From a bacterium (GTDB lineage Bacteria; UBA10199; 2-02-FULL-44-16; JAAZCA01): a stretch of 64,000 nucleotides of DNA. Below are positions 1-64,000 of the stretch, piece after piece (the stretch's first letter is position 1; the number at the start of each line of letters is the position of its first letter). Made by a program: the position numbers and the translations under genes. The notes beneath the pieces are model-generated. The model did no database searches. It was not told the DNA's origin and saw only the letters and a program-made list of their open reading frames with translations. The stretch covers positions 480,001 to 544,000 of the forward strand of contig CAXXGI010000001.1 in assembly GCA_963674695.2 (NCBI GenBank), in the 5' to 3' direction.

Positions 1-92
1 CCCGCTGCGGCACGTTCGTCCTCAAGAGTGAATCGATCCTGAGCGGTGGAAACCGCTATTGTTCGGAACAATGCCGAGAGAAATTCAACTGA
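1..92 (+). CDS. 3' end of a small Cys-motif (TRASH/YHS/PP0621-like) protein, truncated by the window edge
   Basis: Frame from position 3 reads RCGTFVLKSESILSGGNRYCSEQCREKFN* with TGA at 90-92; CG...YCSxxC metal-binding pattern. Confidence 0.5.
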   Translation, partial: RCGTFVLKSESILSGGNRYCSEQCREKFN

Positions 93-110
93 CACACAAG
101 GAGATCATTC

Positions 111-758
111 ATGAAGATTTTCATCGACACCGCGAACATCGACGAAATCCGCGAGGCCAACAGCATGGGCGTCCTCGACGGCGTGACCACCAACCCCTCG
201 CTCGTGGCCAAGACCGGCAAGGACTTCAAGACCGTCACCAAAGAGATCCTCGCGGAGATCCCCGATCGCCCGGTGAGCCTCGAGGTCACTTCCCTCGATG
301 CCAAGGGCATGATCGAAGAGGCCAAGAAGCTCGCCGACTTGGGTTCCAACGTTATCTGCAAAGTCCCCTCCACCGTCGAGGGACTCAAGGCCGTGAAGGC
401 CTGTGCCGACATGAACATCAAGACCAACTGCACGCTCTGCTTTCAGTCGAGCCAGGCCATCCTCGTGGCCAAGGCGGGCGCAACCTATGTGAGCCCGTTC
501 GTCGGACGCCTCGACGACATCACCACCGTCGGCATGGATCTCATCGGCGACATCGTGCAGATCTATGACAACTACGAGGTCGAAACCGAGATCATCGTGG
601 CCAGCATTCGCAACCCGTTGCACGTGCGCGAAGCCGCACTCTACGGCGCCGACATCTGCACGATCCCGCTGCCGGTCATCAAGCAACTCATGGGCCACCC
701 CCTCACCGACATCGGCATCGAGAAGTTTCTGAAGGACTGGGATCGCGTACCGAAATAG
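111..758 (+). CDS. tal: Transaldolase (short MipB/FSA-family type)
   Basis: [22 protein letters not shown], Schiff-base Lys in [11 protein letters not shown] (Glu and Phe as in transaldolases); RBS aaggag upstream. Confidence 0.93.
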
Positions 759-770
759 ACCGGGGGTTAT

Positions 771-1355
771 ATGTCTTTCATCAACGACAAGACCAAAGAG
801 ATCAACGCCAAGATCGTCTACCAGGGGCCGGCGCAGTGCGGAAAGTCGACGAGTCTGCGCCACATCTATGGCGAGATCCGCAAAGGCGCCAAAGGCGACA
901 TGATCTCGCTGGCGCAGGACGACGACCGCACGCTCTACTTCGACTTCGTACCCTTGAACCTGGGGCAGGTTGGCGGCTACACCGTGCGCCTCCACCTCTA
1001 TACGGTCCCGGGCGAAGTCGGCTACAGCCAGTCGCGCACACTCATCTCCAAGGGTGTGGATGGCGTGGTCTTCATGGCCGATTCGCAGCTGACCCGCATG
1101 GAGGAGAACATCAAAAGCCTCGCCAATCTCAAGGAGATTCTCGCGAACGAAGGACACGAGTGGGGGGAAGTGCCCGTCGCCTTTCAGTACAACAAGCGCG
1201 ACCTGAAAAACATCATTCCCGCCGCGGAACTGGCGCGCTATCTCAACCCGGACAAATGGCCCGAGTTCGAAACCGTGGCTACCGAGGGCACGAACGTCTT
1301 CGACGCCTTCCGCTCCATCAGCACCCGCGTCCTCAAGGATCTGAAGAATGCATAA
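771..1355 (+). CDS. mglA: MglA-family small GTPase (atypical P-loop and switch II)
   Basis: MSFIN..EINAKIVYQGPAQCGKST, DRTLYFDF, LYTVPG, KGVDGVVFMADSQ, QYNKRDL; colinear with myxobacterial MglA. Confidence 0.9.
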   Translation: MSFINDKTKEINAKIVYQGPAQCGKSTSLRHIYGEIRKGAKGDMISLAQDDDRTLYFDFVPLNLGQVGGYTVRLHLYTVPGEVGYSQSRTLISKGVDGVVFMADSQLTRMEENIKSLANLKEILANEGHEWGEVPVAFQYNKRDLKNIIPAAELARYLNPDKWPEFETVATEGTNVFDAFRSISTRVLKDLKNA

Positions 1356-1387
1356 GAAACCCTCAAGGCGATCGCAGTGTCCAATCA

Positions 1388-1463
1388 TGTCATTCCGAGC
1401 GTAGTCGAGGAATCTCATGAGATCCCTCCACTCCCTTGTATAACTCGGTCGGTCGGGATGACA
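1388..1463. repeat. REP-like palindromic dimer (TGTCATTCC...GGGATGACA)
   Basis: tgtcattccgagcgtagtcgaggaatctc...gagatcc...gggatgaca; same family recurs in other intergenic regions. Confidence 0.65.
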
Positions 1464-1484
1464 TACAACAGGGTTTTCCCCAAC

Positions 1485-1516
1485 GTAAAAGGGCTGCCGT
1501 GAGGCAGCCCTTTTAC
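1485..1516. terminator. Bidirectional rho-independent terminator
   Basis: gtaaaagggctgcc-gtga-ggcagcccttttac, a perfect stem with A and T tracts, between convergent genes. Confidence 0.85.
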
Positions 1517-1536
1517 ATTTTCACTTCTCATCGACT

Positions 1537-2256
1537 CTATTTCTTCTTGAGCTCTTCAATTTCAAAATGCTCGATTGGAAGTCCAGCGCGCTCGGCCACG
1601 AACTCGATCTGCTTGCGCGGGATCTTCTGCCCGAGTTTCTTGGAGTAGACCATCTCGAACTCGGCGTTCCACAGCGGGAACTTCCGTGTCGTCGGCGTCT
1701 CTTCGACCTTGATGAAGTTCGTCGGACAGACATACGCACAGGAACCGCATCCGATGCAGTCGATCGCCTCGGCATTGAGCGGCGGTGAAACCTTCCGATC
1801 CTTGCCGCGCTCGGAGAATCCGATGGCGTTGGCACCGACCACCTCGCTGCACGCGCGCACACAGTTCCCGCAGAGGATACAGCCCTCTTCCTGTTTGGAG
1901 AACTTTGTCTCCGTCACGCCCCATTTTTTCGCCAACTCGACAACCTCAGGAACGTTCGACGAACGCGCCAGCGTGAACTGCATGATCATATTGCGAATAC
2001 GCACCACCTTGTCGGAATTCGTCCGAAAGGTCTGCCCATCCTTGACCGGGAAATTGCACGAGGTGACCATCTTCGACCAGTCGCCGCGATCCCACTCCAC
2101 GAGGCAGAGCCGGCACGCACCGTAGGAGCTGACATCGACGTGATCGCAGAGTGTCGGAATTTCGATGCCCTCGCGACGGCAGACGTCGAGCAGCCGCTCG
2201 CCCGCGGTGGCCTTCACCTGCTTGTCGTCGAGAGTGATGGTAATCTGATCTGACAT
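1537..2256 (-). CDS. [2Fe-2S] plus 2[4Fe-4S] protein (NuoG/HydA N-terminal module only, no catalytic domain)
   Basis: EIPTLC, GACRLC, TSC; CILCGNCVRAC; CIGCGSCAYVCP; protein ends soon after; likely start MSDQIT at 2256. Confidence 0.85.
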   Translation of the reverse strand: MSDQITITLDDKQVKATAGERLLDVCRREGIEIPTLCDHVDVSSYGACRLCLVEWDRGDWSKMVTSCNFPVKDGQTFRTNSDKVVRIRNMIMQFTLARSSNVPEVVELAKKWGVTETKFSKQEEGCILCGNCVRACSEVVGANAIGFSERGKDRKVSPPLNAEAIDCIGCGSCAYVCPTNFIKVEETPTTRKFPLWNAEFEMVYSKKLGQKIPRKQIEFVAERAGLPIEHFEIEELKKK

Positions 2257-2304
2257 AGTCGATTGCCTTTCCATTCGCCCCTCCATCACATCGGGAGGGA
2301 TCTC

Positions 2305-4194
2305 TTATTCCACATGAATCGCATCGAACTTGCACGCCTCGGCACACATACCGCATTTGATGCATTTATCTGTATCGATCGTGTGCAGCTTGAGTTTCGC
2401 GTGCGGCTTACCCTTAACCGTCGCGGGTTTGTCCGTCACGGAGATCGCATCGACGGGGCAAACTTTCACGCACGCGCCGCAACCGGTGCAACTGCCATCC
2501 ACCACCGAGAAGGTGATGAGGTTCTTACAGACCTTGCCCGGGCACCGTTTGTCCTTGATGTGCGCGTCGTATTCGTCGCGAAAATACTTGATGGTGGAGA
2601 GCACCGGATTCGGCGCCGTACCGCCGAGCGCACAGAGCGAACCTTCGAGGATCGACTCGCTCATCTCTTCGAGCAGCTCCACATCCCCTTCTTTGCCGTC
2701 GCCCGCACAGATGCGATCGAGGATCTCGAGCATGTGGCGAACGCCCTCGCGGCAGGGCGTGCACTTGCCGCAGGACTCTTCGGTAAGAAACTTCGTAAAG
2801 TAGCGCGCCACATCCACCATGCAGGTATCTTCGTCCATGACGATGAGGCCACCGGAACCCATCATCGACCCAACTTTCGTCAGCTCGTCGAAGTCAACGT
2901 GAAGATCGAGCATCTTCTCGGGCAAGCAGCCACCCGACGGACCGCCGGTCTGCACCGCTTTAAACTTCTTCCCATTCGGAATCCCGCCACCGATGTCGAA
3001 GATGATCTCGCGCAACGTAAGCCCCATAGGCACTTCCACGAGCCCCGTGTTGTTGATCTTGCCGACGACCGAGAAGATCTTGGTCCCCTTGCTCCCCTTC
3101 GTACCGATTTTGGCGAAACTCGCCGCGCCTTCGCGCAGGATGAGCGGCACGTTGGCCCAGGTCTCGACGTTGTTGAGACAGCTGGGTTTATCCCACAGAC
3201 CATACTCGGCTGTATGAATGTATTTCGCGCGCGGCTCGCCGATCTTTCCTTCGAGCGATGCCATAAGCGCGGTCGATTCGCCGCAGACGAACGCGCCACC
3301 GCCGCGACTGATGATGATGTCGAAATCGAATCCGGAACCCAGGATGTTCTTTCCCAGAAGCCCCATCTCCTGCGCTTGCTTGATGGCGATGCGCGCATTT
3401 TTTACCGCCAGCGGATACTCGTTACGCACATAGATGTAGCCCTCTTTCGCGCCGATGGCATACGCACCGATGATCATGCCCTCGATCACGCTGTGCGGAT
3501 TCCCTTCGAGCAACGAGCGATCCATGTAGGCACCCGGATCGCCTTCATCCGCGTTGCAGATCACATAGCGACGTTTGCCCGGCTGCGCCTTGCGCACCGT
3601 CTCCCACTTGCGCGCGGTGAGAAAGCCACCGCCGCCGCGCCCACGAAGCCCCGCCTCTTTGACTTCCGTGATGATCGCCTCGGGATCCATCGCGAATGAT
3701 TTTTCCAACCCCGCGTATCCACCCTCGGCGATGTAGTCGTCGATCGAATCGGCGTTGATGCGCTGGTTCGCGCCGAAAATCAGGCGGTTCTGCTTGGCGT
3801 AGAAGGGAACGTCCTTCTCATAGACGGCCTTGTCCCCCTCGGGACCGGTGTAGACGAGTTTGTCGATCACCTCGTCGCCGAACACCGATTTGGCCAGGAT
3901 GTCGGGAACATCGGCGGGATCGATGCGCTGATAGAAGATACCCTTCGGGCTGATCAGCGCCAGCGGGCCGCGCTCGCAGAAGCCGTGACAACCCGAGACA
4001 CGCAGGGTGACCTTGTCTTCGAGTTTCTTGGCGGCAATCTCCTGTCGGAAGGCATCGATCACCTTCTGGCAGCCATAGCCGTGGCAGCCTGTGCCACCGC
4101 AGACGGTGACGATGGGCGTTATCGGATTGCGCTCCTGCTGCAACTTCGTGCGCAGCGCTTGAAGCGCCTTCATGTCGGTTAGATTCTGTGTCAC
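2305..4194 (-). CDS. nuoF: NADH/FMN-binding subunit, long NuoF/HydB (BfuB) type
   Basis: N-terminal CGGTGC..GCHGFC; GLRGRGGGGF; CNADEGDPGAYMDR; GAFVCGE; GGPSGG; SCGKCTPCREG; C-terminal 2[4Fe-4S] ferredoxin. Confidence 0.92.
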   Translation of the reverse strand: MTQNLTDMKALQALRTKLQQERNPITPIVTVCGGTGCHGYGCQKVIDAFRQEIAAKKLEDKVTLRVSGCHGFCERGPLALISPKGIFYQRIDPADVPDILAKSVFGDEVIDKLVYTGPEGDKAVYEKDVPFYAKQNRLIFGANQRINADSIDDYIAEGGYAGLEKSFAMDPEAIITEVKEAGLRGRGGGGFLTARKWETVRKAQPGKRRYVICNADEGDPGAYMDRSLLEGNPHSVIEGMIIGAYAIGAKEGYIYVRNEYPLAVKNARIAIKQAQEMGLLGKNILGSGFDFDIIISRGGGAFVCGESTALMASLEGKIGEPRAKYIHTAEYGLWDKPSCLNNVETWANVPLILREGAASFAKIGTKGSKGTKIFSVVGKINNTGLVEVPMGLTLREIIFDIGGGIPNGKKFKAVQTGGPSGGCLPEKMLDLHVDFDELTKVGSMMGSGGLIVMDEDTCMVDVARYFTKFLTEESCGKCTPCREGVRHMLEILDRICAGDGKEGDVELLEEMSESILEGSLCALGGTAPNPVLSTIKYFRDEYDAHIKDKRCPGKVCKNLITFSVVDGSCTGCGACVKVCPVDAISVTDKPATVKGKPHAKLKLHTIDTDKCIKCGMCAEACKFDAIHVE

Positions 4195-4655
4195 GATTTC
4201 GACCCCTTCAGTTCATCGATGAGGGCGGCGGTCTTGGTGCCGTCCATCTTGCCATGATAGTCTTCGTTCACCACGATCACCGGTCCCAACGCGCAGCACC
4301 CAACGCAGTTGACCGTCTCGAGCGTCACTTTTTTGTCTGTGGTCGTCTCGCCGGCACCAACGCCGAAGCCGCGCTCAAGTTCTTCGAGCAGACGCTGTGC
4401 GCCGCGCACGTGGCACGCGGTTCCCATGCAGACGTTCACCACCTTCTCGCCACGCGGGGTCAGCGAAAATGCCGAAAAGAACGTCGCCACGGAAAAGATC
4501 TGGGCGAGCGGAATGTTGAGGAGTGTGGACACCTGCTTGAGCGGCGCCTCGGGCAGATAGCGATAGTGCGTCTGCACATCCTGCAGGATACCGATGAGCT
4601 GGTCCGGCCGGTTCTGATGATCGGCGCAAATCTTGTCGACGGTCTTTAAATCCAT
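4191..4655 (-). CDS. nuoE: NuoE/HydC-like [2Fe-2S] subunit
   Basis: VATFFSAFSL, VCMGTACHVRG, VNCVGCCALGP; stop overlaps the start of the nuoF-like gene. Confidence 0.92.
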   Translation of the reverse strand: MDLKTVDKICADHQNRPDQLIGILQDVQTHYRYLPEAPLKQVSTLLNIPLAQIFSVATFFSAFSLTPRGEKVVNVCMGTACHVRGAQRLLEELERGFGVGAGETTTDKKVTLETVNCVGCCALGPVIVVNEDYHGKMDGTKTAALIDELKGSKS

Positions 4656-4685
4656 GGTGGCGTCCTCATTCGAATCGTTTCGGCT

Positions 4686-5618
<933 letters not shown>

Positions 5619-5646
5619 AGTCGATTCCCTGTCGTGGTGAATGGTG

Positions 5647-6822
5647 CTATTCCCGAACGAAGAGCAACTCGGTACGACTGTCCTGCCCCTTCTCCGCTAG
5701 CCCTTCGCCGCGCTCGATCATGCTGACGAACTGCTCGGGAAGGATGTCGCGCCCGCCAAGGCCCGCGATAAATCCGATCACCTTCGGGCGAATCGGCTTG
5801 TCATAGAGCGCGCTGCGAATCTCGCTGGCCACCGGGCCGCCAGGGCCGCCCGAGGAGATGGCGCGATCGAGGACGATCAGGTTCTTCGCCCCCTTGACCG
5901 CCTCATAGAAATCTTCGAAGGGGAACGGCCGCCACAGGCGCAACTTCACCTGGCCGACCTTCTTGCCCTTCGCGCGCAGCTCATCGACCGCCACCGAAGC
6001 CGTCTCGCCGTAGCTGCCCATGGTGAAGATCAGCGTCTCGGCATCGTCAGCCTTGTAGGTCTCCACGGCCTTGTACTCGCGGCCGAAGTGTTTGCCGAAT
6101 GCTTCCCACATCTCGTCGAGCACCGGACGGATGGCGAGGAAGTCGTTTTCCTGAGCGGCCTTGATCTCGGTATAGATGTTGGGGGGAGCGAACGTTCCCA
6201 TGCTGACCGGCTCGCGCGGGTCGAGCGGCTTGGGAAACTGATTGTCGGGCAGGAAGGCTTTCACCTTCTCTTCATCTTCCATGAAGATCGGCTCGACCAC
6301 GTGCGTCAGGTGGAAACCGTCCATGTTGATCATCACGGGGAAGAGCACGCGTTTGTCCTCGGCGGTGCGGAACGCCCAGATGATATGGTCGAAGGATTCC
6401 TGGCCGTTCTCGACGAAGATCTGGATCCAACCGGTGTCGCGCACGGCCATTACGTCGGAGTGATCGCCCCAAACTGAGAGCGGTGCGGAGAGCGCACGGT
6501 TGGCGACCGTCATGACGATGGGCAGACGCATGGAGCTGGCGAGATAAACCGCCTCGTGCATCAGCTCCAAACCCTGACCGGCCGTGGCCGTAAAGGTGCG
6601 TGCACCCGCGGCGGATGAACCCAAACAGGCGCTCATGGCGGAGTGTTCGCTCTCGACACAGACGAACTCGGCGTCGAGTTCGCCATTGGCGACCAGCTCC
6701 GAGAGATGCTCGACGATGTGCGTCTGCGGCGTGATGGGATATGCGGCCACCACGTCGGCGTTGCAGAGCATAACCGCCTCGGAGACCGCCAGTGAAACCT
6801 CAATGCCTTCGCGCTTTCCCAT
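5647..6822 (-). CDS. porA: Pyruvate/2-oxoacid:ferredoxin oxidoreductase alpha subunit
   Basis: AAYPITPQT, VESEHSAMSAC, NRALSAP, LRLWRPFP, GLGGRD; start MGKREG at 6822 (the longer ORF runs through a REP and porD). Confidence 0.93.
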   Translation of the reverse strand: MGKREGIEVSLAVSEAVMLCNADVVAAYPITPQTHIVEHLSELVANGELDAEFVCVESEHSAMSACLGSSAAGARTFTATAGQGLELMHEAVYLASSMRLPIVMTVANRALSAPLSVWGDHSDVMAVRDTGWIQIFVENGQESFDHIIWAFRTAEDKRVLFPVMINMDGFHLTHVVEPIFMEDEEKVKAFLPDNQFPKPLDPREPVSMGTFAPPNIYTEIKAAQENDFLAIRPVLDEMWEAFGKHFGREYKAVETYKADDAETLIFTMGSYGETASVAVDELRAKGKKVGQVKLRLWRPFPFEDFYEAVKGAKNLIVLDRAISSGGPGGPVASEIRSALYDKPIRPKVIGFIAGLGGRDILPEQFVSMIERGEGLAEKGQDSRTELLFVRE

Positions 6823-6846
6823 GGTAACTCCGTAATTCGTACTTGC

Positions 6847-6917
6847 TGTCATTCCCGCGCAGGCGGGAATCTCGCTTACGACGGCACATCGAGATCCCCG
6901 CGTTCGCGGGGATGACA
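6847..6917. repeat. REP-like palindromic dimer inside the por operon
   Basis: tgtcattcccgcgcaggcgggaatctcg...cgagatccccgcgttcgcggggatgaca. Confidence 0.8.
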
Positions 6918-6943
6918 AAAACACGATTGTGCCATCAACTCTT

Positions 6944-7240
6944 TTACTTTTCCTTCTTCTCTTCACCCATGGCCACCATCTCGAACGAGCCGGTCCAGCA
7001 CTCGCGCGCGCAGATGCCACAGCCCTTGCAGTAGTATTCATCCACCTCGATATAGCCGTCATCCTTGATCTTGATGGCCGCATCCGGGCAGAACATATAA
7101 CAGACGCCGCACTTCACGCAGCGATCCTTGTCGTAGACGGGCCGCTGACTGCGCCAATCGCCGGTGCGATAGGCCTTCGCGCCGCCAGGCGTGTCGACGA
7201 TGAAGCCGGTCTCGATCTCTTTCCAGGTTCTGTCTGCCAT
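6944..7240 (-). CDS. porD: 2-oxoacid:ferredoxin oxidoreductase delta subunit
   Basis: TGDWRSQRP, CVKCGVCYMFCP, CKGCGICAREC. Confidence 0.92.
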   Translation of the reverse strand: MADRTWKEIETGFIVDTPGGAKAYRTGDWRSQRPVYDKDRCVKCGVCYMFCPDAAIKIKDDGYIEVDEYYCKGCGICARECWTGSFEMVAMGEEKKEK

Positions 7241-7275
7241 CGTTCACTCCGTGATTCATTCTGCGTTATTCATCG

Positions 7276-7830
7276 TCACCCGGTGATCGTCGTCTCGCCG
7301 TAGGCGCGTTCCAGCGCCTTCACGTTCCGCTCGGCGAGCTTCGGATTGAAGCGCGCCTCGATCTGCGGAATGAGTGTCTTCAGCGGAACCACCTCGCTGG
7401 CCTTGATGAGCGAACCGATCATGGTCGTATTCGTGATGGGAACCTTGAGCGTCTCGAGCGCAACGGTGAGCGCATCGATCGTGGCAAGCTTGCCCTTATA
7501 GGCCTTCATCTTCTGGCGAAGCTCGGCCTCGGGCATCTTGGTATTGACCACGACGAGCCCGCCCTCTTTGAGGCCGGAGGTTACGTCGACGATATCGATG
7601 AGGCCGTCGTCGAGCACCACGACGATGTCGGGGCGGGTCACCTCGGCACGCACGCGGATCTTTTCGTCGGAGACGCGCAAGAACGCCTGCACCGGCGCGC
7701 CGCGGCGCTCCGGCCCGAAGGAGGGCATCGACTGCGCGAACTTGCCCTGTGCGATGGCCGCCAGCGCCACCAATTCAGCGGAGGTCACGGCCCCCTGGCC
7801 GCCTCGTCCATGAAAACGAATTTCGAGCAT
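7276..7830 (-). CDS. porC: 2-oxoacid:ferredoxin oxidoreductase gamma subunit
   Basis: MLEIRFHGRGGQGAVT, FGPERRGAPV, NTTMIG. Confidence 0.93.
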   Translation of the reverse strand: MLEIRFHGRGGQGAVTSAELVALAAIAQGKFAQSMPSFGPERRGAPVQAFLRVSDEKIRVRAEVTRPDIVVVLDDGLIDIVDVTSGLKEGGLVVVNTKMPEAELRQKMKAYKGKLATIDALTVALETLKVPITNTTMIGSLIKASEVVPLKTLIPQIEARFNPKLAERNVKALERAYGETTITG

Positions 7831-7952
7831 GGCTACCTTCCAAAGTGTTGATATTTATAGATTAATAACCAGGTTTTCTGCGAAAGCGGGCGCACGTTCG
7901 CTCTTTTAGGGGGCGATGTCAAGGAAAGATCGGGAGAAAAGACGCGTCGGAC

Positions 7953-10931
7953 CTAGAACGCCGGCCGGTACATATCGACCGGAATCTCCGGAGGGTCGCC
8001 GGGGCGCAGCTCGCGCGCGAAGGCAATGAGTTCCTGCACATAGCCGAAGGAGACCCCGCCGGAATAGCTGCGACCGGGCAGGACGAAGCGATCGACATCG
8101 GAGGTGAGCGGAATGCGCCGAAATCCTTCGGCCTCCATGAGCTCGGCATAGCGATCGCTCGAATACGCCATTCGCCATTCATCCGGGCACATCACGGCAC
8201 GGTCATCCTTTCCATCGCCATCATAATCACCCACCACAGGATGGCACTCTCCCCCTCCATAAACGTTATCTGGAGGGAGCGACGTAAATGAAGCAAAATA
8301 ATCACTTCCAAATGCTACATTCCATTCCTCGGAGCTATTATCCTTGATCGCTGGGGCACTCCATGAACTGGCGGGATCAAAGCGCCCGGGAATAGGAATC
8401 GCTTCATTTCCTCCATAGATCGGACCCGCATATCTCATGATATCAAACGCACCAGTAGGATTCGTCAACACAACCATACGTCCCTCATCAGCGATACCAT
8501 CTGGATATTTATAACTGAAATACGGAGAGTGTTCTGACAAATTTGAAAAATCGTGACCGAAGGCGAGATACGCCCAGCCAGGCGCCTGCGCCAACTCTTC
8601 ATCGGACAGATATTCGAATTCAAATTCATATCCCGAAAAATCGCCTTCGTCCGTACCACCATAATCGACACGCCAGATGCCATCGGAGCAGGCAATGGCG
8701 ATGTCCATAAAACCATCTTCATCGTAATCACCCAATACCGGGCGGCTGTAGTTGGAGCAGTTCGGGCCTGTGCGTGTGGCGCAGGAGAGCGGGTCGAGTT
8801 TGAGGTCGTCGACCCATTGATCGCTGTAATCGAGCACCCAGTCCCAGCCGTGCCAGGAGCTGCGGCGAAGGATATCGACGTCGGTGAAGGCGATGTAAAA
8901 GGTGCCGTGTTCCTTGTCGTAGACCACGAAGTCGCTGCGACCGTCGGCGTTCACATCTTCCACATAGGGCCAGACCCAGCGTCCGTCGATGGGATCGTGT
9001 GTGATCTCGACATCCCAACTTCCAAAACCGTCGGCGGCTTCACCCATGGACGAGAGGTCGAGCTTCCAGGTGCCGTTGGTCCACTGCACGAGGTCAGCAC
9101 GCCCATCGCCGTCGAAGTCGTAGTGATCGGCAAAACCGGTCTGCGGCGTGAAGAGCTCTTCGTCCGGACAGATCGGATCGGAGTTCACAAGATCACCCTC
9201 TTTGCAGATGATGCCGATGCCAGCCGCGCGCAGGGCAATCATGCGCTCTTCGGTGAGGATCTCGCCGGAATCGAGCTCCGGATACTGGGCCCGCATCTGG
9301 GCGAGAAACGTATCGACTGTATTCATGGCGACATCGATGCGCGGCTGGGTGCCGATGTTGCAGCCCGCATCGCTCTGATTGACCCCCGAACCGACGATGA
9401 TCTCGCGCATCTTGGGCGGCATGAGGTAGCGCTTGTAGCCGAGCTCCCCTCTCGCATAGCTCTGCACGAGCACCGCCGCGCCGCCGACGATGGCCGCCGC
9501 CGACGAGGTGCCGCCGAAATTGTCGATGAAATAGCTGTTGGTCTCGTCATTCGGCGGAATCGGTCCCTGCGTGCCGTTCCACCCATAGAGGCCGTAGGGA
9601 TAGCCCGTAGTCACGACCCCTTGGCCCCAGGAAAAACTGTTTACGCGTGAGCCGCAGTTGGAAAACGAGATCTTTTCTTCGTTCGCGCCCTGGCTTGCCC
9701 CCACCATGATGGAGCCGGCATCCTCGACCGAGAGGTCGTGGGCAAACGCCCACTCGCCCGTGTAGAGTTCGGGGTTGTCCAGATCCATCTGGCCGTTTCC
9801 GGAACCGGAGATGACGGTCACGCCATAGGCCGTGGCCTGCTCGATGGCCGCAAAGTCTTCGGGCCACAGCTCGGTGGGAACGCAGCCGTATTGATCACTG
9901 GCATACTGCCCCGAGCAACTCCCATCGCTGAGTTTTCCGGGAAGCTGCACTTCGATCACCCAGATGGTGCCGGGCTCAATATCCGTGAGAAGCGGATTGT
10001 TCCCCGGATCCACTCCGTCGGTCGCATTCCTCAGCGCACCGTATGTTCCATTCCCCAACGACACTTCGAGCAAGAACGCATCCGGGGCAAATCCTGTGAC
10101 GCCATGACCATTATCGAGCGCCGAAAGAACACCCGCCACGGCCGTTCCGTGCGCTATGTAGGACTCACAGTTTGGAAAATCGTTTGTATAGCCAGGCGCA
10201 CAATCGGGGTAGTACAGAAAATTACCACCATCCTTGAAATGCTCATCAATGAGCCCGAGGTCCTCGTGAAAAAAGTTCATGCCGTGTTCGTTATCGACCA
10301 CAATGACATCTTCGCCCGTAACCCCCGCATTCCAGGCGGCGTGGGCGTTCAACCCCCCGTGCGTCGATTCGGGAAAGAGATAGCCCTGCAAGCCGTCGAG
10401 CGCAGGGGTTGCGGCCAGGCCCGCGGGGCTACCCCGAAGCGCCGGATAGATCCTGGCCACGCCCGCCATGCCGCGCAGCTCGTTCAAGAGCGCAATGGCG
10501 TCTTCGGCGTTATTCGTTTCGATGTGATAGATGGAGTTCCAATCGGTGAGCGCCTTGCCCGAGAGCCGCTCGAGCTTGGCGCGACGCAGATCGACGACAT
10601 CGGCGTCGGCTTCAATCGCACGCACGATGCGCGATGCCGGAAAACGCTTGATCGCGTTCTCGACCGACGCGATGAGCGCCGCTTTGTTCGTGGAGGTGGT
10701 GAGGGCTTTGGATTCGTTCATGCGCACCGCGAGCGCGTCGTCGAAGTGGACGACCAGGTGACCCGCGTAGGCATCGGACTGAATGAGCGCTGCCATCGTC
10801 GTGGGCTCGCCTGCACCCACGTCCGGTTCCGGCGCACTTTCTGGTGAAGGATTACTTCCGCCACCGCAGGATGCGGATGCGATCATCATCGCCACAACGA
10901 TACCCACACGCATGGACCACAGCCTGCGCAT
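7953..10931 (-). CDS. S8 (subtilase) serine protease lipoprotein with C-terminal FG-GAP/VCBS-like repeats, paralog 1
   Basis: Lipobox-like ASASC; triad VVDNE, HGTAVAG, GGTSSAAA; DFDGDGRAD, DVNADGRSD, DYDGDGKDD repeats; start MRRLWS at 10931 with ggag RBS. Confidence 0.85.
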   Translation of the reverse strand: MRRLWSMRVGIVVAMMIASASCGGGSNPSPESAPEPDVGAGEPTTMAALIQSDAYAGHLVVHFDDALAVRMNESKALTTSTNKAALIASVENAIKRFPASRIVRAIEADADVVDLRRAKLERLSGKALTDWNSIYHIETNNAEDAIALLNELRGMAGVARIYPALRGSPAGLAATPALDGLQGYLFPESTHGGLNAHAAWNAGVTGEDVIVVDNEHGMNFFHEDLGLIDEHFKDGGNFLYYPDCAPGYTNDFPNCESYIAHGTAVAGVLSALDNGHGVTGFAPDAFLLEVSLGNGTYGALRNATDGVDPGNNPLLTDIEPGTIWVIEVQLPGKLSDGSCSGQYASDQYGCVPTELWPEDFAAIEQATAYGVTVISGSGNGQMDLDNPELYTGEWAFAHDLSVEDAGSIMVGASQGANEEKISFSNCGSRVNSFSWGQGVVTTGYPYGLYGWNGTQGPIPPNDETNSYFIDNFGGTSSAAAIVGGAAVLVQSYARGELGYKRYLMPPKMREIIVGSGVNQSDAGCNIGTQPRIDVAMNTVDTFLAQMRAQYPELDSGEILTEERMIALRAAGIGIICKEGDLVNSDPICPDEELFTPQTGFADHYDFDGDGRADLVQWTNGTWKLDLSSMGEAADGFGSWDVEITHDPIDGRWVWPYVEDVNADGRSDFVVYDKEHGTFYIAFTDVDILRRSSWHGWDWVLDYSDQWVDDLKLDPLSCATRTGPNCSNYSRPVLGDYDEDGFMDIAIACSDGIWRVDYGGTDEGDFSGYEFEFEYLSDEELAQAPGWAYLAFGHDFSNLSEHSPYFSYKYPDGIADEGRMVVLTNPTGAFDIMRYAGPIYGGNEAIPIPGRFDPASSWSAPAIKDNSSEEWNVAFGSDYFASFTSLPPDNVYGGGECHPVVGDYDGDGKDDRAVMCPDEWRMAYSSDRYAELMEAEGFRRIPLTSDVDRFVLPGRSYSGGVSFGYVQELIAFARELRPGDPPEIPVDMYRPAF

Positions 10932-11078
10932 ACTCACTCCTCGTGCAACCCGGCCTCCCCCCAATGGGCGCTTCACAACGATCCCTTTTCGGCGATCGCG
11001 CACAAATGTTTCGTGGTTTCTCATCGACATCGGCCAGAAAGACCCCTGGGCACCCGAAAAAACTCGTCTTTTGAACGG

Positions 11079-11175
11079 TGTCATTCCCGCGTGAAGTAAG
11101 CGGGAATCCAGCCAAAGCCTTTCCACGTATGGATTTCTTGGGCTGGACCCCCGATTCAAGCACTCGGGGGTGACA
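11079..11175. repeat. REP-like palindromic dimer
   Basis: tgtcattcccgc..gcgggaatccagcc...ggctggacccccga..tcgggggtgaca. Confidence 0.75.
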
Positions 11176-11221
11176 ACCAAACAACAGGTCGCCAGAGAGA
11201 ACCTACTTTAATAACAGACAC

Positions 11222-12046
11222 TTACCCGGCAATGCCCAGCATCTTGCGCGCCTCGGTGGGGCTGGCCACGGGGCGACCGACCTCTTCGGCCACGCGGGCG
11301 ATGCGGGCGACGAGCTGCGCGTTGGATGTGGCCAGTTCACCCTTCCGATAATAGATGTTGTCCTCGAAGCCGACGCGCACGAACCCGCCCATGGCGACGG
11401 CGATCACCGAGCACGGCAATTCATAGCGACCGATGCCGGCCACGCCCCAGGTGTCTTCGCGGTCGATCGAGTCGACCATGAACTGCAGATTGCGCGGCTC
11501 GCCGGAGAGCCCGCCGGGCACGCCGAGGACGAACTGATAGTGGATCGGATGTGCAATGATCCCCTGCCGGAGAAGGCTCTTCGCAATCTCGATGTGCCCC
11601 ACGTCGTAGACCTCGATTTCGGGCATCACGCCCAACGCGCGCATGCGCTCGGCCAGCGCGCGCACCTCCTGCGGCGCGTTCAGGAAGATATCGTCGCCGA
11701 AGTTCATCGACGCGATGTTGAGCGAGGCCATCTCGGGCTCGAGTTCGACAATCGGCGCCACGCGTTTTTCCATCGCCTCGCCGACCGCACCCCCCGTGGA
11801 GATCTGCACGATGGGCATGGGGCTGCACGCTGCGCGCACCGCGGTGATCGCCTGACGAAAATCGGCGAGCGCCTGCGAGGGCTTGCCCGCATCGTCGCGC
11901 ACATGCAGGTGAATGATGCTCGCGCCGGCGGCCACGCACGCAGCCGCATCCGCCGCCTGCTCCTCCGGCGTGACCGGCAGGTTGGGGTTCATTTCCTTGG
12001 TGGTCTCCGCACCCGTGATGGCGGCGGTAATGATGAGCGGCTGCAT
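11222..12046 (-). CDS. kce: 3-keto-5-aminohexanoate cleavage enzyme (BKACE/DUF849 family)
   Basis: LIITAAITG, NPNLPVTPEE, IIHLHVRD, QISTGG, VRVGFEDN; RBS aggagg before MQPL. Confidence 0.88.
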   Translation of the reverse strand: MQPLIITAAITGAETTKEMNPNLPVTPEEQAADAAACVAAGASIIHLHVRDDAGKPSQALADFRQAITAVRAACSPMPIVQISTGGAVGEAMEKRVAPIVELEPEMASLNIASMNFGDDIFLNAPQEVRALAERMRALGVMPEIEVYDVGHIEIAKSLLRQGIIAHPIHYQFVLGVPGGLSGEPRNLQFMVDSIDREDTWGVAGIGRYELPCSVIAVAMGGFVRVGFEDNIYYRKGELATSNAQLVARIARVAEEVGRPVASPTEARKMLGIAG

Positions 12047-12069
12047 GATTCCTCCTGTATTCATCGTCA

Positions 12070-12828
12070 TCAAGCGGGCTTGTGTCCGATGTAGAGCGGA
12101 TGGCTGGATTCGTATTTGAGGAAGCGCCCGCCGGCACAGTCGCCGAAGACGCGGATGTGCTCGAGGCCGCAGCTCTGCATGAGCGCAACGACCTCCTTCT
12201 TATCGTAGAGCCGCAGGCGATAGTTATAGCGTCGCGCCGAGTCGGTGCGTTCGTCGATGAAGACCGTCTGCACCTCGTTGTAGTTCGTCTTCTTGTCGAA
12301 CCGATATCCCTCCATGAGGAAGGTCCCGTTCTCATCGCGCCACTTCACGGGATCGGCGTTGCGCAGAAACCAGTCGCGGTTGACCAGGTGCAAGACGAGC
12401 TGCCCGCCGGGCTTGAGCGCATTGATGAGCTCATGCATGACGCGCATATTCTTCGCATCGGTAGAGAAATAGCCAAAGCTGGTGAAGAGGTTGAGGACCA
12501 CATCGAACTTCCCGCGAAAGGCCGCGAGATCGGCCATGTCACCCTGGCGCAGCTCGACCGGATAATCGCGACAATGCCCCATGGCCTTTTGCAGACACGT
12601 CTCGCTGATGTCGACGCCGGTCACGGCAAACCCCCGCCGCGCGAGCAGGGCCGTGTGCCGCCCGGTGCCGCAGGGCACATCGAGGATCTTCGCATTCGCG
12701 CGCAACTTGAGCATCTTGACGAGAAAGGCCACCTCGCGCTCGGCGAGCTTGTGAAAATCGGCCGAATCGATCGTGGCCGACGTGTACCAGTCGTCGTAGA
12801 TATGTCGGTGCCAGGCATCGGTAAGCAT
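12070..12828 (-). CDS. Class I SAM-dependent methyltransferase
   Basis: ILDVPCGTGRH, GVDIS, GDM, FDVVLNLFTSFGYF, LKPGG. Confidence 0.9.
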   Translation of the reverse strand: MLTDAWHRHIYDDWYTSATIDSADFHKLAEREVAFLVKMLKLRANAKILDVPCGTGRHTALLARRGFAVTGVDISETCLQKAMGHCRDYPVELRQGDMADLAAFRGKFDVVLNLFTSFGYFSTDAKNMRVMHELINALKPGGQLVLHLVNRDWFLRNADPVKWRDENGTFLMEGYRFDKKTNYNEVQTVFIDERTDSARRYNYRLRLYDKKEVVALMQSCGLEHIRVFGDCAGGRFLKYESSHPLYIGHKPA

Positions 12829-12862
12829 ATGGCCACCTAGAATAATCTCGCATTTCGAAGGG

Positions 12863-12937
12863 TGTCATCCCCGCGGGGGTCAGCGGGAATCTCGATTTCC
12901 CATGAACAGCGAGATTCCCGCTTTCGCGGGAATGACA
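12863..12937. repeat. REP-like palindromic dimer
   Basis: tgtcatccccgc..gcgggaatctcg...cgagattcccgctttcgcgggaatgaca. Confidence 0.8.
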
Positions 12938-13027
12938 AACAAGACACCATCTATAATGATAGGCCCGCAAAGTGGCAACGAAAATGTCAATTCAGGAAAG
13001 AAACCCGGAGAGGGCCATCAACACTGG

Positions 13028-14344
13028 CTATGGAGCAGGGATGAGATCGATGGTAACCCGTCGATTCTGCCGCCGACCATCGCGTGTTCTATTTGATTCG
13101 ATAGGCTGTCTCTCACCAAACGATTCAACCTGAACACGGTCATCCTGAACGCCCTTTTGATGGAGCATCTGAGAAACAGCGCGGGCACGCCTCAACCCTA
13201 ACTGATCATTATATTTTTCATCACCCACAGCATCCGTATACCCCTCAACCCGCGCATGCAGTCGCTCATCGCCTTCCATAACCTGAGCGATGCCATCAAC
13301 CTTCTTGCGGCCAGCTGGCGACATACCGTCATCATCAAATCCGAACAGGATAACTTCTCGAATCCATTCCACATTCTTGCGGACTCTCGCTCGGTTCTGC
13401 TGATTGCGCCAACGCCTTCCCCCATCAAATGAAATGGCAGCAAATGCCCGATATGCGGGCGAACCCAGGGCATCGGTCAAACCGCGTCCACCTCCGAGCT
13501 GCAATGAAATGCCATTTTTGAACTCTTTGGCAATTCCAGCATCAATTTCAATCGGCGTCATCAACTCCTGAAATGAATCCACCACGCTCTCCCCATAAAC
13601 AGATGCTACGATCTTCCATGATCGATTCTGAAACGGAAGCCGCACATCTCCGCCCAATCCAAAGACGAGACGATCATCATCGCTGATGCCCCATGACACG
13701 CCTCCGACCGTATTGCGCACCGTGGTCCTTGCCGCAATACGATACCCAACATTTGCAACAACCGATCCATGCGAAAAACCCTTATCGATGAGCAGCCGAA
13801 ATTCACCCGTGGGATCATTCCATCCGCTAAAATCACGTGTTTGCCCTGTCGGCACACTCAGCCGCCCTAACAATCCTATTCCGATTCGGCCTTCCCCATC
13901 TTGCAGCAGACGACCCTTCACATCGATGAGCAGATCCCCGACGCCAGCCGTTTGAAATGAACGCTGCGTATTGACGCTCATTCCCGTCTCATAGAATTGA
14001 ACCGGAACGATCAGACCAAAATCGAGGAAGTCGGTAAGACCGATGGCTCCGGTCATGTCAGCAAAAACCCATGCATCGACGATACGCGATCGTCTCCGAT
14101 TGACCGGATTGGCCGCTTCCGCCAACCCTCCCGCACCCTGAACGAACACCCCGAAAGCGGGCTTGAGATGCCCGAGCGTCTGCGTTCCCGTAAGTGAGAG
14201 AACGCCGCTTCCGTCACTCGCAGGATGAAAGGTATGAAGGTTGAAACCCGTAAGCGCGGTATCGCTCGCAAAGGCATCCGCATGCATGCAGAACAAACCC
14301 AGAAGTACTATCAAGAGGATAATGACGGCGCGTCTCGTCAACAT
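13028..14344 (-). CDS. OmpA-domain outer-membrane protein with N-terminal beta-barrel (myxobacterial TraB-like architecture)
   Basis: Signal peptide MLTRRAVII..AFA; amphipathic beta-strand region; C-terminal EGYTDAVG..NDQLGLRRA..GERQP..NRRV; start overlaps the upstream stop. Confidence 0.85.
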   Translation of the reverse strand: MLTRRAVIILLIVLLGLFCMHADAFASDTALTGFNLHTFHPASDGSGVLSLTGTQTLGHLKPAFGVFVQGAGGLAEAANPVNRRRSRIVDAWVFADMTGAIGLTDFLDFGLIVPVQFYETGMSVNTQRSFQTAGVGDLLIDVKGRLLQDGEGRIGIGLLGRLSVPTGQTRDFSGWNDPTGEFRLLIDKGFSHGSVVANVGYRIAARTTVRNTVGGVSWGISDDDRLVFGLGGDVRLPFQNRSWKIVASVYGESVVDSFQELMTPIEIDAGIAKEFKNGISLQLGGGRGLTDALGSPAYRAFAAISFDGGRRWRNQQNRARVRKNVEWIREVILFGFDDDGMSPAGRKKVDGIAQVMEGDERLHARVEGYTDAVGDEKYNDQLGLRRARAVSQMLHQKGVQDDRVQVESFGERQPIESNRTRDGRRQNRRVTIDLIPAP

Positions 14345-17300
14345 GAATTTCGCCCTCGTATATTCGCTCGGCGCAGAACAAAAACCCCAAGGATGAGACC
14401 GAACAGGCAAAGCCACATAACGCCCGACACAGAGCGACCGTCTTCACAGAGAGAACACCCGGCCCCTCCGCCACCACCGGCGAATTGCGTTGGATTCGTA
14501 TCGTCGAGCGGATCGTTCGGGTCGGTCTCACCCGAATCGACACGACCGTTGGCATTTCGATCCTCCTCGCCATCCTTCAAGCCACCGCCGTCCGTATCAG
14601 CACTGGCCATATTCGTCGTCGTCTGCGAATCTTCATCGGCAACAAACGCCTCGCTATCCTCATCGGTTGCCTTGATCGGACCAAAACCGTCCGGATCAAC
14701 CGCAGGCTCCGTCAAGCCGAACTCTAAACCGTCGGCAAGGCCATCTCCATCGCTGTCCGTATCGAGGGCGTTGATGAACCCATCGCCATCCGAATCTTCA
14801 AGTGCTGCAATCTCTTGGCCATCCAGAACGCCGTCATCATCGGTATCGGCATCATACGGATCGGTGCCCGCATCATTTTCGGTATCGTCCGAGAGTCCGT
14901 CGCCATCGGCATCAACAACCGAGACATCCATCGCCACATCCTCAACATCCAGCTCGAAGCTCGCAGCCTGCAGCGCTTCGACGAGCTCGGCCAAATCCCG
15001 GTAGAGCGTTTTCACACGTGAGCGATCCAAAACGGAGAGGGCATCCATCGTATCCAACACGATGAGCAACCTCACCTCATGCGACGGCTCACCACGCGCA
15101 GACTCCCACCGCCCGATGAGGCCTTCCAGGAACGCCGACGCCTCAGGCGGAAGATCGTGGGCATCGCGCAGAGCTGCCAAACCCTCGGCACATCGCTGCC
15201 ACAGGTCCGCCCATGTGGGGCCAACCTCCTGGAAAAAGGATATGACCGTCGTATCGGAGAGACCATTATACCAGCTCGTCTGTCGGGTCAGAAGAATCCG
15301 AACAGCATCCCCAGTCGCCGGCATTCGCAGCGTATACACCGCCTCTCGTCTCACGCCAGGAGTAAGATCGAATATCCATGATTCAGATCGATGAGAATCG
15401 TCCCCATCACTCCCCACAAAAGACATGCCGGAGGGAATGCCAGGAAGAAGCCGAACTTGTGCCGCACGATCAGATGCGGCGGCCGAGATCACGAGCGAGA
15501 TGACTTCACCGGGCGAGAGGCTCTCCTCCGTCTGCACGAGTTGCGCAAAAATCTCTTCCCACATCGTGTCCCAATTCGCCTCGAACTCGCCCGCATGTCG
15601 TGTAAGATCCTCTCCATCACCGTCTTTTTCATCAGGCACAAATGAATCCGCCCACACCTTGAGATTCACGCCGACAAAAAGAAGCGAACCATCTCCATAT
15701 TCACGACTTCCAACGACGGTATCGCCTCCGACATGGCTGCACAAACTTGATATTCCAGAAAAGGAACGAATGTTCGATGAAAGCGGAGCGGATACATATT
15801 CCTTCCCCGCGACATTCGCGATCATCTCAATCGGCCCATCGTCGGATGCATCGAGCGTTGCCGTCTGAACACCACCGACCCGATCGAGCATGCGCGTCCA
15901 TTCGACACCCTCGATCGCAAAGGCACTCGCTGTCAGCATCAGCACATCGCCTTTGTAGATGCGCGCGGCAAGTTCACGCAGCACCTGATTATTGAAAGCC
16001 GTGCTCTCGATCTCATGCGTGCCGTTCGGGCTATTGAAGACAAAGACGTTAAACGCGTCGCTGCGCATGCCCCTTTGGAATGAAACCAGGTCCTGCACAG
16101 CCCGAAATCCCCACGCATGATTCTCCGCAAGACGCCTCAGTTCCGCCACCTCGGCATCGCTCGTAGTGTCATCGGTAAACGAGAGAACCAAAATGCGCGG
16201 ATCATCCTTTCGTGCCAGACTCCCCTCTATATCCAAAAGCTCGACATGGCGTTCGCGTGAGGACTCGATATGCCCAAGATAATCCGTACTGCGATGCGAA
16301 ATGACGTGCGCCCCCGGCGCGAGATCACGCAACTCGAATGGTGTTTCATACGATTCCCACGTTCCATCGTCGATCGCATATTCAACCGTGGAGACACCAA
16401 CGATATCGTCGGACGCACTCAACCGCACGGCGGTCGAGGGTGTCACCAGCTGGTCTTCGCCCGCTGCCTGCTGGCTCAACTCGAGAGTACTGGACGGCGC
16501 ATTATTGTCGACCGTCACCGAAAGTTCACGCTCCTCGCGATTCTCGAACTGGTCGATCGCCAAATATCGAATGGCGTGCCCGCCCGCATCGGCAATCCGG
16601 AATGACGGCGCCGCCAGTTCAGCAACGCCTTCAGAAAAGACGGTGACGCGCCCGGCACCATCAAGGCGATGTTCAAGATAGACGACATCCGGCACATTAC
16701 TCTCCGCCCGAACCTGAATGGGGGTCGTGCGATCGATAAAGATCTGCCGACCGCGTCGATATTGGGGTGAACCGATATCAACGCTCGTCCAGGGCGGAAC
16801 AGCATGGAGAACAAACCGAACCTCCTGTTCGCTCTCCGTATTTCCAACCGCATCCTGCGACCAGAATCGCGCCACATGCTCGCCGTCGCCGATGTTCCCC
16901 AACGCTCTCGGCGCGCTCAGATCGTACTGAACGGGTGGCGATTCCAAACGCATGTAGGAATGCGCAACGCCGGATCCCGCATCCGACGCTTGCAGGTTGA
17001 CAAGCGTCGCCGTACCGGACCAGTGAGGGACACCATCGACGCGCTGTTCGATTCCCTCCACCTGCAGCTGACTTACCGGCGGTACATCGTCGAGGATAAG
17101 ACGATGGGCCTTTGGCTCCTCTTCGTTCCCAGCTGAATCGACCGCGCGATGATCGAGGTCGTGAACACCCGGCACCGCCAATCCAAATGACTCCGCATAG
17201 GCTTGCCACTCCGATCCATCCAACCGATATTCGATGCGCCCGATCGATCCGGCCAAGTCGCTTGCCGCGATGAGCATCCGCGTTGTCGGGCCCACCCAGC

Positions 17301-20300
17301 GCTCCTGCGCCTGTTCCAACGTCGGACCCATGACGACCAGTCGCGAGGTCGGCGCCCCCGCATCGAGCGACAGTTCTCCCGTATCCGCCACTGATACATT
17401 CCCCGCCGCATCGGCAACCGTGAAGGCATAGCGATAGCCCCCATCCAGCGCCCGCGCGCGAAACCGATTCAATCCGTCCCAGAGAAACGCATGATCATTG
17501 GGTGGTGTAACGATCGACTGGGGAAGGGCAACAACCTCCTGCTCGCCGGCAAAGAGAGAGAATCTTGCCGCCATCGCCTGCGGCGCTCCATGGTCCGTCG
17601 TCTCGTAGGAGATCCGCACCCCATTCCCTTCGCGCGCAACACCTGTCACCGCAACCGCAGGGGCAAGCGTGTCCACGCGAATTTCACCCACCAGCGGCGT
17701 TGCCGCGACGCTCGCGCCATCGCTCACGTCGATGCGATACGCATAGACACCATCGGCGGCCTCATGTTCGCCAAACCGGCCATCCCAGCGCAGAACGATC
17801 TCATTGGCCTCGCCCTCGAATCGGTCCACCTCGACATCGGCGATATGAAGCGTCGCCTGCAGCGCCCCGCCGAAAGCGCTCGTCACGCGAATATGATACA
17901 CCGCCTCGTCCTGGCGACCATCTGCATTAGGCGAAAAAGCCGGCGTCTCTTCGACGAGGAGAAGCTGAGGCTTCGGCACATCATAGGCGATGATCCGCTC
18001 CGTCGGCATCTCCGCATTCCCAACGCGATCGACGGCACGGACGGCGAGCACAACCTCATCCCGACCCTCGCGCGCGATCCCAAACGGCTGTTCATATCGC
18101 GTCCAGTCCCCTTCATCGATGCGATACTCGATGCGATCGACGCCCGCGGGAACGAGTCCTCCATCCTCCGCCGCACAGGAAAACTGCGTCGCATCGGTGG
18201 CGAGGATCCTTCCCGCCGCCTCCGCAGAGGACCCGAGCACTTCGATGGTGGAGGTGGGAGCCGTGCTATCCAGAACGAGCGGTTGCGCGTGCGCACTCTC
18301 GGCCAAACCGAAGAAGTCGATCCCAAAGAACTCGATCTCATAGACACCCTCGGAGTTCACCCCGAGCGTCACGGGAGCTGAGTAGACCTGATAATCCTCA
18401 TCATTGATCCGATAACGAATCTGATGCGTCTCACTCGAACCCTCCGCCGCAACGATCGCAATCGGCGTTTCGGGACCGACCGTTATCTCGTGTCCATTGT
18501 CCGCATGCGGTTCCCCAACGGAAAGCAGCGTCTCCACCGAGGTTGAGCCACCTCCCGGCTGATCCGGATCGACGATGGAGATGAACACGGTCTGGACCGC
18601 CTCCTGATTCCCTTGATCGTCTTCGGAAAAACAGGAAAACGCATGTCGTCCAGGCGATAACGCCTCGAGCGCAATAATCCCTTCATATTCCTGATAGTCA
18701 CCCTCATCCCAACGGAAGGAGATCGTTCGAATCGCATCCGCGCGCTCAGTGGCATCTTCGACCACCAGCATCAGCTCGCTCTCGGGCGGAACGACCGCCA
18801 GTGCGCCTGGCTCAACGAGCTGCTCGTTGACGACGATCTGTGTGTGCGGTGCGGCGTTGTCGACCACAACGCTTACGGCCGCCTCAGCCTGCTGGCCGGA
18901 GTTTGTTCGCGCCACGGCTCGAATCCAACGCGCGCCATCGGCCCCATCGGAATTCCAGGAAAAATCAAACACATCTGAAGTCCCTGAGAAGATCGTCTCT
19001 TCATGATCCTCTTCATCGGATACCGTCACGACGAGCGAATCGATCGGATCATCATCATCCACACCGCTCACACTGCCCGCCACATGAACGTCACCGTTCA
19101 CAACAGCATTCTCTCCGGGGGCATCGAGCGTTAAGCGCGGATAGCCGTCGTCCTCGCGCATAACGAGATAACGCGAGAAGTGATTGAGCAACCCCGAGAT
19201 CCGGAAGAGGTCGTCCCCCGTTCCGGGGGTTCCCTGATCATCCCAGGTATTGATCGTCGCGAGCTGCTCCAGCTCACCGTCCTCTTTGAGATTGTAGAGG
19301 GCCATCACCGGCACATCGGCGGCGGTGATGCCATAGACGTAATCGCGCACATCCTGCGGCTCCTGTGCATAGAGCGTCTCGATCTCGGCGCGCGTGAAAA
19401 AGACCTCGAGCTGCGGCTGATAGATGGGGTTGAGCTCGATGTCGTCCGGCTTGATCTCGATGACCGGCCCCACCGGCGCAATGCCGCTCGGAAGATAGAA
19501 GCCCGGCGTGTCCATCGGCACCGGCGTCACTGTCACCAACTCCTCAGCGCCGGAGTCACACGGATAGGGCCCCTCCTCCGGGCAGAGGCTGTTCTCGTCG
19601 AAGTGAATCGCATAGCGTCCATAGGGCGAACGGACGACGGAATATTCCCCCATGTGCACCGGCGTTCCGATATCCACATCCATCGTGTCTTCGCTGGCCA
19701 CGGCATCGGCATCATCATAGGTGCGCAACACCACCGTAAAGCTGCGCCCGTTGAGGCGCGAGACGTCCCACCAGGCGAGCGTCCCGCTGCGCGCACCGTT
19801 ACCCTCCGCAATGCGCCGCCAGGCATTGGCGCCCGCATCGAAGAAACGCAGCTCCCACCGCGTGCCGACCACCTGCCCCCGGATCTCGATCAGACGCTTT
19901 GGCGCTGCATCCGGCTTCAAACGCAGGGCAAAGCGATCCTCAACATTCTTATTGCTCTCCGTTACTCCATCCCCGTTCACATCGCGCGTGCCGTCGGAAT
20001 GGACGAGCAGATCGATCACATCGAACGCATCATTGACGCTCCCATCCGGATAGCGCAGATCGATCGTCCATTCATTGATATGGACAACATCCGAAAAGGA
20101 ATAGAAGAGCGGATGATTCGCGATGGGATAGGCGGCATATACCGAGAACGGATCCGTCTCGAGTCGAAAGGCGTCGCTGTTGACATCCTCAACCGATCCC
20201 ACGATGCAGCGTTTCGCGGCCGTCTGAACACCGGTGTCGCGCGTGCCGTTGATGTACTTCACGCCGTCGAAGAGACAGGGGTTTGAAGCGAGGTTGGTGT

Positions 20301-23300
20301 CGTCGCCGGTCTGAAACTGGGCCGGGAGGATATCGACATACATCTGACCGCCTGCCCCGGGGGCGGATGCGCTTCCCAGCCACCCCTGGATCAAGCCGTC
20401 GATATTCAGATATCCATCGCCGCTTGACCTCTCATGATTCTCGCCATTGATGCGCGGCGTGAAGGTCAATTTATAATCATCCACCTGGCTCGATATGATG
20501 TTAGAACCGCCGGAACTGGTCGCCCCGGAATACGCCGATGTATACATGGACCCAGGATATTGGCGTGAGTCGATAAATCCGCTCCCGGAAGAGGCAAACC
20601 AACCCCAGGGTCGAGTCCCCTGCTTTCGTGCATCCGCCCAGAGTTTGACGCTCCCGCAGGTGACGGAGACGATGGCGCCTGCCCCCCCAAACGTTGGAGC
20701 CGTCCACTCCGGCCAGGAAGCACAGTACTGCTGTGTCGTATAGCCCTGTGGATTGCCGCGATCGCATCCCTCAAAAGGGCGCGGACTCGTCGTCGGATTC
20801 TGCGCATACCCCATCGCCGTACACGGAGCGAGGTTCGTCCCGCGCGTACAGCCGTTCATAATGATCTGCTGATCCGCACTGGACAGCGCCCCTTTGGGCC
20901 GCCCCTGCAGGCGAAACGTCACATTGACGGAAGCACCGCTATCGACGGACTGTGTAAATTCAAACGGCCCCTCGTGCATTTGACTGTATCCATCAGATCC
21001 CGTCACCTCGAGCTGAATCGCGCCCGGTATGCTGAGTGACTTCACGCCGTATTGCTTTATCTGAAAGCCGTCCGTGAAGGAGAGCCCCGCAGTCGTCGTA
21101 TAGTTCTGCGCCATCTGGTGTTCCCACTGCGTGCAGACGTTGGCTTGACCGGGGTAGGGATTCTGATCGTAATACACCTTAAACAAGGGCACGTTCTCCG
21201 GCGTGACAGTCGTCTCCTTGTACTCGTCTTCATACCACTCTTCCGTACCCCTCGCCTCAATCTCGTACGTGAAGGGAACGCGCACATATCCCTTCCCCGC
21301 CGCGCGCCAGGAGAAGTCGGCCGAACCGTTCAGCGGAAAGTCGTTGAGCACATCGGCATCGTCGCGCAAAATGCCCGCCCGCTGATCGGGTGTGTCGCCG
21401 GAGACCTGTTCATCGCCGATGAGCATGGAGATGTCGGCTGCAAGCCCCCCGCCGCCGATGGCCAGCGCACGCACTTCAACTCCCGCGGAATCTTCGACCA
21501 GATCGGTGCAGCCCGTATCGATGCACTCGCCACGGATGCGCACCGTAAAATCTCGCCCAGACGCCACCACACGACCGCGGTCGTCGGCGCCGTTCCAGGA
21601 GACGATCCCCTCTTTATCGATGATCCCATTCGTGATGGTGCGCACCACCTCGCCATCTCCGTCGACGATGTCGATGAAGAGGCGTGCATACCGGTTGAAC
21701 TGATAGGCGATCGAGAGCTCTTCAGCCAGAACATCCTGCCCGTTCTCGTCGGTGATGAAGTCGAACGGATCGAAGACGTCGCTCGAGAGCGCAAACGAAA
21801 GCAATGCTAATCCGGTGTTATATTCAGTGGCCACATCCATTCGGATGTCTTCGGTCGTGGCCACATCACCGCCGGTGCCATCGACCGCACTCGCGGTGAT
21901 CCGCGCGCGATAGCGCCCAACGTCGACGCGACGGTTGAGGTTGTCCTTTCCATTCCAAGTAAAATGATACGCCCCCGGCGCACTCGCCCCCATGGCAAAA
22001 CTCGCCACAACCGGACCCACCTCTCCGCCGTCAGCACGATAGAGAGCGATCGAAATATCGGAGGTCTCGTTCTGTAGCGTATAGGCGATCTCGGACTGCG
22101 GATCGGTGGTGGTGATTCGCGCCGGCTGCACGGAGAGGCCGGTGAGGACCGGCCCGACATTCTCCGGATCGGTCGGATCGGTCGCCGGGTCGTTCGGATC
22201 ATACGGTGTACCCGGCGCTACGTTTCGCACCTGCACGACGACCGAATCGAAGCTGATGCGCTCGGGCACATTGCCGCTTCCATCGATCACCTTGAGCAGA
22301 ATCGTATAGAGTCCATTCGGTGTGACCGCCATATCGCTCGCGTCCCAATGGGCGAGCAACCCATGCTGCACGGGGCGCACCGAGACATTGGCACTCGGAT
22401 AGGCATCATCGGCCGGCTCGCGCGCTACATCATCGGGAGACTGATGCTGAATTGGCACGGGGACGCCGGACCAAGCCGACCCCGCATCCCCCGCGTGAAG
22501 CGCCTCATCTTCATCCACCAGCCACGCGCCAGGCCGCACATAGACCTTGTAGGCGAGAAAGTCGAAGTTGTCGTTCCCTTCACCGATGTTCGGGTCGGTC
22601 GCAATGCCGCGAATGCCGACCATCCCGTGGACGGTCGGGTAGCGCTCATCCTCCTCGTCGGCATCGATGGGCGCATCGATCTCAGCGCGCACGCCAAAGA
22701 CGATGAGCGGCGCGTTCACACGCGAGGTGAGCCCCAGGTCATTGGTGGCGCTGAGCTGAACGAAATAGAGCCCCTTGGGGAGCGCCACATCATCGTTTTC
22801 GGTGACCGTCCCCTGGGTGTTCACGCCGTCGATCGCAATCGCATTGCGCCCCTCCGCCTGGCGTTCATCCTCCGCCACCCGATAGATTCGATTTCCCGCC
22901 GCATCGAGCAAGTCGACGGTTACAGCCGCCTCGGTGGAGAGGAGATAACGAATCTCGGCCTCCTCGTTGTGGCCGTCACCATTGGGCGTGATGAGCTTGG
23001 GCAGGACCGCCACGTCCTCGATGCGCGTGATGGGCATCTCCATCTCGGCGAGCACCCGGTCATAGACATGCACGTTCTCGCCGAGCGTCAGTTCGACGAA
23101 ACGCTCGCGCGAGACCTTATAGACCGCCGTCTGATCCCAGCCCGAGACCGAGGTCAGAAGCCCCTCATAGAGGTCGAAGGCCACGACACCCGTATCGAGG
23201 GCATCGCCCGCCTCGTAGGGCATGCGCCAACTCCACCGCCGCACGCGCGTCCCGTCCGGATGCACGGCATGCACCGAGCGATCGGCGAGCAGGACGATCA

Positions 23301-24150
23301 CCTCCGGCTCCATATCGAGGTCGATGTCGGCGATCATCGGCCGTCCCGCGGGTGCGACCGCGAGCGGATAGCGGCGAACGAGATCCCCCTCGGCATCGAG
23401 TGCGATCAACTCCGGCGCACTCGTCCCGACGAGGATCTCTTTGCGACCGTCACCGTCGACATCGATCGAGCCCACACCCCCTTGAAAGGATACATCGGTA
23501 TCGAGTGTGAAGAGCAGATGCCGCGAGCCGTCCGATTCCCATCGCACGAGTTCCCGGCCTTCGCGATCAACCCCATAGAGCTGCACACGGCCGTCGTTGT
23601 CCGGATCGGCGGTGATGAGCCATGGCATCGCCCCCATATCGGCGTCGAACGCATCAAGTTTCACAAACCCTGCGCTGCGTCGATAGACCGAGACGGCTCC
23701 CGCCGCCGTGGCAAAGGCAACCTCCAGGCGGCTGTCCTCATTGATGTCGGCGATGATCGGTGCCGCGACAAGTGCGCTCGTTCCGGGGATGGGAAAACGC
23801 CAGCTCGCGAGCTCCACGCCATCCCCCCGCAGGACACGCATCTGCTGCGCGCCCGAAGCACCGCGGAGCACGAGGACGATCTCCAGCCGTCCGTCCCGCG
23901 TCACATCGACGAGTCGCGGCGACAGCGAAACACCGTAGCCCTCCCCCGCAAACGCGATCGGCCAGCCCTCGATCACCTCGCCCGTGCGATCCCACGCATA
24001 GACGCGCCCATCGCGCGACACCGTCACGCGCTCCACGGCATACGAGTCGTCGATGTTCCCGACGGACAGGTGCGCATGGGCCGCTCCATTCGAGAGAAAA
24101 GCAACGAGCGCCGTCACGACGAGGACAATTGCACAAATACGTTTCATCAT
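14338..24150 (-). CDS. Giant (3270 aa) secreted surface protein: FG-GAP propeller, FlgD-like and other Ig repeats, TSP3-like Ca-binding repeats, MYXO-CTERM-like tail
   Basis: Signal peptide; DINEDSRLE and DVDGDGRKE; TPNGDG..WNG/WDG motifs; repeated EYRLDG..W..Y..DxxGNxE units; DTDDDGVLDG repeats; GGGAGC-TM-RR C-terminus. Confidence 0.85.
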   Translation of the reverse strand: MMKRICAIVLVVTALVAFLSNGAAHAHLSVGNIDDSYAVERVTVSRDGRVYAWDRTGEVIEGWPIAFAGEGYGVSLSPRLVDVTRDGRLEIVLVLRGASGAQQMRVLRGDGVELASWRFPIPGTSALVAAPIIADINEDSRLEVAFATAAGAVSVYRRSAGFVKLDAFDADMGAMPWLITADPDNDGRVQLYGVDREGRELVRWESDGSRHLLFTLDTDVSFQGGVGSIDVDGDGRKEILVGTSAPELIALDAEGDLVRRYPLAVAPAGRPMIADIDLDMEPEVIVLLADRSVHAVHPDGTRVRRWSWRMPYEAGDALDTGVVAFDLYEGLLTSVSGWDQTAVYKVSRERFVELTLGENVHVYDRVLAEMEMPITRIEDVAVLPKLITPNGDGHNEEAEIRYLLSTEAAVTVDLLDAAGNRIYRVAEDERQAEGRNAIAIDGVNTQGTVTENDDVALPKGLYFVQLSATNDLGLTSRVNAPLIVFGVRAEIDAPIDADEEDERYPTVHGMVGIRGIATDPNIGEGNDNFDFLAYKVYVRPGAWLVDEDEALHAGDAGSAWSGVPVPIQHQSPDDVAREPADDAYPSANVSVRPVQHGLLAHWDASDMAVTPNGLYTILLKVIDGSGNVPERISFDSVVVQVRNVAPGTPYDPNDPATDPTDPENVGPVLTGLSVQPARITTTDPQSEIAYTLQNETSDISIALYRADGGEVGPVVASFAMGASAPGAYHFTWNGKDNLNRRVDVGRYRARITASAVDGTGGDVATTEDIRMDVATEYNTGLALLSFALSSDVFDPFDFITDENGQDVLAEELSIAYQFNRYARLFIDIVDGDGEVVRTITNGIIDKEGIVSWNGADDRGRVVASGRDFTVRIRGECIDTGCTDLVEDSAGVEVRALAIGGGGLAADISMLIGDEQVSGDTPDQRAGILRDDADVLNDFPLNGSADFSWRAAGKGYVRVPFTYEIEARGTEEWYEDEYKETTVTPENVPLFKVYYDQNPYPGQANVCTQWEHQMAQNYTTTAGLSFTDGFQIKQYGVKSLSIPGAIQLEVTGSDGYSQMHEGPFEFTQSVDSGASVNVTFRLQGRPKGALSSADQQIIMNGCTRGTNLAPCTAMGYAQNPTTSPRPFEGCDRGNPQGYTTQQYCASWPEWTAPTFGGAGAIVSVTCGSVKLWADARKQGTRPWGWFASSGSGFIDSRQYPGSMYTSAYSGATSSGGSNIISSQVDDYKLTFTPRINGENHERSSGDGYLNIDGLIQGWLGSASAPGAGGQMYVDILPAQFQTGDDTNLASNPCLFDGVKYINGTRDTGVQTAAKRCIVGSVEDVNSDAFRLETDPFSVYAAYPIANHPLFYSFSDVVHINEWTIDLRYPDGSVNDAFDVIDLLVHSDGTRDVNGDGVTESNKNVEDRFALRLKPDAAPKRLIEIRGQVVGTRWELRFFDAGANAWRRIAEGNGARSGTLAWWDVSRLNGRSFTVVLRTYDDADAVASEDTMDVDIGTPVHMGEYSVVRSPYGRYAIHFDENSLCPEEGPYPCDSGAEELVTVTPVPMDTPGFYLPSGIAPVGPVIEIKPDDIELNPIYQPQLEVFFTRAEIETLYAQEPQDVRDYVYGITAADVPVMALYNLKEDGELEQLATINTWDDQGTPGTGDDLFRISGLLNHFSRYLVMREDDGYPRLTLDAPGENAVVNGDVHVAGSVSGVDDDDPIDSLVVTVSDEEDHEETIFSGTSDVFDFSWNSDGADGARWIRAVARTNSGQQAEAAVSVVVDNAAPHTQIVVNEQLVEPGALAVVPPESELMLVVEDATERADAIRTISFRWDEGDYQEYEGIIALEALSPGRHAFSCFSEDDQGNQEAVQTVFISIVDPDQPGGGSTSVETLLSVGEPHADNGHEITVGPETPIAIVAAEGSSETHQIRYRINDEDYQVYSAPVTLGVNSEGVYEIEFFGIDFFGLAESAHAQPLVLDSTAPTSTIEVLGSSAEAAGRILATDATQFSCAAEDGGLVPAGVDRIEYRIDEGDWTRYEQPFGIAREGRDEVVLAVRAVDRVGNAEMPTERIIAYDVPKPQLLLVEETPAFSPNADGRQDEAVYHIRVTSAFGGALQATLHIADVEVDRFEGEANEIVLRWDGRFGEHEAADGVYAYRIDVSDGASVAATPLVGEIRVDTLAPAVAVTGVAREGNGVRISYETTDHGAPQAMAARFSLFAGEQEVVALPQSIVTPPNDHAFLWDGLNRFRARALDGGYRYAFTVADAAGNVSVADTGELSLDAGAPTSRLVVMGPTLEQAQERWVGPTTRMLIAASDLAGSIGRIEYRLDGSEWQAYAESFGLAVPGVHDLDHRAVDSAGNEEEPKAHRLILDDVPPVSQLQVEGIEQRVDGVPHWSGTATLVNLQASDAGSGVAHSYMRLESPPVQYDLSAPRALGNIGDGEHVARFWSQDAVGNTESEQEVRFVLHAVPPWTSVDIGSPQYRRGRQIFIDRTTPIQVRAESNVPDVVYLEHRLDGAGRVTVFSEGVAELAAPSFRIADAGGHAIRYLAIDQFENREERELSVTVDNNAPSSTLELSQQAAGEDQLVTPSTAVRLSASDDIVGVSTVEYAIDDGTWESYETPFELRDLAPGAHVISHRSTDYLGHIESSRERHVELLDIEGSLARKDDPRILVLSFTDDTTSDAEVAELRRLAENHAWGFRAVQDLVSFQRGMRSDAFNVFVFNSPNGTHEIESTAFNNQVLRELAARIYKGDVLMLTASAFAIEGVEWTRMLDRVGGVQTATLDASDDGPIEMIANVAGKEYVSAPLSSNIRSFSGISSLCSHVGGDTVVGSREYGDGSLLFVGVNLKVWADSFVPDEKDGDGEDLTRHAGEFEANWDTMWEEIFAQLVQTEESLSPGEVISLVISAAASDRAAQVRLLPGIPSGMSFVGSDGDDSHRSESWIFDLTPGVRREAVYTLRMPATGDAVRILLTRQTSWYNGLSDTTVISFFQEVGPTWADLWQRCAEGLAALRDAHDLPPEASAFLEGLIGRWESARGEPSHEVRLLIVLDTMDALSVLDRSRVKTLYRDLAELVEALQAASFELDVEDVAMDVSVVDADGDGLSDDTENDAGTDPYDADTDDDGVLDGQEIAALEDSDGDGFINALDTDSDGDGLADGLEFGLTEPAVDPDGFGPIKATDEDSEAFVADEDSQTTTNMASADTDGGGLKDGEEDRNANGRVDSGETDPNDPLDDTNPTQFAGGGGGAGCSLCEDGRSVSGVMWLCLFGLILGVFVLRRANIRGRNSC

Positions 24151-25190
24151 TCTTTTTCCGCGACCTCCATCAGTTTATTTCCAATATACATGGAATAGCG
24201 GTAGTAGGGAGCGTTTGAGCATTGTGTTGACTCCGCCGCCCCAAAATGAAGTTCGCACTCTTTCATCCCATCGACCCATTTCTTCATCTTCCTCTCCAAC
24301 GATAGCCCTCCTGCAACTCTGACGATATCTTCCGACACCACGTTTCCACATTCATCGTATTCCAGATACGCTCGAATATAGTGTCGGTCTGAAACTCTCC
24401 CAATCTCCGCACCACTACTGCCCATCCAGTCACACCTCATCAATTCCATGTATCGCCTGTATATCTCATCGTCTGTTGGTCTCTTTTCACTCGGCCCAAT
24501 ATATATTTTCTTCACCCCCTCATGCGCCATCCTCAACAATCGCGGAGATCGTGCAATTTTTCCCTCCCCCTCACTGCTAAGAGGAATTTTAGCCCTATAC
24601 ACATCCTTCATATCCTCCTGAATCAGCGGCACATACAACTCCAACCCTTCAAGCGAGTGAATACGGCGATTACGCTCCTTCTCATCTTTTCGCTCAATAT
24701 AGATGAGGCCGTAATACGTCTCTTTCGGAGCAATCCAGGGCGCATAGTAGACCTCATTCATAGTTGGATTGAGCAGGGCCTCACGAGGCGCATACGCATC
24801 CCTTACCTCACGATTCATTTTACATACGTCTCTGTGAAACTCCGGCCCAGCAATACCACCAAGCGGCCGTCTTCTCGAAAATGGGGACATCTTTACCACA
24901 CCCCTCCCCCCCTGTTTGCTATCCTTTACATGCATCTTATTCCTATAGGTCGAGAGCGCCTTGTCGCTGTAATTTTGGATCATGACACCAACAGGAATAA
25001 GGCTTTTCTTTTCACCGTCGCTAAGGATCTTGATCAGCTTGCGTTCCTTTCGCGATGTATAGGGATGCACGGCCACAACAATCTTGCCATCGGCTGACAC
25101 CACAACCTCGCGAGCGAAGTCCTCCGCACTCGCCGTCATGCTGACGAGCAACAAAACAACTGCCACCAGCATCGTTTTTACAATCTGCAT
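24147..25190 (-). CDS. Hypothetical secreted protein
   Basis: Start MQIVKTML with ggag RBS and signal peptide ending ASA; overlaps both neighbours; lower GC; no family recognised. Confidence 0.7.
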   Translation of the reverse strand: MQIVKTMLVAVVLLLVSMTASAEDFAREVVVSADGKIVVAVHPYTSRKERKLIKILSDGEKKSLIPVGVMIQNYSDKALSTYRNKMHVKDSKQGGRGVVKMSPFSRRRPLGGIAGPEFHRDVCKMNREVRDAYAPREALLNPTMNEVYYAPWIAPKETYYGLIYIERKDEKERNRRIHSLEGLELYVPLIQEDMKDVYRAKIPLSSEGEGKIARSPRLLRMAHEGVKKIYIGPSEKRPTDDEIYRRYMELMRCDWMGSSGAEIGRVSDRHYIRAYLEYDECGNVVSEDIVRVAGGLSLERKMKKWVDGMKECELHFGAAESTQCSNAPYYRYSMYIGNKLMEVAEKE

Positions 25191-27706
25191 GATCCCTCCT
25201 TTGACGGCATGATTTGCTTCACATTTTTTCGACGCCCCACAATGGTGACGAGCACCATCATGATGAGAATACAACCGATTGAATCCTTCCGCCCACGCAT
25301 GATGCTACACCCCCCTCCCGAACTCGTCGCATCGGATTCACTGGCAACAGCGACAGCAGCATCATCTATCGTTGAAAACAGGATCGCGGTGCCACCATAA
25401 CTCACCTTGTCAGCCCCCTTCACCAACGGCGACACACACATGACATATTCGCCCACGCCGAGCGCATCGACAAATTCGATCCGCACTATATTCATTGAAA
25501 ATGGCGCATATACCGTCGATGGCACCAATGACTCCGAACGACACAACGCTTCATCCCAAAGCTGCTTTCCCATCATCGCACCATCACGTATCGATGCCGC
25601 AGTTGTTTCAGACAATCGACTTACGAATATCCTCTCCTCATTATAGGAATCTGCCATGAGGTTCCTGGGAAATTGAATTTTCAGAAATTCGATATCCGCA
25701 GGGACATCCGTCGCACCGCCATCGATGCCATCTATCGTTATGCCGGACTCCCCAAAGACAGGGGGGTAGTCCTCCAATACCGCTTGAACCGCCGAATACG
25801 CATCAACCTTTCCATACCCCCAAGTGTCGTTCGGAACATCACCGACATAATCGTCCTGCCGAGACGTATCCTCGAGATAGTCCCGAATTTGATCATAGGT
25901 TAACTCGGGAGCCACCTGCAGCATCAGGGCCACCACACCGGCGACATGTGGCGATGCCATGCTCGTCCCCGCCATCGCGACATAATCCCAACCGATTTCG
26001 AGGAGAGGGTTAAAACTCGCATCATCTGAGCGGGCGGATATAACGTACGCACCGGGAGCGGTGAAATTCGGCTTTTCGCCCTGCTGATCCGTCAACGATG
26101 GACCCCTGCTGCTGAAGGGAGCAATATCACCCACCACTACACTGGTATCGGTCACCGATCGACCTTGGCGGTCCGTCCACTCATTTCTCGTTCCGCATGC
26201 ACCAACCGTTATCACATTTCCCGCTGTACCAGGAGCAGTGACGGTCGAATCACTATCTCCGGGAACATACTCATATCCGGGACCGGAGCCACTCGCCGGA
26301 CTGAACAGAAAACCTGAAGACGGATAGGTCCACGCGTGCACCTGGCTGCAGCTGCCGGAAAATACGACGGAAAAATAATACGTCTCTGGAACCGATTCTG
26401 AATTCGGTTCGATAAGCAATGACGCATGCGATTTTCCGTTGAGGGCATTAACGCTCTCGGATCGATCCAAAGCGTAATCCATCGTTCTATACGAACGCTC
26501 TACACTTCCCCCCAGCGCGATCCATCCTGTCGTATCCAGAACAGTATCATTGTCATAGTCATGAACATTCACCTGAATATCGACATCGCATGATGCGTTA
26601 TTCCAGATATCGACGTAATACAAATCACTCTCCACATACACCTGAATCAAGGCACCCTTATCCTGCGCTGCCTCCAGATCGAAACCAACATGCGATCCGC
26701 CATACTCCTCATCGACGGCACTGTTTCCTGCCGAGACCACGACAGCCCTTCCGGGGCTTTCTTCGACCAACGCGTCGAGACACTCGTCAAACAACGTGGA
26801 TCCGTCATGCGGCCCAATTTCAGTGCCCAGACTGATATTGATGACGGCCGGCATTCCCAACGCATCCGCTTTTTTGAAGATATAATTGGCGGCATCACAG
26901 ACATAGGTGGAGAATGTATTTGCGACAAATTCAGGTATATTGCTTGGCTCCTTATATTTCACTGCGATGATCGATGAGCCCGATGCCACACCAGGATAGT
27001 TATTAGAGATATGCCCGCCCGCCGCAGTGCCGGCAACATGCGTCCCATGCCCATTTACGTCCTGATGTGGAATATTCATATCTCTCTCACCATAGTATGC
27101 GACCTCATACTCGGCACCATACGACGACGACAACTCACTGGGTGAATCACCCCATTGATTCTGATCCCAGATATAGAGCACCCGGGATCCGCCTGAAGCA
27201 GACCGACGAAAGGCATCATGATACGCATCGATTCCAGAATCGATGACACCGACGACAACCCCTTCCCCATCGTAATAACGCAACATATCCAACCCATCAT
27301 AGACATCGACGACCCGGGTATCGACACCGGCCACATTATTCTTGTTGATGAGCGGCTTTGCGACCTCAATGTATTCGACCTCGGGCCAGGTTTCTGCCTC
27401 CTGCAACTCCTCCTGTGGCATGGAGGCCGTCATAACGGAACCAACGACCGTCCGCACCGCACCTCCGCACGTCCATATGCGCGCTGCGGTGACATCCGTA
27501 TCGGATGACTTGATAAACACTTCGATCATCGCCTCAGAACCATCATTGGACAAGGACAAGTGATACCCACCCTCACCTGCCGGTCGCTTAAGAACTTTCC
27601 AGAATGGATCAAGCTTCCCGGCATGGGCGGATAGAGATATTCCCAGAACCACGGCAACAACGGCCACGCACCACAGATGCTTCATATATGTTTGATAATT
27701 ATTCAT
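25178..27706 (-). CDS. S8 subtilase with MYXO-CTERM-like C-terminal anchor
   Basis: VGVIDSGID, GHGTHVAG, SAGN, FSSRGP, GTSMASPHVAG; tail SSGGGCS-TM-RRK. Confidence 0.9.
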   Translation of the reverse strand: MNNYQTYMKHLWCVAVVAVVLGISLSAHAGKLDPFWKVLKRPAGEGGYHLSLSNDGSEAMIEVFIKSSDTDVTAARIWTCGGAVRTVVGSVMTASMPQEELQEAETWPEVEYIEVAKPLINKNNVAGVDTRVVDVYDGLDMLRYYDGEGVVVGVIDSGIDAYHDAFRRSASGGSRVLYIWDQNQWGDSPSELSSSYGAEYEVAYYGERDMNIPHQDVNGHGTHVAGTAAGGHISNNYPGVASGSSIIAVKYKEPSNIPEFVANTFSTYVCDAANYIFKKADALGMPAVINISLGTEIGPHDGSTLFDECLDALVEESPGRAVVVSAGNSAVDEEYGGSHVGFDLEAAQDKGALIQVYVESDLYYVDIWNNASCDVDIQVNVHDYDNDTVLDTTGWIALGGSVERSYRTMDYALDRSESVNALNGKSHASLLIEPNSESVPETYYFSVVFSGSCSQVHAWTYPSSGFLFSPASGSGPGYEYVPGDSDSTVTAPGTAGNVITVGACGTRNEWTDRQGRSVTDTSVVVGDIAPFSSRGPSLTDQQGEKPNFTAPGAYVISARSDDASFNPLLEIGWDYVAMAGTSMASPHVAGVVALMLQVAPELTYDQIRDYLEDTSRQDDYVGDVPNDTWGYGKVDAYSAVQAVLEDYPPVFGESGITIDGIDGGATDVPADIEFLKIQFPRNLMADSYNEERIFVSRLSETTAASIRDGAMMGKQLWDEALCRSESLVPSTVYAPFSMNIVRIEFVDALGVGEYVMCVSPLVKGADKVSYGGTAILFSTIDDAAVAVASESDATSSGGGCSIMRGRKDSIGCILIMMVLVTIVGRRKNVKQIMPSKEGSCRL

Positions 27707-27793
27707 AATATCCTCACCTGTGAGCTGCCGTGATAAATCAGTTCAGTCATCATCATTCCGCTTCCTTCGTTTGAATGAGAAAAACATGAGCAC

Positions 27794-28012
27794 TCAAAAA
27801 AACAACATCACCAATATAACGTAGATAACAAACAATACAGGCACTGTCATGAGCCATCTCTTCTCGCTTCTATTTAAACGAAACACATCTCCCGTTGACA
27901 GACATACCTTCTTCGTCCTCTTTCTATAGTTCAATATGGATCTCCGCATACACTCATACATCAAGCCAAAAATCATAAATGACACCAATACTTCGACATA
28001 ATACATGTTCAC
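27794..28012 (-). CDS. Small two-helix membrane protein, candidate Rhs immunity protein
   Basis: GTGA overlap with the Rhs stop; two hydrophobic segments; low GC like the Rhs C-terminus. Confidence 0.6.
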   Translation of the reverse strand: MNMYYVEVLVSFMIFGLMYECMRRSILNYRKRTKKVCLSTGDVFRLNRSEKRWLMTVPVLFVIYVILVMLFF

Positions 28013-31000
28013 CTCCCTTTCTTCGGATGGCGATCATCTCCCTGTCCACATTCAACATGTGTACTTCTATTACTCTGTTGCATTAACATGACCGCCACAT
28101 CTTCGAAATTCATATTTGTCGATCCGTACAAACTCTTCTCCTGCAATGCAACTTGGTGTGGAAAACCGAAGCTGGGACCAATGCTCAAATTGATACCGCC
28201 CAACACGGGTTCTTCATTAGATTCACCAATTGAAATGCCAATGCTAAAATTTCGCCCCTCACCGATCTGATAGCTTGCAATAGGCTCAACACCCTTCCGT
28301 CTAACTGTGACATCAAGTCCAGCACCAAAGGAAGGCGTTATATACGACAGCGTCGAATCACTCGAATAATTCACAAGACCTAATGACACACTAGTTTCGA
28401 ACCGCACTTCGAAATTGTGCCCAATATCGAATGATATATACCCTGGTGTATCAGTTGCATATATTTCCGGATTATCAAACGCATCAGGAGTAATCATTAT
28501 GGGGAACATAAACAACCCCATCGGATCATCCCGGTTCACCGGATTTCCACCCACATACGCATACAGGTTCATGCCGTCGTCGTACCAGATGGGGTCGCGT
28601 TGCATGAATCTTCCCAACTCCGAAGAGTACATGCGATTGCGATAATAATAGAACCCTGCCTCCTCGTCGTATCGACGAGAGCTGAAGAGATACGCATTCC
28701 CGATCGCACTCGATTCAAGCTCGATACCATCCGCATCCGTGATCGTCACCGTACCATAGGGGTCGTAGCTGTATCGCTCGGCGACTTGTCCGAGTTCGTC
28801 CGTCAGCATCCGCACATTTCGGTTGAAGTCGGTCTGATAGAAGAAGGTCTCTCCGTCGCGGAGCATCGCAATCGGGTTGTCGATGGTGTCGTCGAGAACG
28901 TAACCGTTCACGAAAATTCCGTCCTCATACTCCTGCACCACCTGCCAGCCGTCATAGAGATATTCCACTATCCGGCCGTCTGCATGGATGACGGCGATGC
29001 GGCGTTTGAGGGCGTCGTAGGCGTATTGCACGATGAGCGTGTCGTCGTCGTGATTTCGCACTTCGATCAGGAGATTGCGATCGTCATAGACATACCGCTG
29101 CACGCCGTCATCGATCAGGTTCCCGGCGGCGTCATAAACAAGCGTTGTTGCCACCCCATCACCGCCATCGATGGAGAGCGAGAGTTCGGGATATTGGTTG
29201 AGCGCGTCGACGGTGTAGGTGGTCAGATCCGTGAGCGCAGGATCGTTCGGGTCGCGATAGCGTGTCCGTGCGGTGATGTTGTCGAGGGGATCGAGGTCGT
29301 AGGCGATGCGCTCGCTCCCCAACGTCGCCTCCGTGAGGCGATCAAGATCATCGTACTGATAGCGACGCTCATAATCGCCGGCATGGCGGTCGATCTCGGA
29401 GAGACGGTTGCCGACGCCATCGTACACGGCAGCAAGATCGAAGGGATGCGCACCGCCCGGGGCCTCGACCCATTTCTGGATCGGCCGCGCGATGGCATCA
29501 TACGCATATGACGCCGTAAGCTGATTCCCCAGACGCGCCTGTGCGCGGCGCCCCCCCACATGATCGAACTGGGCGATGAGGCCGGCGGTTGCTTCCGCAA
29601 CCGTGTCGATCCGACCAATCGCATCGCGCGTGTAGCTCACGGCGATGCCGTCGGGGGTAGTGAGGGACGTCAGGCGATCCTGCGCATTGAACGCGCGATC
29701 TACGCGCCGTCCGTCCTGGAGGCTCACATCGTTTCGGCCATAGGGGTCGAACCCCTCCTCCAGATGGCTAATGAGAAGCCCCGCGCCGTCGCGGCTTTCG
29801 GCCTCGCGCATCCGGCCCAGGCCATCATAGCGAAACGCATCTTCGCGCAGAAGGTTCCCCTCCTGCCAGGCACGGCGGGCAAGGAGATGCCCCGCGCCGT
29901 CGTAGCTCTTGCGCTCTTCGACGCCGCGCGGGTCCACCCGGCGCACGGGCCGCGAGGCACCATCGTACTCCACGGCATAGGCCGCGCCATCCGGCAGGAC
30001 CGTGCGCACCCGGCGATCGAGGGCGTCATAGGCAAAATCCGTTCGGTTTCCCTTGGCGTCGATGAGCGCCACCACGTCTCCGTTATCATTATATATGGTC
30101 GTCGTCTCCACACCCCCCTGGCGAATCTCGACGGTGGGGCGATCGAGTCCGTCAAAACGCTGAAGCGTTACCCGCCCCTCGGCATCGGCCTGCCAGATGC
30201 GGTTTCCACGGCCGTCATAGGCAAAGCGCTCTGTTTGCCCCATGTCATCTTCGCGCGAGACCATGCGGCCGGCGACGTCATAGGCGATACGTGTCGTCCG
30301 CTCCACCGTCGCCCCACTCACTTCATCGATCTCGCCTTGCGCGATCTCGGTGGGCCGGCCCATACCATCGCGAAGCGTGCGCACTTCGTTGCCCACCGCA
30401 TCGCGCTCGACGCTCACACGCCCGGCGGAATCATAGGCAACCGTGGCAATGGCCCCCAGGGGGTCGATCGTCTCGATCAAGCGAGACGCGGCATCATAGG
30501 AAAAGGTCGTCTCCCGAGAATCACCCGCTATGCTGTTCGCAACGGCATATTCACGCTCGATCAGAACGCGCCCGCGCTCGTCATAGACGCGCTCCTTTTG
30601 CGCCAAAAGCGTTTCCGGATCGCTGTCCGGCTCGGGAGCACCGAAGCGCTCTTCGCGCACAACGCGGTCGAAGGCGTCGTAGGTCAAACGCGTACGCGAG
30701 CCGACCGGGTCGATCGTCTCGACGAGCCGGTCATGGCCGTCATAGACATATTCGGTGCGGGCCCCCGCACCATCGACCATTGCCACCTTGTTCCCGTTGG
30801 CGTCGTAGCGATAGCGCTCGACCGATTCCTCGGGACTGTCAAAACCGCGGCGCACGCGAAGGACCAGATCGCGCTCGTCGTATTCCGTGAGTGTGGAGTT
30901 CCCCATGGGGCGGATGACGCGCGTGCGGTTTTCGTTTCCATCATAGCGATATTCGGTGACGACGAACCGGTCGGCCGAGACCTCGCCCTCGCGCAGGACG

Positions 31001-34000
31001 GGGCGGTTGAGTGCGTTATAGGTCAAACGCGTCGTGACCCAGAGGTCGCCCTCTTCCACACTCCCGGGCCGGTCGATGCGCACAAGGTTCCCTTCGGCAT
31101 CGTAAGAACGCTTGGTCACCGCTCCGGTCGGATCGACCGTCTCGATCGGATGCCCCATAGCATCGTATTCCTGTTGGAGGACACTCCCGGCCGCGTCGAC
31201 GACCTGGGTCTGATTACCCACGCTGTCATAGGCATAGTGGGTGCGAAGGGAGAGCCCGTCAGGATCGACGAGTTGCGTCTCCGGATATCCGCGGCTATCG
31301 CCCGAGGCATAATAGGCATACGCGGTCACCAGCCCCGTGGGATCGGTTTTGCGCGTCATCTGGCCGTGCTCGTTGTGCGCGAAGAGCAGATGCGCTTCCT
31401 GCGCCTGGCCGTTGCGATCATGCGCGATGGGTTCATCGAGACGAACAAGGCTCGCCTGAATGGAATCGACCTGACCATCGCCGTTGAGATCGCCCTGGCC
31501 GAGAGGGAGATCGGCAAAGATCACCGCCGCCGTATTGGAAGAGATATCCATCGCCGCCCCAAGCTGCGCGAGGCTCGCGCCCTCTTGATACGCATACCAC
31601 CAGGTCTTGGTGACCCCATCGGTCGTCTCGCTCAGCACCTGCATCGCCAGCGGCTCGAAGCGGCGTTCCGTCTCGATCACATCGCCGCCGCGCGCGGCAT
31701 CGGGGACGCGGCGCACGCGCACCGCATTGGCCGCAAAGAGCCGATCGACGGTCGGGTCGCCGCTTTCCATCGCCTGATAGGTCGTCTCCACCCGGTTGCC
31801 CGCGGGGCGCTGTTCGCTCGTCATCTGACCGTTGAGGTCGTAGGTATAGCGGGTGACATAAGCCTCCGGATCGCCGTCGCGCAGGCCGCGGGTGAAGGCA
31901 TGGACCGCCAGGGCGTTTCCCTGACAGTTATATTCGAAGAGGCGTTCGTTTCCATTTCGGTCCGTGAGCCGCGTGCGGGAGGCAACCCGATCCACCTCTT
32001 CCTGCGTCTCACACACCGGCCAGGCCCCCATCATGGTCGACTGGATCGTGAAGGCCTCCTCGCCGAAACGATGCCAAACGACGCGATCGGTAAAGCTGTA
32101 GGCAAACACCGTGAAGGTCTGGCCCAGTGCATCGGTGATCGAGAGCAGGTTGTGGTTGAGCATCTCCTTGTCCTCCGAAAACCCGGAGGAATAGGCATAG
32201 GTCATCGTTGCCCCGCTGGGAGCAGCGGGGGTTGCCGGCTCGCGCGCCTCGATCAGGTTATGCGAGGCATCATAGGCAAACTGCACGCGGCGACCGCTGA
32301 AGTCCTCGACCTCGACGAGGCGCCCATCGGCATAGCGAAACGCGATGGCCCTCCCGAGCGTATCGATGACCCGCGAGAGGCGTTTCTCCGCCCCTTCGCC
32401 CTCGTATTCCAGGGCGATGCGATTGCCGAAACGATCCTCGATGGCGGTGCAGAAACCGTCGGCGCCATAGCGGTGGACGAGCCCCTCGCGGTCGCGGATG
32501 ACAACGCTCCCGTCCGGCTGCACCCGCAGGCGGTCGAAGAACCCGAGCGGGGCTTCAAAATAACCGCCCTCATCATGATACGTGTAGGCATCGTAGCGCG
32601 CGCGGCCATCGAAACGGATATAGCAGGCGGCATATCCTTCGGGCTTTTCCTCCCACTCCACCCCTGCGCAACAGGCATCGAGCGGATGCTCCTCGCAATA
32701 GGCGGCGTCGACCCTGAGCAGACGCTTGTTAAAGCTGTGGTCCCAGTTGTATCCCATGGGTCCGTCGTATTCGATGCGACTGCGATAAGTGCGCACAAAC
32801 TCGAAGTCGATTCCGCGCCCGGGCACCTTGAGCGCCCGCTCGACATGCAACACCTCGCCATTGTGCAACATGATGGGGTCGGTGCGATCGACCACGGTGG
32901 GGTCACCATTTGCAGCACGATCCTGCGAACTCTTGTCTCCCATATCATCCTGTTTCAATAATCCTCCGGCCGTTTCGGATTTCCCCTCATCCCCTACACC
33001 GAGCGCCTCATCGATATCCTTCTCGACCTGGTCGGACAAATCATATCCGGTATCATCAGCCGGGTTATTTTCGGCCCAGTTCCCATCCTCATTCGCCGTC
33101 GTTGCGGGGGCGTCATCGATGGCCGGTCCATTTCCACCGGAGTCATCCCCTTCCAGATCATCATCACCAGAAAAATCCAGCCCCCCAAGACGCCACCACT
33201 CATTTGAATCGCCATCACCGGTCGCACTCAAGCCTATAGAATCATCACGATTCAATTCGTCCAGCAGTGCTTCGTCATCCTCTTCGCCATCATCGCACTC
33301 ACCCTCTTCACAGCGGCGCTCCTCGGCGCCCATGCCGAAGAGGAAGGGATGCTCCAAGGGATTGGGCTGATCGATCGACAGATCGACGCCGACAAACGAC
33401 GGCAAATTGAAGAGGAAACCGGCGATGATCCCCACAAACGGCGAAACCGACATGCTCGGCCCATCCATGAGGCCACCGCCGCCCAGCGAATCGTTGAAAA
33501 AATCGCCCGCACCACCGATGTCGACCGGACCATCCATCCCCCCGCCGCCCATACCGCCACCGATGGGGCCACCGCCGAGGGAAAACCACCCGAAGACATC
33601 CTGCGCCCCGAAGGGATTGTTGCTCAGAAAACTATAGGGGTTGACGCCCTCGCCCGCAGGATCCGGCGAGATAAAGCGCCCGACCGTCGGGTCGTAATAG
33701 CGTCCGCCAAAGTAGAGAAAGCCGGTTTCATCATCGTAGTGTTTCCCCGCAAAACGATAGGCGTTCTGATCGTCAGCAATCGAGAAAAGGACATTTCCAA
33801 ACGGATCGTAGCGATAGCCGCCGGTCACCTTTCCTCGCTCATCGGTCGTGAGCAACGTGGAGCCGGATTCATTGACGTGATAATAGTCGATGCGCTCGCC
33901 ATCGATGGCGGCAAGACGATAGCCGGAGAAATAGATATAATCCCGTTCAACCTCGCCTGCTGCATTCATCCTCGAGAGCGGATCGAGCGATTCCCCATAG

Positions 34001-37000
34001 AGCGCATAGGAGGCAACACCCGAACGAAGCCGCTTTTCCCGGCGCCCGAGGGAATCATAGGCGTACTCGTGAATCGCCTGGACCGCTCCATCCGAATCGA
34101 GCGTCTCCACCTGGATGAGATGCCCCGCATTGTTCCACTGAAAGCGCTGCCCCTGGGTGAGCACACCGTTTCGAAAATGGCGGCGTTGGATAAGCCGACC
34201 GAAGTCGTCATAGTCATAGCGCCAACCCTCACCATCGCTATATTCCGCCCGAAGCAGAAAACCCGTCTGTGGATCATAGGTATACGAGAGCGTCTTGAAC
34301 GCATCGCTGGAGCTGATGCGATTTCCATCCGCATCGTAGGCATAGCGCTGCACTGCATGCGGCTCCGATTCGTTCGCCTTGTAATAGGCCGCTTTCGTCA
34401 GCCGGTCAGCATCATCATAGGCATAGGTCACCCGGGAGCTGTCATGATAGATCGCCTCGATGCGCCGCCCGCGTTGATCGTAGGTGAGTTCCTCATGATA
34501 GTATTCCTCGGCACCCTTTTGGGTGAACACCTCCACCAAGAGATCGCCCACATAGCGATAGATCGTCGCCGTACCATTTCCGTAATCGATGCGCTCCACG
34601 CGCCCACGATCGTCATAGGAAAGAGAGGCAACGATAGGGCCATCGATACGCATGAGTCGTATCTCAGAGACACGCCCCTGGGCATCGGTCATATAATAGA
34701 CTGATCGCCCATCGGCATAAGTGAGTCGATAGGGCTTTCCATTCACATCCTGCACCATGCCGATGCGATAGGTCGTGTCCAACTCATCGATCGTACGCTC
34801 GAAGAAAGCGAGCGAACCGGATGGGGTATAGGTGAAATCCGTCTGCCCAAGGGGATCGTCGATGTTCGTCAGACGCCCCTTTCCGTTTCGCGCGTCCTCT
34901 TCGGCATCATACGCATAGGTCACATCATAGGGAACGCCGCTGCCGCCGAGCGCCACCGCAGCGACATCGTTCCAGACCTGATGATAGTTGAACGACTGGC
35001 GCTGGTCGGTACCATCGAAGACGATGGCCGCAGCTCGGCCGTTCGGAGCCCACTGTTCGACCTGCATCGAAACACCGGTGGAGAGCGAGGCCGAGACCGT
35101 ACGCGAAAGCCCATCGACAACCCAGGTGGAAGCACGCCCTGCCGGCGTCTTCTTTTTGATGCGTCGACCGAGGGCATCATAGGAATAGTCGACGGCCAGA
35201 GGGCCACTGGGAAGCATGCGCTCATCGCGCAGGAGTTTTCCTGCGATATTGAAATAACGATTGCGAAGGTTTACTGCGCCCACATGGGCTGCCTGGCGCA
35301 AGGATGTCGTTTGGGCCCCCTCGGAACCAATATTGACCGCATCATAGGTGAACTGCACCGTCCCGGTATCGGAGCGGGTGATAGCCGAGAGGCGATCATG
35401 AACGTCATAATGATATACTGCGCTGGCTTCGCCCTCTTTAACCCTCTGGATCTTACCTCGATCGTTGTAAGTATATTGGCGATCGACACCGTCGCCGATC
35501 TCGCGAACGATCCTCCCGAAACCATCGAGATGCCGTTGTGTTTCGGTTGTCTGCGCCCGCACCTGGTCAAATCGCGTAACGACGACTTCGGGCTGCAAAA
35601 TTGTCTGCAAACCGGTGTCGTCCTTGCGCGTCATGGAATAGGCATATTCGCGGAAGGATCCGTTCGTCCCATACAGCACACGATGCAAGCGTCCAGCACC
35701 ATCATAATGATAGGACTTCCACGCCCCGTTCGGGTTCTCCTCGCGCCTGAGATGCCCAGAATCATCATATTCGAACAACCAGGACGCCTCGGCGACCGTG
35801 TTCTCTGTCGGAAACAGTCGCTTCTCATCATAGCCGAAAAGAATCGACTCCTGATCGTGCACCCCGCTTCCATCTTCATATGAACGTCTTTTTTCGGTGA
35901 CGTTTCCCTGTGCGTCGTAGCAAAAGGCCGTAACCATGGCATCGCCGCCATCAGATGTACGCACACGAGCGAGCACCGTATTCGAAAGCAGATTGCCACA
36001 GGCATCGGCCCCACCCCAGGCATACTCCGTGCGGCGCTGGTGCTGAATGCCGTTAGCATCGGTAAAGAGGTCAATGCGTTCACCAGGCTGCGTGGAATCC
36101 TCAAATGTAATCTGCACTTCCTCTTCCGTCATCGGTGAGCGATAGGTGAACGTGGTCGCTCCCGGATAGGAAAATTGGGTCTGGCTTCCATCGGGTCGTT
36201 TTATGAGGGTTGGGTGTCGTGAAATCGTCGCCTTATCATAGGTCGAATCGAGGATAAAATTCTGATTTTCGTAGCGAATATTCTGCGTTTTTGGCCCGCG
36301 CACGAACCACTGTTTCCCGTCGTTATCTGTGCGTACACCCCAGGCATAGTCGAACGTCGTTTCACGATACGATGCATTCGACTCCTTATATGGTTCGATA
36401 CGAAACTTCGGACTCCCCCCAACACGGCTGGCAATCTTTTTTAAAACCGGCACATCATTCTTCTGTTCGAAGAGATGCGCCCGCTCAACCCCGCTCGTCT
36501 CGAACGTGATGCTCGCCCGATGGATATCTTGCAGATCCTCCCACGCGGGATCAATGACGACCATGCGTTGCTGAAAAACAGTCTCATCGGATGCATTCGG
36601 CCAGGCCGTGACAAAGACGGTCCGACTCGTCCTCTTCTTCTCATTCGGATCACCTGTTTTCTCATACTGCTCATAGCGCAGAACCGCGTTCGTTGGATAC
36701 TGTGCTTCAAAAAAAGCGCGCATTCCTCCCACATCATCCTTGTTGGGGCCATGGCTGAAGGCCAATGGCGTCTGCACGGGAAGTGAAGAGGATTCCACCT
36801 GATAGGAAAAATGCGTACTCTCGTTCGCTCCGTTTGCATGACGAACGATCTTTCCCTGATCGTTGAGAAAATAACGGTTTATCGGACTAGCCGTTCCCTC
36901 CCCTGAAAATGTCGGTCCGTGGACACTCCAGGCGAGCATATTCTTGCTGATCGATACATTCCTCGAAAGCCCCTCGTCAGCAACTCCAAGATGGTCCTGG

Positions 37001-38199
37001 ATTTCCAGACTGCGGTTGTCATCGGCATATTCATAGGTCCGTTTGTTGCCGAAGGCATCCTGCGTGGAGACGAGGCGATAGGAATCGATACGAAAGAAGG
37101 GGATGTTCCTGGCGTGAACGATTTTTGTCTCTGTGCTCAGAGGGCTATTTTGCCCTGAGAATGCATCTTGACCATCATATCTCGCATCCATGCCATTCAT
37201 GCATGTCCCAGATCCGGCATAGCATGCATCCAGCCTTCTAACGCCGACCGTAAGAAGATATCCTTCCTTCCCCTCAAACGCATATACATTTCCATCTGAC
37301 GACACATATTCAACGCCATCGACGGCATCATCATGCCACTGAACATTCCGTCGTTCACTACAATCAACCGAATAACCCTGAATATCGGGGTCAGCACACT
37401 CCGCATACGGTTGATCCCCGACGGAATCAGACCCATGATAATAACGCATGACGCCATCGCCCTGGGGATGGCCGGAGACGTTCATTCCCTTATGATCGAA
37501 GAGTTCCAGGCGGCCATCGTTGTGAACGAGATAAGCTATGCGTTTCCCCTGGAGCGGTTTTTCGGAATCGTCCTCCTCCTTCGGCGCATAGGGATAGATC
37601 TGCGTCATGATGATGATGCCAGCATATTCCCCCCACCAGAGATACATCCCATCCGATGCACTCGGCTTCCACCGAAGAACATTTTCAGTTGCATTCGTCT
37701 CGTAGGTGAGCACACCCAACGGTGCGAGCGGATCAAGCAGAAGATCGTGTTGAACAGGTTCGGCATCATAGGCCGGAACGTAGTCCTGCGTCGACTGAAT
37801 CGACTCACTGACGGCATGTGCGGCATGGCCATCGAAGGCAATGCGATAGCTATTTTCATGTTCAACACCCAGCGTGCTCAGCTCAACCGTTTCGGTCGCA
37901 TAGGTGTGACCAATGGCAAGATCTCTTGAGAGTCGTCCTGGTATCTGAATATCAGTTTTCGAAATAACGAGACCACCCGAATACATATCGATGCGTTCGC
38001 CGTTGGAGAGCACATCGAATGGTTCTTCGAGAAAAGATTCGGTGCTGCCAAAACCAAAGAGGGGGATATCGACGAAGGGATCGGATGATGCATGAGCAAA
38101 CCACGCGCAGGTCATGGCGATCAGGAGCACAGTGAAATGAAGTCCCGCTTTGCGAATGATGGTTTGCGCGATATGTCGAAAACCAGGGAACATGAGCAC
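28009..38199 (-). CDS. Rhs/YD-repeat protein (3396 aa) with signal peptide, two tandem Rhs cores and a variable C-terminus
   Basis: YD repeats; core 1 GRYYDPTVGRFISPDP..NNPFGAQDVFG; DUF6531-like DPIMLHNGE..GRGIDFEFVRTYRS; core 2 NRMYSSELGRFMQRDP..NPVNRDDPMGL. Confidence 0.92.
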   Translation of the reverse strand: MLMFPGFRHIAQTIIRKAGLHFTVLLIAMTCAWFAHASSDPFVDIPLFGFGSTESFLEEPFDVLSNGERIDMYSGGLVISKTDIQIPGRLSRDLAIGHTYATETVELSTLGVEHENSYRIAFDGHAAHAVSESIQSTQDYVPAYDAEPVQHDLLLDPLAPLGVLTYETNATENVLRWKPSASDGMYLWWGEYAGIIIMTQIYPYAPKEEDDSEKPLQGKRIAYLVHNDGRLELFDHKGMNVSGHPQGDGVMRYYHGSDSVGDQPYAECADPDIQGYSVDCSERRNVQWHDDAVDGVEYVSSDGNVYAFEGKEGYLLTVGVRRLDACYAGSGTCMNGMDARYDGQDAFSGQNSPLSTETKIVHARNIPFFRIDSYRLVSTQDAFGNKRTYEYADDNRSLEIQDHLGVADEGLSRNVSISKNMLAWSVHGPTFSGEGTASPINRYFLNDQGKIVRHANGANESTHFSYQVESSSLPVQTPLAFSHGPNKDDVGGMRAFFEAQYPTNAVLRYEQYEKTGDPNEKKRTSRTVFVTAWPNASDETVFQQRMVVIDPAWEDLQDIHRASITFETSGVERAHLFEQKNDVPVLKKIASRVGGSPKFRIEPYKESNASYRETTFDYAWGVRTDNDGKQWFVRGPKTQNIRYENQNFILDSTYDKATISRHPTLIKRPDGSQTQFSYPGATTFTYRSPMTEEEVQITFEDSTQPGERIDLFTDANGIQHQRRTEYAWGGADACGNLLSNTVLARVRTSDGGDAMVTAFCYDAQGNVTEKRRSYEDGSGVHDQESILFGYDEKRLFPTENTVAEASWLFEYDDSGHLRREENPNGAWKSYHYDGAGRLHRVLYGTNGSFREYAYSMTRKDDTGLQTILQPEVVVTRFDQVRAQTTETQRHLDGFGRIVREIGDGVDRQYTYNDRGKIQRVKEGEASAVYHYDVHDRLSAITRSDTGTVQFTYDAVNIGSEGAQTTSLRQAAHVGAVNLRNRYFNIAGKLLRDERMLPSGPLAVDYSYDALGRRIKKKTPAGRASTWVVDGLSRTVSASLSTGVSMQVEQWAPNGRAAAIVFDGTDQRQSFNYHQVWNDVAAVALGGSGVPYDVTYAYDAEEDARNGKGRLTNIDDPLGQTDFTYTPSGSLAFFERTIDELDTTYRIGMVQDVNGKPYRLTYADGRSVYYMTDAQGRVSEIRLMRIDGPIVASLSYDDRGRVERIDYGNGTATIYRYVGDLLVEVFTQKGAEEYYHEELTYDQRGRRIEAIYHDSSRVTYAYDDADRLTKAAYYKANESEPHAVQRYAYDADGNRISSSDAFKTLSYTYDPQTGFLLRAEYSDGEGWRYDYDDFGRLIQRRHFRNGVLTQGQRFQWNNAGHLIQVETLDSDGAVQAIHEYAYDSLGRREKRLRSGVASYALYGESLDPLSRMNAAGEVERDYIYFSGYRLAAIDGERIDYYHVNESGSTLLTTDERGKVTGGYRYDPFGNVLFSIADDQNAYRFAGKHYDDETGFLYFGGRYYDPTVGRFISPDPAGEGVNPYSFLSNNPFGAQDVFGWFSLGGGPIGGGMGGGGMDGPVDIGGAGDFFNDSLGGGGLMDGPSMSVSPFVGIIAGFLFNLPSFVGVDLSIDQPNPLEHPFLFGMGAEERRCEEGECDDGEEDDEALLDELNRDDSIGLSATGDGDSNEWWRLGGLDFSGDDDLEGDDSGGNGPAIDDAPATTANEDGNWAENNPADDTGYDLSDQVEKDIDEALGVGDEGKSETAGGLLKQDDMGDKSSQDRAANGDPTVVDRTDPIMLHNGEVLHVERALKVPGRGIDFEFVRTYRSRIEYDGPMGYNWDHSFNKRLLRVDAAYCEEHPLDACCAGVEWEEKPEGYAACYIRFDGRARYDAYTYHDEGGYFEAPLGFFDRLRVQPDGSVVIRDREGLVHRYGADGFCTAIEDRFGNRIALEYEGEGAEKRLSRVIDTLGRAIAFRYADGRLVEVEDFSGRRVQFAYDASHNLIEAREPATPAAPSGATMTYAYSSGFSEDKEMLNHNLLSITDALGQTFTVFAYSFTDRVVWHRFGEEAFTIQSTMMGAWPVCETQEEVDRVASRTRLTDRNGNERLFEYNCQGNALAVHAFTRGLRDGDPEAYVTRYTYDLNGQMTSEQRPAGNRVETTYQAMESGDPTVDRLFAANAVRVRRVPDAARGGDVIETERRFEPLAMQVLSETTDGVTKTWWYAYQEGASLAQLGAAMDISSNTAAVIFADLPLGQGDLNGDGQVDSIQASLVRLDEPIAHDRNGQAQEAHLLFAHNEHGQMTRKTDPTGLVTAYAYYASGDSRGYPETQLVDPDGLSLRTHYAYDSVGNQTQVVDAAGSVLQQEYDAMGHPIETVDPTGAVTKRSYDAEGNLVRIDRPGSVEEGDLWVTTRLTYNALNRPVLREGEVSADRFVVTEYRYDGNENRTRVIRPMGNSTLTEYDERDLVLRVRRGFDSPEESVERYRYDANGNKVAMVDGAGARTEYVYDGHDRLVETIDPVGSRTRLTYDAFDRVVREERFGAPEPDSDPETLLAQKERVYDERGRVLIEREYAVANSIAGDSRETTFSYDAASRLIETIDPLGAIATVAYDSAGRVSVERDAVGNEVRTLRDGMGRPTEIAQGEIDEVSGATVERTTRIAYDVAGRMVSREDDMGQTERFAYDGRGNRIWQADAEGRVTLQRFDGLDRPTVEIRQGGVETTTIYNDNGDVVALIDAKGNRTDFAYDALDRRVRTVLPDGAAYAVEYDGASRPVRRVDPRGVEERKSYDGAGHLLARRAWQEGNLLREDAFRYDGLGRMREAESRDGAGLLISHLEEGFDPYGRNDVSLQDGRRVDRAFNAQDRLTSLTTPDGIAVSYTRDAIGRIDTVAEATAGLIAQFDHVGGRRAQARLGNQLTASYAYDAIARPIQKWVEAPGGAHPFDLAAVYDGVGNRLSEIDRHAGDYERRYQYDDLDRLTEATLGSERIAYDLDPLDNITARTRYRDPNDPALTDLTTYTVDALNQYPELSLSIDGGDGVATTLVYDAAGNLIDDGVQRYVYDDRNLLIEVRNHDDDTLIVQYAYDALKRRIAVIHADGRIVEYLYDGWQVVQEYEDGIFVNGYVLDDTIDNPIAMLRDGETFFYQTDFNRNVRMLTDELGQVAERYSYDPYGTVTITDADGIELESSAIGNAYLFSSRRYDEEAGFYYYRNRMYSSELGRFMQRDPIWYDDGMNLYAYVGGNPVNRDDPMGLFMFPIMITPDAFDNPEIYATDTPGYISFDIGHNFEVRFETSVSLGLVNYSSDSTLSYITPSFGAGLDVTVRRKGVEPIASYQIGEGRNFSIGISIGESNEEPVLGGINLSIGPSFGFPHQVALQEKSLYGSTNMNFEDVAVMLMQQSNRSTHVECGQGDDRHPKKGR

Positions 38200-38442
38200 C
38201 CTATCGATTACCTCTGGTCATATCGCATATGACAGAAGTGTAAATGTGACAGATGTCTCTTCAACCCATATTTATCGGCATGTTACACAGAATGTTGCGT
38301 GAGAAACGCCGGATAAGTGTCATTTTGTTCATTTTCTCTATTCGTTGCTCATTTCAAATGACATCAGGGCCATTCTTGAGAATCACTGACGGTGAATTGG
38401 ATAAAAATCCATCCATCATCCCTCTACTGAAGAGGCCCTCAA

Positions 38443-38940
38443 TCATTCAGAGCTCATGAGGTTGAACCGATAGACGACCATGTCGATGGTGGGGGTGATG
38501 TAACCCTGCACACCGCCGACCTTCGTGAAGCCCATGTGTTCATAGAAGCTGCGCGCTTGGGCGAAGGTGTCGTCGGAGTAGGTCTCGACGAAGAGGGCGC
38601 GGTAACCGTTTGTGCGCGCATCGTCGATGGTGTGCTGTATGAGGCGTCGACCGATTCCGGCGCCGTGTAGCGATGGGGCGACGGCAAACCAGCCCAGCCA
38701 GGTGACGTCGGGCGGACCCCAGCTATAGGTGTGCAAGCCCGTCATCCCGATGACGGCGTCGCCCTTGCGACCGACGAAATAGCGATGGCCGTCGTCCTTT
38801 CCGTTGCGCGCGCAGAAGAAGTGAAAGTCGATCGTCTCCTTTGCCCATCGCGCTTCATCCTCGTTCATGGCGTTGGCGATGAGCGACACGGCCGCATCGG
38901 TGTCGCCCTCCGTCATCGGGCTGATCTGCATCTCGTTCAC
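38443..38940 (-). CDS. GNAT family N-acetyltransferase
   Basis: WLGWFAVAPSLHGAGIGRRLI, ARSFYEHMGF; RBS aggaggt. Confidence 0.88.
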   Translation of the reverse strand: MNEMQISPMTEGDTDAAVSLIANAMNEDEARWAKETIDFHFFCARNGKDDGHRYFVGRKGDAVIGMTGLHTYSWGPPDVTWLGWFAVAPSLHGAGIGRRLIQHTIDDARTNGYRALFVETYSDDTFAQARSFYEHMGFTKVGGVQGYITPTIDMVVYRFNLMSSE

Positions 38941-38971
38941 ATGGACCTCCTTGTAGTGTGGCCTTCACTGA

Positions 38972-38987
38972 AGCAATTTCCGTGCCG
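38972..38987 (-). promoter_or_regulatory. Putative sigma54 promoter for the GNAT gene
   Basis: Minus strand CGGCACG-GAAA-TTGCT, about 30 nt upstream of the start. Confidence 0.55.
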
Positions 38988-39132
38988 ATGAGAGCCCACC
39001 GCAGCCATTTCATCAATGCGTTCTATTTCAGTGGGTTAGCAGAAAGCATGCGTGACGCATGCGTCGCGCATTCGAGAACGCGAACACACCCCTGTTCGAC
39101 ATCCCGAAATCTGTCCCAATTTCGACACACCC

Positions 39133-39385
39133 AAAAAGTGGTCGATTTACTACCACCACGAAGGCCGTTCGTGGTGGTCGGTTTGCTACCACTGGGAAGG
39201 AGGTTTGGAGTGGTAGGGAAATGACCAGTTTTGGGCAGGGGTGTTGGGAAGTGGTAAAAGGCGACCACTACGAAGGCCGTTTGTGGTGGTCGGGTTTTGC
39301 CAGTTTTGGGCAGGAGTGGCGAAAAGTGGTAAAAAGCGACCACTACGAAGGCCGTTCGTGGTGGTCGGTGTTGACCAGTTTTTGT
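39133..39385. repeat. Left array of hairpin repeats (core CGACCACYACGAA-GGCCG-TTYGTGGTGGTCG)
   Basis: Cores near 39152, 39262 and 39337, plus a degenerate copy near 39187; 75-bp period between the last two. Confidence 0.85.
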
Positions 39386-39472
39386 AATGGGCGACGAATC
39401 GTTACAAATGCATGATATTGCAGGAAATATCTTCATTTCCCTCGATTTTGGGCAAGAAATATTAACACTTGC

Positions 39473-39502
39473 ACTACAAAGATTTGGACGAATCTTTGTA
39501 GT
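39473..39502. promoter_or_regulatory. Inverted repeat (putative operator) in the ATPase promoter
   Basis: actacaaagatt-tggacg-aatctttgtagt, perfect 12-bp arms, overlapping a TTGCAC hexamer, 17 nt before ATG 39520. Confidence 0.55.
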
Positions 39503-39519
39503 TGTGTTACAAACATTAC

Positions 39520-40647
39520 ATGATTCCGAGAGCATATGACCACCTCGAAAAGTACCTCAAACCACAGCGGGTGCTCGTGATCTATGGACCGCGACGCGTC
39601 GGCAAGACCACCCTGCTGGGCAGCTTTCTCAAGCAAACATCGCTCAAATACCGCCTGGAATCGGGAGACAACATCCGCGTGCAACAGACGCTCGGTTCGC
39701 AGCGATTCGAAGATATCCTGGAATTTGCCCAAGGCTATGACCTGATCGCCATCGACGAAGCGCAACAGATTCCCAACATCGGTATGGGGCTCAAGATCAT
39801 CGTCGATCAGATCCCCGGCATTCGTGTGATTGCCACCGGGTCGTCTTCATTCGATCTCTCCCACCAGGTCGGCGAGCCGCTCACCGGCAGGAAGCAGACG
39901 CTCGAACTCTATCCCATCGCACAGATGGAACTGGCGAAGACCCACAATCCAAATGAATTGAAGGAACGCCTCGAAACGTATCTCGTCTATGGATCCTACC
40001 CAGAGGTGGTCACCGCTTCTTCACAAAAGCAGCGCCGCACCTATCTCCGAGAGATCGCCGATTCGTATCTTATGAAGGATATCCTCGCGCTGGAGAATAT
40101 CCGCAACCCCCGTTCGCTCTTGGATCTGCTCAAACTGCTCGCATTTCAGGTCGGGCAGGAGGTGTCGGTGCATGAACTGGGCACCCAGGTCGGCTTTAAC
40201 GACAGAACCGTGAAACGCTACCTGGATCTGTTGGAGAAAACGTTCGTTATTGTTCGTTCGGGAGGATTCTCTCGAAACCTGCGGAAAGAAGTGACGAGCA
40301 AGTGCAAATACTACTTCGTCGACAACGGCATTCGCAATGCGGTGATCTCACAGTTCAATTCACTCGATTCGCGCAACGACATCGGCGCGCTGTGGGAAAA
40401 CTTCATCTTCATCGAACGCATCAAAAAGCGCGCCTACAGCGACATCTTCGGCGACGCCTATTTCTGGCGGACCTACGATCAGAAGGAGATCGATATCATC
40501 GAAGAGCGCGACGGGAAGCTCTTCGGCTATGAATGCAAATGGTCGGAGCAAAAGAAACCGGCACCACCAAAGGAATGGACCGACGCCTACCCCAACGCCA
40601 CCTACGACGTCATCACCCCCAAGAACTACCTGTCATTTGTGGGCTGA
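39520..40647 (+). CDS. AAA_14/DUF4143 ATP-binding protein with wHTH and C-terminal PD-(D/E)XK-like domain
   Basis: GPRRVGKTT, IDEAQ, ATGSSS, LTGR, YGSYP, KYYFVDNG, GALWEN, EIDII..YECK. Confidence 0.9.
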   Translation: MIPRAYDHLEKYLKPQRVLVIYGPRRVGKTTLLGSFLKQTSLKYRLESGDNIRVQQTLGSQRFEDILEFAQGYDLIAIDEAQQIPNIGMGLKIIVDQIPGIRVIATGSSSFDLSHQVGEPLTGRKQTLELYPIAQMELAKTHNPNELKERLETYLVYGSYPEVVTASSQKQRRTYLREIADSYLMKDILALENIRNPRSLLDLLKLLAFQVGQEVSVHELGTQVGFNDRTVKRYLDLLEKTFVIVRSGGFSRNLRKEVTSKCKYYFVDNGIRNAVISQFNSLDSRNDIGALWENFIFIERIKKRAYSDIFGDAYFWRTYDQKEIDIIEERDGKLFGYECKWSEQKKPAPPKEWTDAYPNATYDVITPKNYLSFVG

Positions 40648-40650
40648 AGC

Positions 40651-40940
40651 AAAAGTGGTCGACTTGCTCCCACTTCGAAGGCCATTCGTAATGGGAGCAA
40701 AGTGACCACTACGAAGGCCGTTTGTAGTGGTAGTAAAACGACCACTACGAAGGCCGTTTGTGGTGGTCGGGTTTGACCAGTTTTGTGCGGGGGGTGTTGG
40801 GAAGTGGTAAAAAGCGACCACCACGAAGGCCGTTCGTGGTGGTCGGTGTTGACCAGTTTTTGGCATGGGTGGCGGAAAGTGGTAAAAAGCGACCACCACG
40901 AACGGCCTTCGTGGTGGTCGGTGTTGACCGGTTTTTGGCG
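40651..40940. repeat. Right array of the same hairpin repeats
   Basis: Five cores near 40664, 40704, 40739, 40815 and 40890; array starts just after the ATPase stop. Confidence 0.85.
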
Positions 40941-40944
40941 CGGG

Positions 40945-42534
40945 TTAGCGGCGGCGGCTGATACGGGCGTGGGCCAGACGCACTGTGGCGAGGCTTAGGA
41001 TCGTGAGGCCGATGATCCACCAGAGGCCGAGCGGGCCCCAGGGAATGCGGGCGCTGTCGGTGGGCATGAGCTGCGATTTGCCGCAGCCGCTAGCCATGGA
41101 GCTCGCTGAGACCAGACCGCTGCCGCCGTCGGTGCCTTCGGCACCGTCCATGCCGCTGCCGCCGTCGACTTCGACGATCTCTTCGCCCTCGTCATCGGTG
41201 CTGCCGGAGGTCATCTCGGGCTCGCTGCCGTCCTGCACGTTTCCACCCGTGGTCGGGATGTCGTAGGGCGTTTGGACGAAGGCGATAGGATACTCATTTT
41301 CTGCCGTAATAGAAAACTCCTGCGATATGGTCGTGGTCCCATTCATGGAGTCGGTGAAGACCATGACCAATGCCCTATTGCGATATTCCGGTGGCAAATC
41401 GTATTCCGTCACACCCTCGCCAACAGCCACCTGAATAGGGAGTCCACCGGACTGATAATGCTCGTCTGAGAAAATAGCTTCAACCTGATGACTTCTGGCA
41501 TCCGAAACAAACAACTCCACACGTCCGAATTCGGTCGGCTCATTCTCAGGAAGGTGGATAAAGACTTTTTTTATTCCGTATTCAATGCTCTCCTCATCAG
41601 CGTCAATATAACTCCACGAATCATCGACGAGTTCCGTAAAGCGTACGTCGCGCATCGCCGCGGAATCGACGCTAATGCCATCAAGGCGAGCCGAGTGGTC
41701 GCCCAACTCTTCATCATAATTATCCTTCACAATCGTCTTAAGCAGACTCGTTCCCCTAAAACCGTTATAGACATGAACACCACGTCTGTTGTTCTCACTC
41801 GCTGAATTGCGAATCTGCACATCGTTCGCTTCAATCCGAATGCCATCGACACATTGCGATGCCGTCACGCCGTCGATAACCGCGGCACTGGAAGCAACGG
41901 TGAGGCAGTTGCTGCCCTCGGCCTTTTCGCCATCGCCGGTGATAGTGACGTCATCCTGAATGGTGATTGTTCCCGAGCCTTCCAGCTTCATGCCGCCCTC
42001 TGCCTGGACGTTTTGAACGATGATGTCAGAGAGAAAAACATCGCCCTCTCCTTCAGGGCTTGCAACGGTCAGAAGGGGCGCAGTTCCTTCATATGAATTA
42101 TCCGCTCGTTGAATATTGATACCACCGATATAGACATCGTCGTTGGTCAACCGAGAAAATGAAAGCCCTTCCGAAAGAGAGAGCGGCTCACTCATGACAA
42201 AGCAGAGGAACCAGGCGGTGACATCCTGGCCATCGATCTGCTTGGTCTGCATGCTTCGCGGACAACTGGGGATGGATTCGTCAATGGATGTATAGTTTTC
42301 GAGAATATGGTCGATCAATTTCTGCTGCGTCCATTGACATTCTGGCTTCATTTGCCAAAATGGAATATCTGCACATTCCGGTACTGGAGTTTCAAGCGCC
42401 GCAAGAATCTCCGCAACATCAATCTTCAAAACATTCTCTGCACAGGGATCCTCTGCGGCAAAGGATTGAACGGGCAGAAACAGGAGCAACAGCACAAATG
42501 GAACCAGAACAGTAGTAATGATGTGTCTCTTCAT
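40945..42534 (-). CDS. Secreted protein with probable right-handed beta-helix region and CTERM-like anchor
   Basis: Signal peptide; parallel beta-helix-like repeats (DGIRIEANDVQIRNS, RGVHV); acidic Gly linker; SGC..TM..RRR tail. Confidence 0.7.
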   Translation of the reverse strand: MKRHIITTVLVPFVLLLLFLPVQSFAAEDPCAENVLKIDVAEILAALETPVPECADIPFWQMKPECQWTQQKLIDHILENYTSIDESIPSCPRSMQTKQIDGQDVTAWFLCFVMSEPLSLSEGLSFSRLTNDDVYIGGINIQRADNSYEGTAPLLTVASPEGEGDVFLSDIIVQNVQAEGGMKLEGSGTITIQDDVTITGDGEKAEGSNCLTVASSAAVIDGVTASQCVDGIRIEANDVQIRNSASENNRRGVHVYNGFRGTSLLKTIVKDNYDEELGDHSARLDGISVDSAAMRDVRFTELVDDSWSYIDADEESIEYGIKKVFIHLPENEPTEFGRVELFVSDARSHQVEAIFSDEHYQSGGLPIQVAVGEGVTEYDLPPEYRNRALVMVFTDSMNGTTTISQEFSITAENEYPIAFVQTPYDIPTTGGNVQDGSEPEMTSGSTDDEGEEIVEVDGGSGMDGAEGTDGGSGLVSASSMASGCGKSQLMPTDSARIPWGPLGLWWIIGLTILSLATVRLAHARISRRR

Positions 42535-42578
42535 CGGCTCACCCCCATGAAACCGTTAACATCAGCATAACTCTATAC

Positions 42579-42594
42579 AGCAACAAGCGTGCCA
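42579..42594 (-). promoter_or_regulatory. sigma54 (-24/-12) promoter
   Basis: Minus strand TGGCACG-CTTG-TTGCT, a perfect consensus 45 nt upstream of the 42534 start. Confidence 0.75.
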
Positions 42595-42758
42595 ACGTTG
42601 AAGTGACCGTGGATCGGAATAAAACAGCGTCATTTCAGGGGGATAGAAATTGTCGGATAAACGCGAGGGGTAGGTTTTGCATTCTGAAAATGTCGGGGCG
42701 TCAAAATGATACCGATGGTAAGGAGATGGGTTGTATAGAGGGAAGACGAATGCAAAAG

Positions 42759-42841
42759 CGAGATCCCCGCTTTCGCGAGGATGACAAAGACACTCGGGGA
42801 TGACAGCAAGCAGGAGATTCTTCGCTTCACTCAGAATGACA
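42759..42841. repeat. Cluster of REP-like half elements
   Basis: gagatccccgctttcgcgaggatgaca; ggggatgaca; gagattcttcgcttcactcagaatgaca. Confidence 0.65.
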
Positions 42842-42866
42842 CAGGCGCGTTCATTGCCGATGCAAC

Positions 42867-45854
42867 CTAGTTAAGATCGCCCATGTCGACGGGGATGGGC
42901 GGAGGAATGCCCGGACTCATCTGCTGAGAAAAATCGATCACCTGTTTCACATAGGCATAGCTCAGCCCGCCGGGATACGAACGGCCTGGAAGCGTAAAGA
43001 CATCGGCATCATATTCAAGATCAATCGTTCGCAAGCTGCGACCATCTCGCAGGAAGGAAAAGGTATCACCCGAATAGGCAATACGCCATTCATCCGGGCA
43101 CATCACGGCGCGGTCATCCTTTCCATCGCCATCAAAATCTGCCGCCATCGGATGACACTTACCCCCGCCATAGACGTTGTCCGGAGGAAGGAACGTAAAC
43201 GAAGCAAAATAATCGCTGACAAACGCCACGCTCCACTTTTCAGATGTATTATCCTTGATCGCCGGAGCGCTCCAAGAGCTGTCAGGATCAAAACGACCAG
43301 GAACCGGAATCGCTTCATTCCCGCCATAGATTGGGTTCGCATACTCCATGATATTAAATGTTCCATTTGGATATGTCAGCCCTACCATTGTCCCTTCATC
43401 GACCAAACCATCCGGATATTTATAACTGAAATACGGAGAATGTTCTGTCATATTCGAATAGTCATGGCCAAAGGCGAGATATGCCCAACCGGGGGCCTGC
43501 GCCAACTCTTCATCGGACAGATATTCGAATTCAAATTCATATCCCGAAAAATTGCTTTCGTCCGTACCACCATAATCGACGCGCCATATGCCATCGGAGC
43601 AGGCAATGGCGATGTCCATAAAACCATCTTCATCGTAATCACCCAACGCTGGGCGGCTGTAGTTGGAGCAGTTCGGACCTGTACGTGTGGTGCAGGAGAG
43701 CGGGTCGAGTTTGAGGTCATCGACCCATTGGGCGCTGTAGTCGAGTTCCCAGTCCCAGCCGTGCCACTCGTTACGGCGCAGGATATCGACATCGGTGAAG
43801 GCGATATAAAAGGTGCCGTGTTCCTTGTCGTAGACCACGAAGTCGCTGCGACCGTCGGCGTTCACATCTTCCACATAGGGCCAGACCCAGCGTCCGTCGA
43901 TGGGATCGTGTGCGATCTCGACATCCCAACTGCCAAACCCATCAGCCGCCTCGCCGATGGACGAGAGGTCGAGCTTCCAGGTGCCGTTGGTCCACTGCAC
44001 GAGGTCAGCACGCCCATCGCCGTCGAAGTCGTAGTGATCGGCAAAGCCGGTCTGCGGCGTGAAGAGCTCTTCGTCCGGACAGATCGGATCGGAGTTCACA
44101 AGATCACCCTCTTTGCAGATGATGCCGATGCCCGCCTGGCGCAGGGCGATCATGCGCTCTTCGGTGAGGATCTCGCCGGAATCGAGCTCGGGATATTCGG
44201 CGCGCATCTGGGCGAGAAAGGTATCGACCGCTGTCATCGCCACATCGATGCGCGGCTGCGTGCCGATGTTGCAGCCCGCATCGGTCTGATTGACCCCCGA
44301 GCCAACGATGATCTCGCGCATCTTGGGCGGCATGAGGTAGCGCTTGTAACCGAGGTCATTGCGCGCATAGCTCTGCACGAGCACCGCCGCACCGCCGACG
44401 ATGGCCGCCGCCGACGAGGTGCCGCCGAAGTTATCGATGAAGTAGCTGTTGATCTCGTCGTTGGGCGGGATCGGTCCCTGCGTGCCGTTCCAGGCATAGA
44501 GACCGTATTCATACCCCGTGGTCACAACGCCCTGCCCCCAGGAGAAACTATTCACGCGGGAACCGCAGTTGGAAAACGAGATCTTCGATTCATTCGCGCC
44601 TTCGCTCGCGCCGACGAGAATGGAACCTGAGTCTTCCACCGACAGATCTTTTGCAAAGGCCCACTCTTCACCGCTGTAGAGTTCGGGGTTATCAAAATCC
44701 ATTGAACCATTGGCAGCGGCGGAAATGACCGTCACACCGTAGGCCGTGGCCTGCTCAATCGCCGCAAAGTCCTCAGGCCACAGCTCGCGCGGCATACATC
44801 CATACTGATCGCTCGCATACACACCGGAACAACCGTCAGCAAACTTCCCCGGGAGCTGCATCTCGATCACCCAGATGGATCCAGGTTCGAGGTCGTCGTC
44901 TAAAATGGTATTTGGATCATCTATGCCGTCCGTCGACGAATTGATCAGACCATATGATCCACCCGACTCATGCAACAAAAACGCATCCGGCGCAAAGCCC
45001 GTGACGCCATGACCGTTATTGAGCGCCACCATCACGCCCGCCACGGCTGTGCCGTGTGCAATGGCCGATTCACAGTTGGGAATCTGTGGTTCAAAGCCCG
45101 GCGCGCAGTCCGGATAGAGGAAAAAGTTTCCGCCCTCGCTATGCCGAGTAGCGATGAGACCCAGGTCCTCGTGGTCGAAGTTCATGCCGTGTTCATTGTC
45201 GACGACGGTCACACCTTCGCCCGTCGCCCCCGCGTTCCAGGCGGCGTGGGCGTTCAACCCCCCGTGTGTCGATTCGGGAAAGAGATATCCCTGCAGGCCG
45301 TCGAGCGCAGGGGTTGCGGCCAGCCCCGAAGGCGAGCCCTGCATGCCGGGATAGACCTTGGTCACGCCCTCCATGCCGCGCAGCTCGTTCAAGAGCGCGA
45401 TGGCGTCCTCGGCGCTGTTCGTCTCGATGTGATAGATGGAATTCCAATCGGTGAGCTGCTTGCCCGAGAGCCGCTCGAGCTTGGCGCGCCGCGCGTCGAC
45501 GATATCGGCGTCGGCTTCAACCGTGCGCACGATGCGCGATTCCGGAAAACGCTTGATCGCGTTTTCAACCGAGGCGATGAGCGCCGCTTTGTTCGTGGAG
45601 GTGGTGAGGGCTTTGGATTCGTTCATGCGCACCGCGAGCGCGTCGTCGAAGTGGACGACCAGATGACCCGCGTAGGCATCGGACTGAATGAGCGCCGCCA
45701 TCGTCGTGTGCTCGCCCGCACCCACGTCCGGTTCCGGAGCACTTTCTGGTGAAGGATTACTTCCGCCACCGCAGGATGCGGATGCGATCATCATCGCCAT
45801 CGCACATGCCAGCAGCGCGGACCGTGTTCCCGTCACATCGGTCAGATGTGTCAT
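42867..45854 (-). CDS. S8 serine protease lipoprotein with FG-GAP/VCBS-like repeats, paralog 2
   Basis: Same triad and repeats as 7953..10931 with long near-identical stretches. Confidence 0.85.
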   Translation of the reverse strand: MTHLTDVTGTRSALLACAMAMMIASASCGGGSNPSPESAPEPDVGAGEHTTMAALIQSDAYAGHLVVHFDDALAVRMNESKALTTSTNKAALIASVENAIKRFPESRIVRTVEADADIVDARRAKLERLSGKQLTDWNSIYHIETNSAEDAIALLNELRGMEGVTKVYPGMQGSPSGLAATPALDGLQGYLFPESTHGGLNAHAAWNAGATGEGVTVVDNEHGMNFDHEDLGLIATRHSEGGNFFLYPDCAPGFEPQIPNCESAIAHGTAVAGVMVALNNGHGVTGFAPDAFLLHESGGSYGLINSSTDGIDDPNTILDDDLEPGSIWVIEMQLPGKFADGCSGVYASDQYGCMPRELWPEDFAAIEQATAYGVTVISAAANGSMDFDNPELYSGEEWAFAKDLSVEDSGSILVGASEGANESKISFSNCGSRVNSFSWGQGVVTTGYEYGLYAWNGTQGPIPPNDEINSYFIDNFGGTSSAAAIVGGAAVLVQSYARNDLGYKRYLMPPKMREIIVGSGVNQTDAGCNIGTQPRIDVAMTAVDTFLAQMRAEYPELDSGEILTEERMIALRQAGIGIICKEGDLVNSDPICPDEELFTPQTGFADHYDFDGDGRADLVQWTNGTWKLDLSSIGEAADGFGSWDVEIAHDPIDGRWVWPYVEDVNADGRSDFVVYDKEHGTFYIAFTDVDILRRNEWHGWDWELDYSAQWVDDLKLDPLSCTTRTGPNCSNYSRPALGDYDEDGFMDIAIACSDGIWRVDYGGTDESNFSGYEFEFEYLSDEELAQAPGWAYLAFGHDYSNMTEHSPYFSYKYPDGLVDEGTMVGLTYPNGTFNIMEYANPIYGGNEAIPVPGRFDPDSSWSAPAIKDNTSEKWSVAFVSDYFASFTFLPPDNVYGGGKCHPMAADFDGDGKDDRAVMCPDEWRIAYSGDTFSFLRDGRSLRTIDLEYDADVFTLPGRSYPGGLSYAYVKQVIDFSQQMSPGIPPPIPVDMGDLN

Positions 45855-46079
45855 GGGACCCCCCTTCAAAAAATCCGCTTGCTTTTTGCACTATTAGCAC
45901 CCATGTCGCACCGCGGCAAGAGTTTTCCACAGGCTGGGCACCTCCCCTTTTCGCGAGTTTTTTCAAAAAGTTGCGTAGTTTTTGGGGGGAAGTGGGGGTT
46001 GACGGGCGTTATCAGGCAACACAACGTCTTATTCATTGAAATATAAGGAGATATTACAGGCATCGCCGATAACAGCTGT

Positions 46080-47840
46080 CTACGAAAAGAGGCGGTTGAC
46101 GCGCTTTTCATCGATCGGCTTGGGGATGACTGAATCGGCACCGGCGGCTTTGGCGCGGCGTTGGATCTCTTCATCGTCATAGAAGCCCGTGCAGAGGTGA
46201 ACGCTGCGCACGCCCTTGGCCTTGAGATAGGCCACGAGGTCGACGCCGTTGAGGGTGAAGCCTTCGTAGTTGTAGTCAACGATCGCGGTATCGACCCGAG
46301 CATAATCGATATCGCTGCGCGCCTGGACCTCTTCCGCACTTCCGGCGGAACAAACGATGGAACCTCCCTGGGCATCGACGATCCGTTCCCAGTTGCGACG
46401 AACGTCGGCATCGTCATCGGCGATGAGGACGTTCATATGACTGACGTTGATGCTCACCACATCGGCGGTCGTTCTCACGCGATCATCGGCCACCCGATCC
46501 GTGACGACGCAATTCGGAATCCGAATCGTGAACGTCGTGCCCTTGCCCACCTCACTCTCGACAGTGATCGTGCCACCATGCGCCTCGACCACCTGTTTGC
46601 AGTACGCAAGACCAAGTCCGGTGCCGTGTTGTTTGTCGGTGGTGAAGAACTGGTCGAAGATCTTGAGCAGGTTTTCAGGTGAAATTCCACAGCCGGTGTC
46701 AGTGACGGTTATCGACAGCCCCATACTCTCTCGAGTGACATTTACACGCACATCACCACTCGTCCCCCTGATAGCCTTGACCGCATTGCCCATAATATTC
46801 ACCAGGACACGTCCGATTCGGTAGGCATCAAGGCTGGCCGCTTCCAGGCCATCAGCAATGTGACACACAATCCTGACCCCACGATTGCTCACCTTTCGCC
46901 GCACCTCTTCAACCGCCTCATTCAGAACTGTGCGCACATTGACATTGAGTCGCTCGATACGTGAGGCCTTTGAATAATCGACTAATTCATCGGCCATCAG
47001 CTTGAGCTTTTCCACACTTCGACCTGCGGCGGAAGACAAAGCCTGCATGTCCTCATCATCACCTTCATATTTCCTGCAATCAATAAAGGTCTTCAGCACA
47101 GACAGTGGCGAGCGGATATCGTGGGCAATGTGGGAGGACATTTTGCCCATTTCAAAGAAACGTCTATTATCATACGCCTTCTTCGTCAGCATTCGTTCTC
47201 GGTCAATAATTTCAAGCACAGCGATCATTACTTCCTGAATTCTTTTTGACCGAATTTTTCTCGAAAGTGTAATCACTCGCTGTTGCGCAATTCCATCTTC
47301 AGAACATTGCGACAACAACCCAATCATTCGAGACAGATTATATGTATATATGAATAGAGGAAGTTGACCCGCAGCTATAAGCACCGCAACAAGAACCATA
47401 ACAACAACTAGAAGCAAGCTATATTGCCGTAGCGTAGCAGCAATAAAACCCCAACGATCTATCAACACACTAATATTTGCATACTCATGTCCATATGCGC
47501 GAATGACATAGTTATGCTTACGAATAGAACGCTTAGCAGAAGTTTCAGCTGGATATATATTTCCGGCTATCACAGGGGCTAACATTGAATCACCCACACG
47601 CAATTCAACAGCATCGATTCGTGAAGATTTGATTATTTTCAGAAGAGTAACAAGCCTTTCACTATCACTCGCCTTTATGGCATCGACAAACTCATCATTC
47701 AACGTCTCAACCTTAACGCTGGTAGCATCTAATACGCTCTTCTTCTCCAAATGCACAATCACCCCACTTGCTATGACGGTTACCATGAGAGCAAGGAGAG
47801 CTACAGTAACACTGCATACTATGATCTGCCTTCTATTCAT
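46080..47840 (-). CDS. Hybrid sensor histidine kinase (2 TM, HisKA, HATPase, receiver)
   Basis: IAHDIRSPL, NIMGNAVKA, DTGCGI, FFTT..GTGLGL; receiver VLIADDD..IVDY..PKP. Confidence 0.92.
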   Translation of the reverse strand: MNRRQIIVCSVTVALLALMVTVIASGVIVHLEKKSVLDATSVKVETLNDEFVDAIKASDSERLVTLLKIIKSSRIDAVELRVGDSMLAPVIAGNIYPAETSAKRSIRKHNYVIRAYGHEYANISVLIDRWGFIAATLRQYSLLLVVVMVLVAVLIAAGQLPLFIYTYNLSRMIGLLSQCSEDGIAQQRVITLSRKIRSKRIQEVMIAVLEIIDRERMLTKKAYDNRRFFEMGKMSSHIAHDIRSPLSVLKTFIDCRKYEGDDEDMQALSSAAGRSVEKLKLMADELVDYSKASRIERLNVNVRTVLNEAVEEVRRKVSNRGVRIVCHIADGLEAASLDAYRIGRVLVNIMGNAVKAIRGTSGDVRVNVTRESMGLSITVTDTGCGISPENLLKIFDQFFTTDKQHGTGLGLAYCKQVVEAHGGTITVESEVGKGTTFTIRIPNCVVTDRVADDRVRTTADVVSINVSHMNVLIADDDADVRRNWERIVDAQGGSIVCSAGSAEEVQARSDIDYARVDTAIVDYNYEGFTLNGVDLVAYLKAKGVRSVHLCTGFYDDEEIQRRAKAAGADSVIPKPIDEKRVNRLFS

Positions 47841-49228
47841 TGGATATTCTTTATATCAATGTACCCCAGCATGAGATCATCTGAGCTGATATTCTTTATT
47901 CTTTTCGAAATCAGGATTTCACTTTCAACTTGAAATAATGGAATCAGCTGATAATTATCAAGTAACGCTTTATTGGCGCTCCTAAATAATGTCTCTTTTT
48001 TATCTACATCCATTTCTCGCATTGCGGCTGCAATAATAGCTTCATAACGATCATTTTCGATTGTTGTGCATGTAGCATTGTTATCTCTCATGAACATGTT
48101 GAATATATACATCGGGTCAGATAGAACGGCATCAACGCCAAGCAAGACGGAGCCGTAGTTTTTTTCTGGAGAACGGAGATGCTTCTCAAATTCATACATA
48201 TCGACATGTTTAACTGTTACACTCAATCCGGTCGTCCGAGAAAATTTATCGAAATATTGTTTCAACTCGCGAATTTTGTCCGCATAAAGCGTTATCAAGG
48301 TAATCTCTGTTTTTCCTTCATATTTCCTTGCGGGGCACACTTGTTCTATTCGCCCACCAATTGCCCCTGATATTCCAACTGGGAGAACTCCCCCGACATC
48401 ACGATACACTTCCTTTCTTGGAAAAAAGAGTGTGCGCAATTTATCCACATCAGCGCAATTATAAAATACCTTTCTCGCCTCAATGTCTGGCGTATTAAGA
48501 AGAATGATATAGTTTTTCATGATCAAGACATTATATGCGTTCATTTTGTCACTCAGATTTACATCTTTATTATCCTGAGCGACAAATGTTATATCATCAT
48601 AATCATGAAGGGGCTTACCTAATCCAGGACTCCACTTTTCAAAAATAACCGTTCTATACCGAACATTGTCATTGGATTTCAAAACAATACTTTGCTCATC
48701 GAAACTTTCCACATGATATGGAGAGATACCAATCACCACTCTCGAATTAAATGTTTCTGGATCAGCAATGGCAGCTTCATATGACGATAGCTCACCAAGC
48801 AATGAGTGGTAAGGGTTCTGATATTCTATGATGACACATCTTCCACTTATTGCCTTTTTGTGAATTCCATTCGTAAGAACTCTTCTTTCGAACGCACGCT
48901 GTAGATTTGCTATAACATCAGATGCAGTAACCTCCTTTTCGTTGGAGAATTTCACTCCTTCCCTTACGCAAAAACTAAACCGTTTGAAGTCGTTGCTAAC
49001 ACTCCATTCCTTCAGGATATTTGATCCATATGTGTATTTGGTTTTTTTGTAGAATAAGGGTTCATGCAATTGTTTTAATATGTACAATTTATAATTTGCA
49101 TTCGCGTCAAGGGGATCAAGTACGGCTGGATAAAATGTCATAGCGGCTCTAAATACATTGCCACCCGTATTGCACGATGCAATCACGGCGATCATTGCGA
49201 TGACGATGGCTCTTTTTATTATTTCCAC
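47837..49228 (-). CDS. Family-5 (peptide/nickel-type) solute-binding lipoprotein, no permease nearby
   Basis: Lipobox-like IASC; LDP, WSVSND..F..REGVKFSN..VTASDV, C-terminal LIPLF; stop overlaps the kinase start. Confidence 0.75.
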   Translation of the reverse strand: MEIIKRAIVIAMIAVIASCNTGGNVFRAAMTFYPAVLDPLDANANYKLYILKQLHEPLFYKKTKYTYGSNILKEWSVSNDFKRFSFCVREGVKFSNEKEVTASDVIANLQRAFERRVLTNGIHKKAISGRCVIIEYQNPYHSLLGELSSYEAAIADPETFNSRVVIGISPYHVESFDEQSIVLKSNDNVRYRTVIFEKWSPGLGKPLHDYDDITFVAQDNKDVNLSDKMNAYNVLIMKNYIILLNTPDIEARKVFYNCADVDKLRTLFFPRKEVYRDVGGVLPVGISGAIGGRIEQVCPARKYEGKTEITLITLYADKIRELKQYFDKFSRTTGLSVTVKHVDMYEFEKHLRSPEKNYGSVLLGVDAVLSDPMYIFNMFMRDNNATCTTIENDRYEAIIAAAMREMDVDKKETLFRSANKALLDNYQLIPLFQVESEILISKRIKNISSDDLMLGYIDIKNIQ

Positions 49229-49995
49229 TTAGACATCCTTACAAAAAATGGTTGAAAGCCGTTGTTCATAAAATAACGCAATGACAACTTATGAACAGCA
49301 TTGATACCGACAAAGAATGGTGGCTTATGTTCTGCCATTACCCTGGCAACTGACAAGGCAGCGCTATGATGTACAGCATTTTGCACGCGATCTGACAGCC
49401 ATATATAGGTTATAAGATTGTATTTTTCGAGATACTTATATGCCTGCATTTTCATAACACCGACATAACCCACAAGCTCATCGGCGTACATGACGAAACA
49501 ATGATCGATATCCTTTGCTGTTGGCTCAAAGATATCCATCACCGCTTTGTTGATTTCTTCGTATCCCTTTATCATGTAGCGCCTATCATTACCTAGCTTA
49601 CGGAGAAATTCTCTGCCCAGCTCACTTGAATATTCCGTGATGCATTTGACAGCAACAGACTCTCCATTGGTGTCCGCAACCTCAATGCCTGAATGCTTGA
49701 GACACATGATCTTGTTCACAGTGTGATCATCGTCTCGAAATAATGCCGAAACATTTGGAATTGGTTTGTTAAACTTGAGATTCACATCAATCCCATCACG
49801 ACGTTGCATAGATCTGAAGTCATCAACAATGCCACCGTTCAGCACGAAGTCTTGATCAAGGCAATACGCATCAATTGATGCGCCTGTATTTGTCCATACT
49901 AGTGGAGCATCAAAATGAATTGAACTTTCATTGATGCTGTTCATAAACGAATGAACAAATGATGACCCAATATTACCCACATGATAGTTCATCAT
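49219..49995 (-). CDS. Hypothetical protein with GNAT-like C-terminal fold
   Basis: LVGYVGV..ITYIWLS..SLRYFMNNGF pattern; RBS aaggag. Confidence 0.55.
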   Translation of the reverse strand: MMNYHVGNIGSSFVHSFMNSINESSIHFDAPLVWTNTGASIDAYCLDQDFVLNGGIVDDFRSMQRRDGIDVNLKFNKPIPNVSALFRDDDHTVNKIMCLKHSGIEVADTNGESVAVKCITEYSSELGREFLRKLGNDRRYMIKGYEEINKAVMDIFEPTAKDIDHCFVMYADELVGYVGVMKMQAYKYLEKYNLITYIWLSDRVQNAVHHSAALSVARVMAEHKPPFFVGINAVHKLSLRYFMNNGFQPFFVRMSKWK

Positions 49996-50016
49996 ACTAA
50001 AAACTCCTTCACCTTA

Positions 50017-50050
50017 GGAGCCTCCTTTCGCGTGATTGAAAGGAGGCTCC
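50017..50050 (-). other. Strong stem-loop after the small peptide gene
   Basis: ggagcctcctttc-(8 nt)-gaaaggaggctcc, 13-bp perfect stem; no U-tract on the minus strand. Confidence 0.65.
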
Positions 50051-50081
50051 CTTGCGTTTTGACGACAACAGCGGTCGCCAT

Positions 50082-50165
50082 TCAGCAATACCCATAATTA
50101 CAAACTATTTTTGGTTTTACTCGTTTTACCTTAGTTTCTTTTGCCTTCTTTTCCTCTTTTTTCAT
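50082..50165 (-). CDS. Putative RiPP precursor peptide, 27 aa: MKKEEKKAKETKVKRVKPKIVCNYGYC (absent from the ORF track)
   Basis: Hand-translated ATG 50165 to TGA 50082; GGGAGG RBS; 20 nt after the B12 radical SAM stop; charged leader and Cys/Tyr tail. Confidence 0.8.
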   Translation of the reverse strand: MKKEEKKAKETKVKRVKPKIVCNYGYC

Positions 50166-50185
50166 GACGCCTCCCTTGTTGGTGG

Positions 50186-51871
50186 TTAACTGTATATTTC
50201 TATGTAATCATTTTTTTTCGTAATGGTAATCGTTCTCTCTTTAGGATATTTTAGCACATCCCTCATCTCGATAAATCTATCTACATCGTAAGCACATTTC
50301 ATTGCTATAGAATCATCTATGCAAGATTGAGATAGTTTGCCAATTGCCATTTCATATCCAAAGACATCGTCTATAATGCTGCTTTTTGTCGTATAAAGGG
50401 TAAGTGTATCTGTCATTATTTTCCACATATCAGTGCACTTAAATTCATGTAGCATATCCTCATTACCGTCATGCATAGTCCTCACAATATCCAATACTTT
50501 TACACCCCCCACCGACGTAATAGATGAGATGGTAAATGGATAATATTCCACGAGATGAGCAAGGACATTCCTTACGGTCCTCAACGGAACACCATTTACA
50601 GATCTCCGGCAAATCGCATTGAATGAATACAGCCTTCTTTGGTCCCGCATTGCAACTCCTGCGGAATATTTTGTACTATCATCCACACGCATATTATAGG
50701 TCGATAGCATCTCGTCAAATGCCGCCGTATTGGGATATGGATCAAGCATTGACACTTGAATATTCCCCACCCCCTCGTGTTTCATATCAATTATACGGGC
50801 TATATCAGCTTCAATGTCATCATCCGATTGACTCGGTAGCCCAATTATAAAATTCCCTGCTACTTCGATGTCATTTTCCACACAATCTTTAATCAACTCG
50901 CGCACCTTCTCATAATCATACACCTTACCAACACCCCTCTGCACCTCCGATGACATCGTTTCAAAACCAATAAACACTTTAGTGCAGCCCGCCTGCGAAA
51001 GAATCGAGGGCAGGCCCTCCTCATAGTCATCAACTCTCATATAGCATTCCCACTGAATGGCCAGACTCGATTCTCGAATTTGATTACATAGATCAAACAC
51101 CCTTTTCCTATCAAAAAGAAACTGGTCGTGAGTAAAGCGATATCGTCTAATGCCTCTTCCGTAGAGCGTACGAATATCGCTCATGACTTTATCAATGGAG
51201 CAGTATCTACTTTTATTTCGCCAAAATGATGAAGATGCGCAGAAGGAGCATTTCCCAGAACACCCACGACCCGACTCAACCCAGCACACCTCATTAAACA
51301 ATGGCGACTGTATATACCGTTCAATATCAACATATTTATAATCAATGGGAGGCAATTCAGCCAAATCCAGCAACCGCTCATCTGTACTACTAACGACAAA
51401 TCCAGCCCTCCTATATGTCAATGAATTCACCCCGGCAAAAAAAAGCTTGTTCTTCATTAGATTGTAAACAACATCACACAACACCTTCTCCCCTTCTCCC
51501 CTTACAACGGCATCAACAAATGGCATATTATTAATTATCTCTAAGTGGTTTGCAGTTGCATGTATCCCACCGAGCATAACGATTGAATTAGCTGATATTT
51601 CTTTCGCCCGCTGTGCAATACTAAAAGCCTTTTGTATGTTCCTATAATGGACCGTTATACCAACCACATCATAGATTTCGGAGCCCAATCGTTTACAAAG
51701 CACATCCTCATTGTCCTCAACAGCCAAGTCCACTACCTGGATATTCACTTCAGGCATTCTTCTCGCAAGATAACTTGCAAGCGTAAGAAGACTTAAAGGA
51801 AAATCGATATTCTTCTCAACCATCTCGTGGTCGACAATGCCTGGATTTATGAGTAGAATATTCATCGACAT
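50186..51871 (-). CDS. Cobalamin-dependent radical SAM protein
   Basis: B12-binding N-terminus (PLSLLTLASYL, DVVGIT, LGGIHAT, VVRGEGE); SGRGCSGKCSFC; IGFET; FIIGLP. Confidence 0.9.
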   Translation of the reverse strand: MSMNILLINPGIVDHEMVEKNIDFPLSLLTLASYLARRMPEVNIQVVDLAVEDNEDVLCKRLGSEIYDVVGITVHYRNIQKAFSIAQRAKEISANSIVMLGGIHATANHLEIINNMPFVDAVVRGEGEKVLCDVVYNLMKNKLFFAGVNSLTYRRAGFVVSSTDERLLDLAELPPIDYKYVDIERYIQSPLFNEVCWVESGRGCSGKCSFCASSSFWRNKSRYCSIDKVMSDIRTLYGRGIRRYRFTHDQFLFDRKRVFDLCNQIRESSLAIQWECYMRVDDYEEGLPSILSQAGCTKVFIGFETMSSEVQRGVGKVYDYEKVRELIKDCVENDIEVAGNFIIGLPSQSDDDIEADIARIIDMKHEGVGNIQVSMLDPYPNTAAFDEMLSTYNMRVDDSTKYSAGVAMRDQRRLYSFNAICRRSVNGVPLRTVRNVLAHLVEYYPFTISSITSVGGVKVLDIVRTMHDGNEDMLHEFKCTDMWKIMTDTLTLYTTKSSIIDDVFGYEMAIGKLSQSCIDDSIAMKCAYDVDRFIEMRDVLKYPKERTITITKKNDYIEIYS

Positions 51872-51910
51872 TTATAGCCCATCCTGATTCTTGGCCTTAT
51901 GCAACCATCC

Positions 51911-53071
51911 CTACCCTTGGTCCTCCACCCTTCGGGCGCGGCTCCACAGCTGCGGAGTATAAAATATACCTGAAAGTATGATGGTGGCACCTACGAAGAG
52001 CCAGATGAAGAGTGGCTTCAGTGTCGCATAGGTGTTGGCCTTGGCGATGAAGACGCTGGTGAGCAGACCGAACTGCATGAAGAGCTGTCTCAGAATGAAG
52101 GCGTTGGTGCGCTGCGTTTCGCCCTTCTCTTCTTGAAAGATGCTCGTCTGGGCAAGGTTGATCAGACCGATCGATGCGCCGATGAAGAAATTGAGCACGA
52201 AGAGCCAGCCAAACTGCGGGATCAGTAGGAATACCGCATGCGTCGCAAAACAGAGAATGCATGCCATGAGAAAGATCACGGCGGATCCCCGTTTGATCCA
52301 ATCGACGCGCACGATCCCCATCGCGATAAACATCGCGCCCAAACCAACACTGTAAAAGAGGGATATCTGATAGGAACTGGCCTGGAATTGATCCATGAGG
52401 TAGGGCACTTCGATCACATTGAAGATGCCAGCAACGATGAAGACGAGGAAGGTTCCAACGAGCGTCTTAAGGGAGGGAAGGCTTGGCCACTCAAACCGCG
52501 TACGCGCTTCAAGCATTCCCTTTGCGCACGACTGTGCCTCGGCTTTCCTCAGCCCAAGCACACCCAGGAGCAAGAACAAAGAGAACCCGCCATCGATGAG
52601 GAGAATTCCGCGAAAACCCAGCGCGGTGGCCACAACAGGCCCAACAATAAATCCCGTCATGATCGCCGCCATGCCACCGATCTGCACGCGCTTATTGAGC
52701 GTGATCTTATTGTCCCCCGCAATGATGGGAACGAGCGTCAAAATCCGCGCGAAGAGCCATGTGCCGGCGAAATTGCGAACCAGAAAACAGATCTTCCACA
52801 CCATCGTCTCTGGATTGATGAAGGCGATACTCACCGACATGACAAGCCCCAGGACAACCAACGCAACATTGAGTGAACGCGCCTTGAATACCTTCATCTG
52901 CGCACACCCGAGCGCAATGAGCGCTCCCAGCGCCTGAATGAGCACGATCATACTCGTGCCCGCGATGCCTCCGAAATCGAGGGCCGCGGAAACGGTGGCG
53001 CCAAGCGTGATAAACCCAGTGGCGAGACGAAGAAGAAAGAAGCTGACGATGAGGACCCAAGCTGCTGACAC
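51911..53071 (-). CDS. MFS transporter (probable exporter)
   Basis: About 12 hydrophobic segments in two halves, GPVVA/IDG motif; GTG start with aaggag RBS. Confidence 0.75.
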   Translation of the reverse strand: MSAAWVLIVSFFLLRLATGFITLGATVSAALDFGGIAGTSMIVLIQALGALIALGCAQMKVFKARSLNVALVVLGLVMSVSIAFINPETMVWKICFLVRNFAGTWLFARILTLVPIIAGDNKITLNKRVQIGGMAAIMTGFIVGPVVATALGFRGILLIDGGFSLFLLLGVLGLRKAEAQSCAKGMLEARTRFEWPSLPSLKTLVGTFLVFIVAGIFNVIEVPYLMDQFQASSYQISLFYSVGLGAMFIAMGIVRVDWIKRGSAVIFLMACILCFATHAVFLLIPQFGWLFVLNFFIGASIGLINLAQTSIFQEEKGETQRTNAFILRQLFMQFGLLTSVFIAKANTYATLKPLFIWLFVGATIILSGIFYTPQLWSRARRVEDQG

Positions 53072-53201
53072 GATATGATCTCCTTCGTGATGTGGAAAAC
53101 GGAGACAGCTTTCATCACTATCGTCATTCCGGAAAAAAAGTTACGTGGTTTTTTATCAAAAATGTCACTTCGTTTTTGACATGACGATTGGGGATTGAAT
53201 A

Positions 53202-53217
53202 AGCAAAATGCGGGCCA
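53202..53217 (-). promoter_or_regulatory. sigma54 promoter of the MFS-radical SAM-peptide-SBP-kinase unit
   Basis: Minus strand TGGCCCG-CATT-TTGCT; IHF-like TATCAATATATTA at 53246-53258; inverted repeat further upstream. Confidence 0.65.
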
Positions 53218-53357
53218 AAAGTGGCGAACATGATATGATGAGTGATATCAATATATTATAAATTTCACCCCTACTAAAGTCCGGATTTCCGAACACGGGC
53301 ATGTTCGATTTTCCGGATTCCGTGTTCGGCAAGTGGGACAGAAAATCCCAGCGCCGA

Positions 53358-53603
53358 TCACATGCCAGCAATCCGTTCCACTACCTGATCACAAAACCGA
53401 CCGGTGTTGCAGACACAGCGGGGCAGGTTCCCACCGATGTGCTCCTTCACATCGACGAAGCGCGATGCAGTGATCGACTTCCATCCCACGTCAAAGGGAC
53501 TGCGCCACAAGACCTGCTTCGGCAAAGAGATCCACTCCGCCTTTCGGATGGACTGGGCAACGGTCGTTACCGATGCCTCCGTCTTTCTGTTGTTGCCGCT
53601 CAT
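53358..53603 (-). CDS. Putative RiPP precursor B (81 aa; KAEWISLP leader, CVCNTGRFC)
   Basis: Follows the S41 stop; shares NR, KxEWIxxP and CxCN[ST]G motifs with 55254..55523. Confidence 0.65.
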   Translation of the reverse strand: MSGNNRKTEASVTTVAQSIRKAEWISLPKQVLWRSPFDVGWKSITASRFVDVKEHIGGNLPRCVCNTGRFCDQVVERIAGM

Positions 53604-53619
53604 CTTCCCCACGCGCCCC

Positions 53620-55215
53620 TCACAAACCCAGATCGTTCAACACGGCACGCACATCCGGGTCGTGCTGCAGTAGGACAGTCCGCGCCTCGTCCTCGTCCGA
53701 AACCATGTCGGCGCCGATGCGTTCGCACCGCTGGCGCCAATCGCCGATCGACCAACTCGTTCGGATATCCGGAGTCGTTCGCATCTCCTCGCTCATCGAC
53801 CCATCCGGCGACATACCCATGTCGAACGGATAACGGATCAGCATGAGGCTGTTGGGCAATACCGTCATCGACGGATCGAATCCAATCCCGTCGCCGCCCG
53901 TCTGTTCGCCCACCAGGACCGCCCAGCCAGTTGCCTTCGCCCAGGCCGCCAATGCCTCCGACGAGGAATACACATATCGATCGACCAACAGATAGATCTT
54001 CGGCCCATAGCGAACCGCGCGTTCGGGATCCGCCCTATACTCGAACGCATAGACATGATCGACGACGCCACCGAGCACCTCGGAAGGCATTTCCATCAGA
54101 TAGTTTTGACGATCGACGCGCTCCAACCCATAGCGATCGACCAGCTCATCCTCGTATCCGCCGTCATACTCGCCACTGCGAATCCCTACAAAGAAGGTCG
54201 CCTGTAACCGCTCATGGAGAGTGGGAGAGACCAGCCCCTCCCGCCAATAGCGCGTGCTGCCCCCTCCGTTTCCCCGAATGTCGATGATGATGGCCCGCGC
54301 GTCCTCATGCGCATCGAGAAAATCAGCGAGGATATCGAAATCCAACTCTTCGCGTTCCGAGGAGAAGGTGTTGAGCTTGATATATCCAACCTCGTTCGAC
54401 ACCAGATCGACGGTCGTTCCGTGATCCAGCCATCCGACATGCTCGAAACAGGGCACAACCTCCTCCATGGCATCCGCTGTGAACCGGAGCGAACGAGTCG
54501 GATTCTTCAGTTGAATCGACAGCTCATCCCCTTCATCGAACATGCGAAACAGTCCCCACGAGATGACCCCACCGGTTTGCAGATCGCGCTGAAGATACAT
54601 CTGATCGCGATAGCGACGGATGTGCTCGTCCACCGCAAGGTCATCGATCGAAGCGACTTCAGCACCGATGGAAAGCTCTGTTCCGTCCGGAAGACGGAGA
54701 CTCGACCCAAGATAGTAGCGACCGTTGAGATAATGCGTGTAGACGCGCGGATGCGACCACCCCGCCCGCGACCCAACCTCATCCCAAAACGCCGCCGCGG
54801 GGAGCGCCTTTTGGGCCGCCTCCCGCAACGGCCGTTTGGCGCTCTCGGTCGCATAGAACTGCGCCGTATCCTGCCCGACAATTCCGCTGTGCAAATTGTG
54901 CAGTTTCCAGAGGATGCTGCGAACAGCACGATAATACGCTTCAGGCGTTTTGGCCTGGGACATCATCTTCTTGAAGGCCAACTTCTCGCTTCTCCAGTCC
55001 ACATAGCCCAGGCGGCGTTTCTGCCAGAAATACGGATAGTGTGTATTAATCACGCGAAAGAGATGCTCGAAATCCTCCTCGCGCTGCTGCGGGGTGAGAA
55101 ACGTTTCGTCGAAACGTACTTCGGCACTCGTTGCATATGCAGGTTCACCACAAAAAACGACAAGCAGCGTCACCATCGAAACGATCATCACTCGCAATAC
55201 GCACAAGCTCCGCAT
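53620..55215 (-). CDS. S41 family peptidase (secreted)
   Basis: Signal peptide; EEDFEHL..YPYF; GYIKLNTF; IIIDIRGNGGGS; YSSSE; VGEQTGG. Confidence 0.88.
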   Translation of the reverse strand: MRSLCVLRVMIVSMVTLLVVFCGEPAYATSAEVRFDETFLTPQQREEDFEHLFRVINTHYPYFWQKRRLGYVDWRSEKLAFKKMMSQAKTPEAYYRAVRSILWKLHNLHSGIVGQDTAQFYATESAKRPLREAAQKALPAAAFWDEVGSRAGWSHPRVYTHYLNGRYYLGSSLRLPDGTELSIGAEVASIDDLAVDEHIRRYRDQMYLQRDLQTGGVISWGLFRMFDEGDELSIQLKNPTRSLRFTADAMEEVVPCFEHVGWLDHGTTVDLVSNEVGYIKLNTFSSEREELDFDILADFLDAHEDARAIIIDIRGNGGGSTRYWREGLVSPTLHERLQATFFVGIRSGEYDGGYEDELVDRYGLERVDRQNYLMEMPSEVLGGVVDHVYAFEYRADPERAVRYGPKIYLLVDRYVYSSSEALAAWAKATGWAVLVGEQTGGDGIGFDPSMTVLPNSLMLIRYPFDMGMSPDGSMSEEMRTTPDIRTSWSIGDWRQRCERIGADMVSDEDEARTVLLQHDPDVRAVLNDLGL

Positions 55216-55253
55216 CTTTCTGCTCCGTTCAGAAATCGTTCTCAACAAACCAG

Positions 55254-55523
55254 CTAACACCACTCATGCTTCGTGCATGGCACCTTGTTGGTACAGGAAC
55301 AATGCGCGCTCACACAGAAACAGTCGCTGTCGCCACTGTTGCACGTGCATTTTTTCTTACAGGATTTTGCGATGGCTTTTCCACACAAATCGTCGTTATC
55401 GCCCATCCGGAAGATGGTTTCATCATAGTGACTATCCTTCATTGGCATCGCAATCCATTCCACCTTCTGCTGCTTCTTCTCCTCCACCCGCTGACCACCA
55501 TAGATTCTGTTCACACTCACCAT
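55254..55523 (-). CDS. Putative Cys-rich RiPP precursor A (89 aa, 10 Cys, three CxC motifs)
   Basis: AGGAGG RBS before MVSVNR; Cys-free first half, Cys-rich second half; directly after the radical SAM/SPASM gene. Confidence 0.8.
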   Translation of the reverse strand: MVSVNRIYGGQRVEEKKQQKVEWIAMPMKDSHYDETIFRMGDNDDLCGKAIAKSCKKKCTCNSGDSDCFCVSAHCSCTNKVPCTKHEWC

Positions 55524-55579
55524 TGGTTCCTCCTTTGTTGGCATTGCGAAAAACAATGCATGTCATTTCAATGTTGAAT

Positions 55580-56950
55580 TCATGATGCCGCACAGCACTC
55601 CGCGGATTTCGCATGCCGCTTCAGAGCATGCGTCAATTTCAACTCTTCGATGAGGTTGTACTTCACCCGAAGGCACGACTCCGCATTACGATCATCCTTC
55701 ACCTTGTCCGGGCACCATCCCATACAGAGCGGAAGAACCTTGCATGAACGGCACTTTCGAAATTGTAGAGCATCAAAATTGATCCATTTGAGATATATAT
55801 CGTTGATCCGCACCCCTTCGTGAATGGTGCCTATCTGCTCGCTCTCCACCCCGATCGTTTCACTACACTTATAGAGATCCCCTCGGGCATCGATGACGAG
55901 GCTATTGGGAAAGGTCGCCCCGCAACTGGAACAGGTTGGCCCATGAGCCGGCTCGATGCGAAAACCCATATCGTGCGTCATCATCTTGAGCTGTGATTCC
56001 AATCGAGCGAATTCCTTCTGCGAATAGATCGCCCGACACCCCTGTCCTGCATCTGCACAGCATTCAGCCCCATTGTGAACCGGGCTATAGTAGAGCCGAA
56101 TGTACTTCGCGATGCCGCGACCATGCAGGATCTCGGCCAAATCTCGCACAAAACGAATATTGTCCTTATCGACATTACACCGCACCGACACATTCACAAT
56201 ACGGCAGACGTCTTCGATGTTTTTCAGGATTCGATTGAACGTACCCTTTCCACTGACATAAGGGCGACGTCGATCATGAATCTTCGGAGGCCCATCAAGT
56301 GTTACCTGCACGGCGTTCACCTTCAATCGCGCAAGGTCTCGAGCCACGCTTTTGGTCAGGAGGGTCCCATTAGTAATCATGCAAGCGGAATAATGTGCGC
56401 CGTGCCGGCGACAGAGGTTCATAATACGCGATGACAGCGCTTTGATCATGGGAACACAGATGAGCGGCTCCCCGCCAAACCACTCGATTGCAACATCCTT
56501 GCATCCATTTTTGAGCCGCGCGCGAATGACATCGACAATTTTGTCCTGAACTGCCTTTGACATCACGACATTCGCCTTGTTGTGCTCAAAACAATATGAA
56601 CAGTTCATATTGCATTTGTTCGTGGGAATAATGACCAGCGACAATGATCGATCCGACATGCTCCGCACCTGCTGCGCTTGATATCGAATATACTCGATTT
56701 CATCGATGTCAGATGGAATCACAAAACCGCCATCCTGGAGAGCCTGACGAACATCGGCATCCATTCCGGCAGGAGGTCCATTGCGCGAGGCACTCTGCAA
56801 CAACCATCGATAATCAGAGCAGCGCGTATCCGTGAGGCGCAGAAAAGCACCCGTTCTCGTGTTATACAGGAGCAGATCGTTGCCTTCCTTGTAGCCAACA
56901 TTGAACCTCGAGTTCTTATACGCCTGTTGCGCATCACATCGTTTCCGCAT
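55580..56950 (-). CDS. Radical SAM/SPASM peptide maturase
   Basis: SRFN..LLYNTRTG RRE-like N-terminus; PTNKCNMNCSYCFE; WFGGEPL; SPASM CGA..GDLYKC..CRSCKVLPLCMGWCP..C; start MRKRC with ggagg RBS. Confidence 0.92.
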   Translation of the reverse strand: MRKRCDAQQAYKNSRFNVGYKEGNDLLLYNTRTGAFLRLTDTRCSDYRWLLQSASRNGPPAGMDADVRQALQDGGFVIPSDIDEIEYIRYQAQQVRSMSDRSLSLVIIPTNKCNMNCSYCFEHNKANVVMSKAVQDKIVDVIRARLKNGCKDVAIEWFGGEPLICVPMIKALSSRIMNLCRRHGAHYSACMITNGTLLTKSVARDLARLKVNAVQVTLDGPPKIHDRRRPYVSGKGTFNRILKNIEDVCRIVNVSVRCNVDKDNIRFVRDLAEILHGRGIAKYIRLYYSPVHNGAECCADAGQGCRAIYSQKEFARLESQLKMMTHDMGFRIEPAHGPTCSSCGATFPNSLVIDARGDLYKCSETIGVESEQIGTIHEGVRINDIYLKWINFDALQFRKCRSCKVLPLCMGWCPDKVKDDRNAESCLRVKYNLIEELKLTHALKRHAKSAECCAAS

Positions 56951-57301
56951 ATCGCCTCCCTGATGATTCTTGTGATTGACACCACATCGGGACTGCACAA
57001 AACGGGCCAACGCCCGAGCATGCGAAATCATTTCAGTTTTTTTGCTGACGGAACGGCGTGTTCGGATTTGATGCACTCAGATTGCAACAAATGTTCAGAA
57101 TGCTGAACATGTGAATTCCGCGATGGAGTGGGGATGACAATCGATCAACCGAAAACAACACACTTCTTTTCACTCCACCACATAGAACGTATCGACGCGG
57201 CGAGGATTAGAAGTACTCCAGAGAAACCGTCACACCATCACACGTGAATGATGAGCGGGTATTGGGGACGAAGGTCGACGGTTCGGTTCAGCGTGCGCAG
57301 T

Positions 57302-57335
57302 GAAAAGGAGCGTTCCTTGCGATAACGCGCTCCTT
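57302..57335 (-). terminator. Possible terminator after the coiled-coil gene
   Basis: aaggagcg...cgctcctt stem with a short T run on the minus strand. Confidence 0.4.
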
Positions 57336-57958
57336 CACTGAAACTGCGCCTTGAGGCTCACGATGTCGCCATGATTTTGGGTGAGCATCGCTTCTACGCG
57401 CGCAAGCCGAGCATCATGACCTTCGATGGTATGACCATTGCTTTCAATCGCTTGGCGGTTACCTTCGATGGCTTGGCGATTACCTTCAATGGCTTGGCGA
57501 TTGACCTCGATCGCCTTGCGGTTTTCTTCAATGGCTTGACGATTGACCTCGATCGCCTTGCGGTTTTCTTCGATGGCTTGGCGATTGACCTCGATCGCCT
57601 TGCGGTTTTCTTCGATGGCTTGGCGATTGACCTCGATCGCCTTGCGGTTTTCTTCGATGGCTTGGCGATTGACCTCGATCGCCTTGCGGTTTTCTTCGAT
57701 GGCCTTGCGGTTCTTGATAATCTCTTCGCGGTTGGACTTGATCGCCTGCCGATTGAGCATGATCTCGCGGAGCAGATCCTCGCGCAGGCCAGCGATATCA
57801 CCCTTGACCTCCTGACGCAGGGCATTCATCCCCTCCACCAGCAGATCCATCTTCTCTTGAAAGGCCTCGAAGATCACATTCACGTACGACTCCTCCGTTC
57901 CCACCTCAATCGTCCTGCTCCGCTTTTTCGCGTTCATCCTTCTCTCCTCCATAGCCAT
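57335..57958 (-). CDS. Coiled-coil protein with tandem heptad repeats (AIEENRK/AIEVNRQ)
   Basis: About 15 consecutive IxxNRxA-type heptads. Confidence 0.75.
   Translation of the reverse strand: MAMEERRMNAKKRSRTIEVGTEESYVNVIFEAFQEKMDLLVEGMNALRQEVKGDIAGLREDLLREIMLNRQAIKSNREEIIKNRKAIEENRKAIEVNRQAIEENRKAIEVNRQAIEENRKAIEVNRQAIEENRKAIEVNRQAIEENRKAIEVNRQAIEGNRQAIEGNRQAIESNGHTIEGHDARLARVEAMLTQNHGDIVSLKAQFQ
57437..57722. repeat. Intragenic tandem repeat, 21-bp unit organised as a 42-bp dimer
   Basis: gcggttttcttcgatggcttggcgattgacctcgatcgcctt repeated about four times near-perfectly, with degenerate flanks. Confidence 0.9.
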
Positions 57959-58070
57959 TGAACCGGAGCCCTGTCAATGCGGGCCTTGATTGCGTTGATT
58001 TTCTGCATCTTTTAGGACGTGTCCTCAGTTGACCATAACTCCCTAAGACAAAAGGAGATCTCTGTGAAAA

Positions 58071-58099
58071 GCGAGATTCCCGTTTTCACGGGAATGACA
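58071..58099. repeat. REP-like half element
   Basis: gcgagattcccgttttcacgggaatgaca. Confidence 0.65.
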
Positions 58100-58121
58100 C
58101 CTAACGAAATGAGGACATGCC

Positions 58122-61100
58122 CTAGTCCACCACATGTATCGTATCGACCGGATCGCCGAGGCGGTCGAGGGCGATCATGGAGACGGCAAGCGATTCGATC
58201 TGGTCGTCGTCGGCGCGCAGACAGCCGAAGGTGGGATGGCGGAAATCGCGGCGGCCGCCGTGGAGGAAGAGCGCGCGGCGCTGGGCGATGGCATCATCGG
58301 CCTCTGTCCCGAGCTCGCCGGCGAAGAGGCGAACGCGGCCGAAGCTCACGGCATATTCCTCCACGCCCGCACCCTCGCGACGGCTCGTCCACGCCGCGCC
58401 GCCGGCGCGGCTCTCGCCCGCGATCACCTCGCGCAGGCCATAGCGATCGTAGACCTGGGCGCGATACTGCGCGTTGATGAAGTCGGGGACGCCGATGGAA
58501 TAGGTGCCGTTCGGAAAGGGACCGTTGGCGCCGATCGCGAGCGGGTCGGCCTTGGGTCGCGTCACGTTGTTGGCCACATCGTATTCACCGAGGGGACCGT
58601 AGTCTTCGCTCATGAGCCACATCCGTTCGACCGAGCGCTGAAAGAGGATCCAGGCCAGGCCCAGGATATCGACAAAGCGCGAAGGATCGGCGTTGGCATA
58701 TCCATAGCGATTCGCATCGGGCGCACGCGAATCGAACTGCGGCCGCGCAAAGAGGCGACCGAAGGGAAGGACGCCGTAGTCGGCGGAGATGTGCATCGGC
58801 CGATTGGGGAAAGTCGTGCGCGCCGCGCCCCCCTGTCCGGCGTGCAGGGAGAGCGCGGGCACGATGGCGAGCGAGACCCGCGCCCGATGCGGCGTCTTGA
58901 TGCCGAGCGGATCCGGCGTGAAAAAGCGCGCATGCTGCGGGCTGTAGACGCGCTCGCGCATATCGACGAGACCCGTGCGACGATCGAGGTCGTGACCGGC
59001 GAATGACGCGGTCCCTTCGCAATCGGGCAGCGGTTCGCCATACGGGGCATACCGACAGCGCGATGCGATGGCGCCGTCCTGCACGGTGGCGATGCGCGAA
59101 CCGATGCGATCGCGCAGGAGCAGGCGCGTCTCATCGCCGTCGAGCGTTGCGAATGGAAACGAGGCGCCCTCGGCGAAGAGATGCGCGGCACTCGTCTCGG
59201 CACCCTCGTCGGCGATGCGCAACCAACCGTTCCAGAGGTGACGACGCTCTCCCTCCGACGTCACCGAGCGCACGCGGCGGTCGAAGGCATCGTAGAAGTG
59301 GTGCGCGATCTCCCCCTCGCCTTCGAAGACATGCGTCAGACGATTGAAGGCATCGTAGACATACCGGCGCGACCCGTCGGCGATGAGGTTTCCGCTTGCA
59401 TCGGAGCGCTGCACATCGGCATTCGAAGCAGAAACCCCTTCGATCAGGTTGTCGGCGGCGTCATAGGCATAGCGCCAGGTCTGTCGAGCACCCGGAGATT
59501 CGTCGGTAACTCCGACAAGCCGTCCCACGCCATCGCGCTCGAAGCGACGCACGTGATCGTCGATGCGCTCCTGCGCGAGGAGACCGTCGGCGCCGAAGGC
59601 AAGCTCCCTCGTCAGGAGTGGCTTTGCCCCTGCAACGGTCGCGCGCTGCACATGACCGATCGCGTCGCGCTCGAAACGCTCTTCAACGCCATGGGAAAAT
59701 TGGACGCGTGCAATTGCACCGCGCGAATCGGAGGTGAACGACGCCACGCGATCGGCGCCAACCATCACGCTCACCAATCGTCCCGCCTGATCGCGCAGAT
59801 ACGAGACGGTCGGCCCCGTCGGAGAGTGAAGCGCCACCATACGCCCTGCGTCGTCGAAGGTACGCGTGATCCACGCATCATTTTGCATCTCGGCCACAGG
59901 GCGTGAGAGGGAATCGTAGCGGATGTGCACGCGCGCCATTGCGATGGGATCGGCGATGGCGCCGGCATCCACCGCGCGCGTCAGGCGCCCGAGACCGTCG
60001 TAGGTGAATTGCTGCATTCCCGAGACCGCCCGACTCTCCGCGCGATAGATCTCGCGGCGCATGAGATGTCCCCCCTCGTCGAAGCGTTGGCGCAGGCGCG
60101 AGCCGTCGCGCATCTGCGCACCCACGACGTGATCCTCTTCGTCGTAGGCCAGGCGCGTGCGAGCGCCATCCGGAAGGATCGTCTCGATCAGACGCCCGAG
60201 GGCATCGTAGCCAAACTGCGTCGCATCTCCCATGGCATCGATGAACTGCACGAGGCGATCGTCGGCGCCCCAACGCTGGCGCATCGTCGTTTTGATCTCG
60301 CCCCCCGCACGCGTCACCGTGACACGCCGGCCCAGGTCATCCATCGCAAAACGCAGCGCCCTGTCGCCGGGGGCAATCGCCTCGCGCAAAAAGCCCTGAT
60401 CGTCGTACGCATAGCGCCAGGCGAGGTCTTCCCCCACCGTCACTGTCCGCGGAAACCCCGCATCGGAGTAGGCGATGCGCATCCGATCGAGGCACTTGCC
60501 CTCGGCGTCGATGCAGCTCTCGGTGACGCGCCCGCTCGCATCGCGCTGGAAGACTCGCCGCACACCGGCGGCATCGATCCGGGCGACGAGCAAACCGCGC
60601 GCGTCATACTCGAAGCGTTCCACCGCGCCGGTCGGATCGATCGATGCGATGAGCCTGCCCGCACCATCGTAGCGATAGTGTTCATCGACCCAACGACCGC
60701 GGGCGGGATCCTCGCGCCAGAGCAGGCGTGAGCGCCGCACGAGATTCCCATTCTTATCGTAGACGGCGCGCGCGTGTGCGAGGAGCACACCCTTGGCATC
60801 GACGTCCCGTCGTTCGACGATGCGACCGAGCTTGTCGCGGGCGTATTCCGTGCGGTTCCCCCGAGCATCGATGACAGCGATCACCTCGCCGAAACCGTTG
60901 CGCTGCATCCGCGTGCTGTTCCCGTTTCCGTCGATGAGGGCGATGACCGCACCATCGACATCGCGCTCCACGCGGCGTTCGGAGCGCTCGAGCGAATCGG
61001 CCCCGCGCACGACGCCGCGCACGCGTCCGAGGGCATCGCGCTGCCACACGGTGACGCTTCCACCCGGGGCGATGGCGCGCACCATCCGTCCGGCGCCGTC

Positions 61101-64000
61101 ATAGACCAATCGCCTTTCGCGCATCTGTTCGGGCGCGACCTGCTCGCGCTGTACGGTCAACCGATCGAGCACATCGCGGGCGAACTCCCAGCGCAGCTCG
61201 TGGCCCTCGCGCTCGGTGATGACGGCGACGAGGGCGTCGTTGGCATCGAAGCGATAGCGCAGGCTGGCCAACCCCGGGCGATCCTCGCGCACGATGCGAT
61301 TGCGGGCGTCCAACTGAAATTGCTGCACGGAACCGTCGGGATGGTTGATCGAGGTGATATTCCCCACCGGGTCGTAGGCGAAGCGGCGTTCATCGCCCGC
61401 ACCGCGATCGATGGCGGCGAGATAGCCGCCGGCCTCCGACGCATCGGCGAACGCGTCTCGCGCCAGGTCGTCGCCGTCCGGATCGGCACTCGGATAATAG
61501 CGATACGCGATCGCGACATGCGCGCCGTCGACTTGGCGCGTGAGCTGGCCGAAGCGATCGTGCGCGAACGTCCAGAGGCGCTGCCACTTCCCCTCGTCTT
61601 GCGCGCGTCGCTCGATGGCCATGAGGTCAGCCGCCGCGTTTTCCGCATACACGAATCGCGTCTCGACATGCTCCGGATTGCGCATCAGGTGGGGGCGACC
61701 AAAGCGCGGCTCATAGGCGATGCGCGTCACACGGCTCGCGCCGCCACCGGCGGGTTCATCGACGATGCGCACAGGGCGGTCGATCTCGTGTCCATAGCGA
61801 AAGAGGCGGCAGCGCCCCGATGGGAGGCAGTCGCGCGTGCGCTCACCGCGCCCATTATAATGATAGCGTCGAATGAGGCGATAGGTCCCCTCGTCGAGCC
61901 ACCAGAGGCGCGTGAGGTGCCCGGCCGCATCGTGCTCGTAGAGGCGCGTGGTGCCCACCGCATCGGTGATCCAGGTGCGCGAAGCGACCATGCCCTGCCC
62001 CGGCCCATAGCGCGCATGCATCCAGGAGGCTCCGCCATAGCGCTGCGCGACGATGCGGCGCTGCGCATCGAAGCGATTCTGCAGATAGACCTCCCCCTTG
62101 GCATCCATGATGAGGGTGAGCAGGTGCGCGCGCGGATCGTTCTCGGGCACGCGCGTGTAGCGATAGGCGGTGGTGGTGCCCTGGGGGAATCCCGGAACCG
62201 CGGGCGCGGTCACGCCGATGAGCTCGCGCCGATCGTTGTAGGCATACCGAAAGGTGCGGTCGGCGAAGTCGGTGAGCGATGCGATGAGACCGTCGGCGCG
62301 ACGCGCGATGCGAATGCGCCGACCGAAGACATCGATGATCGTGGCGAGCAGACCCGCATCATTATAATGGAAGGCCAGACGATTGCCGTGGCGATCGATC
62401 GTTTCGATCAGGCGGCCCTCGCGATCGAAGCGCGTGATGAGGCCATCGCGCGCGCGCAGCTCGAAACCGCCCGGCACACGCACGAGCTGCGCATCGCTCC
62501 CGGGCGGAGAGACAAACCCCTCGCCATCGGCACGGAAGAAAAATTTAGCACCGCGCGCGTCGATATGCGTGAGCCCGTCGTGCGTGCCGTCGTTCCAGGG
62601 ACGCAGGTGCTGGGCGTAGCTGTGCGTCCAGCCCCAACCGAACTCGCCGAGGAAGGGACGCGCGCCGCGATAGATGCGCGCGAAGGACAGGTTGAGCCCG
62701 CGCCCGGGGATGACGAGGTCGACCGTCTCGTTGACATACATGCCCGTGGCGGTGAGCACCGGGTCGAGCTCCTCGGAGACGCTCGGGTTGAGCGCGGGCT
62801 CGGCCTCGACCTCCATGATGTCGGCCACGGGACCCAAAACGCGCAGATCGTCGAGCGCCTCGGTTGCGATCTCGGCGATCTCTTCGGAAACCGCGTCGTT
62901 GGCTGCATGCAATGCATCGCGCACCGCCTGCACTTCATCACCGATCTCATCGATCGGGCGCCAGTTGCCGTCCTCACCCAGGAGCCCCCCTTCGAGACCC
63001 GCGCGATCGAGGAGTTCATCCCAGGAGGCGGGGATACCGTTGAACGCATCCGGCACCAGGTCGGCCAGTTCATCCGCACCGCGATCCATCGCGCGCGCGA
63101 GTTCATCGATGCGCTCGCGCATCGGTCCGACAATGCGCTCCTGAAGATCGGTGAGTTCGCGCCCAATCTCATCGGTCACGCGTTCGAGTTCAGCGCTGAT
63201 TTCATCGAGCGGTTCGTTGAGCAGGGCATCGATGCGGTCGGCCTGTTGCTGCAGACGATCGAACGGCTCGGCCAACTCCTCGAGGATCCCGTCGAACTCG
63301 GGCGCAAAGCCGGCGACCCAGGCGACATCGCGCGCAAGAGCGGCCAACTGCATGAGCGAGAGGTTGATCGCTTGGCGATTGCGCACCTGCCAGAGCATGA
63401 CGCGCATGACCTCCATACCGCGACGCAGCTCAAAGGGATCGACGGTCATCCCCATATACGCACGTGCGAAATGAGCTGCTGCCGAGGCAGCGAGCATGGC
63501 GGCATAAGCGGGCGTGGGGAGTTTTATCGCCGGGCGATTGAGGATGGAGTCGCGTAGGTTCTGCAACGCCTCGCCCGGAAAATATTGGCGCGCCTCATCC
63601 ACATATCGCTCGAACGCTTCGGGTCCGGCCTGCAATGCCTGCATGGCCTCGGGCGGAAGATTTCCCTCAAGGGCATCGCTGATGCGCGCGCGCAGAGCCG
63701 CAACCGTCCCCTCGCCCACGAGCGCCCCCGTACTCGCAGCGAGATAATCGGCGAAGGTGTCGAGCGAAAGACCGGTGCGGATCGTCTCGCGCAGGTCGGT
63801 GAGCTGCACCCAACTGGGCACGCCGCGCTCACGCGCGAGCGCTTCGAGACGAGAGAGAGCCTGGTCATAGAAACCGGATGCAAGCGCATCGACCTGGTCA
63901 TTGAGGGATATTTCGAGTTCAGCGACGACGCGTTCGGCAATCGCCTCCGCCTCACGGGCGACCTCCTCGCCCACCGCGCGCGCGAAGAGTTCGTCGACCA
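58122..64000 (-). CDS. Rhs/YD-repeat protein, 5'-truncated by the window edge, with L,D-transpeptidase/Tlde1-like C-terminal domain
   Basis: Frame open to the edge; helical region, DUF6531-like DPVLTATG..GRGLNLSFARIY, YD repeats, ERVYSP..RFFTPDP..DPSRFVDILGL; C-terminal LFLHGG..TFGCLR. Confidence 0.9.
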   Translation of the reverse strand, partial: VDELFARAVGEEVAREAEAIAERVVAELEISLNDQVDALASGFYDQALSRLEALARERGVPSWVQLTDLRETIRTGLSLDTFADYLAASTGALVGEGTVAALRARISDALEGNLPPEAMQALQAGPEAFERYVDEARQYFPGEALQNLRDSILNRPAIKLPTPAYAAMLAASAAAHFARAYMGMTVDPFELRRGMEVMRVMLWQVRNRQAINLSLMQLAALARDVAWVAGFAPEFDGILEELAEPFDRLQQQADRIDALLNEPLDEISAELERVTDEIGRELTDLQERIVGPMRERIDELARAMDRGADELADLVPDAFNGIPASWDELLDRAGLEGGLLGEDGNWRPIDEIGDEVQAVRDALHAANDAVSEEIAEIATEALDDLRVLGPVADIMEVEAEPALNPSVSEELDPVLTATGMYVNETVDLVIPGRGLNLSFARIYRGARPFLGEFGWGWTHSYAQHLRPWNDGTHDGLTHIDARGAKFFFRADGEGFVSPPGSDAQLVRVPGGFELRARDGLITRFDREGRLIETIDRHGNRLAFHYNDAGLLATIIDVFGRRIRIARRADGLIASLTDFADRTFRYAYNDRRELIGVTAPAVPGFPQGTTTAYRYTRVPENDPRAHLLTLIMDAKGEVYLQNRFDAQRRIVAQRYGGASWMHARYGPGQGMVASRTWITDAVGTTRLYEHDAAGHLTRLWWLDEGTYRLIRRYHYNGRGERTRDCLPSGRCRLFRYGHEIDRPVRIVDEPAGGGASRVTRIAYEPRFGRPHLMRNPEHVETRFVYAENAAADLMAIERRAQDEGKWQRLWTFAHDRFGQLTRQVDGAHVAIAYRYYPSADPDGDDLARDAFADASEAGGYLAAIDRGAGDERRFAYDPVGNITSINHPDGSVQQFQLDARNRIVREDRPGLASLRYRFDANDALVAVITEREGHELRWEFARDVLDRLTVQREQVAPEQMRERRLVYDGAGRMVRAIAPGGSVTVWQRDALGRVRGVVRGADSLERSERRVERDVDGAVIALIDGNGNSTRMQRNGFGEVIAVIDARGNRTEYARDKLGRIVERRDVDAKGVLLAHARAVYDKNGNLVRRSRLLWREDPARGRWVDEHYRYDGAGRLIASIDPTGAVERFEYDARGLLVARIDAAGVRRVFQRDASGRVTESCIDAEGKCLDRMRIAYSDAGFPRTVTVGEDLAWRYAYDDQGFLREAIAPGDRALRFAMDDLGRRVTVTRAGGEIKTTMRQRWGADDRLVQFIDAMGDATQFGYDALGRLIETILPDGARTRLAYDEEDHVVGAQMRDGSRLRQRFDEGGHLMRREIYRAESRAVSGMQQFTYDGLGRLTRAVDAGAIADPIAMARVHIRYDSLSRPVAEMQNDAWITRTFDDAGRMVALHSPTGPTVSYLRDQAGRLVSVMVGADRVASFTSDSRGAIARVQFSHGVEERFERDAIGHVQRATVAGAKPLLTRELAFGADGLLAQERIDDHVRRFERDGVGRLVGVTDESPGARQTWRYAYDAADNLIEGVSASNADVQRSDASGNLIADGSRRYVYDAFNRLTHVFEGEGEIAHHFYDAFDRRVRSVTSEGERRHLWNGWLRIADEGAETSAAHLFAEGASFPFATLDGDETRLLLRDRIGSRIATVQDGAIASRCRYAPYGEPLPDCEGTASFAGHDLDRRTGLVDMRERVYSPQHARFFTPDPLGIKTPHRARVSLAIVPALSLHAGQGGAARTTFPNRPMHISADYGVLPFGRLFARPQFDSRAPDANRYGYANADPSRFVDILGLAWILFQRSVERMWLMSEDYGPLGEYDVANNVTRPKADPLAIGANGPFPNGTYSIGVPDFINAQYRAQVYDRYGLREVIAGESRAGGAAWTSRREGAGVEEYAVSFGRVRLFAGELGTEADDAIAQRRALFLHGGRRDFRHPTFGCLRADDDQIESLAVSMIALDRLGDPVDTIHVVD

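Follow-up and report, generated by a model that had tools for sequence, protein, structure and literature searches.

We describe an operon whose layout looks, judged by its gene content, like an undescribed peptide signalling system. The best explanation, to which we give somewhat better than even chances, is that the cassette couples the making of a small peptide modified by a radical SAM enzyme to a dedicated periplasmic receptor. The operon lies on the minus strand between positions 46,080 and 53,217 of the window (the whole stretch of 64,000 nucleotides that was analysed), in a genome of the phylum UBA10199, and our literature search found no publication describing this layout. The original prediction had read it as a circuit in which a peptide is modified, exported and sensed by a solute-binding protein (SBP) plus kinase; comparison with relatives strengthened the SBP-kinase pairing, the sigma54 promoter and the short ORF, while around them we infer the biochemical steps, the nature of the ligand and the feedback loop. 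From the upstream end, the features are:

53275..53330, minus strand: candidate activator-binding site (UAS), the inverted 9-mer pair CCGAACACG ... CGTGTTCGG
53202..53217, minus strand: sigma54-type -24/-12 element TGGCCCGCATTTTGCT, one mismatch to the consensus
51911..53071, minus strand: MFS transporter, 386 aa (PF07690, 43.6 bits)
50186..51871, minus strand: B12-binding (class B) radical SAM enzyme, 561 aa (PF02310 and PF04055)
50082..50165, minus strand: 27-codon ORF MKKEEKKAKETKVKRVKPKIVCNYGYC, candidate precursor, from its SD and its position 3' of the radical SAM gene
50017..50050, minus strand: 14-bp perfect hairpin, from folding energy against shuffles
49219..49995, minus strand: 258-aa protein with a predicted tandem GNAT fold (AF2 model and structure searches)
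47837..49228, minus strand: orphan SBP_bac_5 lipoprotein, 463 aa (PF00496)
46080..47840, minus strand: hybrid histidine kinase, 586 aa (HisKA, HATPase_c, REC)
42867..45869, minus strand: S8 subtilase/FG-GAP lipoprotein, 1000 aa (PF00082, PF13517)

All six genes of the predicted co-oriented unit were found in place, with the overlaps that had been claimed (10 nt between the GNAT-like and SBP genes, 4 nt between the SBP and kinase genes). None of the six reading frames is interrupted, and the catalytic motifs (CxxxCxxC, H-box, N and G boxes) are all present. The core, from the radical SAM gene to the sensor half of the kinase, is a compositional island with a GC content of 38-41%, compared with 56% for the genome, and is fused to a resident kinase tail; by the composition of this core the operon looks foreign. 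The MFS gene is of native composition (GC 0.55, GC3 0.70), unlike the core, and along the kinase gene the GC content climbs from ~0.41 to 0.60, the last 527 nt sharing 80% DNA identity with a resident paralog. At the protein level, kinase residues 230-584 share 60% identity with the kinase encoded at G000:C3:474898-477099 in the same genome. An assembly artefact as the source of the low-GC core was ruled out, because an 11,749-base contig from an independent short-read assembly spans 45770-55500 with zero differences and both GC boundaries are bridged by contigs from two further runs; the runs used may include the source sample of the genome.

Does the SBP belong to the kinase or to an importer? 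Its SBP_bac_5 match (57.7 bits) covers only positions 5-155 of the 368 of the profile, and its N-terminus, ending ...VIASC, is read as a lipobox. As had been stated, neither permease nor ATPase lies beside it: the six BPD_transp_1 matches of the genome all fall on contigs other than this one, and each of its two further SBP_bac_5 genes adjoins a permease pair of its own. The kinase comprises, in this order, TM1, a periplasmic loop of ~110 aa, TM2, HisKA, HATPase_c and REC. A synteny survey of 93 genomes of the phylum found an SBP gene directly followed by a two-TM hybrid kinase at 11 loci (the window, L037, L038, L049, L051, L052, L140, L141, L142, L143 and L160) in seven genomes of six families, with genomic GC contents of 33-59%. 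The spacing ranges from a 35-nt overlap to a 100-nt gap, and the SBP is next to a kinase in 11/11 assessable loci and next to a permease in 0/11. Six SBP-linked kinases, this one and those of five of the ten relatives, were tested for topology, and each has two TM helices and a loop of 110-145 aa. A profile built from seven kinase-linked SBPs returned four new matches at 343-405 bits, followed by a gap to 247, and the predicted kinase was next door in all four. Ordinary SBP_bac_5 genes of the phylum sit in Opp-type operons with permeases or ATPases, at nine loci (permeases at L042, L050, L053-L057 and L059; an ATPase alone at L058). The pairing seen at this locus is hence repeated elsewhere, and these comparisons support the assignment of the SBP to the kinase. 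It would then act as a periplasmic ligand-binding co-receptor that binds a peptide and contacts the kinase; the first PDB matches of the profile of kinase-linked SBPs are all peptide binders (DppE, OppA, AapF, GsiB, DppA, PrgZ and MppA). Outside the phylum, no SBP-kinase pair was found at 12 loci of weak SBP relatives or at 80 loci with relatives of the B12-radical SAM enzyme, and the cassette family appears confined, so far, to this small, uncultured, double-membraned phylum.

The predicted sigma54 promoter at 53202-53217 is likely real. The box, 131 nt ahead of the MFS start, has one mismatch to TGGCAC-N5-TTGCW, with GG and GC retained, the mismatch falling on a well-conserved position (TGGCCC). 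Window-wide, sigma54-like matches with up to two mismatches are not above chance (30 vs 26.0 +/- 5.8), and the standing of the box thus rests on its position and its relatives, not on the count. Such a -24/-12 box heads eight of the 11 SBP-kinase loci (this locus and seven of the ten relatives); in the 127,222 bases of the relatives' loci, seven of 12 boxes with at most one mismatch stand at the start of the cassette and point the same way as its genes. An NtrC-type activator is encoded in three cassettes, after the kinase in L038 and L049 and before the SBP in L052, which makes a feedback loop on the sigma54 promoter structurally plausible. The genome encodes rpoN and has 14 matches to the sigma54-activator domain. 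As this operon has no response regulator gene and the genome no Hpt domain, the output path is a guess; the operon's NtrC-type activator is probably the product of an unlinked gene (G000:C3:933889-935259), which is 45-46% identical to all three cassette activators and matches them at 366-409 bits, compared with 250-280 for the next match. Its binding site may be the pair CCGAACACG ... CGTGTTCGG, 72-127 nt upstream of the box, the sole inverted pair of this 9-mer in the genome. The exact 9-mer lies within 160 nt upstream of only three of 557 sigma54-like boxes genome-wide, where an estimated ~1.6 would be expected by chance, and the 9-mer as such has 55 copies in the genome, against ~34 expected. 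The three are the TGGCCCGCATTTTGCT box, the box at 56994 and that of a paralogous kinase operon; besides this promoter, the motif appears to mark the paralogous kinase operon and a SPASM/Cys-rich-peptide operon next door.

At the head of the operon, the MFS protein, with its numerous hydrophobic segments, is a candidate exporter, its direction of transport being presumed outward; the related cassettes L141, L049 and L037 are likewise headed by MFS or MATE genes. The radical SAM enzyme was correctly named: both domains were found, together with the CxxxCxxC motif (C204/C208/C211), which is invariant. Among NCBIfam families it scores highest for ApyD (147.9 bits, where the cut-off is 750), over only the first ~400 residues; peptide-modifying TIGR03975 ranks sixth, behind the non-peptide BchE, HpnJ and P-methyltransferases. 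In a word-indexed search of 5.8 billion proteins, the sole full-length relative among the matches listed is P0003 (35% identity, 99% coverage); the next-best cover at most ~70% of the query, and coverage of up to 94% is reached by a few far weaker matches. The C-terminal ~170 aa are nearly unique, being common to one metagenomic protein among the matches listed.

The 27-codon ORF, which this enzyme would modify, is likely a real gene. It starts 20 nt past the radical SAM stop, with the SD AAGGGAGG 6 nt before its ATG, and its product, for which no homologue is known, has a Lys-rich N-terminal part and a CNYGYC tail. An SD-led ORF of 16-62 codons with Cys near the C-terminus lies directly 3' of the radical SAM gene in four of the five cassettes that have one (here and in L037, L038 and L141), 0-30 nt past its stop and with a strong, properly spaced SD in 4/4. 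The hairpin behind the ORF (-37.1 kcal/mol, z -4.08, equalled in 0/200 shuffles) has no U-tract on the minus strand and may act in transcript stability or attenuation. Strong hairpins follow the short ORF in three of the four loci (z -5.0 in L037, -2.8 in L141), with none in L038. The peptide gene that had been proposed thus gains support from its SD, its hairpin and its counterparts. As observations against a peptide, the four ORFs are mutually unalignable and the fifth radical SAM locus, L160, has only a doubtful 65-codon ORF.

The GNAT-like label of the 258-aa protein, for which Pfam and NCBIfam return no family, was borne out by its AF2 model (pLDDT 89.5). In this model, residues ~111-258 align to many GNAT acetyltransferases (Z 9.3-10.3) and the whole chain to tandem GNATs (VipF, 3frm); Foldseek and VIA-align matches comprise GNATs, VipF, the MprF C-domain and NMT, and the matches listed in the fold searches include no AHL synthase structure. 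The family is rare: no more than 13 relatives reach E <1e-7 in a set of 1.84 billion representatives; six of 13 members have a weak PF00583 match, and the alignment, judged by eye, lacks the Q/RxxGxG/A CoA loop. The modelled fold makes the protein a candidate acyl or aminoacyl transferase. As a paralog in the genome adjoins the paralogous kinase, with no SBP or radical SAM gene, the protein may serve the kinase rather than the peptide.

How might these parts work together? The sigma54 promoter and its upstream site would drive all six genes as one transcript, with the hairpin raising the share of the precursor in the message. The radical SAM enzyme would alter the C-terminal core IVCNYGYC, most likely by C-methylation, and the GNAT-fold enzyme would add an acyl or aminoacyl group. 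The product would be carried out of the cytoplasm by the MFS pump, and the Lys-rich leader may be trimmed by a secreted protease, for which the adjacent S8 lipoprotein is a possible candidate. In the periplasm, the membrane-anchored SBP would bind the mature product and dock on the 110-aa kinase loop. The kinase would then signal to the NtrC-type activator, encoded in the cassette in some relatives and here probably by the unlinked gene, which would return to the TGGCCCGCATTTTGCT promoter and at least two others with the same site, resulting in autoinduction.

Alternatively, the SBP-kinase pair might detect an external signal (a nutrient, say, or peptides that are foreign or come from the cell wall) and switch on the modified peptide (perhaps an antimicrobial), the SPASM/Cys-rich-peptide operon and secreted proteins, without any self-sensing. 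We consider this unlikely, if clearly conceivable. Six of the 11 loci have no radical SAM gene, so the sensor core presumably also works with other or external ligands; L051, L052, L140 and L142 have no recognised tailoring enzyme or any other production gene, L143 being too short to judge for tailoring genes. Furthermore, MppA, DppE and OppA, which bind murein peptides or oligopeptides, are among the nearest solved SBP relatives, the upstream motif recurs on the second peptide operon, and sigma54 boxes ahead of secreted beta-helix genes would fit a wider output regulon. However, here as in four relatives, a single operon holds both production and sensor genes, translationally coupled. Tailoring genes differ between loci, with a GNAT fold in this one and methyltransferases in others, as do the SBP and kinase-loop sequences; such variation would be expected of receptors that each fit their own product. 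The genes of the sensor also sit behind the promoter they would control, which implies feedback whatever the ligand.

A non-ribosomal signal appears rather improbable. The short ORFs would then be fortuitous or regulatory, and the radical SAM, GNAT-fold or methyltransferase enzymes would build a small molecule, such as an amine or amino acid carrying an acyl or methyl group, for the SBP to bind, as in LuxM/LuxN or CqsA/CqsS with a binding protein added. This reading would suit L049, which has MFS, methyltransferase, SBP, kinase and activator genes with neither a radical SAM gene nor a convincing short ORF, as well as the lack of alignable sequence among the short ORFs and of a RiPP recognition element in any protein (Pfam, NCBIfam). 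The GNAT-fold paralog stands alone with a hybrid kinase of ~8 TM segments, in an operon whose sigma54 box is likewise preceded by the upstream motif, and recalls the synthase-receptor pair LuxM-LuxN. Against it stand the SDs, placement and hairpins of the short ORFs, the peptide-binding type of the SBP subfamily, and the peptide-modifying nature of ApyD, the best match of the enzyme. As a point against the preferred reading, SBP_bac_5 ligands listed in a review also include nickel, opines, glutathione, haem and sugars (PMC8050422). That the genes are merely adjacent, with the SBP feeding a distant ABC importer and the kinase unrelated, or that the island is a decaying foreign insert, is very improbable. 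Orphan SBPs using distant permeases do exist, such as MppA with Opp (MppA is entered as a transporter-less SBP in PMC8050422), the composition of the core is foreign and the kinase is a mosaic. However, the gene order and tight spacing are kept throughout the 11 loci, both Opp/Dpp-type permease pairs of the genome already own an SBP, and the frames and catalytic motifs are intact.

The preferred reading, a self-sensed modified peptide, has partial precedents. The agr (AgrBDCA), ComQXPA and nisin (NisK/NisR) autoinduction systems of Gram-positive bacteria combine precursor, modifying enzyme, export and kinase receptor in one locus with feedback on its own promoter. The layout here is similar, and its variable tailoring and receptor parts resemble pherotypes. 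However, those kinases bind the peptide directly, through polytopic or extracellular domains, and lack a binding-protein subunit; modification there relies on AgrB, ComQ and LanBC instead of a radical SAM enzyme (Pfam finds no AgrB-like or ComQ-like protein at the locus), and the promoters are of sigma70 type in single-membraned cells, whereas here the promoter is of sigma54 type and the cells are double-membraned. The receptor half resembles LuxP-LuxQ (the AI-2 receptor of Vibrio), TorT-TorS and AioX-AioS, given as binding-protein/kinase pairs in a review, in which a periplasmic SBP adjoins a hybrid kinase as a non-transport ligand-binding subunit (PMC8050422). LuxP belongs to Peripla_BP_4 and TorT to Peripla_BP_1, whereas the SBP here is of the peptide-type family 5; the LuxQ-periplasm domain was not found here (Pfam), and unlike for LuxP-LuxQ the genome has no Hpt protein. 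The Vibrio pathway ends, at its LuxO step, at a sigma54 activator. The genes producing AI-2 lie outside the receptor operon, whereas here they would share it. The sole SBP_bac_5/sensor-kinase pair in the table of the review is CBP-ChiS of Vibrio cholerae, also with a hybrid kinase, whose CBP binds chitin oligosaccharides and is entered as serving an ABC transporter too ('Ta & SPa', PMC8050422); the SBP here has no transporter and is accompanied by biosynthetic genes, its nearest solved relatives being peptide binders.

For the chemistry, ApyD, which makes beta-methyltyrosine in a ribosomal peptide according to PMC10635010, shares with PoyC-type enzymes, TIGR03975 and the enzyme here a B12-binding domain and a radical SAM core; the putative core IVCNYGYC contains two Tyr. 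The MNIO, P450 and RRE-type partners of the aminopyruvatide (ApyD) cluster are absent here. RaS-RiPPs of streptococci, described as radical SAM peptides under SHP/Rgg quorum sensing, likewise tie modified ribosomal peptides to peptide signalling (PMC13361665). In that description, however, signal (SHP) and radical SAM product are different peptides, where we propose one, and Opp imports the signal, which cytoplasmic Rgg then senses, with no kinase, sigma54 or B12 enzyme required.

Among the neighbouring genes, full-length homologues (31-36% identity) of the S8 subtilase/FG-GAP lipoprotein adjoin the cassettes L037, L038 and L160, and it is possibly an accessory (leader protease) or output gene; given ~9 such genes in genome G014 and two in the present one, the adjacency is suggestive only. 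The SPASM/Cys-rich-peptide operon appears to be a second radical SAM peptide operon sharing the regulator site. Finally, secreted beta-helix genes beside the cassette are preceded by sigma54 boxes both here, with a perfect match at 42579-42594, and in L160.

What can be read from the gene order at 46080-53217 about the function of this unit? The original prediction had seen six genes of one orientation, some of them overlapping, and the coordinates confirm both points: six tightly packed reading frames lie on the minus strand, with overlaps of 10 nt between the genes for the 258-aa protein and the solute-binding protein (SBP) and of 4 nt between the SBP and kinase genes. Four of the six identities are backed by Pfam and NCBIfam, and the features are as follows.

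53202-53217, minus strand: sigma54-type box TGGCCCGCATTTTGCT, 131 nt upstream of the MFS start, one mismatch
51911-53071, minus strand: MFS transporter (Pfam/NCBIfam)
50186-51871, minus strand: B12-binding radical SAM enzyme (Pfam/NCBIfam)
50082-50165, minus strand: 27-codon ORF (Shine-Dalgarno sequence, position after the radical SAM gene)
49219-49995, minus strand: 258-aa protein (GNAT fold in an AlphaFold2 model)
47837-49228, minus strand: SBP_bac_5 protein (Pfam/NCBIfam)
46080-47840, minus strand: hybrid histidine kinase (Pfam/NCBIfam)

The binding protein scores 57.7 bits against PF00496 (gathering score 32.4), with only profile positions 5-155 matched, and the profile of its kinase-linked subfamily covers peptide-binding SBPs from end to end. 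Its N-terminal hydrophobic segment ends in ...VIASC and is read as a lipoprotein signal. By its gene context it does not qualify as an ABC-importer subunit, as there is no BPD_transp_1 match on the contig, although a distant permease could still serve it; the two remaining SBP_bac_5 genes in this genome each adjoin a permease pair. The kinase combines HisKA (PF00512), HATPase_c (PF02518) and a C-terminal receiver (PF00072), all over cut-off, and its H240, N348 and G boxes are invariant in nine aligned kinases. Two transmembrane helices enclose a loop of ~110 aa, and residues 30-140 carry no Pfam domain, the LuxQ-periplasm domain PF09308 included. An Hpt domain or protein, as used in a multistep phosphorelay of the LuxQ-LuxU-LuxO type, was not found in the 100% complete genome (no PF01627 match, although a divergent Hpt could escape); the same search found PF01627 in 9 of 14 reference genomes. 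A complex prediction for SBP residues 24-463 with kinase residues 30-140, each entered as an alignment, gave a score of 0.01 (mark 0.32), the fold of the partner being uncertain, and speaks neither for nor against binding.

Evidence that binding protein and kinase belong together comes from their recurrence. Across the 93 species genomes of the phylum, which form one class, SBP_bac_5 genes occur in two contexts, transporter versus kinase. The transporter context comprises nine Opp-type loci, with permeases in eight (L042, L050, L053-L057, L059) and only an ATPase in L058. In the kinase context a hybrid kinase lies directly 3' of the SBP gene and a permease is found in none of the loci, of which there are 11, in seven genomes and six families: the window, L037, L038, L049 and L141 (all G014), L051 and L160 (G033), L052 (G002), L140 (G058), L142 (G026) and L143 (G055). 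Thus, the gene order proposed for the window does recur, and the absence of a permease beside the SBP holds at every kinase-linked locus. A profile built from seven kinase-linked SBPs had predictive value, as it retrieved four further proteins at 343-405 bits, with a gap down to 247, and a kinase adjoins the SBP gene in all four. The SBP of L160 reaches only 209 bits yet is kinase-linked, so the list of such proteins is incomplete. The closest relative of the window's SBP (35% identity) comes from an eighth genome, G004, where it lies on a 1,426-base contig without neighbouring genes. Beyond the phylum, no SBP, kinase or GNAT-fold homologue was found in the flanks of B12-radical SAM relatives at 80 metagenome loci, all of them distant relatives at 25-31% identity, and no kinase stood beside any of 12 weak SBP relatives of other phyla. 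A contig search with the radical SAM enzyme paired with P0003, its only full-length relative among the listed matches of a word-indexed protein search (35% identity, 99% coverage), returned no related loci.

The genes upstream of this sensor core vary. A B12-radical SAM gene lies just upstream in 5 of the 11 loci (window, L037, L038, L141, L160), and four loci begin with an exporter gene, which is of the MFS type in the window, L049 and L141 and of the MATE type in L037. In all other loci with a tailoring gene, a SAM-dependent methyltransferase replaces the GNAT-fold enzyme. A further locus, L043 (G002:C33:12000-23523), carries a ThiF-like fragment, an MFS gene, SBP_bac_5 and a B12-radical SAM gene on one strand and, divergently on the other, a kinase and a single receiver; its SBP_bac_5 protein has no evident signal peptide, and such a cytoplasmic SBP-like protein could hold the peptide as a partner of the radical SAM enzyme.

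The radical SAM enzyme of the window is of class B, as originally assigned, with the B12-binding domain PF02310 (48.7 bits) and PF04055 (63.9 bits) each over its cut-off, and C204, C208 and C211 of its CxxxCxxC motif are invariant across eight aligned relatives. Judged by its profile scores it resembles, without belonging to, the ApyD family NF050148 (147.9 bits against an NCBIfam cut-off of 750) and the RiPP C-methyltransferases of TIGR03975 (87.1 bits against 281.85). ApyD is reported to make beta-methyltyrosine (PMC10635010). The 27-codon ORF, MKKEEKKAKETKVKRVKPKIVCNYGYC, starts 20 nt past the radical SAM stop and is preceded by the Shine-Dalgarno sequence AAGGGAGG; ORFs with a strong Shine-Dalgarno sequence start 0-30 nt past this stop in four of the five radical SAM loci. 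The window thus has a short candidate precursor beside its putative modifying enzyme, as is typical of RiPP clusters, and L037, L038 and L141 have the same arrangement. The four short ORFs (...KPKIVCNYGYC at the C-terminal end in the window, MKLIEVVACEAEQPIA in L037, MEKVKEVKKGGATCGQDR in L141 and an end of ...RIRLGSCNSRDYQM in L038) cannot be aligned, but in all of them a Cys lies 5-10 residues before the end. A strong hairpin follows three of them: in the window it is a perfect 14-bp hairpin 3' of the ORF, with no U-tract on the minus strand (z -4.1), in L037 z is -5.0 and in L141 -2.8; in L038 the value is not significant. In L160 the sole candidate, of 65 codons, is doubtful and overlaps the genes on either side, and a search for a convincing short ORF in L049, which lacks the radical SAM gene, found none.

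The 258-aa protein, which had been called GNAT-like, has no match in Pfam or NCBIfam, and the word-indexed protein search gave only the self match. A whole-genome search found two relatives, a paralog at G000:C3:477204-477923 and one protein in a sister genus, and a profile built from these two and the window's protein retrieved, from 1.84 billion representatives, 20 proteins with E values of no more than 1e-3, of which 12 reached 1e-10 or better. The family is therefore rare, its members being 258-283 aa long. In an AlphaFold2 model from a 13-member alignment (pLDDT 89.5, pTM 0.85), residues ~111-258 match many GNATs with Z 9.3-10.3 and rmsd 2.8-4.4 over 125-161 residues (Foldseek, VIA-align), while matches to the whole chain include the tandem GNATs VipF and 3frm, the MprF C-domain, N-myristoyltransferase and the clavulanate tandem GNAT. 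The Atlas look-alikes are GNATs as well, and PF00583 is weakly matched by 6 of the 13 family members. The predicted fold thus places the protein in the GNAT superfamily, which upholds the earlier assignment. In GNATs, the acyl-CoA pyrophosphate-binding loop Q/R-x-x-G-x-G/A comes after strand 4. Judged by eye in the 13-member alignment, this loop is absent after the conserved 'IWI' strand; the donor may therefore not be acyl-CoA, and aminoacyl-tRNA-dependent relatives (the MprF C-domain) are among the fold matches. AHL synthases were not among the matches listed in the fold searches, although a relationship to them may exist. Kinship of the L160 methyltransferase to this family was rejected (hhalign probability 0.1).

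How might the unit be controlled? At 53202, a GG-N10-GC box with one mismatch, together with rpoN and 14 matches to the activator domain PF00158 in the genome, none of them inside the window, marks a putative sigma54-dependent promoter, as had been proposed. Sigma54-like boxes are not over-represented in the window (30 against 26.0 +/- 5.8 expected), and the position of the boxes at related loci is the more telling: the 127,222 bases of ten such loci contain 12 boxes that deviate from the consensus at no more than one position, and 7 of the 12 are co-oriented upstream of the first cassette gene, thereby heading seven of the ten loci. Six of these lie at a distance of 61-171 nt; the seventh, in L141, lies at 510 nt inside another ORF and is counted as weak. 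In L038 and L049 the kinase gene is followed by one for an NtrC-type activator (REC, Sigma54_activat, HTH_8), and in L052 such a gene lies ahead of the SBP. All three share one best match in the window's genome, G000:C3:933889-935259 (45-46% identity, 366-409 bits versus 250-280 for the next), and we propose this gene as the candidate partner of the cassette kinase. It encodes, on the minus strand, an orphan NtrC-type activator beside a gene for a 1098-aa Ser/Thr-kinase-like protein (936878-940174), and next to L038 and L141 lie comparable kinases of about 1150 aa that contain TPR repeats.

Upstream of the 53202 box, an inverted CCGAACACG pair at 53289-53329 is the sole such pair in the genome. 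The genome contains 557 sigma54-like boxes (up to two mismatches, GG and GC kept), and this exact 9-mer occurs within 160 nt upstream of only three:

53202, window: before the MFS gene
56994-57009, window: before the neighbouring SPASM radical SAM gene
contig 3: before the paralogous kinase/GNAT-fold operon

As about 1.6 such boxes are estimated to occur by chance, the weight of this observation lies in which three boxes carry the 9-mer, and since the motif was derived by comparing the 53202 and contig 3 boxes, the 56994 box is its only independent match. The regions of the 56994 and contig 3 boxes also share the 15-mer CCGAACACGCCGTTC. In the contig 3 mini-operon (G000:C3:474843-477923; L017:7344-10439), a sigma54-like box precedes the genes for a hybrid kinase of 733 aa, with about eight transmembrane segments, and for a 269-aa GNAT-fold paralog; the operon contains no SBP, radical SAM gene or short ORF, and has the upstream motif CCGAACACG(CCGTTC) in common with the window's promoters.

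The same contig 3 kinase bears on the origin of the cassette. GC content is 0.41 in the radical SAM gene, 0.30 in the short ORF, 0.41 in the GNAT-fold gene, 0.38 in the SBP gene and about 0.41 in the 5' half of the kinase gene, compared with 0.55 in the MFS gene, 0.58 in the S8 protease gene and 0.564 in the whole window. Along the kinase gene it climbs to 0.60; the last 527 nt are 80% identical to the contig 3 hybrid kinase gene, and residues 230-584 are 60% identical to its protein. Loci of related cassettes have 33-39% GC. On the simplest reading of these compositions, a low-GC cassette was acquired from a relative, and its present end is a resident-type kinase tail, which recombination or gene conversion could have joined to it. 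The island junctions are real and not made by assembly: one 11,749-base contig of an independent assembly matches 45770-55500 at every base, and both GC boundaries are also spanned in two other runs by their contigs. Separately, in G014, L037:1-243 and L049:1-243 (contigs C35 and C73) agree at 233 of 243 positions of the promoter region, the sigma54 box included, and the genes behind these heads differ (MATE versus MFS), which suggests that the heads were recently duplicated or exchanged.

Taken together, the original interpretation as peptide signalling is supported in part, and much strengthened by the comparison with relatives: the gene arrangement behind it stands, and the circuit itself is a matter of probability. 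We consider it somewhat probable that the cassette is a self-contained system that produces and perceives a modified mini-peptide and induces itself by way of an NtrC-type activator. The main rival, in which the receptor senses something other than the cassette's own product, has the four loci that hold the sensor core alone in its favor, and we rate it as unlikely. Less likely still is a non-ribosomal signal, to which L049 and the SBP-less pair of kinase and GNAT-fold gene would point. Mere adjacency without a common function is hard to hold against the pairing of SBP and kinase in 11 of 11 loci, and is very improbable.

A self-contained peptide circuit of this sort combines two known kinds of system, peptide autoinduction and binding-protein-dependent kinases. 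For the former, the Gram-positive peptide circuits agr, ComQXPA and nisin are among the closest working models; an AgrB family match is absent from the six proteins, and the kinase, with its two transmembrane helices, is not of the polytopic AgrC type. For the latter, the binding protein is a subunit of the kinase in LuxP-LuxQ and its kin, as we propose here, although the present pair belongs outside that family, its SBP being PF00496 rather than Peripla_BP_4 and PF09308 being absent. Another of the closest models is CBP-ChiS, of the SBP_bac_5 type as in the cassette, which is the sole such example of an SBP-kinase pair in the table of a review (PMC8050422). A literature search, with subscription journals mostly outside its reach, gave no account of a system that joins a radical SAM peptide to an SBP-kinase receptor.

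A wider scenario is conceivable, which as a whole we put forward only tentatively. The phylum would run true peptide quorum sensing by exchangeable 'pherotype' cassettes, each with its own B12-radical SAM-modified and further tailored mini-peptide and a matched receptor of transporter-less peptide-binding lipoprotein and hybrid kinase. The kinase would act through an NtrC-type activator on the sigma54 promoters of the cassette, of a second radical-SAM peptide operon and of secreted proteases or beta-helix proteins, and a cassette would pass from one lineage to another by the splicing of its sensor half to the tail of a kinase already resident there. Membrane kinases that respond to ribosomal peptide autoinducers are standard textbook material for Gram-positive bacteria and, to our knowledge, close to unheard of in double-membraned ones, where binding-protein-dependent kinases mainly sense small molecules (AI-2, TMAO, arsenite, chitobiose). 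Should the cassette function as we suggest, cells of the Gram-negative type would gain a route for signalling by peptides, and both a B12-radical SAM enzyme and a rare tandem-GNAT family would acquire a role in signalling. It would also be a natural example of the modular exchange of receptors, with a sensor half of foreign origin joined to the tail of a native kinase. The system is compact, comprising six genes, a single promoter and a single candidate activator, and hence directly testable in a heterologous host.

Directly upstream of the cassette lies the second peptide operon:

55580-57076, minus strand: SPASM radical SAM maturase
55254-55556, minus strand: ORF with Cys-rich tail ...SCKKKCTCNSGDSDCFCVSAHCSCTNKVPCTKHEWC
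53620-55263, minus strand: S41 peptidase

A Shine-Dalgarno sequence and an ATG 44 nt behind the 56994 box suggest that the maturase truly starts near 56950. It falls under both cut-offs, with 291.7 bits against 525 for TIGR04463 and 242.9 against 400 for TIGR04280, and its membership in the 'geopeptide' system of the latter was rejected. On the other side, 3' of the kinase, an S8/FG-GAP lipoprotein comes first and a secreted beta-helix protein of 529 aa second (region 40945-42594, minus strand); the gene of the latter lies 45 nt behind the perfect sigma54 box TGGCACGCTTGTTGCT (42579-42594, minus strand). Beside the L160 cassette, too, a sigma54-like box accompanies a beta-helix gene. The S8 and beta-helix genes may be processing enzymes or outputs. 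S8 homologues also flank L037, L038 and L160. Their recurrence beside four cassettes is suggestive, but they form a multi-copy family, with about nine copies in G014 and two in the window (S8 subtilase/FG-GAP lipoproteins of ~1000 aa, 84% identical, 7971-10910 and 42867-45869, minus strand), and the protease was not accepted as part of the unit. Farther upstream, 57335-57958 (minus strand) encodes a 207-aa protein made up largely of tandem NRKAIEENRKAIEVNRQAIEE-type repeats, coiled-coil-like, with a mirror ORF on the opposite strand. Beyond it, at 58122-63974 (minus strand), lies a 1950-aa ORF that is rich in YD/RHS-type repeats, has a C-terminal part distinct from them and, with a GC content of about 0.65, is above the rest of the window.

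Follow-up and report, generated by a model that had tools for sequence, protein, structure and literature searches.

A 27-codon open reading frame beside a B12-binding radical SAM gene: a candidate RiPP precursor in a bacterium of an uncultured phylum

We analyzed a stretch of 64,000 nucleotides from a bacterial genome (contig CAXXGI010000001.1, positions 480,001 to 544,000; hereafter the window). A 190-nt gap separates the gene of a B12-binding radical SAM enzyme from the next gene, and this gap contains a frame of 27 codons with the C-terminal tail CNYGYC. Does this frame encode the peptide on which the enzyme acts? We lean slightly, at a probability of roughly 0.55, towards the answer that the frame is a RiPP precursor and that the enzyme modifies its Tyr/Cys tail. 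The features on which the argument turns are collected in Table 1.

The 27-codon frame and the hairpin behind it

The ATG at 50165 opens a frame of 27 codons that closes with TGA at 50084-50082, and its product is MKKEEKKAKETKVKRVKPKIVCNYGYC. There is no in-frame start upstream of this ATG after the preceding stop. The N-terminal 21 residues are Lys/Glu-rich, and the remaining six form the tail. A sequence-only reading of the window had placed an ORF ending CNYGYC at 50165-50082, with a GGGAGG ribosome-binding site, a Lys/Glu leader, and a Cys-flanked tail with two Tyr residues. The frame and its translation bear out the ORF, the leader, and the tail, and the GGGAGG is present at 50175-50170, 4 nt from the ATG. 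The stop codon of the B12 radical SAM gene is separated from the ATG by 20 nt, and the following gene starts at 49995. Among the 11 cluster genes listed, this GGGAGG and the AAAGGAGG of an 89-aa Cys-rich ORF are the strongest Shine-Dalgarno (SD) sites. The locus therefore has what is generically looked for in a RiPP precursor: a short co-directional gene with its own SD, adjoining the gene of a peptide-modifying enzyme.

The frame was compared with chance expectation in two ways. When the 190-nt gap was shuffled by dinucleotides, an ATG ORF of at least 27 aa with a strong SD (4-13 nt upstream of the ATG) arose in 24 of 5000 shuffles, and one of that length regardless of the SD arose in 597 of 5000. 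In the whole genome (3.03 Mb, 58.5% G+C), a strong-SD ATG ORF of 24-70 aa occurs in 5 of the 309 same-strand gaps of 100-300 nt, the gap of the 27-aa ORF itself counted. The 27-aa ORF with its SD is rarer than expected by chance. Codon usage does not discriminate, as the ORF resembles in-frame windows of neighboring genes and 35% of composition-matched stop-free shuffles score equally. Contig pieces from three sequencing runs (two samples of one study) carry no variant letters in the ORF among the pieces listed, and the displayed rows of the table of differences (37 more lay beyond the display) likewise contain none within it.

A second example of the peptide was sought at several distances. 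No paralogue of the 27-mer was found in its own genome, where a KNYGYC match lies inside a 713-aa ORF with no stop after it. In 92 other genomes of the phylum, the pattern C-x-YGYC-stop had six matches versus five for the reversed control, and all six lacked both an in-frame Met and a Lys/Glu-rich leader. At 94 distant loci with B12 radical SAM genes, the small ORFs with an SD next to the radical SAM ORFs included nothing resembling the 27-mer, and the string CNYGYC was not found in the literature searched.

Behind the stop codon, the 96-nt spacer folds with -37.1 kcal/mol (z = -4.14), and none of 200 shuffles was equally stable. The hairpin at 50050-50017 alone accounts for -27.2 kcal/mol. 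The sequence-only reading had described a 13-bp hairpin before the next ribosome-binding site; the hairpin and its position hold, and its stem proved to be 14 bp. Directly 3' of it on the gene strand is the GAAGGAG site of the gene for a 258-aa protein, with no T-run. The hairpin arms hold CCUCC, which resembles an anti-SD, and AAGGAGG, which resembles an SD. In the predicted fold, the hairpin pairs with neither the real SD nor the start of the next gene, and the spacer showed no alternative terminator/antiterminator pairing when folded. No Rfam family matched the spacer. We consider the hairpin a candidate intra-operon attenuator or stabilizer of an mRNA 3' end. Hairpins in such a role are established for lantibiotic operons.

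Table 1. Features of the region around the 27-codon frame, in window coordinates
Feature	Position	Strand	Remarks
Radical SAM/SPASM peptide maturase	55580..57076	-	NCBIfam TIGR04463, 291.7 bits, below the cut-off of 525
89-aa Cys-rich precursor (predicted)	55254..55523	-	Uncalled; SD AAAGGAGG; EWI leader motif, repeated C-x-C core, ends EWC
81-aa ORF	53358..53603	-	In the 548-nt gap between the S41 and MFS genes; A-E-W-I leader, short C-V-C-N-x-G…C core
MFS transporter	51911..53071	-	GC3 0.70, host-like
B12-binding radical SAM enzyme, 561 aa	50186..51871	-	Pfam B12-binding 8.4e-13, Radical_SAM 2.6e-17; motif CSGKCSFC
Shine-Dalgarno GGGAGG of the 27-aa ORF	50170..50175	-	4 nt (CGTC) upstream of the ATG
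Candidate RiPP precursor ORF, 27 aa + TGA	50082..50165	-	Translation MKKEEKKAKETKVKRVKPKIVCNYGYC; GC3 0.25
G+C-rich hairpin	50017..50050	-	14 bp, 8-nt loop; 31 nt 3' of the ORF stop; without a directly following T-run
Orphan 258-aa protein	49219..49995	-	SD GAAGGAG; no homologue; no Pfam or NCBIfam family; GC3 0.42
SBP_5-family solute-binding protein	47837..49228	-	Lipoprotein-type N-terminus (…VIASC); Pfam SBP_bac_5 1.4e-15; GC3 0.37
Hybrid histidine kinase, codons 1-216	47193..47840	-	Two membrane helices, extracytoplasmic part of ~100 aa, linker; GC3 about 0.34-0.35
Hybrid histidine kinase, HisKA + HATPase + receiver	46080..47192	-	GC3 0.64, in line with the genome at large
S8 peptidase with FG-GAP repeats	42867..45869	-	Lipoprotein-type N-terminus; kept with the SPASM cluster in G014

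The B12 enzyme and the SPASM cluster around it

The 561-aa protein contains a Pfam B12-binding domain (residues 25-134, 48.7 bits, cut-off 32.1) and a Radical_SAM domain (residues 199-357, 63.9 bits, cut-off 29.5), and its CSGKCSFC motif (CxxxCxxC, residues 204-211) is invariant in 50 aligned sequences. By these sequence features it is a class B (B12-binding) radical SAM enzyme. The AF2 model built with 50 sequences has high confidence up to residue 390 and is poor beyond, with a pLDDT under 50 at nearly every position from 396 to 546. A Foldseek search with this model found TsrM (E 3.5e-27), followed by AprD4, MgmA, CysS, TokK, and OxsB. All NCBIfam matches stayed below their cut-offs: the best was ApyD (NF050148, 147.9 bits, cut-off 750), restricted to residues 65-404, followed by BchE (132.4 bits, cut-off 481), HpnJ (121.8 bits, cut-off 578), and the PoyC-type RiPP C-methyltransferases of TIGR03975 (87.1 bits, cut-off 281.85).

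Relatives of the whole enzyme are scarce. Among 5.8 billion proteins, the sole full-length relative is P0003 (35% identity, 99% coverage, E 6e-110), which comes from a contig of 6966 bp; the next match has an E-value of 4e-44, and most matches span about the first 70% of the query. The best of 60 relatives is 32% identical over residues 49-388. Metagenomes gave 420 relatives, 80 of which were kept; all are generic, mostly cover residues 1-390, and never extend past about residue 460. A viral scan returned eight loci, all of generic B12 enzymes, and two scans of genome contig collections yielded no homologue with gene context. P0003 has an extra C-terminal tail of 11 residues, rich in Cys, His, and Glu, that is absent from the enzyme of the window.

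Residues 391-561 form an orphan C-terminal domain of about 170 residues, with one detectable relative among billions of proteins. When this domain alone was searched against 1.84 billion representatives, only itself and P0123 matched. P0123 is a eukaryote-type protein with repeated ADGRF3-like domains, and we judged the match spurious, as its score is a sum of weak scores from the single repeats. Of 93 phylum genomes, two contained the domain: its own, and one with a marginal match (E 0.008) that has an internal TGA. It matched no Pfam family, PqqD included, at E-values up to 10, and the ESM Atlas gave no usable match. A RiPP recognition element (PqqD-like) was likewise not detected in residues 391-561 or in the 258-aa protein at E-values up to 10.

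The enzyme gene belongs to a long co-directional array, as every gene from 57076 to 40945 is on the minus strand. The order is SPASM maturase, 89-aa ORF, S41 peptidase, 81-aa ORF, MFS transporter, B12 enzyme, and 27-aa ORF, and then the 258-aa gene, SBP_5 gene, hybrid kinase gene, S8 peptidase gene with FG-GAP repeats, and the gene of a beta-helix protein. The 89-aa ORF directly follows the SPASM gene, and its product is the predicted precursor on which the SPASM maturase acts. In its long reading from a GTG, the S41 peptidase gene overlaps this ORF, but the S41 gene probably begins further downstream. Another precursor of the SPASM system, perhaps one in decay, may be encoded by the 81-aa ORF, whose SD is weak. 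Three features of the surroundings are recorded here for completeness. Immediately upstream of the SPASM gene, 57335-57958 (minus strand) encodes a 207-aa protein that consists largely of tandem NRKAIE(V/E)NRQAIEE heptad-like repeats and looks like a coiled coil. Giant YD/Rhs-repeat proteins of 3396 and 1950 aa, encoded at 28009-38199 and 58122-63974 (both minus strand), flank the region. A long hairpin at 40797-40938 (plus strand) weakly matches plant microRNA precursor models (39 bits, cut-off 117); we dismissed the match as surely accidental, the hairpin being a palindrome immediately behind the beta-helix gene and possibly a terminator.

A homologous SPASM cluster is present in a genome of the same order (G014) on the 13-kb contig C38. 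Its SPASM homologue is 40% identical in the genome search and 38.5% by BLASTP, its S8/FG-GAP homologue is 33% identical (E 1e-161), and an SBP_5-like protein shows weak similarity (E 6e-4). Seven tandem Cys-rich precursor ORFs of 71-128 aa (L110, 3265-6830) flank the SPASM maturase, and a beta-helix protein, a methyltransferase, and a sigma-54-type regulator are also encoded there. The contig looks like a multi-precursor RiPP cluster, and no analysis here linked it to a system already described. The E-W-[IV] leader and the C-x-C core of the seven ORFs align with the two Cys-rich ORFs of the window (89 and 81 aa). Judging from these homologues and aligned motifs, the SPASM system has been conserved together with its precursors, in an arrangement where the maturase gene comes first and the precursor behind it has Cys as its last residue. 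Contig C38 carries no B12 radical SAM gene.

The 27-mer has neither the E-W-[IV] leader nor the C-x-C…C-x-C core, whereas the 89-aa and 81-aa ORFs have both; it is outside the SPASM precursor family. The tail …KPDCYNYGKKAE of one G014 precursor had been considered as kin of KPKIVCNYGYC. We discarded this likeness as evidence because C-x0-1-NYG occurs about 10 times in 1.66 million residues (overlapping loci counted once) and the comparison was post hoc.

A low-GC3 block that ends inside a kinase gene

Base composition sets part of the cluster apart. The B12 enzyme gene has a GC3 of 0.40, and the genes of the low-GC3 island range overall from 0.25 to 0.42. The MFS, S41, SPASM, S8, and beta-helix genes, the 89-aa ORF, and the rest of the kinase gene range from 0.57 to 0.70. 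The 27-aa ORF and the enzyme gene share their low GC3 against these flanks and therefore appear to have arrived together. The island is embedded in the conserved SPASM-maturase cluster. Its sequence is identical in contig pieces from the three runs of the one study, wherever long pieces are listed.

The boundary on the downstream side falls within the kinase gene. A single GC3 change point was found at codon 216, about 20 codons before the H-box, where GC3 rises from 0.34 to 0.64 (2ΔlnL = 51). The kinase gene (46080-47840) is compositionally chimeric, which suggests a recombination joint at the boundary of the sensor and catalytic parts, and codons 1-216 were assigned to the island on account of their low GC3. 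The catalytic and receiver part has a paralogue with 60% identity in the same genome, and its other relatives are 42-51% identical. For the sensor part, the 92 other genomes offered one weak relative (G004, 20% identity, E 3e-10), located at a contig start.

The two genes between the hairpin and the kinase gene are poorly connected to known families. For the 258-aa protein, Pfam at a relaxed threshold gave only DUF3791 (E 0.1), a search of PDB sequences matched only engineered repeat proteins, and the AF2 single-sequence model had a pLDDT of 33. The ESM Atlas pointed to a GNAT-like protein (0.93), which we keep as a weak lead because only 142 features are shared. The SBP_5 protein is nearly an orphan with one homologue (E 6e-4), and it scored below the cut-offs of all NCBIfam nickel and oligopeptide binders. 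No permease genes are nearby, and the stop of the SBP_5 gene overlaps the start of the kinase gene. A complex prediction for the SBP_5 protein and the extracytoplasmic part of the kinase scored 0.00, with an uncertain fold of the partner.

Given the low GC3, the orphan status, and the change point in the kinase gene, the enzyme gene, the 27-aa ORF, the 258-aa gene, the SBP_5 gene, and the part of the kinase gene that encodes the sensor appear to have been imported as a single block of about 4.75 kb (about 47150-51900) and joined to a resident kinase core.

Readings of the frame and their significance

The sequence-only reading had proposed a RiPP precursor. That proposal gains from the SD, the hairpin, the adjoining B12 enzyme gene, the parallel order of the SPASM genes, and the common composition, but no second example turned up at the 94 distant loci or in the 92 other genomes of the phylum. 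Within the same cluster, a radical SAM maturase is followed by a Cys-rich precursor ending in Cys, and the best, though far sub-threshold, NCBIfam match of the B12 enzyme is a RiPP enzyme, ApyD. Against the precursor reading stand the missing second example and the orphan status of the 258-aa gene, the SBP gene, and the C-terminal domain of the enzyme. The failure to detect a recognition element in that domain or in the 258-aa protein, the uninformative codon usage, and the lack of a protease or exporter gene within the island also count against it.

If the frame is a precursor, it would be translated and co-transcribed with the B12 radical SAM gene. The Lys/Glu-rich first 21 residues would serve as a leader held by the enzyme, perhaps via its orphan C-terminal domain, and the enzyme would act on the C-terminal CNYGYC. 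By analogy with two characterized enzymes that act on Tyr-x-Tyr, the chemistry may be C-methylation of Tyr or a Tyr-Tyr C-C cross-link, and the two Cys residues of the tail would be free for a disulfide or metal binding. The cyclic, possibly methylated hexapeptide of the sequence-only reading is a purely putative product. The hairpin may stop or stabilize part of the transcripts and so raise the precursor message above that of the downstream genes. The island has no protease or exporter gene of its own; leader removal and export might fall to the neighboring S8 or S41 peptidases and the MFS transporter. The S8 peptidase is a possible leader protease, and the MFS transporter is possibly an exporter used in common with the SPASM system.

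The frame might instead be a chance opening in an A-rich spacer, with the enzyme acting on the EWI-type precursors or on a non-peptide substrate and the hairpin serving as an intra-operon terminator or stabilizer. Twenty-seven codons are short, and with the SD ignored the shuffled gap reached that length 597 times in 5000. Codon usage does not support coding, and no similar ORF was found at the 94 distant loci or in the 92 other phylum genomes. Two bona fide precursors are available 3-5 kb upstream in the same co-directional cluster, and relatives of the catalytic part of the enzyme are mostly not beside peptides. A chance frame fits poorly with the strong SD at the right distance, which arose in just 24 of the 5000 shuffles and in 5 of the 309 genomic gaps. 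The EWI precursors also fit poorly as alternative substrates: the enzyme gene came with the ORF in the foreign island, whereas the EWI precursors are host-like (GC3 0.64), and the homologous SPASM cluster on the G014 contig is without a B12 radical SAM gene. We hold the chance reading to be doubtful, yet serious enough to keep in mind.

The ORF could also be translated without being a substrate, either as a regulatory leader peptide that tunes the 258-aa, SBP, and kinase genes together with the hairpin, or as a small basic protein. The arrangement of a strong SD and ORF, a very stable hairpin within 31 nt, and then the SD of the next gene would suit such regulation, as would the CCUCC and AAGGAGG in the hairpin arms. 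But the hairpin leaves the real SD and start of the next gene unpaired, the fold offers no alternative terminator/antiterminator pairing, and the ORF has no run of a regulatory amino acid. For a tail with Cys-x4-Cys and two Tyr residues, encoded directly after a radical SAM gene of the peptide type, a role as substrate is the better explanation, and we regard a regulatory or small basic peptide as quite improbable. The reading of the frame as a precursor of the B12 enzyme is the one that we carry into the comparisons below.

Three characterized groups of RiPP enzymes offer parallels for the chemistry. [quoted passage not shown] ApyD is thus a class B radical SAM enzyme that acts on a Tyr of a C-terminal G-Y-x-Y tail, and its family is the best NCBIfam match here, although this match covers the shared catalytic part only. 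The differences are that no recognition element is detectable here, that the cluster has no P450, MNIO, or methyltransferase genes, and that the tail has flanking Cys residues and no C-terminal Asp. The accessible part of a study on the biphenomycin-like pbs system (PMC12257519) describes PbsB as a B12 radical SAM enzyme that links the aromatic rings of FRF, or of a YTY variant, through a biaryl C-C bond. It joins aromatic residues i and i+2, and the tail here has Tyr-Gly-Tyr. Unlike pbs, the cluster has no MNIO, arginase, or hydroxylase genes, and the FHAFRF motif is absent. The RiPP C-methyltransferases of proteusin and bottromycin pathways (TIGR03975) are alike in being B12 radical SAM enzymes that methylate unactivated peptide carbons. 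Precursors of the proteusin and bottromycin type are long, unlike this 27-mer.

The gene order invites a wider reading, in which the island is a self-contained and co-transferred cassette of peptide signal and receptor, analogous to the agr hypervariable region. The orphan B12 enzyme, perhaps with the 258-aa protein, would turn the 27-mer into a small Tyr/Cys-modified peptide. The exported peptide would be bound by the SBP_5 lipoprotein, which would dock on the sensor domain of the hybrid kinase, and recombination would have spliced the cassette onto the resident kinase core exactly at the junction of the sensor and catalytic parts. This reading draws on composition and gene order in one genome, and we think it unlikely. 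In the accessible part of a staphylococcal study (PMC12312760), the agr hypervariable region takes in the whole gene of the peptide and portions of two others, those of the processing enzyme and the sensor kinase. Likewise, the island here extends from the gene of the modifying enzyme through that of the peptide into the sensor-encoding part of the kinase gene, where it ends just before the H-box. Families of the agr type (AgrB peptidase, AgrD precursor, AgrC kinase) were not found in the cluster with Pfam and NCBIfam, and only the layout of a variable segment is alike. At the present locus, the kinase is of the hybrid HisKA type and has a receiver, and an SBP_5 lipoprotein gene lies in between. 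The evidence in agr is polymorphism, whereas here it is composition in one genome, with no allelic series. The cassette would follow the same logic as agr, but with radical SAM chemistry and a binding-protein receptor, and in an uncultured phylum.

A binding protein that signals through a kinase has precedents. As the accessible part of PMC8050422 describes, kinase-stimulating binding proteins are typically encoded beside signaling genes, and LuxP/LuxQ is a pair with a hybrid kinase. The present locus resembles LuxP-LuxQ in its gene order, as a binding-protein gene without transporter genes directly precedes and overlaps a hybrid sensor kinase gene. LuxP is a Peripla_BP_4 protein that binds AI-2, whereas the protein here belongs to SBP_bac_5; LuxP and XylFII, the signaling binders named in that part of the source (PMC8050422), are of another family than SBP_bac_5. 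No system that combines a RiPP, a radical SAM enzyme, a histidine kinase, a solute-binding protein, and quorum sensing was described in the literature searched, as judged from titles and the beginnings of abstracts.

If the pairing is real, it would provide an enzyme-substrate pair for a B12 radical SAM family that has no characterized and hardly any detectable relatives, and the minimal core of six residues makes it easily tested. The locus also illustrates how gene callers miss such precursors, with three uncalled or doubtful small ORFs in one cluster. The break inside the kinase gene at the junction of the sensor and catalytic parts suggests that the capacities to make and to sense the peptide were transferred together. 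If true, this would be a new kind of peptide signaling, in which a ligand made by a radical SAM enzyme is combined with a binding-protein receptor and a hybrid kinase.
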